Shown piece after piece: positions 1 through 64,000 of a stretch of 64,000 nucleotides of DNA; the first letter of the stretch is position 1; each line of letters begins with the position of its first letter. The notes under the pieces were generated by a model. The model did not search any database and was not told where the DNA came from. It worked only from the letters and a program-made list of their open reading frames with translations. This DNA comes from Welwitschia mirabilis (taxonomy: Eukaryota), in contig JBOZIK010000001.1 of assembly GCA_051453625.1 (NCBI GenBank), forward strand, positions 18,518,089 through 18,582,088. The letters run 5' to 3'. A program made the position numbers and the translations under genes.

Positions 1-1432
1 TAGGCTTTAAAGTTTTATTTCTTATTCCTAAGGTATATGGTTTGGGTTTCATTAATTCTAGTCTCATTAATCCCTTCAAAGTCTTTTAAGCTATTAGGTT
101 CATGGAATTTAGGAAGGTTTTCTTTATCTTATTGTTGATTAAGGGCCTTAAGAATTTGATTATTAGTTTTGGCTTTTTATTAAAGAGGTTGCTTGAGATT
201 TTTAGTGGTTTTGTAGTGGATTATTCCAAAGATTATAATTGAAGTTAAAGTGTATTAGAAGAAAACTCAATAAGAACTTTTAAAAAATTTGGTGAGGTAC
301 CCTTAAAGGAATATGAGGTGGATTATTGGATGTACGAAGTTAATAGGTGGTGAAGGATATGGGAAGTGAGATGAAGGGTATGGATCATAGAATGACAAAT
401 ATGAATATGATGGTAAATGATAAGAATTATGGGTAAAGGAAAGTGAGGAATCAAATTTCTATGAGTTGGCATAAGGATTTTGGAATTCAAAGTTATGAAG
501 AGGTTAATCCAAATATGGCTAGTGTTGAGGGTACTCTTCAAAGTTTGTCTTGGTCAAACAAAATCTCCAACAGTTCATTTAGGTTATTTATGATTCTCAA
601 AATTGTAGGGATAGGCAACTTATAGATTAGAAGGTGTCTAAAATAGGTTAGAAGCCCAACTCATGGTTTAAGTTCAAGAAAAGAGTTAATGGTTTAGGTT
701 GAGAGTTCATGTTTTTTGGATTTTTCTCAGTTTTGGAGGCCTACAAGTGAAAAAGTTTTAGAGAACTGAGACAAGGTTACAATTCAAGTTACAAAGTGTT
801 TGGATCTAAAAGGTTGGCAGCGATAGAGAGGGTAGGTGGAAACACTAATTCAACTAAGCAAAACATTCTCAACAAGAATAAAGGTTTATTTTAGAGTAGT
901 GCAAAATAGTTCGAGTTGCAGAGTCTAAGAAAAATTTGGCAAAATCCAAAACATCTAAAACTTAAATATTTGCAAGTTTAAAAATAAAACCTAACATTTT
1001 TAATTTTTCTTAAAAATTTTAACAAAAATGAAAGCTATCAGAAATGAAAAATTTATAAAGAATTTATAGAACTCAAAAATATAATATACATAATAAATTG
1101 TTAGAGTTTGGTTTTAATTTAAATTCATGATTTTAGAATCTACTGCACTTACAGAAAAGTCATTAGACGTACAACATGAAATATGATATATAAACATTGA
1201 AGTTTCAACTGTTAGAAAAGATAACCAAACTCAACAATTTGGACTAGTTCAGGTCTTACTTAAAAAGGACCAGTACCTACCCCTAGAAGAAAACACAAAA
1301 ACAAAAACGAAAAATACTAGTTTGGATATCATTGGAAAGAGGACCACCACCCACCACTGAAAAAATAAAATCTAACTAAAAAAATTGCAAGAATAAAATC
1401 ATATACTCTTGAAACAATTACCTAAAAATATA

Positions 1433-1450
1433 TCCCTAGCAACGATGCCA
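1433..1450 (-). promoter_or_regulatory. Primer-binding site, tRNA-Asp type (Athila)
   Basis: Minus strand reads TGGCATCGTTGCTAGGGA, a transition-decayed form of the Athila PBS TGGCGCCGTTGCCGGGGA, 5 nt from the LTR end. Confidence 0.8.
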
Positions 1451-1455
1451 AAATC

Positions 1456-2689
1456 TGATCATAGCTTTATAGTGATGCAAATTTAAACTAAGTTTTTACT
1501 TAGTTATTGTTCTTCCATAGGGATATATATAGTAACTTGATCAAAAGATACAAGATTATTATACTTGCAATAAACACTCAAACAAAAGAAAAATTAGATG
1601 TTAAGATTAAAAGTGATCTTTAGTTAATGATGTAAGGGAGTAAAATTCTCCAAAGGTTTAATTGATTCATTCTTCACTCCACCTTCCTCGAATGATCCTT
1701 GTATCTTAAAACCTAATAATCAAGTAAGCTCCACATAAAAATTGCTAATGCCAAATGATTGTGCACTAATAATAAAAGAATAAAATACACTTATCCTATC
1801 TAAATATTGCTAATGCCAAATAAGTTACATAATAACAATGAAAGTGTTTAAACCAATTATTTATTAAAACCTGAAAGAAATATACATTATATTAATGGAG
1901 GAGGAGAAGAAGAAAAACTCGTTAACTAGCTTTGAATTATTCCTCCCATAAGAAAGAGTTTTAGAGCATCATGATGTCCTAGCCTTGAAGTCCTTCCCAC
2001 ATTAAGCCAACCAAAAGATGTTTGCAATGGGCATTCAAGGCCCTTTTATAGATGAGGGAAGGCTTAAGGAGTTATGTCATGATTGTGTTAGGTGGTGGTT
2101 ACATAAGGGGAGTTACTTAAGGGCATTTACATAAGGAGGGAGTTACAAATATGTTTGGCATGTAGCTGCAAAGAATTGCTTTGTTTTCAAGTACAAACAT
2201 GGAAATGACATGTCCTTTGACTATTGATGATGTTAGCAATGGATGCGGTGTCATGTAGCTTTATCTTAATCATCCTTATTATACCACATGTCACTATGAC
2301 ATGTCAATTTGTGCTTTTTTCCATGTGTCATCAAATTCAAAGATTTATTCTAAATTAATTCTAACTTAATCCATAATTACAATGTCATGATCTTTTCTAA
2401 TTATGGTAGGAATGTGAGACTAATGTAATTTATCCTCAATAGGCCAATGACGCAAATAGTCCTAGCTAGGAGCATTGACATTTAGTGCTAGATTATGATT
2501 AGTTTTTGCACAGTCCTTCATACGATAACAATTATCCTGTTCATGTTAAGGAAACTTAATATTTTCATGAAAAATTAATAAAAAGGGTACAAAACATTAA
2601 TATGTGATAAAACCATTAATTTAATATTTCTTCCTATGCTAAATTAATCCATTTTACTTGCTTAGAATGTCAATTCTGGCATGTAAATA
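1456..2689 (-). repeat. 5' LTR (~1.23 kb) of the non-autonomous Athila-derived element
   Basis: Minus strand starts tatttacatgccagaattgacattc (cf. tgtctacatgcaaaaattgaaattc at 59952), contains ccttccctcatctataaaagggccttga (TATA) and ends ...gatca next to the PBS. Confidence 0.75.
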
Positions 2690-5600
2690 GTAATCCTAAC
2701 TTCCACCCATACTATAGAATTAGTAATCAATGTCNNNNNNNNNNNNNNNNNNNNNNNNNNNNNNNNNNNNNNNNNNNNNNNNNNNNNNNNNNNNNNNNNN
2801 NNNNNNNNNNNNNNNNNNNNNNNNNNNNNNNNNNNNNNNNNNNNNNNNNNNNNNNNNNNNNNNNNNNNNNNNNNNNNNNNNNNNNNNNNNNNNNNNNNNN
2901 NNNNNNNNNNNNNNNNNNNNNNNNNNNNNNNNNNNNNNNNNNNNNNNNNNNNNNNNNNNNNNNNNNNNNNNNNNNNNNNNNNNNNNNNNNNNNNNNNNNN
3001 NNNNNNNNNNNNNNNNNNNNNNNNNNNNNNNNNNNNNNNNNNNNNNNNNNNNNNNNNNNNNNNNNNNNNNNNNNNNNNNNNNNNNNNNNNNNNNNNNNNN
3101 NNNNNNNNNNNNNNNNNNNNNNNNNNNNNNNNNNNNNNNNNNNNNNNNNNNNNNNNNNNNNNNNNNNNNNNNNNNNNNNNNNNNNNNNNNNNNNNNNNNN
3201 NNNNNNNNNNNNNNNNNNNNNNNNNNNNNNNNNNNNNNNNNNNNNNNNNNNNNNNNNNNNNNNNNNNNNNNNNNNNNNNNNNNNNNNNNNNNNNNNNNNN
3301 NNNNNNNNNNNNNNNNNNNNNNNNNNNNNNNNNNNNNNNNNNNNNNNNNNNNNNNNNNNNNNNNNNNNNNNNNNNNNNNNNNNNNNNNNNNNNNNNNNNN
3401 NNNNNNNNNNNNNNNNCCCATACTATAGAATTAGTAATCAATGTCTTAAATCTTATCACCTACCACTTCCATCATGGATTTATTTCATAAGGCTTACTGA
3501 TCATCCACATCATCTATATTACCATCAGTTTATGAGTTTTACTAATCTTAGGTAGTGGACTTTTCACATAAACAAGAATAAGATCTTTATCACTCCATCG
3601 TTTTGGTTAAGATTAGGTGGATTCTTTATTTCCAAGAGGACGTAAATTTTTATTTTTGAGTTCTTGTGTTAGGCTTGCATTCATTTGATATCTTTAATTT
3701 GGAATCAAGGAAAGAAAATGTGAGTTTCATACTTTCATGATATGTCTTTCTTTTAAGCATTTATAAGGATAAGATATTTCTTAATTAGGCTAATGAGCCA
3801 AAGACCTCTCTTATGTGCATAAAACATGTATATAAGAAGTAGAATTAAAATAAAAATAATTTCTCTTCTTTGAAAGCACATTTTTATCTTTGATCAATTT
3901 ATTAGTTTAGTTAATTGCATTAGAGATATGAATGCTTACTGGTAGTGCAACTTAAAGGATTCATTTGTGATACATTCACCTACATAGAGGTTATAGACTA
4001 TCATATCCAGTGTTTACTAAGGTTAGAATACTTTCTAAGTTAGATCAATGAGTAATTAAATATTTAGGAATGAATTAATAATCCTAACTTTAGTTGTTAC
4101 TTGTCTAAAAAACAAAACAATAATAATAGTAAGAGTGAAAATAAGTAATTGCATGTTTAATTTTTAGAAATTTATTAAAGGCTTGACTTACAATTATTAC
4201 TTTTAGTAAATTAATTAAAAGATTGAGGTAATTATGAAAATTACTAGTACTTATCCATCTTTTTCTATTCTTACAGTTTGGAATTGAATTACTTGACTTA
4301 TTTTAGAAATTAATTTCAATTTTGGTGTAGATTTCTTCTACTTGTATCTTATTCATGAAATAGCAGTTATATATGTGATCTAAATAATTTACTCATGCTA
4401 TTTATTTCATGTAGTTAAATTTATTTAGCACTAGGTTCATATTATTATTTACACTTAATGGCTAGGCTTGGAAAGAATGGGTTATGGAAATCTAAACTAT
4501 CTGTAGGCACCTAATCCTTACTATTAGTCTTTAGTTATAAATACCTGAGTCCCTTAACTATTAGAGTCATAGATGCATAACTTACTTTTGTGAATGTGTT
4601 GAAGCTTTGGATATGGTAAGTAGTACTTGAGAATTTAGCTTAGAACAGGTATGGTCCCAACCTATTCTTGTATTACTTGCATGATTCTAGTGTTTGTTGT
4701 ATTATCTTTCATGTTCAGAAATGTTTTGCTAGTAATAATCACATAATATTAAAGATTTTTATTAGTATCTTGCGAATATTGTCTAAGGGTCTATAGAACT
4801 TATGCTTATTGTGTTTCACTTTATTATAGTTGTATAAATGTTGTACAAATGATGGGTGTTCACTTATCTTGTTATTAACATAATTGAATGAGTTTTGTAG
4901 TTAGCCCTTTGTAAGCTATTTTGTGAATGTCTTGTGTTGACTGTTAACCTATACTTGTGATATGATAATTATGAGAATTAAATCTAGCCAAGGTAACCAC
5001 TTCTTTGGACCTTAAAAACTAGTACTTTCTGTTATGAGTCCTAAGGTATTGAACCTAACATCTAGAACAAAAGGGAAAAAATGTGTACAAATATTATGAG
5101 ATAAGATAATGTTAAAGCCATGATGAGGTTTTAGTCATACCTTCAATGTTTTGGTTTTTTTCTCTTGTACCTTGGGAACCTTATACCTACATACTCAACG
5201 TCGTGGTCCCTATTGAGAATTGTGATGGATGTAGTTCTCACACCATACTCATATGTGCAAGATCTATTGCAAAGGAGGATACTGAGAAAAGCTAAGGTTG
5301 CAAAGAAAATTAGGTGTCATCTACATGTTTTTATTTAGTTATTGCATTAATATATTATGGAAATCATAATTAAAGGACCTTGTGTGTCTTAGAGATTTGT
5401 GATATTTNNNNNNNNNNNNNNNNNNNNNNNNNNNNNNNNNNNNNNNNNNNNNNNNNNNNNNNNNNNNNNNNNNNNNNNNNNNNNNNNNNNNNNNNNNNNN
5501 NNNNNNNGAAATCATAATTAAAGGACCTTGTGTGTCTTAGAGATTTGTGATATTTGTTAACATAATGTTAGTTATTATGCTCAAGTTTATCTTGGCGATA

Positions 5601-8313
5601 AAGAAGTGTTCACAAATATATATGTAGTGTATTTATTCACCCTTTCGTGGAAAGATTATAGATGTTATCTTCTCTTTCTGCTATTAAGTTATTTTGAGAT
5701 ATATATCTATATATGTGCTTTATAGATTTATTAGTAATAATATATGAATTAAGTAATGAATTATTCAAATTCAACAGCTTGCATTTAAGGTCATAGCTTA
5801 TTTATTATTTACTGCAAAAATAACCTTAGTGTAGTCTTAGTATAGATGGTTAACTTGTTATTTAATGAGGGGTCAGAAGTTCAAGGCCAATGAGGTGTAC
5901 ATTTTATGCTTGAAATTCCTTACAAAAGAATTTATAACTTGAAACAAATAAGACTACTAACATGGGAAATTGAAAGGACTTTTAGTTAAAACCTCTCTCA
6001 AAATACATAGAATAGTGGTTAGCTTATTTTAATTGTTATATTTAAAGGTATCATCATATTCTTTAAAATATTATAACTAAGTGGTACTGGAATCGGAAAC
6101 TTAATAGGCATAGAACTAAATTTTTACCCTTCCACTCCTTGGAAAAGAACACAGAATGTTAATAACATGGTTCTCCCCCACCCTCCCATGTAATAAATTT
6201 CCCATGTGCTACTTCTATCTTTTCTTAACAATTATTAAAGGGTTTTTCCCTTCTTTTACCTTGAGCACCCTTAACTATGATCTTGGGTACTGCATCATTT
6301 TTTGTCAAATTAACAAGCCTTTAATCCATCATTATCATTTTCATTACCATAAATTTTATTACATATTTAATTTTCCACATCCTCTCTTTAGTGCCCATCC
6401 TCCATCTTAGCTATGCACAGTTGTCAGTCCCCTTCTCCACGTGGGTACCTGCCCTTTTCTTCATGCCGGTATTTCTCCCTATTACACCCTCCTTAGGACG
6501 AGATAGTAATTAGATCCTTTAACGTCTAAATATTATAAAACCATTTCCTGTTAGTACTTTAAAGATGTTGAAAGATGTTCACTGATCTATCCCTTAATAA
6601 CCTTCTACCCTTAGTGCCTACACATAAACTCATGGAAAAATTGGTCTGACTTAAAGAACAAAATGCCTTGGTGAATTCCCAGGTGACATTGTAGCTCATG
6701 TGGTCACAACGTTGAGGTTAAGATGGAAAATAGGAGGTCTAGTGTTGAGTTTGGGGAATCACTCTTATTAAATTACACAATTATAATTTTCATTATATCA
6801 TTAGTTATAAAGATCTTCTTTAATCAATTGTAAAATTGATATATTAGTGGCAGTAAAAGTTATTATAACCTTGTAAGATGTGGGAACCTTAAGGCATGCT
6901 TTCTATTAAAGTAAATATCTAAGTATCAGATAAATATTTTCCCTTTAATATGATCAACTAACAATCATATTCTAGAATCACAATAAGTGTATCAACCCTA
7001 GTTGGTGTGTTAATCCAAAATTTATTAGTAGTCCATTAAAAATTGCTATCACCTATTCTAGATACATTTTGGGCTTTTACATATTTAGTAAAATACATAT
7101 CTTAATTGGTAGTTAATTATATTATGATTTTTGGAAATTTTACATCAAAACTGTGATACACAACTAGAATTCTACGTAATGATGTTGCCGACTTAAGACA
7201 AACTTTAGATCTCTTGTAGTGTTGAATAATTAGAAGTGAACATTACATAGCTGCTCACTAGAAATGCAACACTAACTTTTTTATGTACAACATGGTTAAC
7301 TATATTGGAAGAAGTTACCGCAATAATTAATGCTTAATATGATCAAATGCTTGAAGGATGTCACTTATTATTGTAGAAGGGTAAAATCTAAAGGAAAATA
7401 AAAACTTAACGTGGATTGAGACTTTTTGTGAATTATTTGTTTTAACATTTATTACTTGAGTTTTCTTTACTACACTTTGTTTTCATGAATTTACTTTATC
7501 AATGCCTTGTTTTATTATGACTTAGTTTGATAATTAAATAAATTTTTTCTAGGCCATTACTTTAGTTTTCTAGTCTCTTTTATTCATAACATGCATGATA
7601 GAATGTTAATTGTATTTTCATTCACCTTATTTCCATTCATTTTGCTCTCTCATACCACATGCATTCACCCTTACATCACTACGAAAAAGCATACTAAAGG
7701 CACATTATTGTTTGTTGTGATGAAATCTCTTCTTCCATAAATCATGCTATCATCTTCATTTTCACCTTTTTCTTCATTTTTATCTTTGTTTCTTTTTAAC
7801 TTTTCATCTTTCATTTCTCAATATCCCTTTCATCTACAACAACCAATTATGGAAGCTTATCACTTAGCAATTTCTCATAGAAATTCCTTTTACTTCATGC
7901 ATCACTTTAGATTTTTTTTCCCATTGCACATTTTCTTTTTAACATTTTTCTTTCTTATGAATTATAGTATAGTTTACAATGCTTTCACTTTTCCCTTTTT
8001 CTCGTTTCAATAAAATGACATGTATGAAGCCTCTTTCTTCCAAATAATTGCATTAACTTATTCTTAAAATCTGTATTCATTTTCCTACATTTTTAAACTT
8101 TAAGGATAAAGTTCTATTTTTGTTGGGGGAAATGGCATTCACATTTTTAAAGAAAATTTTAATTTTAATGCCTAATTTTTTCCCCACAAATTGGCCAAGT
8201 GTTTCAAGTTTATCATTCTTATACTTAAATGTTTTCCTTAAAGATTTTTCCATGTTAGTTATTATTTATTGAACTTTTCACTAGGGTATTAGCAAAAGTT
8301 TGGTTGGGGGATG
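2690..8313 (+). mobile_element. 3' non-coding internal region of Athila-type element B, interrupted by an insertion at 3999-7247
   Basis: 3600-3998 and 7250-7400 align with the Athila 3' regions at 17640-18180, 23130-23680 and 58100-58680 (shared ttaattaggctaatgagc...cttatgtgcataaaa). Two PPT-like tracts occur at ~8120 (tttgttgggggaa) and ~8296-8313 (aagtttggttgggggatg). Confidence 0.65.
3999..7247. mobile_element. Probable long solo LTR (~3.2 kb, Tekay/Del-like termini) inserted in element B
   Basis: Homology to the Athila 3' region stops at 3998 and resumes at ~7250. Termini tatcatatcc...gaacattaca resemble decayed TGTCACAYCC...GGGCGTTACA. The TSD is imperfect (tagac / tagct). No coding signal inside. 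Confidence 0.45.
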
Positions 8314-9632
8314 TAATAACATGTAAAAATTTACATTTAAAAAAAGTATCTCAAGCTAATTTAGCATAAGTAAAGATGTTAAGTTAATTATTTTATTATG
8401 AAATAATGTCTTTCATTATTTTTCATGCCATATGTGAATTTATGTTTTTATCTTTAATGTTTTTAGTTTTTAGCCATTTTTTGAAACACACATCTAAAGA
8501 TGAATCCAACTAGGCATAAAACAATAACTGAGCTAAAAACATATTGTAATGATGCATGGCAGTGACATGATAAACATGTAGTAGTGACATGGTAATGAAA
8601 TGACAATGACATATAATAGTGGTATGTGGTGGTGGCATTTGACACACATGGTGATAACACAAATTGGAAGCATCTAGAACCAAGAGCACATGTTGAAAAT
8701 ATTATAATGATCCTTCACCTAAGACAACATGATGAAGATTCTACCAAATTCTACATGATGAAGCTTTCAACAAATTCTACATGATGAAGCTTTTACCAAA
8801 TTCTACATGACGAAGCTTTCATAAAGTATTACATGATAAAGATTCCACCTAATGCTATAGGACTAGGAATCTTAACCACTCCACCTAACACTACAAGATG
8901 AAATCTTATCTACCTCATCTACCATTATAAGTTAAAGGACTTTAATTACCCTAGTCCTAAATCCCTCTATAAAAAGGGTTAAGCCTTTTCATTGCATTAG
9001 TCTAATCCTTTAACAATGAAAGAAATCATTCTTTAAGGGAGAACTCTTCTATAATGTCTTTTTAGTTTTCATCCTTTGGGAATGGATTAGCCTTGAGGCT
9101 AGCATGATGCTTCTTTAAGCTAAGTCATTCTTCATTGATTAAATCTAGATCCATTTTTATAATAAAATAGTAGTTTACATTTCTTGATTTTATGTATGAT
9201 TCATTTCAAGCCTTTAATGCTTGATATGAAGCTATAATGTTATCAAGTTGTTTATGTTTTTGAGTGAATCCTTCTTGTTTATGTTTTTGTTTCATAGTTT
9301 GATTTCATTTAATGGTTCTTGGTAGAAAAATCCAACTTATCATGTTGATGAATAGGCTATAAAGGACTACAAGTGATCTAGAGATTTCACCACCACTCAT
9401 GTAATGAATGAGATTATATCACCATGATTTAAACCATAACAAACTTGGTGAAATTTGGATTTGAGATGGAGCTTGTACTATATCTTTGAATGAAATTCTT
9501 TTATTTGTTGAAATATTTTTTGTTAGTCTTAAATGCTATGTCCGTTTCAAGCCTCACTTCTTGAAATATCTTTTATTAGATTTTTACTTTGCACTTTTGC
9601 TTAAAACATTTACTATTTTGTCATAATATCTT
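8314..9632 (+). repeat. 3' LTR of Athila element B, left part (interrupted by element A)
   Basis: Follows the PPT and starts taataacatgtaaaaatttacattt like the other Athila LTRs. TATA ctataaaaagggttaagcc at ~8967. Confidence 0.7.
8727..8856 (+). repeat. Tandem array of five 26-bp units in LTR U3 (acatgatgaagMttYYaccaaattct)
   Basis: Unit starts at 8727, 8753, 8779, 8805 and 8831. Degenerate versions occur in the LTRs at ~9990-10150 and ~24730-24945. Confidence 0.85.
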
Positions 9633-10934
9633 TGTTAACATGTAAAAATTGACATTTATATCAAGTGTTTCAAGCCGATTTAGTATAAATAGAGACATCA
9701 ATTTAATTATTTTAATTGTAAAATATGTCTTCTATTATTTTTAAAATAAAACTTAATTTCATGATTTTCTTCATAATAATCGTAGATATTGAGGCACGTT
9801 TTAGAACAAATGGCAGGAGATGAACATAATTTCACATAAAACAATAGTGTTAATGGAGACATGAGGTAGTGACACATAGTAGTAGCATTGAAAGACATGT
9901 GGTAGAGGCATGTAGAGGTGGCATTTCAGACATGTGGTGAGCACTAGTTGGTAAAGAAATCCAACTCCAAAGGCTATATGTTGGACTCATTATGATGAAG
10001 ATTCCACCTAATGCTATATGACAATCTCTACCAAATGCTAGAAGATAACCTCCACTAAATGCTAAATGATCAAAATTCCACTTGATACTATAGGATGGAA
10101 TCTTATCTACTAAATGTTAAATGATGAAGATTCTACCTAATGCTATAAGCCAAAGGCTCTTAACCGCCTCAACCCTACCCTTGCTTATAAAAGGGACTTG
10201 AGCCTTTACTTATAATCATTCTTTGTTTTTAACAAAGTAGTAGAACTTTTGAAGTGTTAAGTCAACATGTCCTTCTAAGTACCTTCTTCAGAAGTGATCT
10301 TGTTTCAAGGCTAAACTGAAAAGTCCATACCAAGCCTTCTTTTTTCATTGATGTAATGTGTTTTTTTGGAATTAATACAAGTAGTTGTTTTCTTTTTATT
10401 TCAAGTGGCAAATATCTTTGTACTTGTAGTGCTTAAGTAACAACTACATTATCAAGTTATATTATTATCTGAGTGAGCTTCTTAGTTGGTTGATCTAATT
10501 ATTTTTGATTTGATGGATTTTAAGTACTTTGTGTCCCTACTTTCCATGATTATTTAAGGTCTGTGAAGGACCAAGTGGCTTTTAAATTCACTGATTCTCA
10601 TATGATAAATGAGATTATATCATCATGAGTTAAGCCACCACTACTTGAAAAATTAAGTATGTTTCAAAAATTCATAGAGTATATTTGGATAGAAGGAGGG
10701 CTGGAGGACAAATCAAATTAAACCTTAAAGCTAGTTCATTTTCCTACCTCTCTAATAAAGTTTCAACAACATTTTCTTAAACCCTTTATCGGTTTTCTCC
10801 TTTCTTCCATTATAATTAAAAGATAAGCAAAATATGTGTTATTTTTATTAAGTTCACCATAATTATCCTTATGGAATAATGATATTAGATCCTTACCTAG
10901 TTTATTTTAGTTTGATTGTACTATATCAAAAACA
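9633..10934 (+). repeat. 5' LTR of element A
   Basis: TGTTAACATGTAAAAATTGACATTT...aaaaACA; colinear with 24375-25660 throughout. Confidence 0.8.
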
Positions 10935-11006
10935 AAATTTTTATATCTCATTGGAACTTCATTGTTAATGACTTTTTCATAATATTCAAAAGTTAGTAGC
11001 TATAGT

Positions 11007-14000
11007 TGTTTAAATGCAAAAATTGACATCACAAACAAGTATAGTTGATCAATTTAGCATAGGTAAAGATACCTATTTTATCAATTTATTATAAAATAAT
11101 GTATTTTTTCCTTTTTTATTATGTTTTAGTAGAAATATGAACTTCCTTAACATTAGAATATTTGCTATTGCCTCTTAAAGAACTTGGCCGAATCTAAAGA
11201 AATTCTAGTGCTAAATGCTACCTAATGTAAGATGACAAAGACCCTACCTAACGCTACATGATATATTTTATAACTGCTCACCTAACGCCATAAGCGAAAG
11301 GCTTATAACCACACCCCACCCCATACTCAACTATAAAAGGGCCTTGAGCCTTCATTTGTAACATCCTTTATTTTTGCAAAGTAGTGGAATCCTTGGAGCA
11401 TCAAGTCAACATGGCCTTCTCAGTACTTTCTTTGGGAGCAAGCTTATTTATAAGATAGCTTGAGGAGTCCTTGTTACCTTTTTTATTCTATTTATNNNNN
11501 NNNNNNNNNNNNNNNNNNNNNNNNNNNNNNNNNNNNNNNNNNNNNNNNNNNNNNNNNNNNNNNNNNNNNNNNNNNNNNNNNNNNNNNNNNNNNNNNNNNN
11601 NNNNNNNNNNNNNNNNNNNNNNNNNNNNNNNNNNNNNNNNNNNNNNNNNNNNNNNNNNNNNNNNNNNNNNNNNNNNNNNNNNNNNNNNNNNNNNNNNNNN
11701 NNNNNNNNNNNNNNNNNNNNNATTGAGGATAATAGCATGGTAGCTTCTCAAGAGAAGCATAATTTTTATTTTCTTATAAGATTTTAGTTTAGTTTTTCGG
11801 TTTTAGATTTTTCAAGTAATTAATACTAGTCATCTCTAGTGATACCCAAACTAGTCTATTTTAGAGGTTTTTCTAGTTTTTCAGCTCTAACTAATTCTAT
11901 ATTGCATATTTAAGATTGGTGTTTCTAATAAAGTTTTTGAAGGTTATGATCAAGGGCAAAAAAGTAAAATTTAACTCACTCTCTATGTGTTTTCTTTTAC
12001 TTCCCATAATTTTAATTCAGTAGTTTATTAATTTTACTATTATAAAACACTAAAATATGAAAAAATATTTAGGATTTTATTTTCATAGGTTTTAATTTAA
12101 TTTTTCAGCTATTTCTATTTTCTATAAATTTTTCGGTTACCCCACTAATTGAAGTATTTTGTGCAAACTTTATGAACTTGTAATATTTTTTTGAAACATT
12201 ATCAAAATCTTGCATGCTATGGATTCAACACAAGTCAAGTAGATTAATTGGAAATTCATTTAATAACATGGACCTTAAAAATAAAGGAAATAAAGAATAA
12301 AGAATCCCACAGGAGAATCAGCCTAATGATGATACTCAAAGAGTATAAGCCTCTTCATCCAAATAACATAAACAAAACACTTAATTTAGTTTTCTAGATC
12401 AATATTTTAATGTACTAAGGTTAAACTAAGACCTCATAGACCAATTAAATGCCTACTACTTTAGTTAAGAAGTGGCTAGAATCCTTGGCCAGAACAAATC
12501 ACAAAACCAACTCAATAATGATACTCCTAAACAAACCCTTTGTGAGTATTTATAACCGTAATGTTTAGGAACATCCTCATGCATAGTCCAAATACCTAAA
12601 ACCCAAAGGTTAGAATTTAAGCCATCCACCATCTAGATATTATTCACTTTCATAGCTTGGAATCAAAAGACCTATACTTACATCTTAAAGAATTTGAGTA
12701 TGTGGTATTAACTATACCCTGATACCCAAATCCTTTGGACATTCTTAAGCTTATTCTTTTTCCATTTTACTTAAAAGAAAAGCCTAAATCATTACTTTAT
12801 ACTCTCAAGACCTTATCCATTAGATATTGGTATAATTTAAATAAGGCCTTCACATCCAAAATTTTCCCAAATCATAAGATGAATGCCTTAATAAGAGAAA
12901 TAATGAATTAAAAGGACCAAGGAACTTTTTCCCAAGCCTTAGAAAGATTTAAAGATTAACTGTAAAAGTGTTAACAACATGGATTTGAGCTAAGGAGTGA
13001 AATTAGCTTCTTTTATATTAAGTTATCTTCAAACAATAGGAAATTGATAGAGATGATAAGTAGGGGTAGTTTCCTTAGTATGCCATTAGATGAAGTTAGG
13101 AACTACCTCAAAACTATCAATGAGAGCTCTAAAACTAGAAGAAGCCAAGTAAACCATTTAGATCTCATCATCTTTTTAGGTCTACAAGTGTGTTCAAGAT
13201 AACTAATAATTTTGAAGTCAATAATAGAATGGATGAGTAAAAAGAGTACAATCATTATCCACTTTACCTTTACCTTTAGCCATAAAACCTAAATGTTCAA
13301 TTTGCCACAGTGATATCTATGAGATAACTGAGTATCTATTCATTCCCTTATTTTGGAACATAGTAAATGAATAAGTTAATATGGTAGGACACCAGTAGAA
13401 AAACAAAAAAAATGACCCATATTTCAAGACCTATAACCCTGGGTGAAGGAATTACTCTAATGTTTCTTAGAAGTAAGATAACTCATATAGTCATAATCAG
13501 AATAACCAGCCAATAATTCATTCTCTTTATCACTCTTCCATAACTTTCCATCAAACTATTAAAAACCCTCTTCATCATACATCCCCTTAGAGGAGTTATT
13601 AAGAAAATTCGTGGACATTCAAACCCAAATTAACTATGACCAAACCAACCATCAATATGAAAGAACTCTAAAGAGATATTCCTCTTTTATAAATAACCTT
13701 AAATAAGCTACTCAAATCAATACCTAATTACTTCAATAGATTTTGTTTTCCCTAAATCAAAGAGAACCAGGAGAACTCCTTATCAGTTCATAGTCAAATC
13801 CTAAAAGAGTTAGGCTTATAGAAGGATTAGATTCCACACACATCAAAAAAACTAAACCAATTCATCGTAGGAGTGGGAAAGAATTGAAAAATTAATCTAA
13901 GCCAAACACAACAAATGAAAAATCAGTTCCCATAGAAGAGAGGGGAAAAAAAACAAAATAATAGAGGAATCTTTACCCATCTATAAAGAGCCTTTGTGTT

Positions 14001-17000
14001 TTCCTTAATGGCTTTGGAAGGATAACATCATGAAAAAACAATTAGAGGCTTTAGAAATATTTAAAGAAGTTAAGATAAATATCCCTTCTTAAAAGCCATT
14101 AAGTAAGTTCCTTCTTACGCAAACTTCCTCAAAGACATGTGTATAATGGAAAGGTGCATGTATATAAAAAGTGAAGTCTTCTTAATACAACAAACAAGTG
14201 TAGTCATTTAAAACCAATTTCCACCCAGGTACAAATACCTTAGATGTACTACAATTGCAATTACCATAAAAAATAAGCAACTTAAGTAAGCCTTATTAGA
14301 TTTAGTACCTACTATAAAGTTGCTTACTTATGGAACCTAAAAAAAATTTAGGCTTAAGGCTTAAAAACATAAAACTCCAACTCTAAGTCTCTGATAATTC
14401 TATAAAAATGTCATTAGGGGTTATTAAGGATGTTATCATTAGGATAGATAGATATTATTTCCTAGTGGATTTTATGGTTTTAAACATATAAAACATAGTA
14501 AACTATTTAGTACCTGTCATCTTAGGAAGACCTTTCCTAACAACCTTAAATGCCATGATTAATTGTAGGAATAGTTTGATAAAAATATCCTTTGGAAACA
14601 TGATGATAGATTTAAATGATTTTAATGTCATGAAATTACTTTCTATTGATGATAAAATAGAAGATATGAATAGGTTAAAAATCCTGCTAGATAATCAAGA
14701 AACTTCCACTCACTTTCATAAGGACGATGCCTTAGAGTTTCCTTAAGTATCATACACTATCACTTAGGATTAAGCCCTCATTAAAATCAGGACTTTTCCA
14801 AATAATCTTAAATATAATTTCTTAAGGTATAATTCCACTTTCCTAATAGTGATCAATTCCTCTTTATCATCATCTAAAAAACTGAGTTACTAAATCTTTT
14901 GAGGAAACATAAATAGGTAATAGGATGAATCCTTTCTAACATTAATAGTATTGACCCTAGTATTTGAATGCATTATCTTTACTTAGAAGAAAATGCTAAG
15001 CCATCCATAGAAGCCTAATGAAGAATAAACCTAACCATGAAAGAGGTAGTGAAAAATGAAGTAATCAAACTCTCAAATAATGGAATAATATTTCATCTCA
15101 AATAGCAAGTGGGTAAGTCCAATCTAAATGGTAGTAAAAAAAATTTAGAATTAATCTAGTTTCAAATGAACATAATTAACTTATCCATACTAGATTCATA
15201 TTAAATGGAGAATGTGCATAGACTATTGAAAGTTAAATGCCATCTTAAGAAAGGATCATTTCCCACTTCCATTCTGATCAAATCCTTGAAAACATTTGGG
15301 ACTTTTTTTTACTACTTTCTAGATAGATATTCAATGTTAAACAAAATAGAATCCATCCTTGACTAAGATAAAACTATATTTACCTATCCATATGGAAGAT
15401 CTACCTATAGAAGAATGCCATTTGATTTGTGCAATGCTATTACCATGTTTCAATGTTGCATGCTTAGAAGTTTTTAGAATTTACTACACTCTCATGTTTT
15501 AATATTCATAGATGATTTTTTAGTTCATGGAGCCTATTTTGACCCTTAACTTAGAACTGTCCTTATGTGATACATAGAAAAACACCTTGTGCTTAATTGG
15601 AAAAACAAAGGCATAGTATTAAGACATATCTTCTCTTTAGAAGAAATTTAAGTAGACCCTACAAAAGTCTTATTAATCACCTACCCAACCACTCCTCAAA
15701 AACAAAGATATATTAGGTTTTTTTTAGGACATACAAGATATTACAGGAGATTTATTAAGGATTTTACTAAAATTTTCAAATCACTTTATGACCTCCTAAG
15801 CAAAGATGCCTTTTTTAACTAGACTCATGAGTGCTAACAATATTTCAAAGGAAAAAATTACATTTACCCTTATTGTTCAATCATCTAATTGAAAGTTATC
15901 ATTTGAAATTATATGTGATGCTAGAAATTATGTGGTTGAAGCTATGTTAGGACAAAGAATAAATAAAAAACCAGTCACAATCTATTATGCAAGTAAAACT
16001 CTGAGCGTCACTCAACTAAATTACATAATTATTGAAATAGAGCTCCTCACCATAGTCTTTGCCTTAGAAATAATTATTTAATACTCTATAGATTTTAAGA
16101 TAATTATTTACACAAATCACTCAACCCTTAGATACCTATTTGCTACAAAGGATTTAAATCTTAGATTAATCAAATGGATTCCATTTTTGTAGAAGTTTGA
16201 TTTAGAAATTAAGAATAACAAGAGCTTTGAAAATATCTCAGGAAAACTTGTAAATATCTCTTTCCATCAGTAATACCTCCTCTGATGAACACCTCTTCTT
16301 AGTTTTAAAAATATCTTGGTTTATCAATATTACCAAATACTTAGTTTCCAAGGTCATTTCCTCTCACTAGACCATTAATGATAAGAATAAAATTCTTAAA
16401 TTAGGCTAAATATTTCTTTTAAGATAGTTCTTATCTATTTAAGTATTACCTAGATCAAGTCATCTATAGATGTATCCCTCAATCTAAAATTCATGACATT
16501 ATTAGGCATTGTCATCTAAGGCTTATGATGGCCATTATTCTAATAATAAAATTGTCATGAAAATTCTTCAATCTAATTTTTATTTGTCATCTATTTTTAA
16601 AGATTCCTACCTCTATTGCAAAACTTGTGAAAATTGCCAAAAACTTGATAGCCTATTATGGAAACATATGATGCCTTTAAACCCCATTTGCATCGTACAA
16701 TCCTTTGATGTTTGGGGAATTGACTTTCAAGGCCCATATCGCTCTTCAAATGGATACCATTACATTCTTTTTTATATTGATTGTGTTATTAAATAGGTGG
16801 AAGCATGCAGTTGTCAATCTAACAATGCCCAAAAAGTGATGACCTTTAAGAAAAACATCTTAATGAGATTTGTGGATTCTTAAGTTTTAATTAGTGATGG
16901 AGGAACTTACTTTTGCAATAGAATATTTAATAATCTTCTCACTAAGTATGGGGTCACTCATAAAGTTGTAACATCATACCATCCCTAAAGTAGCAGTCAA

Positions 17001-18498
17001 GTTGAGATTAACACTAAAGAAATTAAGAATATTTTGCAAAAGGTAGTAAAATCAACTAGAAAAGATTGGTTTTTTAAGCTTAATGACATCTTATGGGTTT
17101 ATCGAGTAGCTTATAAGACACCTCTAGGAATGTCCCTGTTCAGGTTATTTTATGGAAAAGCTTGTCATATACCTATAGAGCTTGAACACAAAGCATATTG
17201 AGTAATTAAAGACATGAACTTAGATCTTAAGGTAGTAGAGAAGAAAAGGGCTATACAACTTAATGAGTTAGATGAAATTAGAAATATCACTTATGAGAAC
17301 ATAAAAACCAATATGAAAAGGATTAAGAAATTACATGATCAAAACATCCTTAGGGAAACATTTCAAGAAGAAGAATTAGTTTTACTATACAATTGATGAT
17401 TACATTTATTCCTAAAAAACTAGTTTCTAAGTGGAAAGGCCCATATCTAATAAAAAAGATTTTGCCAAATGATGTATTTCTTATAGAAAATACTAAAAAC
17501 AACAAAAAATTAAAAGTTAATGGGTTGTCACCTTAAGCATTATCGTTTACCCCTCTCATACACTTATGAATTTATGAGACTTATAGGCCTAAGTTAATGG
17601 CTTTTAATAAAAATCAATAATAAGAGATCTCACTATCATTTTAAGTAATGGTTGAAATTAAGTACACTTCTGGGTTTGTAAAGAAAAGTTATGATTATTT
17701 TGATTTTAATTATTAAAGTCATATTTACTTTAGGTCTTCAATTTAAAACATAGTTGAGAAAGTAGAATCTACCTACATATTATGTTTCTTGTGTTTAAAG
17801 CTTTTCACGGGAATAAGATTTTTCTTAATTAGGCTAATGAGCTAATGATCCTTCTTATGTGCATAAAAAATAAATATGAAAAGAAAAATGAAAAGAAAAA
17901 ATAATGTTCTTCTCCAAACACACATCTCATTAATCACTTAACTGGGTTTAGTTAATTACATTAGGCTATGGACACTCAGTGGCAATATAGTTCTAATGAT
18001 CTAATTATGACATAATCAACTGCATTAGGGCTATAAATGCTTATAGGTAATGCAACTCTAATTTATTTATAAAACAACATGCTTAACTCTATTGAAATAA
18101 AATGTCATAAATTGAATGCTTAATGTGATTCAAAGGCTTAAAAAGAATATATATGCTAGTAGAAAAGAAAAATAAAGAAAATAAAGTAGTGGGAATTGGG
18201 GGCCATCTAAGTTCTATTAACTTTTATACTTAAGATTTGTTATGATTTTTAAAATTGTATAAATTATTTGGTCAAAACTAAAATTATTTGATCCATTAAA
18301 AATCACCAAAGTATAATAAAGGTCATTGAATTAGGTAGGTTATCTCCTTTATTCATTAGTTATATGGTTAAGTTCTTTGCCATATTTCATTTTCAATCTC
18401 CATTACCCATTCCACTTCACCCCCATTTCATGAGAAATAACATCATAAAGCATAAATCATTTTTATGGATCAAATTTTTACTTAACATTTTTTAGGAA
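11007..18498 (+). mobile_element. Athila-type element C nested in A: 5' LTR (11007 to the gap at 11496), leader, decayed gag-pol and 3' region; 3' LTR not seen
   Basis: LTR start tgtttaaatgcaaaaattgacatc and TATA ctataaaagggccttgagcc (~11331). Sequence after the gap (11722) matches the post-PBS leader at 55581. Full gag-PR-RT-RH-INT order follows. Confidence 0.7.
12530..17580 (+). pseudogene. Decayed Athila gag-pol polyprotein (gag, zinc knuckle, protease, RT, RNase H, integrase)
   Basis: Manual translation gives LFPF.LKEKA (gag, ~12755), KCSICH (13291), KTYNPG*RN (Athila signature, ~13425), ALLDL (PR, ~14290), LGRPFL (~14520), SKWVSP, WRMCIDY*KLN, KDHFP, IFIDDF (RT, 15502-15519) and EIICDA (RH, ~15905). 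ORFs 16509-16796 (FDVWGIDFQGP) and 17214-17396 are integrase. Many stops and frameshifts. Confidence 0.92.
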
Positions 18499-18598
18499 NN
18501 NNNNNNNNNNNNNNNNNNNNNNNNNNNNNNNNNNNNNNNNNNNNNNNNNNNNNNNNNNNNNNNNNNNNNNNNNNNNNNNNNNNNNNNNNNNNNNNNNN

Positions 18599-18674
<76 letters not shown>
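18599..18674 (+). repeat. (GT)n microsatellite, 38 units visible, left end at an assembly gap
   Basis: Perfect GT run directly after the N gap. Confidence 0.97.
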
Positions 18675-18675
<1 letters not shown>

Positions 18676-18699
18676 GTATCATGCTATTCTAGATACAAA

Positions 18700-21230
18700 A
18701 TGCTATTTAGTAGGAGGATGAAAGAGAAAAATGAGTGACAGAAATGTCATAACAACCTTAACCATAAATCTATTTCTAGAAAGCAAAGAAAGAAAATAAT
18801 AAAACAAAAAGGAATATAGGAAGAAGATCACCATTAAGATGGGGATCATTTTGGCAAAATGCTTTAGTAATAGGACTTAGCAAGAAGGTTAAAAGGGAAG
18901 CTCTAATCATCCTGTAAAGAACATAACAGAATCTCTAATGCTTTAATGTTACCTACAGAAAGGAACATAAGCTTATCAATATGCCTCTGTGTAACATTTT
19001 GGTATTCTAATATAAAGCTGAAAAACTAACATTTTGATATCATTGTGTGCATGTCTTATTACTTGAAAAAGTAATATTATCTTCTATTTTCTCTTATTTG
19101 TATAGCTAAACATGAACTAGAATAATTAACAGTGCTTAGAAATAAGTTTATTCAACATTTAATTTTTATCATGTTTATATACTTTTTCTATTTTTCCATA
19201 ATGTAGTATATGTAAATAGTGAACTTTTTCATCAAATAAACCAACCTGACTAGTTCAAGTAACATCATCATGATAATATCATGATGATGTATTTTAAACT
19301 AAACGATTAAATATTAAGTAGTTCTTTAGTAAGCCTTTGATTTTTATTTAATGGTTTAAACTTATTTTAGGTTAACAATATCATAGTTTTACACTTTCCC
19401 AACATAGTTTCTTAATATTTTATACATTTGTTTCATCATATAAGATTTCATCCATAGTTAATAAAGTAATATTAGGTTGTATTTATTGAGGTTTTTCCCT
19501 AGCACCTTTCTAGTACTGTTGTAAGTTTATCATAAACAAGGTAATTCTCATGAACCTTTTTGAATTATCTCATAANNNNNNNNNNAGTGATTATATTAGG
19601 CCCTCTCAACCTTATATGAAACACTTAATAATCAATGTCATGATGTAAAACTTTATATAACCATAATAAATTATTTAAGTTTTTTAGATGTTATTTAGAA
19701 TTTTCACTCATGGATTGAATAGATTCTTAAAAATGTAAAAAGTTTATTAAAGGTTGGAAGGATTAATAAAAATTAGATTAGCCATCACATTCTGTGTTAA
19801 TAGTTGTGTATCAAATGCGAAGGAAATTTTGATTAGGAACTCAAAATTTCAATTCCAAATTAAAGGCAAAGTAATAAACAATTTTAGAAGAGAGCTTATT
19901 CATCTTGAAGAGTAAAATCAGAAGGGGAATTCACATGGAGGGATTAATACATTTTGATCATTCATGTAATGAAATTTCAGAGAAGGATAAGAATATGATA
20001 GGTTTAATCTTTTAAAGAAGAAAGATAGAGAAATGCAAAAATTTATTGGAATTAGAGGGATTTGGGGCCTCCTTTTGACACTAGGAAATATGTTGATGCA
20101 TGAATTATAGTTAAGGAATCATGAAGGAATAAAGAAGATGTGTAACCTAATATGGAAAACTTATTTAGATAGATGGTTACCTTTAGTTATATCCCTAGGA
20201 TATAATGAAATTTGAGAATAATCCTAATTCTATAGAAGTAAATGAAAAGGATGTGATTAGAAAAACAAAGTTTAAGAAAAGGGATTACAAAATATATTTA
20301 TTCTAATTTGTTAAAAGTAAAAGTATAAAGTTTTAAAGAATTCCATTTTTTTTTAAGTACTAAGGAAACATGATGAAGTAAAAAGAAATAAAATAGAAGT
20401 AGCAATTATAATAGAAATGTAAAAAGTAATGAGGAAGGTAAGAGATCATGCAAGGTAAAAGAGTGATAGGATAAAGGATTAGGAAAAAATAAGAAAGATG
20501 GAATAATATGAAAATGTGATATTAAAGCAAAGGTAAAAAGATAAGAATCATGTTGATGTTACCTAAAACAAAGATAAGGTAAGGTAGCTATGGTTGTAGC
20601 CTAAGAAAGAAGATAAACTTTTATCATAATTAGTAAGATTGGGTTGTGTTTTACTTCACATGGAAGATTATGTTCTTGAGTACTAGATTGCAGAAAAGGT
20701 ATTTTAAGATCACTATAAGTGTCATGTAAAATGAAAGTATGAAGCCAAAACATTTATTAGTTAATTAGACACTAGAAATAAATGTATTTAATTATTAAAA
20801 TCATTTTATCATGACCAACTCTTGAGTCACAATTACAAAATGTGAACATAAAAACTTCTCTAATGTAAATCATGTATTTTCTTCAAAGATCTTTGAAATT
20901 AAAAGAAAATGGAATTTGATAACAATACTACTTTTGTTAAAGAAAAATGGTAAAAGGTGAAAATTGATTAAAATATATGTGAGTGATATTATAATTTTTT
21001 TAAATACAAAATATGTATGACATTGCTTTAAAATGTAGTAGAAGTATAAAGTGGCCTACAAAAATGTTTAAGAATAAAATACCTCTCAAAACCAATTATA
21101 TACTGGAATCTTAGAGCCACATAAAATAATAATAATAAAAATAAAACTCTACAAGTGAATATATAAGGATATGTGCAAACACATTTTAATTAAGTTAAAA
21201 ACATACGGCTAAAAAAAAATAAAGATACAT
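18700..21230 (+). mobile_element. Highly decayed Ty3/Gypsy fragment (LTR-like part, then gag/protease-like remnants), non-Athila type
   Basis: Purine-rich gag-like remnants at 19900-20700 (..F.YIP.GY.E.L..) and a protease C-terminus-like stretch at ~20870-20960. No intact motif. Confidence 0.35.
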
Positions 21231-21899
21231 AACTAGAATACAGTAACAAGTAATACACATAATATGCTTATAAGCCACATTGATGCCAAGCCCTAAAAAA
21301 TGCTTACATCCAAAACTATAGTAGGTGAACAAGCTTCATGCACCCCTAGTGTGGTAATCCAGCTCTTGGAAAGAATCAAAGAATTTGATAAGAAGCCATC
21401 CTATTATCATAAAAACTATATCACAGTTATGCATTACATTAAAGCATGATCTATCTATTTGCAAAGAAGTTGAGGGTGGCATATGAAGTACACAGGTGAA
21501 GAAAACTTTGAGTGAAGTCAAAAAAAGGTAGTCTGGAAGGGCAGGTGCTATATACTCTAGCTAGAAGAAGGTGTATCATTTTTTAGTAATAGAGATACAC
21601 GTAAAGAATGCCTACTAGACTTATCAAATTGTCCATCCCCATGTCTTTACATAGCTAGAAATTGCATTTAATAACTACCATTAGTACACTTTAATAAAAG
21701 AAGCTTTTTTTCAACATTAGTATGCCCATTTAAGTAGCATGAAATATCTTTTATTGATTATACCATTTTCATAGTAGAAGAGTTTATTTTCAGATGAGCA
21801 CTAGAGGAGAATAGGTGGCATTTATGTTTAACTTAAAATGTTACAGCCATTTGAGCATAATGGTCGTATGAGGGATTAAAAAAGTTAATAATAAACTTA

Positions 21900-22560
21900 G
21901 CTTTAAAACCTATTTTTTCTTAATAGCATAATTGATACACTTAATTGAATAATAAGGATAAAAAATTTGTTTTGGTTAAATCTTAAAATAACCCCTAAAC
22001 TAAAAGATTAATAAAGAGTTATTATGGGAATAATCATTCTAATTAGATTGATCATAATCATCTCGTGATAATTTTAGAACATCTAGTAAACACATGTTAT
22101 TATAAAGTTAAATATATTATTATATATCCTTAAAGAAGTAGTTAAAGAAAAAGAATGATAAGAACCGTTAGTAGGTATTTGCTAATATGAATTATGAAAG
22201 CTTTTGTGCCTTATGGATTCATTAATAAGTAATGGGTTTATGCATCTTGATGATCACTTATATTTCATGGATCTTCTTTTAGTTTAATTTATTAATCCTA
22301 TTAATTTTATTGCTTTTCTTATGAGAATTTCTAAGTTTTCACTTGGATCATGTTATTGCAACAACTCCTTATTAAACTTATTTCTTTTTGCCCTTTAGTA
22401 TTTACTTCTAATAAAATAGGCTCAAATGTCAAACTTTTTGGGAAATAAATGGAGATTTATTTAGTTGTAAAATCTAATTTCTCCAAGATATTCTTGAATT
22501 CTTTATTTTCTTCTATCATCTTCTTGATTATTATTTTAATCGATAAGAATCATTTAAATT
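21900..22560 (-). pseudogene. Retrotransposon gag fragment
   Basis: Minus strand gives INLHLFPK.LT...AY (Retrotrans_gag-like LFP.SL motif) near 22470; the rest is decayed. Confidence 0.35.
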
Positions 22561-22570
22561 TAAATTCTCA

Positions 22571-23060
22571 ATGAAATATTATGGCTCCTATCAAATAGCT
22601 TATAAGACTCCATTAGAAATGTTTCCTTTTAGCTTAGTCTATGGAAAAGCATGTCATCTACCTATAGAACTTAAATACAAATCATATGATAAAATTAAAG
22701 ACATGAACTTAGATCTTGAGGTAGAAAGGAAGAAAATAACTACACAACTTAATGAATTAGATGATATTAAGAATGATACTTATAAAAACATAAAAAATTA
22801 ATAGATAAAGAATATAGAAATTAAACAATTAAAACATCCTTAGAACAACATTTCAAGAAGGAAAACTATTTTCACTCTATAACTCATAATTACTTTTATG
22901 TTTAAGAAAACTATCTTTTAAGTGGAAAGAACTATATCCTAAAAAAAAAGGTTTTGATAAAAGGTGCATTTCTCATCAAAAAGACTAAAAACCACTAAGA
23001 ATTCCAAGTCAATGATTATTGCCTTAAAATTTATCATCCACTCCTCCAATCAACTCATGA
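22571..23060 (+). pseudogene. Athila integrase C-terminal fragment (element A)
   Basis: ORF 22571-22801 AYKTPLEMFPFSLVYGKACHLPIELKYK...QLNELDDIK; paralogous to 17100-17580. Confidence 0.9.
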
Positions 23061-24374
23061 ATTTATGAGACACACACATCCAGGTTGCTGGCCTTTGATA
23101 AAAATTAATAATAAATAATCATATTATCATTTGAGTAATGGTTAAGATTAAGTGCACTTATGGGTTTTTAAAAAAACGTTACATTTATTTTGAGTTTTAT
23201 TATTAAAATCATGTTCACTTAAAGTCTTCAATTTTGGTAACATATGGATGAAAAAGGTGGAATTTACTTTTATATTATGTTTCTTAGATTGAAAGATTTT
23301 AATAGGGACACAAATTTTCGTGATTAGGCTAACGAGCTAATGACCCCTAAAATGTGTACAAAAAATGAATATGAGAAGAAGAACAAAAACAAAAATAATA
23401 TTTATTCTCAAAAATCTAATCTCAGTAATCACTTGTTTGATTTTAATTAACTATGTTGGAGCTATAGACACTAGTTGTTAATGCAGCTCTACTGAATCTA
23501 TTTATGAAATAATCAACTATATCAGGGCTATAAACACTTGCTAGTAATTCATCACTAATTTTTTTACAAATTCACATGTTTAATTTCATTAGAATAAAAT
23601 GTTATAACATAAATACTTCATGTAATTTAAATGCTTAAAAAAGAACATATATGCTAGTAGAAAAAAAATAATGGAAAGAAAAATATGGTAATTGAAGGCC
23701 TTCTGATTTCTATTGCCTTTAATTATTCTTAAGATTTGCTTTGATTTATTAAAATTTTATAAGTTATTTGATTAATACTGTGCTTGTTTGATATTAAGAT
23801 CCATTAAAAATTATAAAAATGTAATAAAGGCCATTAACTTATATCAATTTTCTCCTTTATTCATCAGTTGTGTGGTTGAATCCTTTACCATATTTTCATT
23901 TTCCATCTTTATTACCCATTCCACTTTACCCATATTTTATGAGAAATAACTTCATGAGGTATAAATTATTTCTATGAGTCAAATTTTTACTTCACATTTT
24001 TAGCAATAAATTAAAAAAAATAGTTATCTTTCATTAGATAATTTTTTATTCATAGTTTAGCTTACATTAATTTGCACTATTTTCTTTTAATAAAAATGTC
24101 TTATTGAAATTTTCTAAGGATGTGTTCTCAAAATGGTTCTAACACTTTCTATCATAAAACTTTAAGGATCAAGTTCAATTTTGATTAGGGAGTATAACAT
24201 TCATTTTTCACATAATTTTTATATTTTAATGCCTTGTTTTCAAAAATTAGTCATAAAAGTCAAAAAGATATATCATTTTTCACACCTAAATACTTTCCTT
24301 CAGATGATTTCTCATGTTAATCATTTTGTTATTAACTTTTTGCTAAGAGTCTAGCAAAAGTCTAGTTGGAGGTG

Positions 24375-25660
24375 TAGTAACATGTAAAAATTAACATTTA
24401 TATCAAGTGTTTTAGGCTGATTTAGTATAAATGAAGATATTAATTTAATTATTTTAATTATAAATTATGTTTTCTATTATTTTTAAAATAAAAATTAACT
24501 TTATGATATTCTTCATAACAATTGTATATTTTTAGTCATGTTTTGGAATACATGGTAAAAGACAAACATAATTCCACACAAAACATTGATCATAATGGAG
24601 ACATGGTGTGGTGACATGTAGTAGTAGTATTGGAAGACATGTAACATAGGCATGTGAAAGTGGCACTGGAGACATTTGGCAATAGCATTAGTTAGTAGAG
24701 TAATCTAACTCTAAAGGCACACGTTAGACTCATCATAACAAAGACTCTACTTAATGGTATATAACAATCTCTAACAAGTGTTAGAACAAAACCTGTACCA
24801 AATGCTAAATGTCAAAGATTATATCTAATGCTACAAAACAAAATCTTATCTACCTAATTCTATTAAAAAACTTCCACCAAATGCTATAGGATAAAATCTT
24901 ATCTACCAAATTCTAAATGACAAAGATTCTACTTAATGCTACAAGCCAAAGGCTTCTACCCTCACCTACAAAAAGGCCTTACGTCCTTGCTTGTAATTAC
25001 TCTTTGTTTTTGATAAAGTAGCAAAACTTTTAAAGTGTTAAGTCAACATGGCCTTCTGAGTACTCTCTTTGGGTGTAAGCTTACTTTGAGGATAGCTTAA
25101 GAAGTCTATATTAGCCTTCTTTTTCCACTAATGTAATGTGTATTTTTGAAATTACAATAACTTTGTACTTGTAATTCTTAAGTAAGAACTAGGTTATCAA
25201 GTTATATTATTAGTTACAATAAGTTCCCTGGTTAATTAATCTAAGTCTTTTTCATTTGATGAATCTTGAGTACTTTACATCCTTAACTTTCCATGATTAT
25301 TTAAGGGTTGTAAAGGACCAAGTGACTTTTAAATTCATCAATATTCATATGGTGAATAAGATTATATCATCATACCCTGAGTCACCACTACTAGATAGCT
25401 TAAGTATATTTTATGAATTTGTAGGATATGTTTGAATAGAAGGAGAGCTAAAGAAGGAATCAAGTTAAACCTTGGAGCTACTTCATTTTCTACCTCTCCA
25501 ATAAAGTTTCAACAACATTCTCCCCCTCTCTCTTTTTTCTATTTTCTTTTATTATAGTTACAGGACTTGTATAATTTCTATTAAGTTTACCACAATTATC
25601 TATGTGGAAGAATGATACTACATCTAGTTTATTTCAGTTTGATTGTACTACACATGAATA
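24375..25660 (+). repeat. 3' LTR of element A
   Basis: Follows the PPT aagtctagttggaggtg, is colinear with 9633-10934, and is followed by the TSD gtctt. Confidence 0.8.
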
Positions 25661-25665
25661 GTCTT

Positions 25666-25784
25666 GCATAACTATTTGTGTGTTTTCTTGTGTTTTTGGC
25701 TCTCTCCTTTGTCCCTAGGCAAAGAACAATAATTAGGTCCTTACCTAGTTTTACTATAAGTTTAGAAATAAACATACATAACCA
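25666..25784 (+). repeat. Remaining 3' end of the element B LTR
   Basis: Contains the LTR-terminal motif aagaacaat...ggtccttacctagttt seen at other LTR ends (10890, 55520, 61340) and ends ...aacCA. Confidence 0.6.
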
Positions 25785-28700
25785 AGTTTAAATATTTTTC
25801 TTAAATACTTATAATTAATTTCATTATTTAATTACAAATACAATTTTGTCACTATTTATTATTAGTATTCTTTTCTCAAATTTTTATTATTTATTATCTA
25901 GACATAAGAAATTGAGATTTTATTTGCTATGTTCAAAGAGATTCAGGGGATGTAAATTTTGGAAAAAAGATCTAAAATGAATAAGGTCATATCAATTTTA
26001 TGCTATAGTATACCTTGACTTTTGTAGTAGATCATGATCAATGAAAGATGTGCCCTAGTAGTTAAAACATATGCAATAGTTTTAAAATAAGAAACTTGGA
26101 TTTCTATCATAGTCTACATGAGCCTAATTATCATTTTTTTAATAGGGATTGTAAAGGTCTTTTTAATATTTTCAAGGACTCCTGATTATTTCATAGGTTG
26201 ATGTTCAGTATAAGGAGCTTTTGAAAAGTGATTAACCAAAAAATTAACATATCCTATTGGGAATTTAGAATAATTATTCACAAGATAATCTCTTACAGAT
26301 CTTAAATGCAAAGAAATTTTAAATAAGGAATATCATTTTTCAATGAAATATAGGTAATGAATCAAAAACTCATGTATATTTTCTTGTTAATATTATTATT
26401 TTTTATTCTAGCTTAAGATAAATTTTATATTTATTATTTAAATTAATTAGTAAATTTGTGTCAATTGTTAGTTGTTATGCATATGTTATATTAACAAATG
26501 TTGGTACAATTATCAATTAAGATTAGGCAAATAATAGACTGGGCTAGCTAAAATTTAAAGACTAATAAGAAACTACCTAACAAACACAACTAGGGAGGAG
26601 GGGGAAGGTGAGAAGCAAAGAGAAAGGAGCGAAGGATAGTTTTTAGTGGAAAGAAAAAGAGCTCATTTCTGGAAGGAAAGGTAATTTAATATAAAGAAGG
26701 AAGGCTAAGTTTAGAAATGGTCTTCTAGCAAGATGAAGAAAGACTAGAAGTGGTATTTTGTAAGACATCAATCATTGCATCTAATTAAGGCTCCAGTGCT
26801 ACCTCTAAAGAAGAAATAGACATCCATGCAAATATAGTATTTCTATTAAGAGAATTATTTTTATGTTGTAAATCATTACAACATTTTATCTTTATGTAGA
26901 ACTGAAAAATTATCAATTAAATGTTGTATTCATTCTAATTTTACTCAAAAATGTATTGTTTATTTTTCTTTAATCTAATGTATGATACTGAACAAATGCT
27001 AGGATACTTACATTGCTTAGGAGTGGGTTCTATTTTAGCATTTTAGTTTAGTTTATAAATGAACTTTACCTCTTTCTTCTTAAACATGTAAAATATGTAT
27101 ATAGTAATAATGAGTCGTACTTCAACCTAAAGTAGTTAAATTGTCCTTTATCAAGATTTTATTATGGTAATGCAATTTTAATTAAATTAGTTAGAGATTT
27201 GAACATTTTAACTAGTTTTTCAGTAAGCCTCTATATTTTAAAAATAAATGATAAAGGTTGATATGTAGGTTAATAGTATAGAATTTATAGATTTTTTATT
27301 GCATGTTATTTATACATATTTTTATTAACATTTAGCTCTATCATTTTTGGTGTTAGAAGGATGACACTCTTAAAGATAACTAATAAAGATGAAAAATTCA
27401 ATTTTTTAAAAAAATATTCAAGGAAAATGGAGGAATAAACAAGGCATGCATGTTCGACATCCTAAGAATATGATTTAAGATTAAAAAAAACTACAAATAA
27501 AATTAGATTAGAAATAGAGAAAAGAGATTTAGAGGTTGGGAAAACAAAATTAGGGCAAGTTGTTAAAGAAAAAGTCTTATTTCAACTTATGAGTGAAATG
27601 AAACAAAGATTATCTACTCTTCTTAAAGCACCTCTCACCTAAGGGTGATCATCTAGAATAAATAGAACTATGATAATTTAAAATCTCATAATAAAAAAAA
27701 GTGTGTAGTATATTATTATTGGGAGGCTGATAAAGATTCCACACCCTTGAATTACAATACCACTAGTTAGAAGATTTAAGGCCTACTAATCCTAATTCTT
27801 TATATTATCTTTAGAAGGTTAAAAATATAAACATTTCATTAATACCTACTTTTAAAGGAAATAAATAAAAAAGAAATCAAACGAACTCTTACTTCACATA
27901 AGTTTATTTAACTTCTTTTGTAAAGAAATCTATTTAGACTTAAAATCAAACTATTTGAGATATTTCCCCTTTTTAAAAAGACTCATAGCTGTGGTAACAT
28001 AGAAATCCCAATCATGCTTTTAGCTCATGGATAGCTCTCAGAAATGCCTTTTTAAATAAATTGCAACCTATGAGAGCAGTAGAATATTTATGAGGAAAAA
28101 ATTAAATATTAAATAAAATTAAAATAAAATAATTAATGAATTCATGGATAGGTTTAATATAATACTAGATAAATTTCCTAGCTATAGAATCTTTGTTAGA
28201 TAAAGAAGTCAAGCTTTAGTTAGGGAATTGCAAACTTAACCACTAAGGGAGTTGGATTTATCATGCAGAGGAAATATAAAAACTAAATATCTATAGGCAA
28301 TAATTGAGGATAATTACTCAGTTACATAATATGAGATAAGGATGGAGTAAGACAATGAGAAAAATAAGAAGGTAAATAAGATGTCAATGATAGAAATAGA
28401 AAGGAGTGTGTATATCTTTAAACATATTAGTCTTATGAAAGAATAAAATAAAAATGTAATTAGTAGTATGATACAAAAATTTGATAAGTTAGTTATATAA
28501 AATTTAAAAGAAGAATAAGGACCCACTTGTGAACATTGTGAAGAAGATAACCATGGAGAAGTAAAGTGCCCTTGGATATAAGAATTTCTTTAGTAAACAA
28601 ATATAAATAGGTTAGATTTAAACTTAAAAAATCATCCCTGAAAAAGAAAAATCCATACTCTTATCAAAATAATAAGAGAAAAGGAAGATTAGATAAACCT

Positions 28701-31700
28701 CTACAAAAGAATATAACCTCTAATAGACAACAACAATATGAATACTATAGAACTTAGAAAAATAAAAATTAAGAAAATGACATGGATGAAAAAAGTTGGA
28801 AAAGAAAGAAGGAAAAATTCTTAATCAATCTCAACCAAATCCAAGGAAGACCACAAGTAAATATATGTCTACTAGATTAAGGAAACATATGCCAATAGAT
28901 TTGAGCCTTAAAAAAAGAAAGAACCTAATTAACTTACTGATAAAAGAGAAAACTAATGTAAAAAAAGAGACACTGGTATATAAGCAATTAAAAAATCTAT
29001 TATTTCCAATGAAAAATAAATAAATTGAACATCCTAAGGTTGAGAAAGATTTATAATACTTAATTAAAGCACTAGAATATACAAAAATTTCATTACCTCT
29101 TTAAAATGTTAAAAGATATTTCTATCTATTGGGATAAATGAAGAGTATGTGCTCAAAACAAAGGATTAAAAAGATTATAACGATTTAAAAGTATTAAATT
29201 TCTTGAAACTCTACACAAGTTATTCATAATAACAAACATGAAAAATATGATGACCTAGTGTAACACCCTAATGTTTCTTATCCTAATTAAGCACTTTTCG
29301 TTTTCATCCTTCTTTAATATTATTAACTAATAGGCATAATAGAACCTAGGATTAAATTTTATTTTTTTTTAATTAGCTTTTTTTTAATTTTAGAAAAAAC
29401 ATACTACATTGTTATTACATATTTACCTAGAAGTAATTTCTAGATTATTTTGATTTACAAATAATAGCGATGTCATAAGTTTGTATACGATATTTCTTCT
29501 TAGATTTTTATCTTGAATATGGTTAAGGAGATGTAAGCTTATTATAAAACATATATATCTAAGTTTAAGGATAGTACCTAACCAATACAAGGGGAGGTTG
29601 TAATATACATTAATATCCATTAATGGCATTTCCACTTGATATCTGGCCACCCTTTAGATGTGAACTAGTTCTATTTTAGGTTTCAAACTATATAAACATG
29701 GTTGGCTTAAATTCAATGGGCTTACACTTCATCTTAATATATCCCCAAGACAGGTGATAGAAGGTACATGAGATGGATGTCTATTTACAAGTAATCCCTT
29801 CTTCCTTGAAACATCATTGGATGATGTAGAATAATCCTTTAATGATAAGGGATAAGGATATTTAGTTGAAGTAAGTTTATACATAGGTAGGGTGGAAGAG
29901 TGGTGATCAAATCCACCTCCAGAAGGGTATTATTAAAAAAAAATGCGATGCAACTCACCTTAGTGATGAAATCCAAATATGAGGATTATTATTATTAGGA
30001 TTATCTTGATTTAGCCTCGTTTGATAAATCTACCACATAAATGTAGGCACACAATTCTATGTAATGTGGATATTTAATGGATTATTTACCTAGTTATAAT
30101 AATTCTACTCATCATTGGGTTTATTTTATAAGAACAATTATACAAAAAGGAAAAGACAAATAAACTAGAACATCTTTATGTTTAGAATTATAATAATGAA
30201 AATATAAATAAAATAAATGATTTTTTTTCAAATTTATAATAATAATAACAAACTTCAGATGTATCAAATCATATCTTAAGTATATAGTTAAAAGAAACTA
30301 ATATATACTTGGAGCTATGTCAATCTTGGAAGCATTCTTCCATGCTCATATGAAAATCTACCATGGTTATGTGTAATAAAGATAATCAAAGGAAGTATAT
30401 TTAAAAGATGGTTATTTAAAACATAATTCTTTAGCTAAGACTCATAAAAGAAAATAAATGATGAATCAAGAACTATTTAAGTTACTTAAATTGCTAAGGT
30501 AGAAACCTTTACAAGCATGCATATTAAAAGTAAGTGAAAACAAAGGTAAAAGAGGTAAATATTATGCATAAATAATATAACTTAAAGTTACTAATAATAA
30601 CTTATCTTATATACTTGAATTACGTATATAATTTTGTTTAATATTTTTTAAAGTATTAATTATAAAGTTTTTAAGGCTTTCAAATACATCGTAATCAAAA
30701 TTAATAATTAATTAATTATGAAGGAAAAAGTAAATTATAATAGTTTTTCATAAACTAGACGCATAATAGGATCCTCAAAAATTAAGTTAAACTCTTTTAG
30801 ATATCTAAGAGTATTATTTCTAAGGTTATAATTTAAGGTTAAAATCTATTAAATTTGCTAAAATTATAGTCCTATCACCCTATACTAAAATGATTTAACT
30901 TTCAAAGTACTTTGAATTTTTAAGTGATCTAATACGTTTTGAAAATTGTATTTAATTCTCTACTACCTGGGATGCTTAATATTTAAAATAACATAACTGT
31001 TAGTTACAGAAATTGAAATTAATTTCTTGCTATTTTTCGCCTTTATTTTCTAACTCATTTTTACAAATAATCTTCTTAAAAATTATTAGACATTAGGAAA
31101 ATTACTGTTTTTAAATTTTTATTAACATAACATAAATCTAAAATTATACAAAAATTTCACTAATTTATACCTACTAGTGAATGAGCTACTGTGTTCTTAA
31201 CTTATGCCTCTATTTTGAAAATTTAACTTTTACTATGTAAACATGATAAATATTTTGCAACTTTTTATGCAATAATTAGAGTCAACTAAATAATGAATAT
31301 AATAATTAAAATGAATAGTAAAAATATATCTTAACTAAATATTAATAATGAAAATAAATGTATAAAACAAAACCAATGTACAAAAAGCATTTACAATGAG
31401 ACTTATGATAGCCATGAAGAAGTACTAGCCTAAAAGAGATTTTAAGGATTAGAATTTTGCCCCTAATAAGGTTGATCTAATTCATAATTGTTAAAACATA
31501 TGTTGTAAACATGGATATCCAAATTTTTATGGTAAACACTTTATTCACTTGGGCATACTTATCCATTAGTAACCTTAATTACCAAACATAAAACATCCCT
31601 CATTTCTCCCCAACATATTGGTAAAAGCCAATTAAAGGGAATAATTTTTATAATGTAATGTCATAATAATCATAAACAATGGCCTAATATAATATTTCAT

Positions 31701-33245
31701 CACTCTACTAGAATCTTAAGAGAGGTCATCATATAGACAACATAAATAAAGAATCTTACTTGAAAAGATTAATGATTACTTAATAGATAAAGATTGATAA
31801 AGTTTAAAGCTCAAAACTCCTTAGCTCTGAGATTGCAAGCTTATAGCACCAAGTTCCTAAGCTCTAAGATTCAAAGCCTTAAGTTAGCAAGCTCCAAACT
31901 CCATAGGCAAGAGAATGAAAAGTGTGAAATAAGGAAATGCACTCCCATGAAAAATAGGAAATATCCTTGTTTGTAAGAAAGGGTCTCTACTTAAAGATGA
32001 ACAATAGATAAAAGGCATATAGTTTAAGATCATAGGATTACATAATTTATTATTAATAAGTGGGATGAGTAATAAGTCAGATTAAAGTATGAAAAAGGAC
32101 ATTATATTTATAACTCATGTGCCTAACTAGGATGAGTAATTTTCTTGCTTTAATTAGCAAGGTTAATTACATGCATTATTTCTTTATTCTAGCTCTTTCT
32201 TAATCCTTCATAGGCTCATAAGCATGTTTAATCACTTCAAGACATTTATTAAAAGAATAAATGCACAAATTTTAAAGTTATCATGTGACATAATGATATA
32301 AGACTTTTTAAATCAAATGAATAAAATAATTAATGTATCATAAATATCAATTCAAGACATGCATTGAAATAATACGTGTACAAATTTAGAAGTTATCATG
32401 TAACATAATAAGATAAGCCTCTTTAAATTCAATGAATAAAACAATCAATATGTTATGGATAAAGTGCCATTACACATCTTAAGAATATAAAGATAATGAT
32501 TGAGTAAATCTACTCATTTATCCTTCTTGGATCTAGGTAAGTGTTCATGTACTTGTTTACATGTTCATTTATTTCATGATACATAGAATCCATCATTCAT
32601 ACAACACAAAGAAGAAGATGTCTGTTCATAATTAAGCATAATATAGCTATCACATTTACGAATAAATTCACATGAGTAAATAAGATATCATTTAATATTT
32701 TTGTAAGACATATTATTATACCCTCTTGAATTTTTTAATTTAGTAGTTTTACCTTTTATCTTAAAGTCCTTACATAATGGGATTATTTATTTTTAATATA
32801 TGAATTTCTATTATCATAAAAATGTTCATAATATAATTATTATTATTTTTATGTTGAATTATGAAAAATTAAGAAAACTATGATTAATTACTTAAAATAC
32901 CATCTTATTTCAATAAGGCCTTTAAAAAGGGATAATTAGAAGGAGAATTCATAATCTAATTAAAAGATTGGTTGATTTACAAAGTTTTTCAATGTTGAAT
33001 AGGGTTTCTTCTGGAAACCACTTGGGGGAGAAGACTTTGGTGGAGCTCTGAAGATCGCAGATTTGGAGAAGGAGGGTGCAGGTTTTCAAGATCGCAATTC
33101 GGTGGGGGTGGTTCCGGTTCCTGATCACAGTGCAGGGGGCATTTTCGGCCACAAGATAGGCAGTAGTCAGGTAAGTTTCGGGAGTCTTTTTGTCTTGTAG
33201 TTTTGATCAGTTTTTTAGGATTTTCTATTGGGGTTTGGCCCTAAG

Positions 33246-34335
33246 ATGGAGAAGACTCAGTTCTCCAGGGAGGGAAAATCTCTCGTATTAGACATAGATG
33301 GAGATGCATGTAGTGAAATCAAGAAAAAACTTAAGTTTAGCCTCATTGGCAAGTTTGTATCTTCCAACCCTTGATCTCAATTAGATTAGGTCCATGATTG
33401 GGTCACAATGAAATGGACATGGATTAGCAAAGTCACTGTTATAGCAATGCTAGAAGATCTGGTTTTATTTCAGCTAGATAATGAATAAGATCAAGATGAA
33501 ATCATAGCAATAGGACTGTGATTTTTTGGAGTTAGAGGCCTAGCCCTAACCAAATGGACACCGGGGTTGCAATCGGACCCATAACTATTCAAGAAACTTT
33601 TGATCTAGATCCACATCCATAAGTTTCACTCGAAGTTTTGGGATGAAGATCTGTTACAAAGAATGGTCGGTCAGTTTAAAGATCTAATCAAGCTGAATGG
33701 CATCATGATTAAACAAACTAGATTAGTGTTAGTCATATTCTATGTGTGGATGAGTTTTGAAGATACCAATGAAATTTAATTCATAAAGTTTAGATTCAAA
33801 TGGGAAACCTATGACCTAGAAGTTACATATGAGAATCTTTTGATCCCGTGCTCATTTTGTGGGAAATCAAGATACCTCTCAGGAAGATGTACTTCTCTTG
33901 AGAAGGAATGCTCACACTATGGAAGATTGGATTACTTATGAGAAGAATGTCAAAAGAGATTAATAAACATTGAAGGAAAGAAAAAGGAAACTTACACCTT
34001 TTGTGAAAAGACTGGGCATAATTAGAGTGCATGCAGACACAATCAGCAGAAGGAATAAACCAGAAAAGGCACCACTATTTTTTCAAAGAAAAGCAAGAGA
34101 AAGAAAGATTCAAAATAGGAAAACCCATTTCAACTGCTCATGGATGAGAATGACACCCAACTAAACCTTCAATATGATGAATCTAATGAAGTGGAAAATC
34201 AGACAAAGGGAAGGCATAGCAACAGAACCTTACGAAAGTGAGAGACAACAAAGAATGTTGCAAATAGTTTCCAAGATACAATTGAAAACATATTAAAAAA
34301 GGACAAGAACCCAAAAAAGGGTGAAAAAACCCTCA
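33246..34335 (+). pseudogene. LINE ORF1 (DUF4283/RRM-like domain plus two CCHC zinc knuckles), disrupted
   Basis: MEKTQFSREGKSLVLDID...FSLIGKF...GL*FFGVRGLALTKWTPG...I*IHIHKFHSKFWDEDLL, then VTYENLLIPCSFCGKSRYLSGRC and TFCEKTGHN*SAC. Confidence 0.88.
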
Positions 34336-37300
34336 ATGAATTGTCTCTCATGGAACTGTAGGGGATTAGGATCCTCCTACAAAAACAAGACCCTACAAAA
34401 TATGATTAGTCAATATAATATCGATTTTTTCTGCCTTCAAGAGATGAAGATAAAATAAGATATGGAAAACATAAAGATGGAGAGGCACTGAATCTCTTTT
34501 AGCATACTAGCCCAGGATAAATCTGGTGGTCTTTTGATTTCTACTAAAAAAGATGCAGATCTAATTTGCAGTAGTCAAAATCACATTATAATTTTTCTTA
34601 AAAATGAAGGATGGACTATTACAAATATATACAGTCCCCAAAACAATTATACAAGGTTGTGAATTTAGAAGAATCCCAGAAGAATTTATTAGAAAAATCC
34701 AAATGGATCATTTTAGGTAACTTTAATCAATGCCTCCATCACTGGGAAAAATCTGGTGGGGATAATTGAAACTCTAAAGTGGCCTCTATCCTCAAAGATT
34801 TCTTGGTAAGATATTCTTTCATATATATACCCATCACTGGTTGCNNNNNNNNNNNNNNNNNNNNNNNNNNNNNNNNNNNNNNNNNNNNNNNNNNNNNNNN
34901 NNNNNNNNNNNNNNNNNNNNNNNNNNNNNNNNNNNNNNNNNNNNNNNNNNNNNNNNNNNNNNNNNNNNNNNNNNNNNNNNNNNNNNNNNNNNNNNNNNNN
35001 NNNNNNNNNNNNNNNNNNNNNNNNNNNNNNNNNNNNNNNNNNNNNNNNNNNNNNNNNNNNNNNNNNNNNNNNNNNNNNNNNNNNNNNNNNNNNNNNNNNN
35101 NNNNNNNNNNNNNNNNNNNNNNNNNNCCTTCAAGAGATGAAGCTAAACTAAGATATGGAAAACCTGAATATGGGAAGGCACTGGACCTCTTTTAGCGTAT
35201 TAGACCAGGGTAAATTTGGTTGTCTTTTGGTTTCTACTAAAAAGGATGCAGATCTAATTTGCAGCAGTCAGAATCACATTACAATTTTCCTTAAGAAGGA
35301 AGGATGGACCATTATAAATATATACAGTCCCCAATACAACCTAGACAAGGCTGTGTNNNNNNNNNNNNNNNNNNNNNNNNNNNNNNNNNNNNNNNNNNNN
35401 NNNNNNNNNNNNNNNNNNNNNNNNNNNNNNNNNNNNNNNNNNNNNNNNNNNNNNNNNNNNNNNNNNNNNNNNNNNNNNNNNNNNNNNNNNNNNNNNNNNN
35501 NNNNNNNNNNNNNNNNNNNNNNNNNNNNNNNNNNNNNNNNNNNNNNNNNNNNNNNNNNNNNNNNNNNNNNNNNNNNNNNNNNNNNNNNNNNNNNNNNNNN
35601 NNNNNNNNNNNNNNNNNNNNNNNNNNNNNNNNNNNNNNNNNNNNNNNNNNNNNNNNNNNNNNNNNNNNNNNNNNNNNNNNNNNNNNNNNNNNNNNNNNNN
35701 NNNNNNNNNNNNNNNNNNNNNNNNNNNNNNNNNNNNNNNNNNNNNNNNNNNNNNNNNNNNNNNNNNNNNNNNNNNNNNNNNNNNNNNNNNNNNNNNNNNN
35801 NNNNNNNNNNNNNNNNNNNNNNNNNNNNNNNNNNNNNNNNNNNNNNNNNNNNNNNNNNNNNNNNNNNNNNNNNNNNNNNNNNNNNNNNNNNNNNNNNNNN
35901 NNNNNNNNNNNNNNNNNNNNNNNNNNNNNNNNNNNNNNNNNNNNNNNNNNNNNNNNNNNNNNNNNNNNNNNNNNNNNNNNNNNNNNNNNNNNNNNNNNNN
36001 NNNNNNNNNNNNNNNNNNNNNNNNNNNNNNNNNNNNNNNNNNNNNNNNNNNNNNNNNNNNNNNNNNNNNNNNNNNNNNNNNNNNNNNNNNNNNNNNNNNN
36101 NNNNNNNNNNNNNNNNNNNNNNNNNNNNNNNNNNNNNNNNNNNNNNNNNNNNNNNNNNNNNNNNNNNNNNNNNNNNNNNNNNNNNNNNNNNNNNNNNNNN
36201 NNNNNNNNNNNNNNNNNNNNNNNNNNNNNNNNNNNNNNNNNNNNNNNNNNNNNNNNNNNNNNNNNNNNNNNNNNNNNNNNNNNNNNNNNNNNNNNNNNNN
36301 NNNNNNGAAATTAAGGAGGACCTCAAATTCATTAAAACTGAACAGGAGAAGGGAGGTAATCAGGACAGCCTTAGAAACAGAGAATACCAGTGCCTAATGG
36401 AGCTCCAAGAAATACATGAGGATAAAGAAAATTATTGGAGAGAACGATCAAGGATCAAATGGCTTAAAGAAAGTGATAGACATACTAGGTTTTTCTTCCA
36501 GCAAACTAACTAATATAAATCAGATAACAGAATTAAGAGGCTTACAGTAGGAGGACGAGTCATAAAAAAAGAAGAAGAAATAGCAAAGGAACTGCAAACA
36601 CATTTGCAGAAAGTCTGGGAATGGGATAATATCGGCCCCGGCTTAATTCTAGAGAACAAGAAGGTTTTAGAGGAGGATAACCAAATGCTAAGTAAACCCT
36701 TAAGTAGAGAGGAGGTCCTAGCTGTAGTCAGATCGATGAAGAATAACCAAGCGCCTGGGCCAGATAGATGACTAGTCGAGCTCTTCAAAACTTATTTTTC
36801 TATCCTAGGGAATAACCTCCATAATATAATGCAGGAAATTTTCTATAAATGATGGATTCCTAGAGAGATAAATCGAACCAGAGTAGTTCTCATTCTGAAA
36901 AAAAGAGATGTCAGTAGACTAGAGGACTTTAGACCCTTAGGGGTTTGCAATGTTATTTACAGAATCTTCACAAAAATTATGGTTAGCCGAATCATCCCCT
37001 TGCTCCCCAATGTGATTTCAGAGAACCAAGCTAGCTTCATTCGTTCCAGGTATATTCAAGACCAGATCGTTTTAACTCATGAAATTATTCACTCTATTAA
37101 AAAGCACAAATTTTCACTTCTTATTAATAAACTAGATATTGCAAAAGCTTATGACTTAGTTAGTTGGTAAGATATAGGGTGCATTCTTAGAAAAATTGGC
37201 TTTTCTCAAGATATTATTAACCTATGGCTAGACACGCAAGCTTCAGCTGAATTTAGTGTGGAGGTCAGCAGTCACAGATCAAACTTCTTCTTAGTAGGGA

Positions 37301-38573
37301 GAGGCTTGAGAAAAGGGGATCCTCTATCCCCATGCCTCTTCTTATTTGTTATGAATGTTTTATAGGTTTTCTTAAAAAACAACGGAGTTACAGGAATTAA
37401 TATTGGAGGTCAAATTTTTCTCAATAATCACTATGTAGACGATACTATTTTCATGACCAAGGTGACCATTCAACAAGCAAAAGATCTAAAAAATGCCATG
37501 AATACATTTGCAAAGGCAATAGGGATTCACACCAATTATAACAAATCAAGAATACATACCTTGGGTAGACCATGTACCAGAGGGGGTGAAATCACTTGCA
37601 TTATGAATCCAAAGTTAGGAGACCTGCAGGACATCTACCTGGGCATTCCTTTATGGAATTGACATAGGATAAATACTTGAAACTACATTCTGGAATCTAT
37701 ACAAAGAAGGTGTAGCTCTTAGCACAATAATTTTCTGTCTTCAAAGGCTAATATCATTCTTACAAATTCCTGTCTAATTTCATTATTTTAGTATATAGCT
37801 TTTGTTATCGCCCCCCAAAGAATATCATTCAAAAAATTGACAGGATCTTAAAAGATATTATATGGTCGGGGGAAAAAGACCACCACAGGATACATCTATG
37901 TAAATGGGAAATCATAGCCCATCCTAAAGAATCAGAAGGATGGGGAATACAGAAACTTGAAGATTGTATCCTCACAGGAGCTCAAAATATTTTAAAGAGA
38001 TTACAAGAGGGAGGACAACCTTGGAGTGACTTAATGAATGACAAGTACAGAAACTGGATAATTAAACATGAAGTGTCTTATCTTTGGAAGCACCTCTGCA
38101 AAGCTAACCAACAACTTTTTGATTTAAACATCACTTAGAATAAAACATCCAAATAGATCTTGATCAATAAATATGACAAATAGGAAGGCTATAAGAAGCA
38201 TTAGAGTGGCCNNNNNNNNNNNNNNNNNNNNNNNNNNNNNNNGCTGAAAGAGCACAACTGAATTTTGACAAGAGATCAATTATCAAAAAGGGGAATTCAA
38301 GTTGATATCAAATGCCTCATATGTCAGTCCACTATAGAAATAATTCAGCATCTCTTTCATCAATGTGCCTAGAGCAAGAAGTTAATGGCATTAATGACTA
38401 AGTACTATCAAAGTAGCAGTGCCTCTAACATGCATTCAGTCGACAGGATTTGCCTGACTGTGTGGTAGATATGGCAAATCAGAAATCGTTTAATTTTCAA
38501 TAACGTCCCCCTTCCCTTCCCTATTTATACAGCTAGAAAGATAATCCACAATTACTCTCAAATTAAACTTGCC
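34336..38573 (+). pseudogene. LINE ORF2 (APE endonuclease, reverse transcriptase, zf-RVT), disrupted and gapped
   Basis: MNCLSWNCRGLG (34336), FCLQE, GNFN, YWRERSRIKWLKESDRHTRFF, QAPGPDR, DFRPLGVCNVIYRIFTKI, KLDIAKAYD, GLRKGDPLSP, YVDDT, YLGIPL, KCLICQSTIEIIQHLFHQC and W*IWQIRNRLIFN. Confidence 0.95.
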
Positions 38574-39802
38574 ATGGAAGCCACTCTAACATATGAGCCT
38601 ACTGACTTAAGCCTCTCTGAAGTATGCCCAGAGCTGTGGGAGAAAATATAGGTAGTGGGGTGGGAAACCCTTCTGCATAAACTAAGAGGGGATATGGGGG
38701 CCGATATCGCCCTGTTTTACAGGCGATGGAGAGGAGAAGAACAAGTTTTAGAAGAATCTTGATAGAAATTTCAGAAGAATCTTTTGTCAGATTGTTGGAG
38801 GTTCCAGCGGAAGGCGAGAGGATCCTATTCGGAAGCAAAGGCCAATAAGAAGCCCTTAATTTCTTTCTAGGTGGAATCCTAAAGCTGCCCAATGGGATAG
38901 CAATAGGAAGGCGTTACCGCCTCTGTGGGGACTCAGGGTAGAACTAGTGGACAGATATTTCATTAAATCTGGTAATTGTTCTAAGCTTTCTGGAATTCAT
39001 TTTGTGTTTCTTAAGGCTCTTGAATTAGGACGTCAAGTGAAACTTCCCTACTTCTTCATTTAAGTCCTCAAGCGAAAGGATTCCTCTAGGCACTCAAGCC
39101 TAATTCTTACTCTTTGGAGAGCAGCTCAAGAAGCTCGGGCCAGAGAGACCCCTCCCCATCCTTCCCCTCACCGTCCTCGCCAAACCACTCCTACAAGAAA
39201 TTCTTTCTGAAGTTCCTCCTCAGCTCAAAACCCTATCCCAGAAGAAACAGAATCTCCTTTCAGCCCTAGTAGTAGGGGGCATCTTTGTCCCCAGCTCACT
39301 TAATAGGTCCGTCTTCACCCCTGGCCCAACAGAATTCTCTCAAGGAGAATCCTCCCTCTCAAGCTTAGTCTCCACATCTTTCTTCCCTAGCTTCAAGCCC
39401 TTCCTCACCAGCTAACCCTGCTCAGGAATCCCAACACTCCTCCCCCTCTAGCTTCAGACCCTAGTATCCCCCAAAGCTCTACCTTTGACTCCTTTTCTTT
39501 GGAACCTCAACCCCAAACTCAGGATATTGACATAAATATAGCTAGGAGAGAGGTTTTTCTGCCAACTTTGCATGGACTGAAAAGATTCCCATATGTCACC
39601 TCTCTCTCATCAAGCTCTTCCCTAGGCAATAAAATCGACTTACAGGAAGAAAGCTCTATGCCTTCATCCAGATAAGAACCTGGCTAGTGCTAAAGAATTC
39701 AAGGAAATCAATAAAGATTTTGAGGTGCTCTTAGATGACTTAGGCAGATTCTTACTTAAGCATAACCATCATAACATGTTCCCTTATTACAAAGGTCTGT
39801 AG
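38574..39802 (+). pseudogene. LINE extra coding region (ORF2 extension or ORF3): transposon accessory-like domain, Pro/Ser-rich linker, C-terminal J-domain; disrupted
   Basis: ATG in GCCATGG context, in frame with ORF2. Translation across frameshifts: MEATLTYEPTDLSLSEVCPELWEKI*VVGWETLLHKLRG...IEISEESFVRLLEVPAEGERILF...LPPLWGLRVELVDRYFIKSG...HFVFLKALELGRQVKLPYFFI...RHSSLILTLW; then a P/S-rich stretch; then the J-domain; stop TAG at 39800-39802. Confidence 0.75.
39586..39760 (+). pseudogene. DnaJ/Hsp40-type J-domain coding segment (HPD motif at 39665-39673)
   Basis: FPYVT/[frameshift]LSHQALP*AIKSTYRKKALCLHPDKNLASAKEFKEINKDFEVLLDDLGRF matches the J-domain consensus PY.vLgl...as..eIKkAYRklAl..HPDKN....a.e.FkeI..AYevLsD...R. 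Confidence 0.88.
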
Positions 39803-40850
39803 AGGACTAGTATCCTCTTTCTTTTAGGCTTTTACCTGGTATTCCGAGTTCTTTATAAGTTCTAGTTTTCTAGGGGTAGTTTCGCCCCTAGTTTTCAGTA
39901 GTTTTTAGTCCTTTTGTATGATTGTTTCCTTTAGTACTTGTGTCCTCTTACGTAACTGATTGTTGTGTCATTTTTTAAGGGGCGGTTTTACCCTCCTTTT
40001 TGGTTTGCTGTTCTTGCTGCTATGAACAGTCTATGCTTCTGTAATGATCGGGTGGCGAGTTTACCCTAGATGTACATTTCCTAGTCTAATACACATACTT
40101 TAAAAAAAAAATTCTAATTAAAGGATTAACATTCCTAATATCCAAGTAATTAAGGTTTAAAAAATATGAAGTATAACACCTAAAAATCCCCATGATAGAT
40201 ACAAAGACTAATAATAAATTAAAAGTTGAAGATTAAGTAGATTTAGAAGCTATTATCAATATTTTAACTTATGTAACTAATGAGGAAATTAGATAAATTA
40301 AAATTAATACCTTATTAAGGGAACTTTTTTTTAGTAGATGGGTTAATAGCAATACTTAAAGGACTATTAAAAGATATATGTATTAAAATTTAGGGTTTTA
40401 TTTACTTAATTGATTTACTGTTAATGAAAACTTAAGGAGATGTACATATAGTTTTCTTAGGAAGGCCATGGATGGCTACTAATGATGCCATCATTTACTC
40501 CAGGAGACATGGAATGGAAATTAGCTTGTAAGAACTTAAATAGAAAATTAAATTATCTAATGCAACTATCATAGAAGAAATAGGATACAATACTAAAGGT
40601 AGGACAAATGCCATCCTAACTTAAGAAGTACATATAATATTAAAATAATAAAATGAAGTAAAACATAAGGAAAAATTTTAACATATCAAGAAATAGTAAA
40701 ACCTCCATTTAAAGAAGGGTTAGAATATATAAAAGTATATCCTAACAAACATTTAACTATAAACAGTAATCTAACTCATTCTTAGAAAAGCAAGCTTAAA
40801 ATAATGTTGGAGGAAAAGAATCCTTTACTTCAAATCATACTAACATAAAA

Positions 40851-40868
40851 GAGAGAGAGAGAGAGAGA
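40851..40868 (+). repeat. (GA)9 microsatellite inside the decayed pol of element D
   Basis: Visible GA run. Confidence 0.9.
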
Positions 40869-40963
40869 GGGATTCCAACATTTACCAATATAAAATTTAC
40901 TTAAATACTTTAATTCAATTAAATAGAAAACTTGAGGTAAGGTGTAATTCTTACTGCAAGAAG

Positions 40964-42110
40964 TATCATCAGAAGATTGATGGATCTTTACAAAACATCT
41001 CTGATTTTGAAGATGTCTCTATTATGGAAGAGGTTTATACAAAATTCAATCTCTTGATAGAAGATGTATTTGATCTTAAAGATGTCTACCTTATGATATG
41101 AATTAATTGTCAATAGACATCTCTAGTGATGAAGATGTCTATTCTAAAATTTTAATTGTCTAATAGTAGATGTCTCTGGTAATGAAGATGTCTATCTTAA
41201 AAGGATGACCTATCCTATAGTAGGTGCCTATGAGTTTGGAAGATGTCTCTAAGTTGTGAAAGATATCTACTTCAATAAATATATCTATGACGTAAAAGAT
41301 GTCTATCTTATGACTACTGTAAGACTACTTTTAAACCACATGAAATTAGTATTTATGTGTTATAATTCTTGATCCAAAAATTTAACAATGATGTTATCCA
41401 CCTAGAAAAATGTAAGATTATATTTCAAACAAGATTTTTCATTATTCTTCTAGATACATCTTTAAGAAATTTTGTTCTTGATCTAACAAATGCTTGTAAT
41501 TAAGATTTTCATGAAATAAGGGATCTTTATTCTTTCTTTTAGAAGAATAGTCTAAAAACCTTTAAATAAGAGAAAATATCATTTGCATGTAATATGCAGC
41601 CTAAAATATTCAAGATTCAACCTTATATTTACTAATTCTTTAACCTTTCCATTTAAAATTTAGTTATTCTTATTCCTAATTTAATGACTTATTTTCAAAT
41701 ATGAGAAAACACAAAATAAAAGACATTAGTAATTCTCTTCATTCTTCTATGTAAACACATATGTGAGTGAACTCAAGTAGGATTTAAGCATTACTAAAGG
41801 GAAAAAAAAAAAAAAACTCAATCATTAAGAAAAAAATCATGCAAAAGTTATGAAAACACTTCTCTAGCATTTCATTCATCTCTTCAAGAGGTATTAAGCA
41901 TATGTTTCTACATCAATAGTTTACTCATAAAGAAGAGTTTGAAATCATTCTTTCTTCTCTAACATGGGATATAATCCCTTACAAGAGAGACTAACATTGC
42001 TTTCTAACATAAATTCTTATAATCTCATAACTCTCTAAACAACAACATTAAAACATAATTACAAAATAAAGTATATGATGTTTTCACATTGAATCACATT
42101 TGCATCAACA
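40964..42110 (-). repeat. 3' LTR (~1.15 kb) of Ty1/Copia copy 1
   Basis: Minus strand starts TGTTGATGC at 42110 right after the PPT remnant (caagggat). Colinear with 53012-54084 plus 61389-61439. Confidence 0.8.
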
Positions 42111-42149
42111 ATCCCTTGTTTGGGATAATGTGGAGATTAGATGCTAGAT

Positions 42150-43735
42150 ATTAAAATATCATGTTTGATTTGGAGATGAAGTGCTTCATTTTATAGATTA
42201 ATAGATTCTTTGTCAACATATCAGCAACTTATTCATTAGTAGAAACATGCTTGATCATGATTACTTCTCCTTCACTTTTTCTCATATGAATTAATATTTG
42301 ATTTTAATATGTTTACTCTTCTTGAAGAGTGTACTCTAGAAAGAGCATTATGATCAGTATATTATCAACAAACGTGTTAACTAGTATTTTTAACTTTATC
42401 TACAATTGTTCAAATAATTTTAAAATCCATAAAACATGTTGAAGAAAATAATCCATGGAGATGTATCAAATTCAATAGAGGAAAGATATCCATATGTTTG
42501 TTTTTCTAATTTCCAACAGATTGGATTTCTCCCATGAATAATAATGAAACCAAAAGTGAATTTTCTATCTTTAATGGATTCACCTCAATTAGCATCATAA
42601 TAACAATGAATATTTCCATCTCACTTTTCAAATTTAAATACAAAAGTAAGCGTGTGAAATACATATCGTATGAGCTTTTTCAAAATAGTAAGATGACTTT
42701 CTCTTGGTTCAGCCATATATCTGGACATAAATCATAGTGCAAATTTAATATCAAGTCTTGTATGACAAAAAAATTTTAAGGAGTCTACCAGGAACTTGTA
42801 AAGAGAAGCATCGACCCCTTTTGAATGGTCTTTCCTTTCAATTATAAGATTTTAAGGTAATGGTATGGCAGCTGGTTTTACTTTAAGTACTCATATTTTT
42901 TCATCATGACTTGTGCAAATTTTTATTAATGTACAATCATGGTATTTGTCTTAATCAAGCTAAATTCTTAATCAATATTTAAGGACACCAACATATTTCA
43001 TTTTAAATTCATTTTTCATTCTGATCTTAACATTTTCAGTTATTTTCACATAGTAGCAAAGAATACCATGTCATTAATATAAATGAGTATCATAATGAAA
43101 TGGCCATTTAAGTGTTTGAGATATAAACTTGGCTATGAAATACATTCTTTGTAGCATTTTCGACTCCAAACCAAGTTATTTGATCATGCTTGCAACCATA
43201 ACAACCTTTCTTAAGTTTGAAAATTTTGTTTTCTTGACCTTTGGCAATAAGACATTTAGGCTAGAAAATATATAGTTCTTATTCTAAGTATCCATTTAAA
43301 AATGCACTATTTACATCTATTTGATGTAAAAAATATCCTNNNNNNNNNNNNNNNNNNNNNNNNNNNNNNNNNNNNNNNNNNNNNNNNNNNNNNNNNNNNN
43401 NNNNNNNNNNNNNNNNNNNNNNNNNNNNNNNNNNNNNNNAAATGCACTATTTACATCTATTTGATGTAAAAAATATCCTCCATGAATAGCTAAATAAATC
43501 ATGAGTTTTATAGTTTTAAACCTGACAACTAGTGAAAAGATCTCTTCATAGTTAATGTGCTTATTTTGCTTGTATCCTCTAGCAACCACCCTTACTTTGT
43601 AGCCTGTGATAATGCACTTTTTATCATTTTTAAAAAAAATACATTTAGAGTTAATGATTTTCTTTTTCTTTAGCTTATCCACAAGATTTCGTGTGCCACT
43701 TTTTTGTATTGCATTCATTTCCTTCTCCATTACTT
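42150..43735 (-). pseudogene. Ty1/Copia RT and RNase H (copy 1), disrupted
   Basis: ORF 43317-43730 MEKEMNAIQK...YKVRVVARGYKQ...INYEEIFS.V...LHQIDVNSAF; RNase H end HVSTNE*VADMLTKNL at ~42200-42250. Confidence 0.92.
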
Positions 43736-43742
43736 ATTACAG

Positions 43743-46700
43743 TGTGTATTTATGCAATCGTTAAGTTCTTAAGAAATTCCTGTCAATCATAAATGCTTGG
43801 ATAAAACACATGCTAGTATAGATGAGAGCTCAAATGTCGTAATTCGTCAAAGGCACTAAGGAAAGAAGTTAGAGAATTGCTCTTGATAAAGTATTTTTGG
43901 TATTTTCTATTTAAGTTTAAGAAACAAAAATAATGCATAAATACAATGCAACATGAATGCAAATGCAATGCTTATAAATGCGATGCACATGAAAATACTC
44001 TAAGTAATAGATCTACTCGACTACCAACCTCTATCATCAAGATTATCCCTCATAACCTAAATCAATTAGGAAATGCTGTCACTAAATCCTAACTAATGTA
44101 GACAATAAAGTACATTGAATAAAATATAATGGAATGCAACTATTCTAGTTACAGAAATGTAATGTAAATACTAAACTAATAATATCAACCTTAACAAAGG
44201 TTGCCTTCATGATCTAGACCAATTATGAAGCTATCACCAAATTATAATCAACATAAACCATAAGGGAGATGCACATAATGGAATTAAGGAAACTATTTCA
44301 TTAATCTTGAATCAACATTTACTTACAAAGCAGCAACACCTCAGTGGAGGACACACAATCCAATACTAAAGAATACTTCTCTCTATAACTATGGATGACT
44401 ATTTTGCCCTCATCACAAGATTGTCAGGCGTAAAAGATGATTGGAAATGAGGGCAAGGAAGGTTTTTATTACAAGTAACATCCTAAAAATAAAAACCCTA
44501 ATGACTAGATGAAACTCTAGCAGCGCTAAAGGAGGCGTGTGACAAATTGTAAAGTTAGATAAATTTTGGTACATCAGTTATAAAGTTAGGTGCAATGTCA
44601 TCCTGCATGTCAATCGAATGATGATGAAGGTGTTGCCACATCAGAAAGGATACCACATTAGCTTCTAGCTTAGTCCAGTTAGCATCCTTATTAGCTTTCT
44701 TATTCTATCATTTGGTATTCTCGTCTGGACGATGATGGGGATGATAGGTTTTTAAGTTATCATATTAAATCAACTTAACCTCTTTAATTGTCAGACTCAT
44801 CCTTAGAATGTTAAGTATCAGAATTTATCTAAAATACCTTTAAATATGCCAAAGATTACACATTTATGTGATTATTACATTAAATCTCCATCATTATTAA
44901 GACTTTACTTAAACTTATCTAAATTTCTTTTAACAGCACTCAAAATACCCCATCAAATACATACAATTTGGCATTGTGACATAGCCCACCACCTAGCCTT
45001 ATCAGTCCTTGACAAAGTAGGAGAACAACTATAATTACAAGCCAAATTGGCTAAGATAAACATTAACTAAGGAAAGGTAAACCAAGCTTAGAAATCTAAT
45101 CATGTAGAATAAAATGTTAAAATCTAATAAACTAGACATATTACCTTGATAGTGTATGGGGTACTATTGTCCTGTGCACTATCTGGACAATGATGTAGAT
45201 GACAGTCTTCAAAAATTGAACTTGAAAAATTAATTACCTGAAATCATGCTTACTAGAAAAATAGCTATTAGATTTCATAAAAACTACATTAGTTACCTAC
45301 TTAAAACATTAGCATATCTAAAAATAAAAATCAAATGTTATATTAAAAAGTCGTTAAAAGATAAAACCATAATAACTCAGATAAATGATCTACATGTATA
45401 ATAAAACAGTGATAACTCAAAATGATATGTATAAATCAATTAGTGAGTTTTAAGTAAAATCCACAAAGGGTAAATACATCAAAAATAATCATAAAATCAC
45501 TTTCCTTATTTTTATAGTGAAGTCTACATGGGAGCTCATAGGTGAAAGTGGAGAAGGAGAACACTCTTTTACATCTTAGAAAGTACATACTGAGAGCCTG
45601 CTAAAATGGTAGATTTAGAGGCCTACTAAATAATACCCATAAAGCATACCATAGAAATAATAGGAAATCATAACCAGATCAACACATCTCATCCATGTAT
45701 CATGATAGCTCAAAAATAATTCCCATAACAATAATTTAAATTTTTTGGCTCATAAATATTTCAAAAGTATGTTCTACCCTTCCACTTGCGAATCAATACA
45801 TCTTGTATTATATAAACATAAGAATAACAAGATAAAAATGCATTTTATGTATTATCCACATGTGTCATCTAGACGACTAGGAAAATGATAGGCCTTTAAG
45901 AAAGATTTAAAAAAATAAAATCTAGTAAAGTAAGTGAGTTAATAATAGCAATAGTGAGGCCTCCAAAATTTATCATGAAGTGACAAAGAAGGGTAAAATA
46001 TTAAGAAATTATCATCATGATGAAAGAGTCAAAAGTTGAAAAAACACAAGGCAGGAGAGAAGGTATCATAATAGGGTAATGATAATGCAGTAACGAAGAG
46101 AAGCAATGTGAAAGAACATCATCAAATATGCCTGAACTTAAAATTATGTAAGAATATCAAGTGGATGTGTGCAAAATTAAAAACATACTAAAGGACAATG
46201 ATTTGCAAGGTGCTAGAAGAAAGTTAACCCCTATGGATACAAACTAAGAGTGAAAATAAAAACAACTTAAAAAATACTAAATGATCAAGTCCTAAATATG
46301 TGATGAAAAAGTACAAAAATAACTTTGAAATACTAAGTAAAGCACTTAAGAAAAATAAAATGAAAATGAACAACTAGGAACATGAAGAAGATTGTGTACT
46401 ACCCTAAATTCTAACCTAATAAAATTCCTTAGTAGAAATCATAAAATCACATGATTAATGATGTATGACTTAATGTAAAAAAATTCATAAAGTAACACTC
46501 AGATAGGTAGTGATTATGATAATGTGAAGTATATCTAATGTTTTCAAACAGTAAATGATAAGATTAAAAGCTACTTAGAAATGGATTCCCTTGCTTACAT
46601 CCCAAAACCACACTAGAATCCAAAAAAGTAAAATGATCATGTGGGATTACTATATTTTCAATGAGTCTAGGAAATAAGAAATATCTCTGATGATACTAGG

Positions 46701-49700
46701 AACATCACTGATCTTGTAGCCTCGAAGTGNNNNNNNNNNATTAGTCCATGATGAGTGCAGTACAACCACTGTCAGAGGAGTAAGGGCCCATGAAGCATGG
46801 CCAACTGACTCCTCTAGCAGAGTTCCCATACCTACCAACACTATCAAAAGTCTGTCTTAGAAAATGTACTCCGATGTAGTAGGACATCATGGTGACCATG
46901 TTTTTAGCTCAAATACAAAAGATCATGATTATTATTTATTCTTCTTTTTACTTCTTCTGCTTCTTCTTGTTCCTGTTTGAATGAAAATAAATCCCACATG
47001 ACCAAGTTAATAGACATACGGATGTCTAAACATTGGATAAATCCAATCTTATCGCTTGGAAGTGCTCAAGTAAAAGATTACTAGTTATGGTAACTTCATA
47101 AATTAATAAATTAGTCAAGTTAAAAATGTTCAAGTAATAGCATGACATCCACAAAGGAATTGGTTAAGGAATAATTTAGAAAATGGCAAGAGGACTTCCA
47201 AAACAAGTGCTTCTGTCATGTTCAAAATTCTATTAGTAGGTGACTTATGGATGTTTAACCCTTATCTGTTAACTTTCTAAATTTCCCTAGTGTTTAAATC
47301 GAAAATCTCAACTAAGCCATTAGGATATACTTTTTTTAAAAGATAAGGATCTAACCATCTAGAAGTTAACCTACTATATCAAAAGTGGGACATAAAATTA
47401 AAACCAAGGACAAAAACATATCAACATCAAATCAGAAGCAAATACCAAAACAAGCTTAAAGTATTAGGAAAATAAGTTTTATTTGGATCCAACACTTTAT
47501 TTAAAAGAAAAAGAAAGATTTATTTTTATAAGGCTATGATCCTAGGTATTGTACATTTTTGGAAAACTAAGAATCAAAACAAATAGAAACCAATTGATAA
47601 AACATAAAAGGTATACAATCATTTTTAAGTAAAATCAATTAGAGGTAAAGATAATAAAAGGATAAAACGTTAATAGCACAAATGTCAAAATCTAAATAAG
47701 AGATAAAGAAGTGATAGATTTCATAAAAAATAATCTATTATTGAATCAACATAAATCATGATTATTATTACATAATTGATTCTAGGCATTACTCAAAGAA
47801 AGGATGCAAGAAGTTTTTAAAGGATATTTAGAATATTTAGTAAGATCAAGAAGCTTTTTAATATTTGACTCAAGATATGGATTTTCATCAAGGAGGTAAG
47901 GCTTTCCTCGATTATAATAACCAAACAACACTTTGGCTTCACAAAATTTATTAGCAATATAAGAGACAAAAAATTCATATAATTCATGGAAAAATAATCT
48001 CTTATCAAAATTGTGATATAAAAAATTTGAAAGATAGATTTCATTCAATGGTTGAAAATTAAAGTCATCAATGGCACTATTAGAGATCCAAGAATTTTAA
48101 GGAAACTTCTTCGGATAACTGAATAGGATAGGTTTAACATATTTAAGAAGCTCTCTAAGGTTTAATTGTAAGCATGGATTACTATCAATAAGATAAGGTT
48201 TATCCAAATTTAAAAATTCAAGATATCCCAAGTCATACTTTTGCAAAGAGTAATTATTAAAAGCAAAAGATAAAGTGGACTTGGTAAAAGAAGAAAGGAG
48301 GTTACTTTAAGTATCACATGATGTTTTAAGAGGAAGAGATTCAAAGACATTGGAAATAGACTCCTTAAGACTATGTGCTTCATTAAAATCAAGGAAAGGG
48401 ATGTGACTTTCAGAATTACATGAACGTTCAAATGGGAGAGATGGAAAAATGTTACCGTTATCAAGGTCACAAGGTAATGTAAAAGTAGAAGCAGAAGAAG
48501 AGGTGTTATTTAGAGTTTTAAATGAAAGTACAAGTGGAATGAATGGAGAAACATGGGTAGAATCTTTAGATTGGGTTATTGCATTGGATAGAGGTCTATT
48601 CGGTATTAAGTTTGGCTAAATTTCTATCGGTTCTTCATTATTCATTTCCTCCTCATTATTTTCTTCATCATTACTTTGTTAAATGCTTTTTTTATTTTCT
48701 TCATCATTATCTTTAACTATATCTTCCTCTTATTCATTATACTGATTATTATTTCTTTGAATATTATTGTCATTCTCTAAGTTATTAGATTTATTAAAAA
48801 GATCATAAAGAGAATGTGCTCATCATCTTCTTTATTAGAAAGATCATAAAGATAATGTGCTTATCATCTTATTTCTTATTCTCCTTTTCTTCATCACATT
48901 TTTGCATGTCATTATTATCTAAATTATTAGATTCATCAAAAAGGTCATAAATAAAAATGTGATCATTGTCTTCATCGTAAATTGAAAAATTTTCAGGTTC
49001 TTCATAAAATGATTCCTTTATTTGATTTGGATTTTCTAATAGTAAGTGGAAGCCATGAAGATAATCTAATATCTCACTATCATCATCTAATGAATAATCA
49101 TCCTCAACCTTATTGTTGAATAATTGAGTTGAATCATCATTATCCTCCTTTTATCCATCTCCTAATGAATGGGATGTTATAAGTTGATCCATAATTTTAT
49201 TTTTATTTTAAAGTAAGAATTGTTGCTACTTGTTTCTAAGTTCTTCTCATTTTTTTAAAGGTGGAAGATAGTAGGATAGGTTTGAAAATGTTGTGTTGTA
49301 AAAGAACTTTAAGATAGTGGATTTTATGACATTGTTTATTGAAGGATCTTAATTACATTTTCTAGGTTCTTATTAGTATCTTCTTACCTTTTCTTCATTT
49401 TGTAAATTATTTCTTTCATTGAGTTATTTCTTTCTTTATAGTAATTTATGGAATGTGGACCTTTTTATTCATAGTAATTCATGGGAGATGAATAGGATTC
49501 ACTAAAACAATTGTAGAATGCTTTTCTAAATGAGGTGGAATTCCTAAAATGTTGAAAATTATCATTGTCATTTTTACATGAAGCCTAAAAAAATGGGGAG
49601 AAGAGGGAAGAAAAAGAATAAGGAGTTTGAAAAGAGGAGAGGACCCCATTCCTAGTCTTAACATCATTTGGTGTTATTCACCTTCTTTCTATAAATATCT

Positions 49701-50410
49701 CGTGGAGTGTTCTTTTATCATTATTCTTTGAAATTCTTATGTTTCTCCTCCTTTTAGCAAGTATTTCTTGAAGTGGTCTTTTATCATTATCCTAAAAAAT
49801 TCTCACATTTCTCCTTATTTTAGCAAGTATTTCTCGAAGGATATTCATAGATGAGAAGGATGAACAAGAAGAATTCTTGATTCTAATTTCTACATCATTA
49901 CCAAGAGGTAAGTCAAAGGGATTTTGGATTTCACATTTCCTTTTAGCAATTAAATCTCTAAGTGTAACATTCATATTTGAATTAGATGTTCCTATCATAA
50001 TTAATCTACTAGGTGACACTACACAGATGAAGAAGAAATAAAATAATGTGCTTATATTCTATTATTTTCACAATCTTCTTTTGAAAAATTTGATTCTAAA
50101 ATAACATAAGTAGAAAAAAATTTTCTTCAATTCTTGGATTTTAGATATGTGGAATGTACATACTTGGATTTTATTTATAGTCGAATAAGCCTTCTACTAC
50201 TTTCCTTGACCAAGCTTTATTCCCTTTGATATTTTAGATTTTTACTAGAATCTAACATGTTCTTGCATGATTAAAAAAATGCCTGCAAGTGTCATCTTGA
50301 TTATCGTCTAGACAATATCTAAGATGACCACTTACAAAAAACTAAAAAAAAAAAAGAAACACAGAAACATGGAAAAATAGAAATAGAGGAAGATACTTCA
50401 TCTAGGCAAC
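43743..50410 (-). mobile_element. Decayed Athila-type element E (3' LTR 43743-44981, internal region without recognisable RT/INT), inserted in Copia copy 1
   Basis: Minus strand: PPT gtcaaggactgataaggctaggtggtggg, then LTR start TGTCACAATGCCAAATTG (44981) and end ...tacACA (43743). Athila-type cgtctggacg motifs (44722, ~45180, ~50305). Half PBS gttgcctaga at 50401-50410. Copia homology stops at ~43735. Confidence 0.55.
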
Positions 50411-52859
50411 TAACGTATTCGTCATAAAAATAAACCTTGGAATCAATATGGGACCCAACAAATTTATTCACTTTATAACAACGTGGGTTTCAAAAAAAGC
50501 GTGATGATTTCACTAAGTTGTTAGAAGATAATAAGATGAAGTCTCTATGTCTACAATAAATTCTTTAACAATCCTCTTTCTAGATAAAATTCAAATTTAA
50601 GAAGAAAATTTTATTGTTAAGAGAAGGGCTAAATGTTTGAAGATCGAAAATAAATTTTGTAAGGATAAAAGTTCTTTTCATAGTAAAAGTACAATAAGGT
50701 AAGAAAAGAGAGACAATAGTTAAAAAATAAACTAGTGTCTCATTTTAACTCTCTAAAGGCAAATATATTAGATTAGAAATGAGGCTATCGAAAAAGCCCA
50801 AATCAACTAAGAGAGAATCAAAATGCAAGAAAATGAAATTACTTTTCTCAAAGAAAAATGGAATCATCTCTATAACCATTTTCTCAATACAATCATTCTT
50901 TACTCAAACAAAGTCTTATACAAGTGGTTCAAAGTGAAATAGCTAAGATTTCAGATAAAATTTAATAACATTCTTCTCATTAACCATCAAAAGTAGATAT
51001 AAGGGTAATAAGCCATTGAGTTCTTGATTTAATTATATAAGTTTTGATTCTTGTTATTGAAAAAGATTTAATCAGAAAACTTAAAAATAAAAACAAGAAG
51101 TTATTATATGAAAATAAATTATTAGAAGTCTGTTTGGGGAAGAGAATAGGATCTAGGTGTGAGAAACTATAAGTTCATTGAAGCATGCATTTCTATACCC
51201 AAAAACATTATGACTATTTTTGCAATTGTAAAATGATCGTCAATGATATAGTACAAAAATAGAAAGAGCATGGGAGATATAACTTGGGTTTCTAATCTAG
51301 CTATAGAATAAATAAATAATGTTAATGCTGAGGATGCTAAGGAATAACATCAAAAAGCAATTAATAAACTCTTCCATTTGTGTGAGGGAATTAAGAAGAA
51401 CCTTTACCTTTTTACAATCATTGAACATGATCTAAATTGGTTAAAATATCAAAGAGAATACATAGACTCAATGAGAATGTTGAGAGGAATCTTTATAGAT
51501 ATCTTCTCTAGGATGGAGGTAAAGGTGTTATACAATTATCTTTGAGAGTTTCTCAAAATTAAATAAACCAGAAAAACCCTCTTTCCCTAAGCCTTTACAA
51601 CCAAAGAAACTTCCAACATCAAAAAGTAAAAGTAGCCTAAAGGAAGACCACATGAATTGATTTCATATGAACAAAAGATTTGAATTTGGATGATCCTACC
51701 CTTTTGAGCAAACAAATAGAGGCTATGCAATACTTGGAAGATATAAAGCAACCACACACTAAGGAGGAGCCTAATCAGTGAGCAAGAAAGCAACCAAAAA
51801 AAAAAAAGGTAGATAAGTTACCATTTGATTTTGAATTTTATTTTATGAATGAGAACATGTATTTTATTTGATGACTAACCAAATTTCGAGTATGGGAGGA
51901 AATGATAAGGTAAAGATATTTGCAAATATTATGTTACTTTTTTTAGTTAATAATGAATGAAATGCAAAATATTTAGTGTTATATTCTATGAAAGGCCTTT
52001 ATTTTATATCATCATCATTATTATTAATATGTANNNNNNNNNNNNNNNNNNNNNNNNNNNNNNNNNNNNNNNNNNNNNNNNNNNNNNNNNNNNNNNNNNN
52101 NNNNNNNNNNNNNNNNNNNNNNNNNNNNNNNNNATGTATGTAACTAACCTTATTTTTTAGGATAATATAAATGTATAATAAACTAAAAGAACTACTAATA
52201 AAGGAGAAATAATTAAAACAATATTAGAGATGGCATGAAAGGTTGAGAGTACAAAGCAACATAAGAAGACCTATTGGAAGCTTGGGAGAGGTCATACAAG
52301 GAAGGGGAGATAAACAACTAAGATGTCATAGATATATATGCATTGGGAAGAGAAGGTGGGGATCTTTTTGAGAATTCTAAACAAATCTTGAAAAAATATC
52401 TAAAAGAAGGAGAAGATTACAAAGGAAGAGCTACAAAGTAAATTCCAAATTTTGGTACTTGTTGTTATTCATAGAAAACTATTTTACTTTTATATTTCAT
52501 GAAAGTAATATAAGCTTTGTTATTCTGAAAAGAATCTTACATTACTATACATGAGATTTGGAAAAGTTGCATGTTGGTTATTTCTTGCTCTTAATATTTA
52601 TATTAACTAGAGTTAATATTAAGAAAGTGTATGAGTTAGAAATAGGTGATGCACAAATATGGCCATGGTTTTCTTTATTCTTTGTTTACTTTCCTTTTTT
52701 ATCCTTTGTAAATACTATTAATATTATATAAATGATTAAAACAAAATTTGCTAAAAAAAATATTCTTAATAAAGAATGTTTTTTGATGTAAAGAAAGAAT
52801 CTTCAATTAAGTTAAAAGCATGAAAAGATTCTTCATATAAAATTTAATAATTATTAATC

Positions 52860-53008
52860 TTGTGGTGTAGCTATACAGTTTCAATTTGTCTAGCATATTG
52901 TTATGTAAATTAGCCTTTTATTACATCTTCTAATAAAAATAATTTCCCATTTTGAGTGCTTTTAGTAAATTTACAACCTTGTTACTTATGCTTCAAGCTC
53001 TGATACCA
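52860..53008 (-). other. Copia PBS (tRNA-iMet, TGGTATCAGAGC at 52997-53008) and probable gag start
   Basis: Plus strand gctctgatacca lies 3 nt from the LTR end at 53012. Minus-strand ATG GGA AAT at ~52950 is followed by a gag-N-like remnant. Confidence 0.8.
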
Positions 53009-54084
53009 CTATGTTAATAGATGATTGGTGGATCTTATAAAGATGTCTCTGATTTTGAAGATATTTCTACTATTAAAAAGTTCTATATAGAATGCAATTT
53101 ATTAACAAAAGACATCTTTGATGTTGAAGATGTCTATTCTATAATATGAATTATTTGTCAATTGACATCTATCTTGAAAGTTTAATTATCTAATAGTAGA
53201 TATCTCTAGTAAGGATGACATCTATCATAAAAGATTAACTTGTATTATAGTAGGTAACTCTAAGTTTGGAAGATGTCTCTGAGTTGTGAAAGACATCTAC
53301 TTCAAGAAAGATGTCTTTGATATGAAACACATCTATCCAGCATTTACTATAAAACTACTTTTAAATCACATGAAATTGGTATTTTGACATTACAATTCTT
53401 GGAACAAAGTTTTAACAATAATCTTAGCCATCCAGAAAAATGTAAGATCATCTTTCACACAAGATTTTTCAATATTCTTTCTAGCTAAATCTTTAAGGAA
53501 TTTCATTCTTAATTTAAAATGTGCTTGTTATCAAGATTTACATGAAATAGTGTATCTTTACTTATTTCTTTGAGAGGAATAGTTTAAAACCTTTAAATAA
53601 GAGGAAATATCATTTGCATGTAACATGCAACTTGAAATATTCAAGATTCAACCTTAGATTTACTAGCTGTTCAACATTTCCATTTAAAATCTAGCTATTC
53701 TTAAATAGATCTATTACTTATTTTCAGATTTGAGAAAACAAGAGACAAAATACATCAATAATTCTTTTATTCTTTCATGCAAACATATATGTGAGTGAAT
53801 TCAAGTAGGATTCAAGGATTACTAAAGAAAAAAAAAAACTAAATAATCAAGCAAAAATCATGAAAATTTTTTGGAAAAATTTCTCGAGCATTTCATTCAT
53901 CTCTTTACAAGGCATCAATCTTGTGATTCTACATTAATATTTGGCTTATATAGAAGATTTTGAAGTCATTCCTTATTCTCTAATCCATGTGTGATCTAAT
54001 CCCTTACAAGAGAAACTAACATTACTTTCTAACGTAAATTTTTCTAATCTCACGACTCTCTAAAAATTAACATTAAAACATAAT

Positions 54085-55560
54085 TGTTTACAAGTAAAAA
54101 TTTACATTGTATGTAAGTAAAATTAATTAATTAGCATAGGAAAAGGCATTTAATTCATTGATTTATCATAAAATAATTTCTTTTACCCTTTTTATTATGT
54201 TCTCATGAAAATATGAGTTTTTTCCTAACATTAGTAGGCCTGTTACTACCTTTTGAAGAACATTTTCAAACTTGAAAAAATTCCAATGCAAATTTTTGGC
54301 ACCATTGGCTAAGACTACTGGTGTCGCTAGCTAGAACAACTAGTGCCACTAGCCAAGAGTACTAGCATTACTGAATTTTTAAGATAGACTGAGTCGAAAG
54401 TCATGTTCCTACATTATTTTGGGGGTTTTATTATGATTAAATTATGGGATACGTCAAAAATTGATTAGATTAAATCTTAAACTTTAATGACACATGGCAA
54501 AAGTACAAGACGACACATCGTAGTGACATGTGATAACAACAAGGATGATCACATGGAGGATAGATGACATGACATTTGTGAGTAGTGTCTTCAGTAGTTA
54601 AAAGAGATGTTATTGTCATGTTTGCATAAGAAGACAAAGAATCCTTCTTTATGGCTACATGCCAAAAATTATAACTTCCTCCTTAGTAACTGCCCTAATG
54701 TAATCCCCTTATGTAATGTCCCACTAACTGCTCACCTGATGTAATCATGACCAGCTCTCCAAGCCTTCCCTCATCTATAAAAGGGCTTTGAGCCTCNNNN
54801 NNNNNNATGGATATTTTATTTGCCTAACATGGTGAGAATACCTAAACTGCTAGAATGTCATAGTGTTCATATTTCTTAGGGGTAGATTGTTCCAAGGCTA
54901 GTTGAGAAGTCCTTCATCTCTATCTCTCTCTTCATTAATGTAGAGTATGCTTTCAGTTTTAGTAAAAGGATTGACTTTTAATTATTTCATTGTTAATGAT
55001 TATTCACTTAATATTAGCAATCTTTAGGTGGAACTAGTTCTTAAGTTTCTTTTAATGTTTCATTGTTAATGCACATTCAATTAGTAGTAACAATTTTTAG
55101 ATGAATTTATTTTATTATCAAGTTCTTTCATACCGAGTAAGTTATTTGAGGTTACTTATAAAATATCAGAGTCAATATCATTTGATGAATCTTGTATGCC
55201 TTTTTTCATACTTTCCATGTTTACAAGGAAGATGAAGGATCAATTGGACTAAATAACTCCCCAATATTCATGTAGTGGATGAGATTATGCCTCTATGCCA
55301 AGCCTTAATGACTTGATGATTTTAGTTGTATTTTAAGATACAAGAGTTATTAGAAGAAGGTGGAGCATTAGATCAATTAATTAGACCTTTGGAATACTTC
55401 ATTCCCTTACGACATCAATCAAATATCAAACTAAATCTCAACATCTACTTTTTATTTTGTTGTGATTTCTATTGTAAGTTCTGAGTATCACATAAATTCT
55501 AATGGAAGAATGATACGAGGTTCTACCTAGTTAAATTGGGTTCATTACTATACATGAATA
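54085..55560 (+). repeat. 5' LTR of element H
   Basis: TGTTTACAAGTAAAAATTTACATT...catgaata; TATA ctataaaagggc at ~54775. Confidence 0.85.
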
Positions 55561-58500
55561 AATATTGGCATCATTGCCAGGAATACTAGTACGATAGCTT
55601 TCAAAGAGTCCATAATTTTCTTCTTGCATGTTTTTAGTTAGTTTTTATTTTTCTTGTAATGGATACTTGTCCTTTTTCTAGTCGTACCTAAAATAGTCCT
55701 TTCTCTTTTATTTGTGTGTTTTTCTTTCCTTCTAGTGATGGGTCCCAGTTGTTTTCTAGTGAAACCCAAACTGGTTCTAATTGTTGAGTTTAGTTTTTTA
55801 ATATAGTAGCTAAAATTTCATTTCTACATCTGATATTTCATGTTGCAGGTCTAATAAATTTCCTACATGTTGTAACCAAACCAAGATCATGAATTAAAAA
55901 ATACTAAACTCTAATAATTTTGAGTGTTTTATATTTTATTTCTTATGTAATTTTTAGTTTTTATTCTATTAAATTCCAATAAAATCTTCAAAAAAAATTT
56001 AGAATTTATTTCCCTAGATGTTTCTTTAAAAAATACTATCATTACTGTATAGATGCCATCTGCTTTTTCGCATATTTTTCACTCAAATTCTTCTCTAACT
56101 CTCTTGAATCTCTTAAAACCTTTTTGACATTGGGAATCCTCTAAAGTGGTAAAAAATTTAGGAAAATGTGAACCTTTAGTGAAAATCATAACCCATTTTC
56201 TAAAACTTAACAATGAGTTAGACACTTAACCCATTCGAAACACCTTATGAATCATAATCTGTCTACCCCTATAGTTTTCAGAATTATAATTAACCCAAAT
56301 GAACTATAGGGGACTGCATTCGATTAAAATAAACTCTAGGGAACTACCTTTGATGCAATTAATATTATCTTTAATCCATAAATCCTTTCAACAATAGATA
56401 GACCTTTGGAGAATATTTTTAACCTCATCCATATATAGACTAATGTCCTTGTAATGTTAAGTTTTAAAATCTATATATCAAACAATAGGAATTTAATCCC
56501 ATGCCTTTCATTACCCCTTCAATCTTTATTCTTTGTTCTCATTTTCATATTCATCATTCTTTAATCCTTATCTTTAATATTCCTTTTAATATCCTTCATC
56601 ATTTAACTAATACCTATTATTTTCCTACATCCAACAAGCTACTTTACATTCCTTTAAAGATATCTTTCAAGATTCTTAAAAGGTGTTGTTTAAATAACTT
56701 CTAACATGTCTCAATCTCCCTCAAATTCTTTAGAACAAGCCACTAATAAAACCAATAAAAATATTGAGCAACTTCTTTAATAAACAACTAAGACCAACGC
56801 TCAAGTCCCTAGGGATCTTAACTAATAATAATAAGAAAAACCCCTTATACATTCCATGAACATAAAATCCTTAAAAATTTTGAAAGGATTAACAAGATTA
56901 GAATTAATGTCATCCAAATCATATCCTTTAGGAACGAGAAAGGAGCCCAGGAGAAGAAACCCAATAAAAACCATATAAGAAAAGCCAAGAAGACCTTGAG
57001 TTTCAAAACACCTTAGAGAGTGAATGATTAAGTGCAAATAGGTTCTATAGACATATCAAATGATGATCAATCAGTAGGAAGTAAGCAATCATTTGAGGAA
57101 GATGGCAAATTCGACAGCTACACAATAGAGGATGAATTGATAAGCAACATTAATGAAATGGACAACATTGAAAATGAATTCATCTTTGAACCTCAACCAT
57201 TGTCACTTGAGTAATCACTTGAGAAAGATTTCCTTAATAACATTAATGAAGAGGATAAAATTAGCCAAAAGCCTATTCATAATCCATCCTATGAAGAGTC
57301 TTTATCTTTTTTTTTACCAACCTATTGAGTTAATAATGTCACTTTCATCTTATATTCTAAGTAAGACTCAAATATCAATGACAAAGACAAATCCTCTATA
57401 CTTTTAAAATTATTTTTTAATAAGATTCTTGATGATCATTCATCTTTTCTAATGATTTTTAATTTATCTTTATCTTTACCCCCAAAAGATGTCTTGCATG
57501 AGTTATTGAACAAACAAAAATAGGCTAAAGGATGGACAATTTCTAATTTCAAATGCATTAATTTTACTGCTAGTGTTGATGTTCTTCTGATTTTTATGGA
57601 GTCTTGCGTAGATATTTAGAAGAATTATCTCTCATATTTGAATGATTAGCATAATTTCAATTCATCATTCAACCATTGCATTCACCATTTTGAACCTTCA
57701 TACATGCAGTACCTTAGAAAATCCTTGCAAAATTTTTAATTTCTTCATGTGATTTTAAATTAGATTTCTTTTAGAGTAGATTTTAATTTTAAAATAGATG
57801 TAGATTTTAAAAAAAAGAAAAATGCTAAAAACATTTGTTTTTGATGTCCTTTCTCACCTTAAACTATACAAGTACTACTGCCTATATAATCACTATCTTA
57901 AATATTTTCAAGAAAATCCCAAATACCACCCACAACATAAAATAGATCATCATCATTTTAAGCTCCATCACCCTCTCCTTCCACTTTGGCTGCATCTAAC
58001 AAAGTTCACCAACCATCCTTTCCTTCCATCCATCTACAAGTTTCTAAGATTGAATGATTCTTGCTGATGACCATTAATGAAATAAACCAATAATAAGTGA
58101 TCACATTATCATGGCAAATTAGGTAGAATTTAAGTCTGCTTATAGTTTTTCAATAAAAAGTTTTACTTATTTTTTAGTCAGCTTATTAAAGTTAGTTTTA
58201 CTTAAGGTCTTCTAATTAAAAAATGTAGCTGAACTAAGGTGGAATCTACTTTTATACTATGTTAATTATTTTCAAAGCATTTTATGGAAATAAGATTTTT
58301 TTTGATTAGGTAATGAACCAATGAACCCTTCATGTGCATCAAAATTAACTGAATATGAGGAGTAATTAAAAGAAAATGAAAAACATCCTCTCCAAAAAGC
58401 ACATTATTTAGTGATCAATTAAAAGTTGGATTTAGCTAACTGTATCAGGGTCATGAATGCTCACTGACAATGTAGCTCTAACAATTTATTTTATAACATT

Positions 58501-59951
58501 TTCAACTGCATCAGGGCTATAAATCCTCACTAGCTATGCAACACTAACTCTTTCATACATTAACATACTTAAGTCTATTGGAAAGATATGTTATAACACT
58601 TGATGCTAGATTTGATCTAAATTCTTAAAACAAGAAGCAAAGTATGATCATGAAAAAGGTAAAAATTGGAATGAAAAAGGTGGAACTAAGAGATTCTTTT
58701 GTGTTTACTTTCCTTAGCTTGTATACTTGAAAGTTTGGTCAATGGATTTTTAATTGCTTATAGGTTTACTTAAAGGATATCTTATTTGTTTAATATTATG
58801 ACACTTTTTAAATANNNNNNNNNNNNNNNNNNNNNNNNNNNNNNNNNNNNNNNNNNNNNNNNNNNNNNNNNNNNNNNNNNNNNNNNNNNNNNNNNNNNNN
58901 NNNNNNNNNNNNNNNNNNNNNNNNNNNNNNNNNNNNNNNNNNNNNNNNNNNNNNNNNNNNNNNNNNNNNNNNNNNNNNNNNNNNNNNNNNNNNNNNNNNN
59001 NNNNNNNNNNNNNNNNNNNNNNNNNNNNNNNNNNNNNNNNNNNNNNNNNNNNNNNNNNNNNNNNNNNNNNNNNNNNNNNNNNNNNNNNNNNNNNNNNNNN
59101 NNNNNNNNNNNNNNNNNNNNNNNNNNNNNNNNNNNNNNNNNNNNNNNNNNNNNNNNNNNNNNNNNNNNNNNNNNNNNNNNNNNNNNNNNNNNNNNNNNNN
59201 NNNNNNNNNNNNNNNNNNNNNNNNNNNNNNNNNNNNNNNNNNNNNNNNNNNNNNNNNNNNNNNNNNNNNNNNNNNNNNNNNNNNNNNNNNNNNNNNNNNN
59301 NNNNNNNNNNNNNNNNNNNNNNNNNNNNNNNNNNNNNNNNNNNNNNNNNNNNNNNNNNNNNNNNNNNNNNNNNNNNNNNNNNNNNNNNNNNNNNNNNNNN
59401 NNNNNNNNNNNNNNNNNNNNNNNNNNNNNNNNNNNNNNNNNNNNNNNNNNNNNNNNNNNNNNNNNNNNNNNNNNNNNNNNNNNNNNNNNNNNNNNNNNNN
59501 NNNNNNNNNNNNNNNNNNNNNNAGAATAAAATTTAAAAGAATTTTCAATAAATGTGGCAATTAAATTAGGTATTCTATCTTTTAAATTTGTGGATGATGC
59601 AATTTTCATTAGGTTTCATGTTTTATTTTCTCTTAGATTATATTATGGTCTTATCTAAAATACTTATATTAATATTATTTCCTAGCCTTGTGGTTTATTC
59701 TCAAAAGCTTTGTATTAAATTTTCTCTCTCTTTAAGTTTAAGAACAAAGTTTACTTTTGGTTGGGGGTATGACACCCATTTTTATAGAATTTTTCCAATT
59801 TTGATGCCTTAATTATCAGAAATTAATCAAAATTTTTTGAAGATGATATCATTTCCATAATTAACCATTTTGACTTAGACAAATTTCCCATGTTCATCAT
59901 TTTTGTATCAACCTTTTACTAAGATTCTAATAAAAGTCTAGTTAGGGGTTG

Positions 59952-61383
59952 TGTCTACATGCAAAAATTGAAATTCGACCCAAGTGTAACCGATCAATTT
60001 AGCATAGGAAATGACATTTAATTTATTAATTCATCATAAAATGATATCTTTTACTCTTTTTATCATCTTTTCAAAAAAATATGAGCTTTCCCCTAATATT
60101 AATAGGTTTATTGCTAGCTTCTGAAGAACATTGCTAAACTTGAAGAAATCCCACCACATAACACACTAGCACCACTGGCTAGGACTACTGGCACTATTGG
60201 CTTTCTGATGTAGACTAATTTAAAACTCATGTTGCTACATTATTTTAGGGATTTCATCATAATTAACTCATGTGATGAGTTAGAAATTGATCAAATTAAA
60301 TCTTAAACTTTGACGACGCATGGCCAAAGTATAAGATGACATGTTATAGTGACATGTGGCAGTAACGAGGATGGTCACATGGAAGATACATGACATGGCA
60401 CGTGTTGGTAGTATTATCAATAATCAAAAGACATGTCATCATCATTTTTTCATAAGAAGATAAATAATCCTTCTTTATGCCTAAATTCCAAAAATTATAA
60501 CTTCCTCCTTAAGTAACTGTCCTAATGTAATTCCCTTATGTAACTGCCCACTGACTACTCATCTAACACAATCATGATAAGATTTCCAAGCCTTCCTCAT
60601 TTATAAAAGGGCCTTCAGCCCCCATTTTAATGGATCTTTTGGTTGACTAACATAGTGGAAAGCCTTAAAGTGCTAGGATGTCATGATGTTCTAATCATCT
60701 TTTTTGGGGATGGATTATTCCAAGGTTAGTTAAGGAGTCCTTCATCTTCATCTCTCTCTCCATTGTTGTAATGTTAAGGATTGAGTTTTCATTCTTTCAT
60801 TATTAATGATCATTCACTTGATATTAGCAATCTTTAATAGATTTAGTTCTTAAATTACTTTTAGTCTTTCATTGTTAATGCACATTCAATTGGGACTAGC
60901 GATCTTTAGATGAAGCTATTCTATTATCAAGTTCTTTTGTACCAAGTAAGTTGTTTGAGGTTACTTCTAAAATATCATAGTTATTATTGTTTGAGGGATC
61001 TTTTACACCTTTGTTCATAGTTTCCATACTTATGAAGGACTAGTTGTACTGGATAACTCATTGACACTCATGTGGTGGATGAGATTATGCCTTCACACTA
61101 AGCCTTAATGATTTGATAATTTTAGTTGTATTTCAGGATACAAGAATCATTGAAAGGAGGTGGAGCATTAGGTAAATCAATTAGACATTTGGAGTACTTT
61201 GTTCCCTTATGACGTTAGCCACAGATCAAATTAAATCTCAACATCTAGTTTTTTGTTTTGTTGTGATTTTTATTGTAAGTTAGAATAGTTGTGTTTCTCT
61301 CATAAAGTTACCACATATATCATTGTGTAAAAATAATACTAGGTTCTACCTAGTTAAATCTAGTTCACTACTATAAACAAATA
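59952..61383 (+). repeat. 3' LTR of element H
   Basis: TGTCTACATGCAAAAATTG...acaaata; colinear with 54085-55560. Confidence 0.85.
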
Positions 61384-61439
61384 ATAATCATGAAATGAAG
61401 TACATGATGTGTCTGCATTAAATAACATTTACATCAACC

Positions 61440-64000
61440 ATCCCACATTTGGGACAATGTGGAGATTAGATACTAGGGATAAAAGTATCATGTTTGATTT
61501 AGATGAAGTGGTTCATTTTATANNNNNNNNNNNNNNNNNNNNNNNNNNNNNNNNNNNNNNNNNNNNNNNNNNNNNNNNNNNNNNNNNNNNNNNNNNNNNN
61601 NNNNNNNNNNNNNNNNNNNNNNNNNNNNNNNNNNNNNNNNNNNNNNNNNNNNNNNNNNNNNNNNNNNNNNNNNNNNNNNNNNNNNNNNNNNNNNNNNNNN
61701 NNNNNNNNNNNNNNNNNNNNNNNNNNNNNNNNNNNNNNNNNNNNNNNNNNNNNNNNNNNNNNNNNNNNNNNNNNNNNNNNNNNNNNNNNNNNNNNNNNNN
61801 NNNNNNNNNNNNNNNNNNNNNNNNNNNNNNNNNNNNNNNNNNNNNNNNNNNNNNNNNNNNNNNNNNNNNNNNNNNNNNNNNNNNNNNNNNNNNNNNNNNN
61901 NNNNNNNNNNNNNNNNNNNNNNNNNNNNNNNNNNNNNNNNNNNNNNNNNNNNNNNNNNNNNNNNNNNNNNNNNNNNNNNNNNNNNNNNNNNNNNNNNNNN
62001 NNNNNNNNNNNNNNNNNNNNNNNNNNNNNNNNNNNNNNNNNNNNNNNNNNNNNNNNNNNNNNNNNNNNNNNNNNNNNNNNNNNNNNNNNNNNNNTAGATT
62101 CTTTGTCAACATATGAGCATGATTGCTCCCTCCTTCACCTTTTCTTTTGTGAAGTAATACTTGGTTTTAATATGTTTACTTTTATTGTAAAGAGTGTGCT
62201 CTTAAGAGAGTATTATGATTGGCATATTATCGGCAAACATGTCAACTGGTGTTTTTACGTTTATTTACTATTATTTGAATAATTTTAAATCCATAAAATA
62301 TGTTGGAGAGGGTAATCCATAAAGATGTCTTCAGCTTCAGTAGAGGAAAGAAACACACATATTTGTTTTATTGACTTCCAATAGATTAGATTCCTTTCAT
62401 GAAATATAATGAAGCTAGAAGTAAATTTTCTATCTTCAGTGGATCCAATCCAATTAGCATCATAAGAACAATGAATATCTCCATCTCCTTTTTTAAATTT
62501 TAGTCCAAGTATAAGCGTGCAAAGCACATACCTTATGAGATGTTTCAAAGTAGTAAGATGGCTTTGTCCTGGTTCAACCATATATCTAGATATAAATCAT
62601 ATTGCAAATTCAATATCAGGTCTTATACGATACAAAAATTTCAAAGAGTCTATTATGGACCTATAAAGAGAAGCATCCATCCTCCTTGAAGTGTCTTTCC
62701 TTTTAATTCTGAGATTTTAAGGTAGTGGTGTGGTGGTTGGTTTGCTTTAAGTAGCCTATATTTTTTCTTTATGGCTTGTGCAAATTTTAATTAAAGTACA
62801 ATCATGAATTATTTATCTTGATCAACTTGAATGCCCAAAAAATATTTAAGAATGTTAAAATCTTTCATTTTAAATTCATTTTTCATCTTTCAATCATTTT
62901 CTTAAGTGATATCATAATGAAATGATCATTTGAGTGTTTAAAATATAAAGTTGGCTCTAAAATACATGTTTTGTAGCTTTTTCTAGTTAAGTAATCATTG
63001 ATTCTTCTAAATTAGGTTCCTAAAGCTTGCTTTAGACCATAGAGAGCTTTCTCAGATTTCCAAACTTTGTTTTCTTGACCTTAGAAAACATTTAGACTAG
63101 AAAATATTTACTCCTCCTTTTAAGTTTCTATTTAAAAATGCATTATTTACATCTATTTGATGTAAAAATATCTTTCATGAATAGCTAAAGAAATCATGAG
63201 TTTTATAGTTTCAAACTTAGCAACTACTGTAAAAATCTCTTCATAGTTAATGTGCTTATTTTGCTTGTATCCTATAGCAATCACCCTTGCTTTGTAACCT
63301 ATGATAATGTATTTTTTATTAATTTTTTTTGAAAGTCCATTTGGGGTTACTGATTTTCATTTCTTGGCCTATTCACAAGTTTTCATACGTTATTTTTATG
63401 TATTGCATTCATGTCCTTCTCCATTGCTTCTCTCCAAATCAGAGATTAAAGTTCTTCATCAACTGATCTTGGTTCAGTAATCAAGGTTGAATATGCTACA
63501 TGAGATGTTTCCATGCTCCCTAAAAATTTGTATCTAAAATTTTAAAAACTGGATTTTCTTTGGTAATTCTTAATGGCATAGATGACTAAGAAGTGATGAA
63601 TGGATCACACAAATTATCGTTTTCATAAGACAAGTGTGCTAAACCAAATTTTGATTCATCAAACTATACATATCTAGATATGAAATATTTTCCAGTAATG
63701 GGTTCAAAAGATCTAAACCCATAAGATATTTCGTCATAACCAACAAAAATGCACTTCCTACTTCTAGCATCTAGTTTAGATGTCAATTGATTGGGCATGT
63801 GTACCCAACAAATACAACCAAAAATTTTCAAATGAAACAAATTTGGGACTTTCTTGAAAATTAATGCATATGGAGTCTTATTTTGGTTTGATGAAGTGAT
63901 CACCGAGTTGAGAGAATATGTATCTATAGTGATAGCCTTACTCCAATAAGAATTGGACAATGTACTTTGTGTTAATAAGTAATGTATCATCTCTTGTATT
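61440..64000 (-). pseudogene. Ty1/Copia copy 2 pol (integrase C-terminus, RT, RNase H), disrupted, running off the right edge
   Basis: ORF 63664-63990 (PNLFHLKIFGCICWVH...KLDARSRKCIFVGY), RT remnants at 62600-63430 paralogous to 42720-43735, and ORF 62285-62581 (YDANWIGSTEDRKFTS...WKSIKQ...LSSTEAE). Confidence 0.93.

Follow-up and report, generated by a model that had tools for sequence, protein, structure and literature searches.

The window, by which we mean the whole stretch of 64,000 nucleotides that was analyzed, contains an element with an ORF1, an ORF2 core and, downstream of the core, an extra domain, a linker and a J domain (Table 1). We read positions 32965-40112, with a probability of roughly 0.7, as a dead plant L1-type LINE that is flanked by a target-site duplication, and whose ORF2 carries an ancestral C-terminal extension consisting of the domain, the linker and the J domain.

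Table 1. Features of the element and its borders, in positions of the window
Feature	Position	Strand	Evidence
Target-site duplication, left copy, TCTAATTAAA	32955..32964	+	exact 10-mer, equal to 40113-40122
LINE 5' UTR (approximate)	32965..33245	+	between left duplication copy and ORF1 ATG 33246
ORF1, DUF4283 and Cys/His knuckles, decayed	33246..34050 (end approximate)	+	PF14111
ORF2 core: APE, RT, zf-RVT; decayed, with N runs and internal duplication	34324..38468	+	Pfam HMMs
TAG stop right before IWQIRN; CAG in other copies	38466..38468	+	contigs, RNA reads
ORF2 tail, IWQIRNRLIFN...QIKLA, open, zf-RVT frame	38469..38573	+	aligns with IWKEQNNRIF... of L001
Extension N block, frame of 38463, starts at conserved Met	38574..38735	+	P0008, 69% identity, 54 aa
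Extension middle block, frame of 38465, ISEESFVRLLEVPAEGERI, TAA 38846	38741..38875	+	L001 49%, P0008 74%
Extension C block, frame of 38464, VELVDRYFI...RHSSLILTL, TAA 39060	38902..39117	+	P0004, L001
Pro/Ser-rich low-complexity linker, broken frames	39118..39604	+	translations; 49% GC; no Pfam match
J domain, short His-rich tail, stop TAG 39800-39802	39605..39802	+	PF00226
3' UTR and A10 tail (40102-40111)	39803..40112	+	read depth drops past element
Target-site duplication, right copy, TCTAATTAAA	40113..40122	+	within short high-copy repeat

As in plant L1-type LINEs, the element has an A-rich 3' end and a 10-bp duplication, and it is without LTRs. Its GC content is 38.3%, in comparison to 29.2% for the window. 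The chance expectation for a 10-mer match alone is ~0.2 by a rough estimate. Beyond this match, an empty site at the insertion is supported by loose ends before 40113, which were present in 89 and 86 contigs of two DNA runs. The consensus of these loose ends upstream of 40113 resembles positions 32913-32954, i.e., the left flank of the LINE, which paralogues of the flanking repeat with an empty site would produce. The LINE also holds N runs and an internal duplication that spans a gap, and these slightly weaken its reading as a single insertion. Within the 64-kb window, no further copy of the element was found at the DNA or protein level.

The Pfam HMM for DUF4283 (PF14111) matches ORF1 at approximately 33381-33725 (E 5.4e-9, 36.3 bits, cut-off 27.2); this family is named the main marker of plant ORF1 in a passage of PMC5203782. 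In ORF2, we found the combination of APE, RT and zf-RVT that characterizes plant L1 elements. The Exo_endo_phos match (34345-34464, E 5.6e-5) is partial, adjoins an N run and, at 23.4 bits, lies slightly below the cut-off of 24.5, while RVT_1 (36898-37560, E 3.5e-26) and zf-RVT (38253-38381, E 7.9e-8, in the frame of 36309) are above their cut-offs.

The first-pass annotation had proposed that the ORF2 frame runs into an extra region, and this was borne out. After TGG TAG at 38463-38468, the frame of the zf-RVT match is open at 38469-38651 (60 aa) and reads IWQIRNRLIFNNVPLPFPIYTARKIIHNYSQIKLAMEATLTYEP, thus leading from IWQIRNRLIFN into MEATLTYEP, the peptide that opens the extension. The domain that follows has a length of ~180-190 aa. 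In the window it is a composite of three blocks, with frame changes near 38736-38740 and 38876-38901, and with in-frame stops at 38649 (TAG), 38846 (TAA) and 39060 (TAA). Chance open frames were rejected as an explanation of the composite, which has 3 stops in 224 codons versus 0.082 stops per codon in the window at large; the off-frames of the blocks have 2-9 stops per block. Two other sequences show this frame-corrected reading, which had also been put forward in the first pass, to be genuine. One is P0008, an ORF from a Welwitschia transcriptome, in which a single frame covers the first two blocks, i.e., the first half of the domain. The other is L001, a metagenome contig bearing a LINE, where a single frame covers all blocks. 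The P0008 ORF ends at the window's TAA 38846, and because this stop after ...GQ is common to both, the domain may have been truncated in one subfamily or more.

The level of conservation of the domain matches that of the RT, with 45-49% identity between the window and L001 in two blocks: the middle block is 49% identical across 35 aa, and the C block 46% across 70 aa. An exhaustive phmmer search among 1.84 billion proteins gave five matches at E<=0.001. We kept P0004, which matches the C block with E 6.9e-6 and 48% identity. The others, namely P0001 (5 stretches), P0002 (cystatin repeats, 7 stretches), P0003 (3 stretches) and P0005 (TPR repeats, 6 stretches), were dropped as spurious sums over repeats. 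Word-index protein searches with pieces of the window gave no match, either at near lengths or at longer lengths, and single-protein scans of collections of genome contigs and viral contigs gave no relative. No Pfam family matched the domain at E<=10 in the window frames, the L001 domain, P0008, P0007 or the L001 ORF, and no PDB sequence matched it. Structure predictions were poor, with pLDDT 31.8 for the L001 domain (4 aligned rows) and 52.0 for P0008 (3 aligned rows). The earlier statement that no RNase H motif is visible was upheld: no RNase H or RVT_3 HMM matched at E<=10 in the three forward frames of the window, or at E<=1 in the forward frames of L001 after zf-RVT. An RNase H remnant, lacking an HMM match, was rejected.

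The J domain is recognized by PF00226 (DnaJ) at 39605-39739 (E 1.6e-8, 35 bits, cut-off 27.8), and in a search of PDB sequences J domains alone matched, among the best 2och_A (E 2.9e-6). The Pfam match spans profile positions 9-56 of 63, and helix I is broken; the HPD motif is intact (LCLHPDKN, 39665-39673). In most copies, positions 39713 and 39717 are C, and the resulting INQAFEVL is nearer to a typical J domain than the window copy is. The linker before it amounts to ~160 aa and is Pro/Ser-rich in the window, versus ~530 aa and Lys/Glu-rich in L001, and would be the fast-evolving part of the extension.

Conservation in two very distant LINEs is seen in the comparison with L001, whose RT is ~38-39% identical to that of the window (2910-4357, tblastx). 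The order in L001 is ORF1 with DUF4283, APE, RT and zf-RVT, followed by the extension domain, again in the frame of ORF2, and by a long linker that leads to a J domain. By tblastx, it is collinear with the window at ORF1 (655-1199), APE (2283-2504), zf-RVT (5030-5104) and the extension domain (5657-5866, 45.7% identity). The frame of 5102 runs in L001 from zf-RVT through the whole domain with four in-frame stops and no frameshift. Past the domain there is a ~1.6 kb linker and a DnaJ match (E 1.9e-7, 31.5 bits); the ORF ends at 7866, and an A9 run follows. At the HPD site, L001 has YLDK and a stop, which is consistent with an HPD-type motif that might have decayed by C>T changes. No target-site duplication was found around L001. 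It is important to consider that L001 could derive from the same plant, and the conservation therefore covers two LINEs but not necessarily two hosts. The recurrence of this order and frame in L001, with an RT only ~38% identical, marks the extension as a long-established, integral component of this LINE lineage. It had been suggested that domain, linker and J domain form one unit, and the PF00226 match and the repeated layout in L001 agree with this. An uninterrupted frame from ORF2 to the J domain was seen nowhere among the window, L001 and P0008, each of which is broken or partial.

The element belongs to a family with a high copy number: 27,518 and 26,839 contigs of two DNA runs match 36307-41000 at a likeness of at least 80%. 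DNA depth is 7,000-16,000 in the RT, 2,000-5,600 in the domain, 600-900 in the linker and ~5,900 in the J domain. Given the fall from RT to extension, many copies that match the RT may lack the extension, or the extension may evolve faster. Diverged overlapping contigs span 38324-38576 and 38489-38857. Some transcription is apparent from P0008 and from a small number of RNA reads (244 and 80); these reads are on both strands and mostly less than 90% alike.

We consider it possible, if doubtful, that the domain belongs to, or is closely related to, the Transposase_32 (PF20167) or ATHILA ORF-1 (PF03078) accessory proteins of Ty3-type LTR retrotransposons, in which case domains would have moved between retrotransposon orders. 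Such kinship is compatible with the ORF2-extension architecture. Among the feature neighbors of the C block, as found with a language model, 9 of 30 are PF20167 clusters (best 0.90, with 153 shared features). The nearest named clusters of the N and middle blocks, which do not overlap the C block, are PF20167 at 0.89, where 49% of members carry the family, and PF03078 at 0.88, and 7 of the 10 best family-bearing neighbors of these blocks have a family or clan in common. PF20167 is also reported, in part of PMC11728184, in the extra 3' ORF of Athila and as related to PF03078. However, such neighbors are leads to kinship and not tests of it. The shared features number 141-156 (141 for PF03078), in comparison to 170 that are typical of true members. 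Recognition of the C block in the neighbor search was below the usual level, and the named neighbors of P0008 are all below 0.9 and are rated as leads only. The exhaustive phmmer search returned no Transposase_32 or ATHILA ORF-1 protein among the 1.84 billion. The first-pass annotation had suspected a resemblance to these two families or to the plant mobile domain (PF10536), and had proposed an HMM comparison with all three. In this comparison, the suspicion was not sustained: at E<=10, PF20167 and PF03078 were without a match in the window frames, the L001 domain as read in one frame, P0008, P0007 and the ORF of L001, and the result was equally negative at E<=1 for the L001 frames. Likewise, PF10536 matched none of the window frames, L001, P0008 and P0007, and was absent among the neighbors listed for both halves of the domain. 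What remains of the suspected kinship is the set of neighbor leads at 0.88-0.90.

A further question is whether the extension is translated with ORF2. We regard it as unlikely that it is instead a separate, ORF3-like product, for which translation would initiate internally or reinitiate at Met 38574, or would read through a leaky UAG at 38466. The ATG at 38574 indeed has the gccATGg context that had been described as strong, its Met is aligned in the window, P0008 and L001, and P0008 was called as an ORF from this Met. However, the Trinity ORF caller always begins at a Met. It had also been asked whether a stop separates ORF2 from this ATG, and the answer differs between copies. The window has a TAG a short way upstream, and L001 has a TAG one codon away, but P0006 has Q at the latter position, the first of the four in-frame stops of L001. 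Moreover, 39 and 36 contigs have T>C at 38466, and C is present in 12 of the 12 RNA reads that cover this position. Since C accounts for only ~1/4 of DNA word depth there, and the other ~3/4 is not C, in most DNA copies a TAG may separate the ORF2 core from the extension. Parallel TAGs would be expected, given that CAG belongs to the CHG sites and that C>T is the commonest decay here according to change counts, and we roughly estimate the chance of a near-coincident stop in two such stop-riddled copies as 1 in 3. The LINEs of the window and L001 both have the extension in the frame of ORF2, and apart from these TAGs the stretch from zf-RVT to the Met is open. We therefore favor an extension of ORF2 itself, which would most likely be made within the ORF2 polyprotein as a single translated protein.

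If the extension is part of the ORF2 polyprotein, its J domain may recruit host Hsp70 in cis to ORF2p or to the LINE ribonucleoprotein, and would trigger its ATPase, as we infer from the general behavior of J domains. In the course of retrotransposition, Hsp70 could then help the complex to fold, assemble or be remodelled, which might benefit the element. A different role, which was suggested in the first pass and which we consider quite improbable, is that of an anti-silencing or chromatin-targeting factor. The domain would then serve to bind chromatin or nucleic acid, and Hsp70, brought in by the J domain, would take apart silencing complexes of the host. The element family is very abundant, and part of a preprint (10.64898/2026.09.14.751395) connects a chromatin remodeller with plant J-domain proteins. 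However, no DNA- or chromatin-binding family matched, and chaperoning of the element's own large protein in cis would suit a J domain equally well.

Finally, it is highly improbable that the domain, linker and J domain are foreign to the LINE, i.e., an adjacent transposon, a pseudogene of the host or a single event of 3' transduction, to which the depth drop in the linker, the difference in depth between extension and RT, and the lack of another copy in the window might point; L001 repeats the order and frame despite its distant RT, the unit sits between the ORF2 core and the A10 tail and within the duplication, the diverged contigs overlap across 38324-38857, and no pile-up occurs at 38243-38637 among the best supported of ~4,400 loose ends in the DNA runs. 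L001 and the enclosing duplication led us to reject a chance neighbor or one-off transduction, and the first-pass view that the extra region belongs to the LINE is supported by the ORF2 frame, the location at which other plant L1s carry RNase H, the enclosing duplication and the recurrence of the architecture in L001.

Several of these hypotheses can be combined into one, although the combination as a whole is rather unlikely to be right. According to this, an old plant L1 encodes its own Hsp70 co-chaperone, the J domain being tethered to the RT via a distant cousin of Athila/Transposase_32 proteins, with possible control by a leaky UAG or an internal Met. If it is true, a J domain would be found here in a retrotransposon for the first time, and the extension domain would be the first accessory domain common to LINEs and LTR elements. 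If the domain is related to Athila or Transposase_32 proteins, those widespread, uncharacterised proteins would gain a second, independent context for inferring their function. The host genome is extremely GC-poor, repeat-rich and of gymnosperm type. Since the family is very abundant, the accessory unit may bear on how such genomes filled with retroelements.

J domains are also encoded by some viruses, e.g., in the T antigens of polyomaviruses. A J domain borne by a LINE would parallel those of such DNA viruses, in that a parasitic genome has its own Hsp70 recruiter, which is predicted here from the PF00226 match and the HPD motif. The difference from these T antigens, and from DnaJ/Hsp40 co-chaperones, is that the J domain of the LINE is C-terminal on a reverse-transcriptase polyprotein.

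We found no description in print of the layout of ORF2, domain, linker and J domain, and in a literature search that covered article texts, we came across no non-LTR retrotransposon with a reported J domain. The gain of C-terminal domains by LINE ORF2 is already known, and passages of PMC4686597 indicate that this end tolerates foreign domains. A close parallel is provided by plant L1 LINEs in which an Archaea-like RNase H was added at the C-terminus of ORF2 (Smyshlyaev et al. 2013, as cited in parts of PMC4686597 and PMC5203782). Like the LINE in the window, these have a DUF4283-type ORF1, an ORF2 with APE, RT and zf-RVT, and a foreign domain in frame after zf-RVT; our LINE differs in that it adds an unassigned ~180-190-aa domain, a long linker and a J domain, and matches no RNase H family. 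In insect R1 LINEs, as described in part of PMC4686597, a tobamovirus-like SF1 helicase is likewise located at the very end of ORF2. The long spacer between the LINE core and the terminal domain, which lacks known similarity, is more than 300 aa in R1, versus ~160-530 aa in these LINEs, but R1 belongs to another LINE clade in another host kingdom, and has a helicase instead of a J domain. The Transposase_32 and ATHILA ORF-1 proteins, as far as they are treated in PMC11728184, resemble our domain in being plant retroelement accessory proteins of unknown function, but they are separate ORFs of LTR elements, whereas the domain in the window is fused in frame to a LINE ORF2.

With respect to function, a close comparison is human LINE-1. 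According to the relevant part of PMC5821459, complexes of human ORF2p pull down HSPA8 and HSPA1A, so Hsp70-family chaperones associate with ORF2p particles there, much as is proposed here. These data hint that target-primed reverse transcription depends on chaperones, and an element with its own Hsp70 recruiter would make this dependence directly testable. The difference is that human LINE-1 recruits HSPA8 and HSPA1A without a J domain of its own, while the plant LINE would carry its recruiter at the end of ORF2.

The decayed plant L1 copy occupies positions 32965-40112 of the window, and its extra domain, linker and J domain all lie within it. These bounds follow from an A10 run at 40102-40111, from the 10-mer TCTAATTAAA, which occurs at both 32955-32964 and 40113-40122, and from contigs that diverge from the window at 40113. 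Chance expectation for the 10-mer match alone is roughly estimated at ~0.2; the duplication is supported by the diverging contigs (89 and 86 in DNA runs X1 and X2, respectively), as expected from insertion-free copies of the flanking repeat. By eye, the consensus of these contigs resembles window 32913-32954. The LINE was inserted in a short, very high-copy repeat (32913-32964 and 40113-40178; word depth ~10,000 in bin 40075-40231), and many contigs run from 40113 into sequence like that of the left flank upstream and thus serve as empty-site copies. The LINE contains 1,263 Ns, 35127-35355 repeats 34434-34661 at 86.9% identity across the N run 34845-35126, and the assembly across the element is not clean. 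The doubled segment is the start of the APE region; either it was duplicated within the element or scaffolding has joined two paralogous LINE copies here.

Features of the window LINE and of the collinear LINE on metagenome contig L001, with summed word depth in the window
Feature	Window	Strand	Pfam E (window)	L001	L001 evidence	Summed word depth
ORF1 (DUF4283)	about 33381-33725	+	5.4e-9	655-1199	tblastx identity 37-39%	
APE (Exo_endo_phos)	34345-34464	+	5.6e-5	2283-2504	tblastx	
RT (RVT_1)	36898-37560	+	3.5e-26	2910-4357	tblastx identity 30-49%; about 38-39% over two long blocks	
zf-RVT	38253-38381	+	7.9e-8	5030-5104	tblastx	
ORF2						3,200-16,000
Extra domain	38574-38735, 38741-38875, 38902-39117			5657-5866	tblastx identity 45.7% over 70 aa	1,650-6,100
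Linker	39133-39446			5944-7555		590-940
J domain (DnaJ)	39605-39739	+	1.6e-8 (35 bits, cut-off 27.8)	about 7555-7749	E 1.9e-7, 31.5 bits	5,800-6,000
Beyond 40232	up to 40702					<300

The window DnaJ match has its HPD at 39665-39673, the stop being TAG at 39800-39802, and in a PDB sequence search its best matches were all J domains (e.g., 2och_A, E 2.9e-6).

The first-pass annotation had proposed that ORF2 runs in frame into an accessory domain and that RNase H is absent. TGG TAG at 38463-38468 (+) is followed by a frame, reading IWQIRNRLIFNNVPLPFPIYTARKIIHNYSQIKLAMEATLTYEP..., that is open over 38469-38651, is the frame of the upstream zf-RVT match and includes ATG 38574 in the context gccATGg. 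The first proposal holds, and beyond 38651 this copy, which is dead, is disrupted by in-frame stops (38649, 38846 and 39060) and frame changes (near 38736-38740 and 38876-38901). The second was borne out, in that Pfam matched no RNase H family downstream of zf-RVT in the window's forward frames. The three-frame composite of the extra domain has only 3 stops in 224 codons, against a background of 0.082 stops per codon in the window (29.2% G+C, 14 N runs), and the off-frames of its blocks have 2-9 stops per block. Because of this scarcity of stops, and because these blocks are free of frame changes in two other sequences, the composite is a real coding remnant.

Word-index protein searches with pieces of the window found no relative. 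An exhaustive phmmer search, for which the C block (38860-39147) was the query, found five proteins at E<=0.001 among 1.84 billion, of which four were discarded as repeat proteins aligned in 3-7 stretches. The one retained is P0004, an 86-aa singleton (48% identity, E 6.9e-6) encoded on L001 (13,874 bases, 33.8% G+C), which tblastx shows to be collinear with the window LINE. In L001, a single frame (that of 5102) covers zf-RVT, then IWKEQNNRIF and QYEP, and reaches the domain end at 5944, interrupted by four in-frame stops but by no frameshift; at the first of these stops P0006, another record of this stretch, has Q. Identity between the window and L001 in our domain alignment (A3) is 30% over the ORF2 tail and N block, 49% over the middle and 45% over the C block, so the extra domain is as well kept as the RT. 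The domains flanking the linker are kept despite its differences in length and make-up: ~160 aa and Pro/Ser-rich in the window versus ~530 aa (~1.6 kb) and Lys/Glu-rich in L001. The L001 ORF ends at 7866, before an A9 run at 8008-8017, and its J domain has YLDK and a stop at the HPDK position, which C>T changes alone could explain. Both J domains are followed by a His-rich stretch (LKHNHHNMF, window 39755-39781; LYHCHEHRKIF, L001 about 7755-7790), which might represent a short conserved tail motif. L001 also begins with a reversed APE-region fragment of another LINE (3-119, minus), similar to window 34336-34452 (tblastx E 6.5e-4).

A profile search with A3 returned four proteins at E<=1 among 1,790 candidates, three of them ORFs of L001 itself. 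The fourth, P0008 (E 2.6e-7, hhalign probability 98.2), is a 91-aa ORF from a Trinity assembly, with Welwitschia mirabilis in its accession. The G+C of that genome is reported as about 29% (PMC8275611), matching the window, and the window probably comes from this species. P0008 is 69% identical to the window over its first 54 aa and 74% over its last 35 aa, reads on without interruption where the window first changes frame and carries Q at the window's TAG 38649. Its start Met corresponds to ATG 38574 and its end to TAA 38846-38848, after ...SKGQ, which is therefore a premature stop common to at least two copies. The Met of ATG 38574 is aligned in the window, P0008 and L001 (5327-5329); this conserved Met opens the extra domain even though the domain continues the ORF2 frame.

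Contigs and reads were matched to the window at a likeness of at least 80%. Over 36307-41000 there are 27,518 (X1) and 26,839 (X2) contigs, most less than 95% alike. Among the 16 pieces listed of about 54,600, X2 record 12 spans 38324-38576, X1 record 4 spans 38489-38857, and others chain onward to 39439. Most of the depth at 39713 and 39717 has C, giving INQAFEVL. Few RNA reads match (244 from X14, 80 from X17); they come from both strands and are mostly less than 90% alike.

On the reading we favour, active ancestors would have made a single protein in which ORF2p is followed by the extra domain, then by a disordered linker and, at the end, by the J domain. The domain might instead have been made on its own from the conserved Met, or have been reached by read-through of UAG 38466. 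We rate these alternatives lower because the frame is common to both LINEs, because Q variants of the stop exist (C at 38466, giving CAG, in 39 and 36 contigs, ~1/4 of depth, and in 12/12 RNA reads), and because the CAG codon is a CHG site and C>T decay dominates this genome. The TAGs of the two LINEs (window 38466-38468, L001 5210-5212) are at most one codon apart in position, directly before an IW..N..IF motif, and both have Q variants (P0006 for L001, the RNA reads for the window); a CAG site may have decayed by C>T in parallel, or the stop may be leaky. Given general J-domain function, the HPD loop of the single protein would dock Hsp70 and induce it to hydrolyse ATP, which would load the chaperone onto the protein or RNP of the element itself.

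As to what the extra domain is, the resemblance that the annotation suggested to Transposase_32, ATHILA ORF-1 or plant-mobile-domain-like proteins did not stand as membership of PF20167, PF03078 or PF10536, since Pfam at E<=10 matched no family to the domain in the window frames, nor to the one-frame L001 domain, P0008, the protein record P0007 or the L001 ORF. A Pfam search of L001 at E<=1 likewise matched none to the domain. Language-model neighbours are leads toward the Transposase_32 / ATHILA ORF-1 reading. For the C block (recognition 2260, below the usual level), 9 of 30 are PF20167 clusters (best 0.90, 153 shared features). The best 30 for P0008 are all unnamed clusters (0.93-0.94, 188-189 shared features), the few with a recorded taxon being mostly Streptophyta, and among named clusters PF20167 (0.89) and PF03078 (0.88) come closest to it. 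PMC11728184 reports PF20167 from an Athila 3' extra ORF and describes it as related to PF03078. Two structure predictions had low confidence (pLDDT 31.8 and 52.0). We consider kinship with the PF20167 / PF03078 accessory proteins possible but rather doubtful.

Our literature search found no paper describing a J domain for any non-LTR retrotransposon, and the main texts of PMC5203782 and PMC7264820 do not contain the word "DnaJ". HSPA8 and HSPA1A are present in human ORF2p particles (PMC5821459), and foreign domains set off by long spacers are tolerated at LINE ORF2 C-termini (PMC4686597). The window LINE is a further case of C-terminal domain gain in LINE ORF2, an already known phenomenon.

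Follow-up and report, generated by a model that had tools for sequence, protein, structure and literature searches.

A DnaJ-type J-domain remnant near the 3' end of a plant L1-like LINE

The LINE insertion and its J-domain remnant

A whole L1-like LINE insertion of ~7.1 kb lies on the plus strand at 32970–40112 of the window (the entire 64,000-nt stretch of DNA that was analysed). It was delimited by its target-site duplication (TSD), by paralogous empty sites and by its protein domains. The 5' copy of the TSD (TCTAATTAAAAGATT, 32955–32969) is the sole match in the window, with up to 2 mismatches allowed, to the 3' copy (TCTAATTAAAGGATT, 40113–40127), and the two agree at 14 of 15 positions. 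When a 3.3-kb flank was shuffled, a match with at most one mismatch appeared in 6 of 2000 shuffles.

Empty sites, in which the left flank (~32913–32954) was joined directly to 40113, were present in 89 contigs of one DNA run (X1) and 86 of another (X3), with the loose ends falling before 40113. They are a host repeat that was hit by the LINE insertion. The 15-nt TSD and the empty-site contigs together indicated that 32970–40112 is a single insertion with the J-domain inside it, as the initial annotation had claimed.

The order of the domains in the insertion is the usual one of a plant L1-type LINE. An ORF1 remnant with a DUF4283 domain and internal stops (33219–33941; Pfam PF14111, E 5.5e-10) is followed by the start of ORF2, a remnant of an APE-type endonuclease (34297–34844; PF03372, E 1.3e-5, 25.6 bits with the cut-off at 24.5). 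The reverse transcriptase domain of ORF2 comes next (36898–37560; RVT_1, PF00078, E 1.3e-26), and then the C-terminal zinc-binding motif, zf-RVT (38253–38381; PF13966, E 2.8e-8). DUF4283 is the typical ORF1 domain of plant L1 LINEs according to the main text of a survey of these elements (PMC5203782). Across 36307–37662 (452 codons), the frame of the reverse transcriptase was interrupted by 6 stops, and the ORF2 frame of the window copy ends at a TAG at 38649–38651.

Downstream of ORF2 is a spacer (38652–39390), richer in G+C (46%) and with no clean frame: the three frames held 7, 9 and 16 stops in ~246 codons. A six-frame Pfam search of 38652–39620 gave no family, with one match at chance level (E 0.23). 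There was no internal A-run, a sign of template switching, at the junction between ORF2 and the spacer. The spacer is followed by a stop-free frame of 70 codons (39391–39600), in which the codon at 39532–39534 is ATA, and by the J-domain remnant (39602–39802).

The rest of the element consists of a T-rich 3' tail (39803–40101) and a run of 10 A (40102–40111), the remnant of the poly(A) tail. Three hairpin-like motifs of the form GGGK..TTT..RCCC are present in the tail, at 39873, 39979 and 40050. These were the only matches, with 0.12 expected for a pattern that was chosen post hoc. The predicted RNA fold of the tail was no better than that of shuffled sequences (z -1.24; 11 of 100 shuffles equally good).

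The interior of the LINE contains gaps of N at 34845–35126, 35357–36306 and 38212–38242, and two pieces of the scaffold cover a common stretch of the element with 87% identity, so the assembly of the repeat is imperfect here. On the other side, 38243–43339 is free of N, and therefore the zf-RVT motif and ORF2 end, the spacer, the J-domain, the A-run and the flank lie on one assembled piece.

The 58-aa translation P0001 (39626–39802, plus strand) matched the DnaJ profile of Pfam (PF00226) with an E value of 2.6e-9 and 37.5 bits, above the curated gathering threshold of 27.8 bits, and covered positions 17–56 of the 63 in the profile. Translation from 39596, with X in place of the TAG codon, extended the match to positions 9–56 (E 5.4e-10, 39.7 bits). 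The match is far beyond chance, even when the six-frame search of 64 kb is counted.

Solved class A J-domains gave a gapless alignment of 41 residues with the fragment (2och, C. elegans DNJ-12, E 3.6e-7; DNAJA1, 2lo1; Sis1), which took in helix II, the HPD motif, the short loop and helix III. The HPD motif is encoded by CAT CCA GAT at 39665–39673 and aligned to the HPD of the solved domains. Helix III lies at ~39692–39733, the frame stops at 39800–39802, and the Pfam match as a whole spans 39605–39739. These results bore out what had been noted from the sequence, namely the quoted translation on the plus strand, the intact HPD, the J-domain identity and a position ~300 nt before the poly(A).

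The window copy is a fossil. A TAG at 39623–39625 interrupts the J-domain in frame, and this copy is 5 nt shorter than others just before the J-domain, with helix I out of frame upstream of ~39601. ORF1 and ORF2 are broken as well. A complete and uninterrupted domain with helix I was not found in this copy, which has the TAG and the frame break and matches the profile from position 9 onwards. A single-sequence AlphaFold2 model was poor (mean pLDDT 70.1, pTM 0.36), and showed one long helix only, at residues 22–46.

When 1.84 billion representatives were scanned in full by HMMER with the J fragment, 9 hits at E <=0.001 were obtained, with 34–56% identity. The best hit had an E value of 2.4e-7 and 43% identity, and the seven that were examined were ordinary J-proteins. 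At 34–56% identity, none of the best library hits qualified as the parent gene. Word-based protein searches with the same fragment gave no relative: 8 longer candidates were found, none of which scored, and there was no candidate of near length. A metagenome scan gave five loci of 36–48% identity, which were generic J-domains. With the reverse transcriptase of the element, 8 protein hits of 22–30% identity were obtained, the best being a pine protein, and PF00226 was absent from all 8.

Copies of the segment in DNA and RNA reads

Logan contigs of the two DNA runs were aligned to 38243–40800 at a likeness of at least 80%. The flank was common to both runs without a difference, which indicated that X1 and X3 are not independent. 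The numbers of aligned contigs were 9748 for X1 and 9326 for X3, and those of X1 were spread over the likeness classes from 80 to 99% as 418, 1370, 3807 and 4153.

The summed word depth at the J region (39619–39790) was 6007–6872 in X1 and 6043–6401 in X3; summed contig depth is not to be equated with copy number. At the ORF2 end (bins of 38243–38672), the depth was 2797–11368 in X1 and 1679–7642 in X3. Contigs of the unique flank with zero differences had depths of 7.9 and 9.4. Beyond 40220, the depth of the flank was 144–427 per bin, but rose to ~1100 in the last bin (40737–40800).

The J segment is thus plainly a repeat of high copy number, with an abundance similar to that of the end of ORF2. 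A segment present in the window copy only had been named in the initial annotation as a finding that would refute a J-domain module of this LINE family; the reads gave the opposite outcome, a highly repeated J segment with a summed depth similar to that of the ORF2 end. Neither the J segment nor the 3' region was found a second time in the window by blastn or tblastn. Because the J segment and the ORF2 end were of similar abundance, we took the former to be part of the standard 3' region of the family.

High depth alone is not proof of coding constraint, because the bin of the non-coding spacer with the depth peak (38931–39016) was as deep as those of the J-domain. The depth across 38652–40112 was also very uneven, from 217 to 7375 in X1.

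The linkage between the J segment and ORF2 in other copies was followed through short contigs. Among the 16 pieces listed of more than 19,000, pieces from different contigs overlapped in a chain (38489–38857, 38855–39130, 38999–39243, 39101–39538 and 39178–39439), and one further contig spanned 39652–39868 with 84% identity. None of these 16 bridged 39538–39652. Loose ends of contigs before 39601 were homologous to 39572–39600, which suggested that other copies continue over most of this stretch. The linkage in other copies is well supported in this way, by overlapping short contigs and not by one molecule.

Two RNA runs were aligned to the same interval at the same minimum likeness, which placed 45 reads among 11.05 million records of one run (X17) and 87 among 12.55 million of the other (X14). 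Most of them were less than 90% alike and fitted partially, and the depth at the J region was 2–8 in the two runs. Poly(A)-selected RNA therefore contains related copies in very small amounts, which has little bearing on function.

The frame in other copies

The variants in the reads were read by hand, with the codons of the window copy checked by computation, and 40 of the 779 differences were listed. At 39534, A was replaced by G in 5343 of 5822 units of depth in X1, in 1392 of 1729 in X3 and in all nine RNA reads, which turned the ATA of the window copy into ATG. This ATG of most copies is ~22 codons upstream of the LG motif.

In helix III, an A-to-C difference at 39717 replaced the Asp of the window copy by the Ala that is standard there (5894 of 6342 in X1 and 5074 of 6680 in X3). 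At 39713, most copies have Gln and the window copy has Lys. The alternative letters at 39713 and 39717 were carried by 82–94 contigs. The differences at 39740 and 39763 were synonymous.

The loose ends before 39601 (33 contigs and 5+5 RNA reads) gave helix I as F-[I/V]-T-[L/M]-G-L-S in a hand reading, which is the usual start of a J-domain. Because of 5 extra letters at this place, the stop-free frame of 39391–39600 runs into the J frame in other copies. The frameshift that had been guessed in the initial annotation (FPYVT/LSHQ) was right in kind, the actual difference being these 5 letters, which other copies have between 39587 and 39601 (loose ends, read by hand). Of the four C>T/G>A reversions proposed there (KNL from KNP, KSTY from KSAY, VLLD from VLSD and TAG from CAG), one, KNL from KNP, was supported, by an RNA variant in which four reads gave L-H-L-H-P-D-K-N-P-A-G after 39657. 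The TAG at 39623 had no row among the 40 differences listed.

In helix III, in the upstream ATG and in helix I, most copies are closer to a standard J-domain than the window copy is. No whole intact J copy was found among the listed pieces and loose ends.

For an estimate of constraint, three helix I variants were compared with one another, and the RNA variant was compared with the window copy over the part from helix II to the loop. In this hand count on read consensus, 8 synonymous and 6 non-synonymous letter differences were found in 20 codons, and HPDKN was constant. The binomial P for the excess of synonymous differences was 0.010 if a quarter was expected and 0.055 if a third was expected. 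The excess is marginal if transitions dominate.

In the window copy, the composite J frame contained 1 internal stop in 136 codons, which resembles the reverse transcriptase frame (6 in 452) and differs from the spacer frames (7, 9 and 16 in ~246). This suggests, from a tiny sample, that at the time when the window copy was inserted its J frame and its ORF2 were equally intact. The same tiny sample suggests that the J-domain had a small frame of its own and did not prolong ORF2. A J-domain at the C-terminus of an extended ORF2 was considered less likely, because every spacer frame holds stops.

Origin and possible role of the J-domain

We favour, with a probability of roughly one half, an explanation in which the J-domain is a regular 3' part of a high-copy plant-type L1 LINE family. 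It would have been captured from the host, would form a separate small frame kept by selection, and its product would recruit Hsp70. An ancestor of the family would have picked up, from a host gene, a piece that coded for a J-domain, whose closest solved relatives are of class A. Read-through (3' transduction) or a template switch to a host mRNA may have led to the capture, and the J piece would then have been carried along in every later copy.

The source elements most likely had a separate frame of ~90 codons, made up of the ATG, the J-domain and a short tail, which would sit ~0.9 kb past the ORF2 stop and 300 nt ahead of the poly(A). Selection in active elements would have kept this frame, and its product would switch on, through HPD, the ATPase of the host Hsp70 near the RNA-protein particle of the element.

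J-domains and Hsp70 are a textbook pair, and polyomavirus T antigens carry a J-domain of their own. We used these antigens as a working analogy for the function, as they too provide a selfish element with its own HPD module for host Hsp70/Hsc70. They differ in that their J-domain is fused to the protein that it serves, whereas that of the LINE seems to stand alone and is known here from sequence alone.

An active LINE lineage might encode a third, stand-alone J protein of ~90 residues under purifying selection, which would switch on host Hsp70 at the RNP for the folding of the large ORF2 protein or for the assembly or release of the particle. This more specific proposal is tentative, and we would put it below even odds. 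Roles in RNP remodelling or in dismantling silencing complexes are speculation. It counts against the favoured explanation that a J-domain which lacks a client-binding part has no obvious means of acting specifically on the particle of the element.

Alternatively, the J piece may have been captured once into the 3' UTR of a master element and copied as non-coding cargo, its likeness to J-domains having been kept since the capture shortly preceded the burst of copying. The presence of the segment throughout the family fits such a passenger equally well. The lack of an intact copy among the listed pieces, the absence of a start codon in the window copy, and the spacer of ~0.9 kb between ORF2 and the J-domain with no clean frame and with a bin as deep as those of the J-domain all agree with it. 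So do the very low RNA signal and the failure to find a predicted protein of this kind in either protein library searched.

Several observations are less easily explained by a passenger. The contigs span 80–99% likeness, and one contig of the J region is at 84%, which argues that the segment persisted through a long divergence. HPDKN was kept by the variants, and their differences lean towards the synonymous (8 versus 6). Most copies have the standard Ala in helix III and the upstream ATG, and the J frame of the window copy is no more broken than that of the reverse transcriptase. On balance, we regard non-coding cargo, the main alternative, as quite possible, if somewhat doubtful.

An improbable reading is that the J segment belongs to another abundant repeat, either a non-autonomous retroposon that shares the tail of the LINE or a family of host J genes, and that its place next to ORF2 is a local composite or an assembly chimera. 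The very uneven depth over 38652–40112 (217 to 7375 in X1) and the absence of a contig over 39538–39652 among those listed could be read in this way. The scaffold near the LINE has N gaps and overlapping pieces, and chimeric contigs can arise when short reads of a high-copy repeat are assembled. Against this, one TSD and the empty sites bracket all of 32970–40112, and 38243–43339 is free of gaps. Pieces of other copies also form an ordered, overlapping series between the ORF2 end (38489) and 39538, and the loose ends before 39601 match 39572–39600, which argues that other copies span most of the stretch that was not bridged. Another repeat or a chimera is thus much less likely than either a selected frame or a passenger.

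A single 3' transduction or processed fragment of a host J gene on this LINE copy, which would agree with the lack of a second J segment or 3' region in the window and of a close relative in the libraries searched, is much less likely still and very improbable. In both DNA runs the J region was several hundred times deeper than the unique flank, and alternative letters at 39713 and 39717 were present in 82–94 contigs.

LINEs are generally considered to need very few proteins of their own and to rely on chaperones of the host. Hsp70-family and DnaJ proteins are reported to associate with the particles of human L1. If the favoured explanation is true, access to Hsp70 would limit retrotransposition enough for an element to encode its own recruiter, and a co-chaperone would join the short list of accessory domains gained by non-LTR elements. 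The family would be a non-LTR retrotransposon with its own co-chaperone, of which we found no description, and would be the counterpart among retroelements of the J-domains in polyomavirus T antigens. It would also provide a natural system for studying how far target-primed reverse transcription in plants depends on chaperones. If the J piece is a passenger, it would still be a clear example of a coding fragment of the host that was turned into the standard 3' region of a LINE family with many copies, and could serve as a marker for dating the family.

The J piece can be compared with class A J-proteins (DNAJA1, C. elegans DNJ-12 and yeast Ydj1), with which it shares the gapless J alignment of 41 residues. 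These proteins have, in addition, a G/F region, a zinc finger and client-binding domains, whereas the LINE segment is a J-domain only, and a broken one in the window copy.

Host sequence between the ORF2 end and the poly(A) within a single TSD is also seen in 3' transductions of L1 and in template-switch chimeras of LINEs and mRNAs, which are known from mammalian L1 and from chimeric retrogenes of rice. Such events are the likely route by which the J piece was originally gained. The 3' transductions mark single copies or small lineages, whereas the J segment here was repeated about as often as the ORF2 end.

Some plant L1-clade LINEs have gained extra domains, such as an archaeal-like RNase H and, in BNR of beet, an RRM in ORF1. 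The present element resembles plant L1-clade LINEs in its ORF1 with DUF4283, APE endonuclease, reverse transcriptase, zf-RVT, A-tail, TSD and high copy number. With those that acquired a domain it has in common that a domain of host origin became fixed in a lineage of LINEs. It differs from them in the location of the extra domain, which here comes after ORF2, past a spacer of ~0.9 kb, and probably in a small frame of its own. LINEs that took up a host domain are already known; a J-domain would be an unusual acquisition for such an element. No LINE-borne J-domain was found in the literature searched, which included the main texts of PMC6338049 and PMC5203782. The main text of the latter, the survey of plant L1 elements, mentions DnaJ 0 times.

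Recent capture of a host domain by a family of plant retrotransposons is also reported, in PMC9289625, for Ty3/Gypsy elements of orchids that gained an m6A demethylase domain. These are LTR elements, and the domain is a different one.

Insertion of the LINE into another repeat

The L1-like LINE (32970-40112, plus strand), which is flanked by a 15-nt target-site duplication (32955-32969 and 40113-40127), is inserted within another multi-copy repeat. This host repeat covers about 32913-32969 on the left and 40113 to about 40178 on the right. Empty sites, in which the left arm was joined straight to 40113, were present in 89 and 86 contigs of the two DNA runs, X1 and X3, respectively.

To the right of the LINE, the summed depth (word depth added over aligned contigs, which is not a copy number) was maintained at 7000-13800 until about 40220, and many copies diverged at 40165-40178. 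When aligned by eye with the empty-site consensus, the left arm in the window contained about 12 additional letters.

Depth peak in the spacer and motifs in the 3' tail

In the spacer between the end of ORF2 and the frame of the J-domain (38652-39390), the bin at 38931-39016 reached a summed depth of 7375 in X1 and 9414 in X3, matching in height the bins over the J-domain remnant (39602-39802, plus strand). The adjoining bins were 2 to 10 times below it. No recognisable coding content was found in 38931-39016. The peak could represent a conserved cis element, a piece common to another repeat, or an unrecognised exon.

A pattern search for the hairpin-like motif GGGK-(3-6 nt)-TTT-(0-1 nt)-RCCC gave matches on the plus strand at 39873, 39979 and 40050, all within the final 240 nt of the LINE tail; the rest of the window had none. 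The expected number was 0.12 against these three, for a pattern picked post hoc from the matches themselves. Other copies carried a resembling string as an insertion between 39939 and 39997. The three motifs might serve as a 3'-end recognition structure. The overall fold of the LINE tail showed no significance.

Composition and assembly of the window

The G+C content of the window was very low (about 29% of non-N bases), and the LINE was conspicuous at 35-50% G+C versus about 25% in its flanks. The window contains 14 N runs and is thus a draft scaffold.

Within the endonuclease region of the LINE, two pieces (34434-34661 and 35127-35355), 87% identical, flank a gap of 282 N. Both correspond to one stretch of the element, so the scaffold probably joined pieces from different LINE copies, or the element was rearranged. 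In either case, the N-gapped interior of the LINE is untrustworthy in detail.

Other features

The sequence upstream of the LINE includes a tandem duplication of 115 nt with 79% identity (32231-32460), and a loose array of about 53-nt units with the word GAAGATGTCT is found downstream (40987-41312). These were labelled repeat families D2-D4 and D6. On the minus strand, translation gave an open frame of 138 codons adjoining an N gap (43317-43733), which by eye reads like a fragment of a Ty1/copia-type reverse transcriptase.
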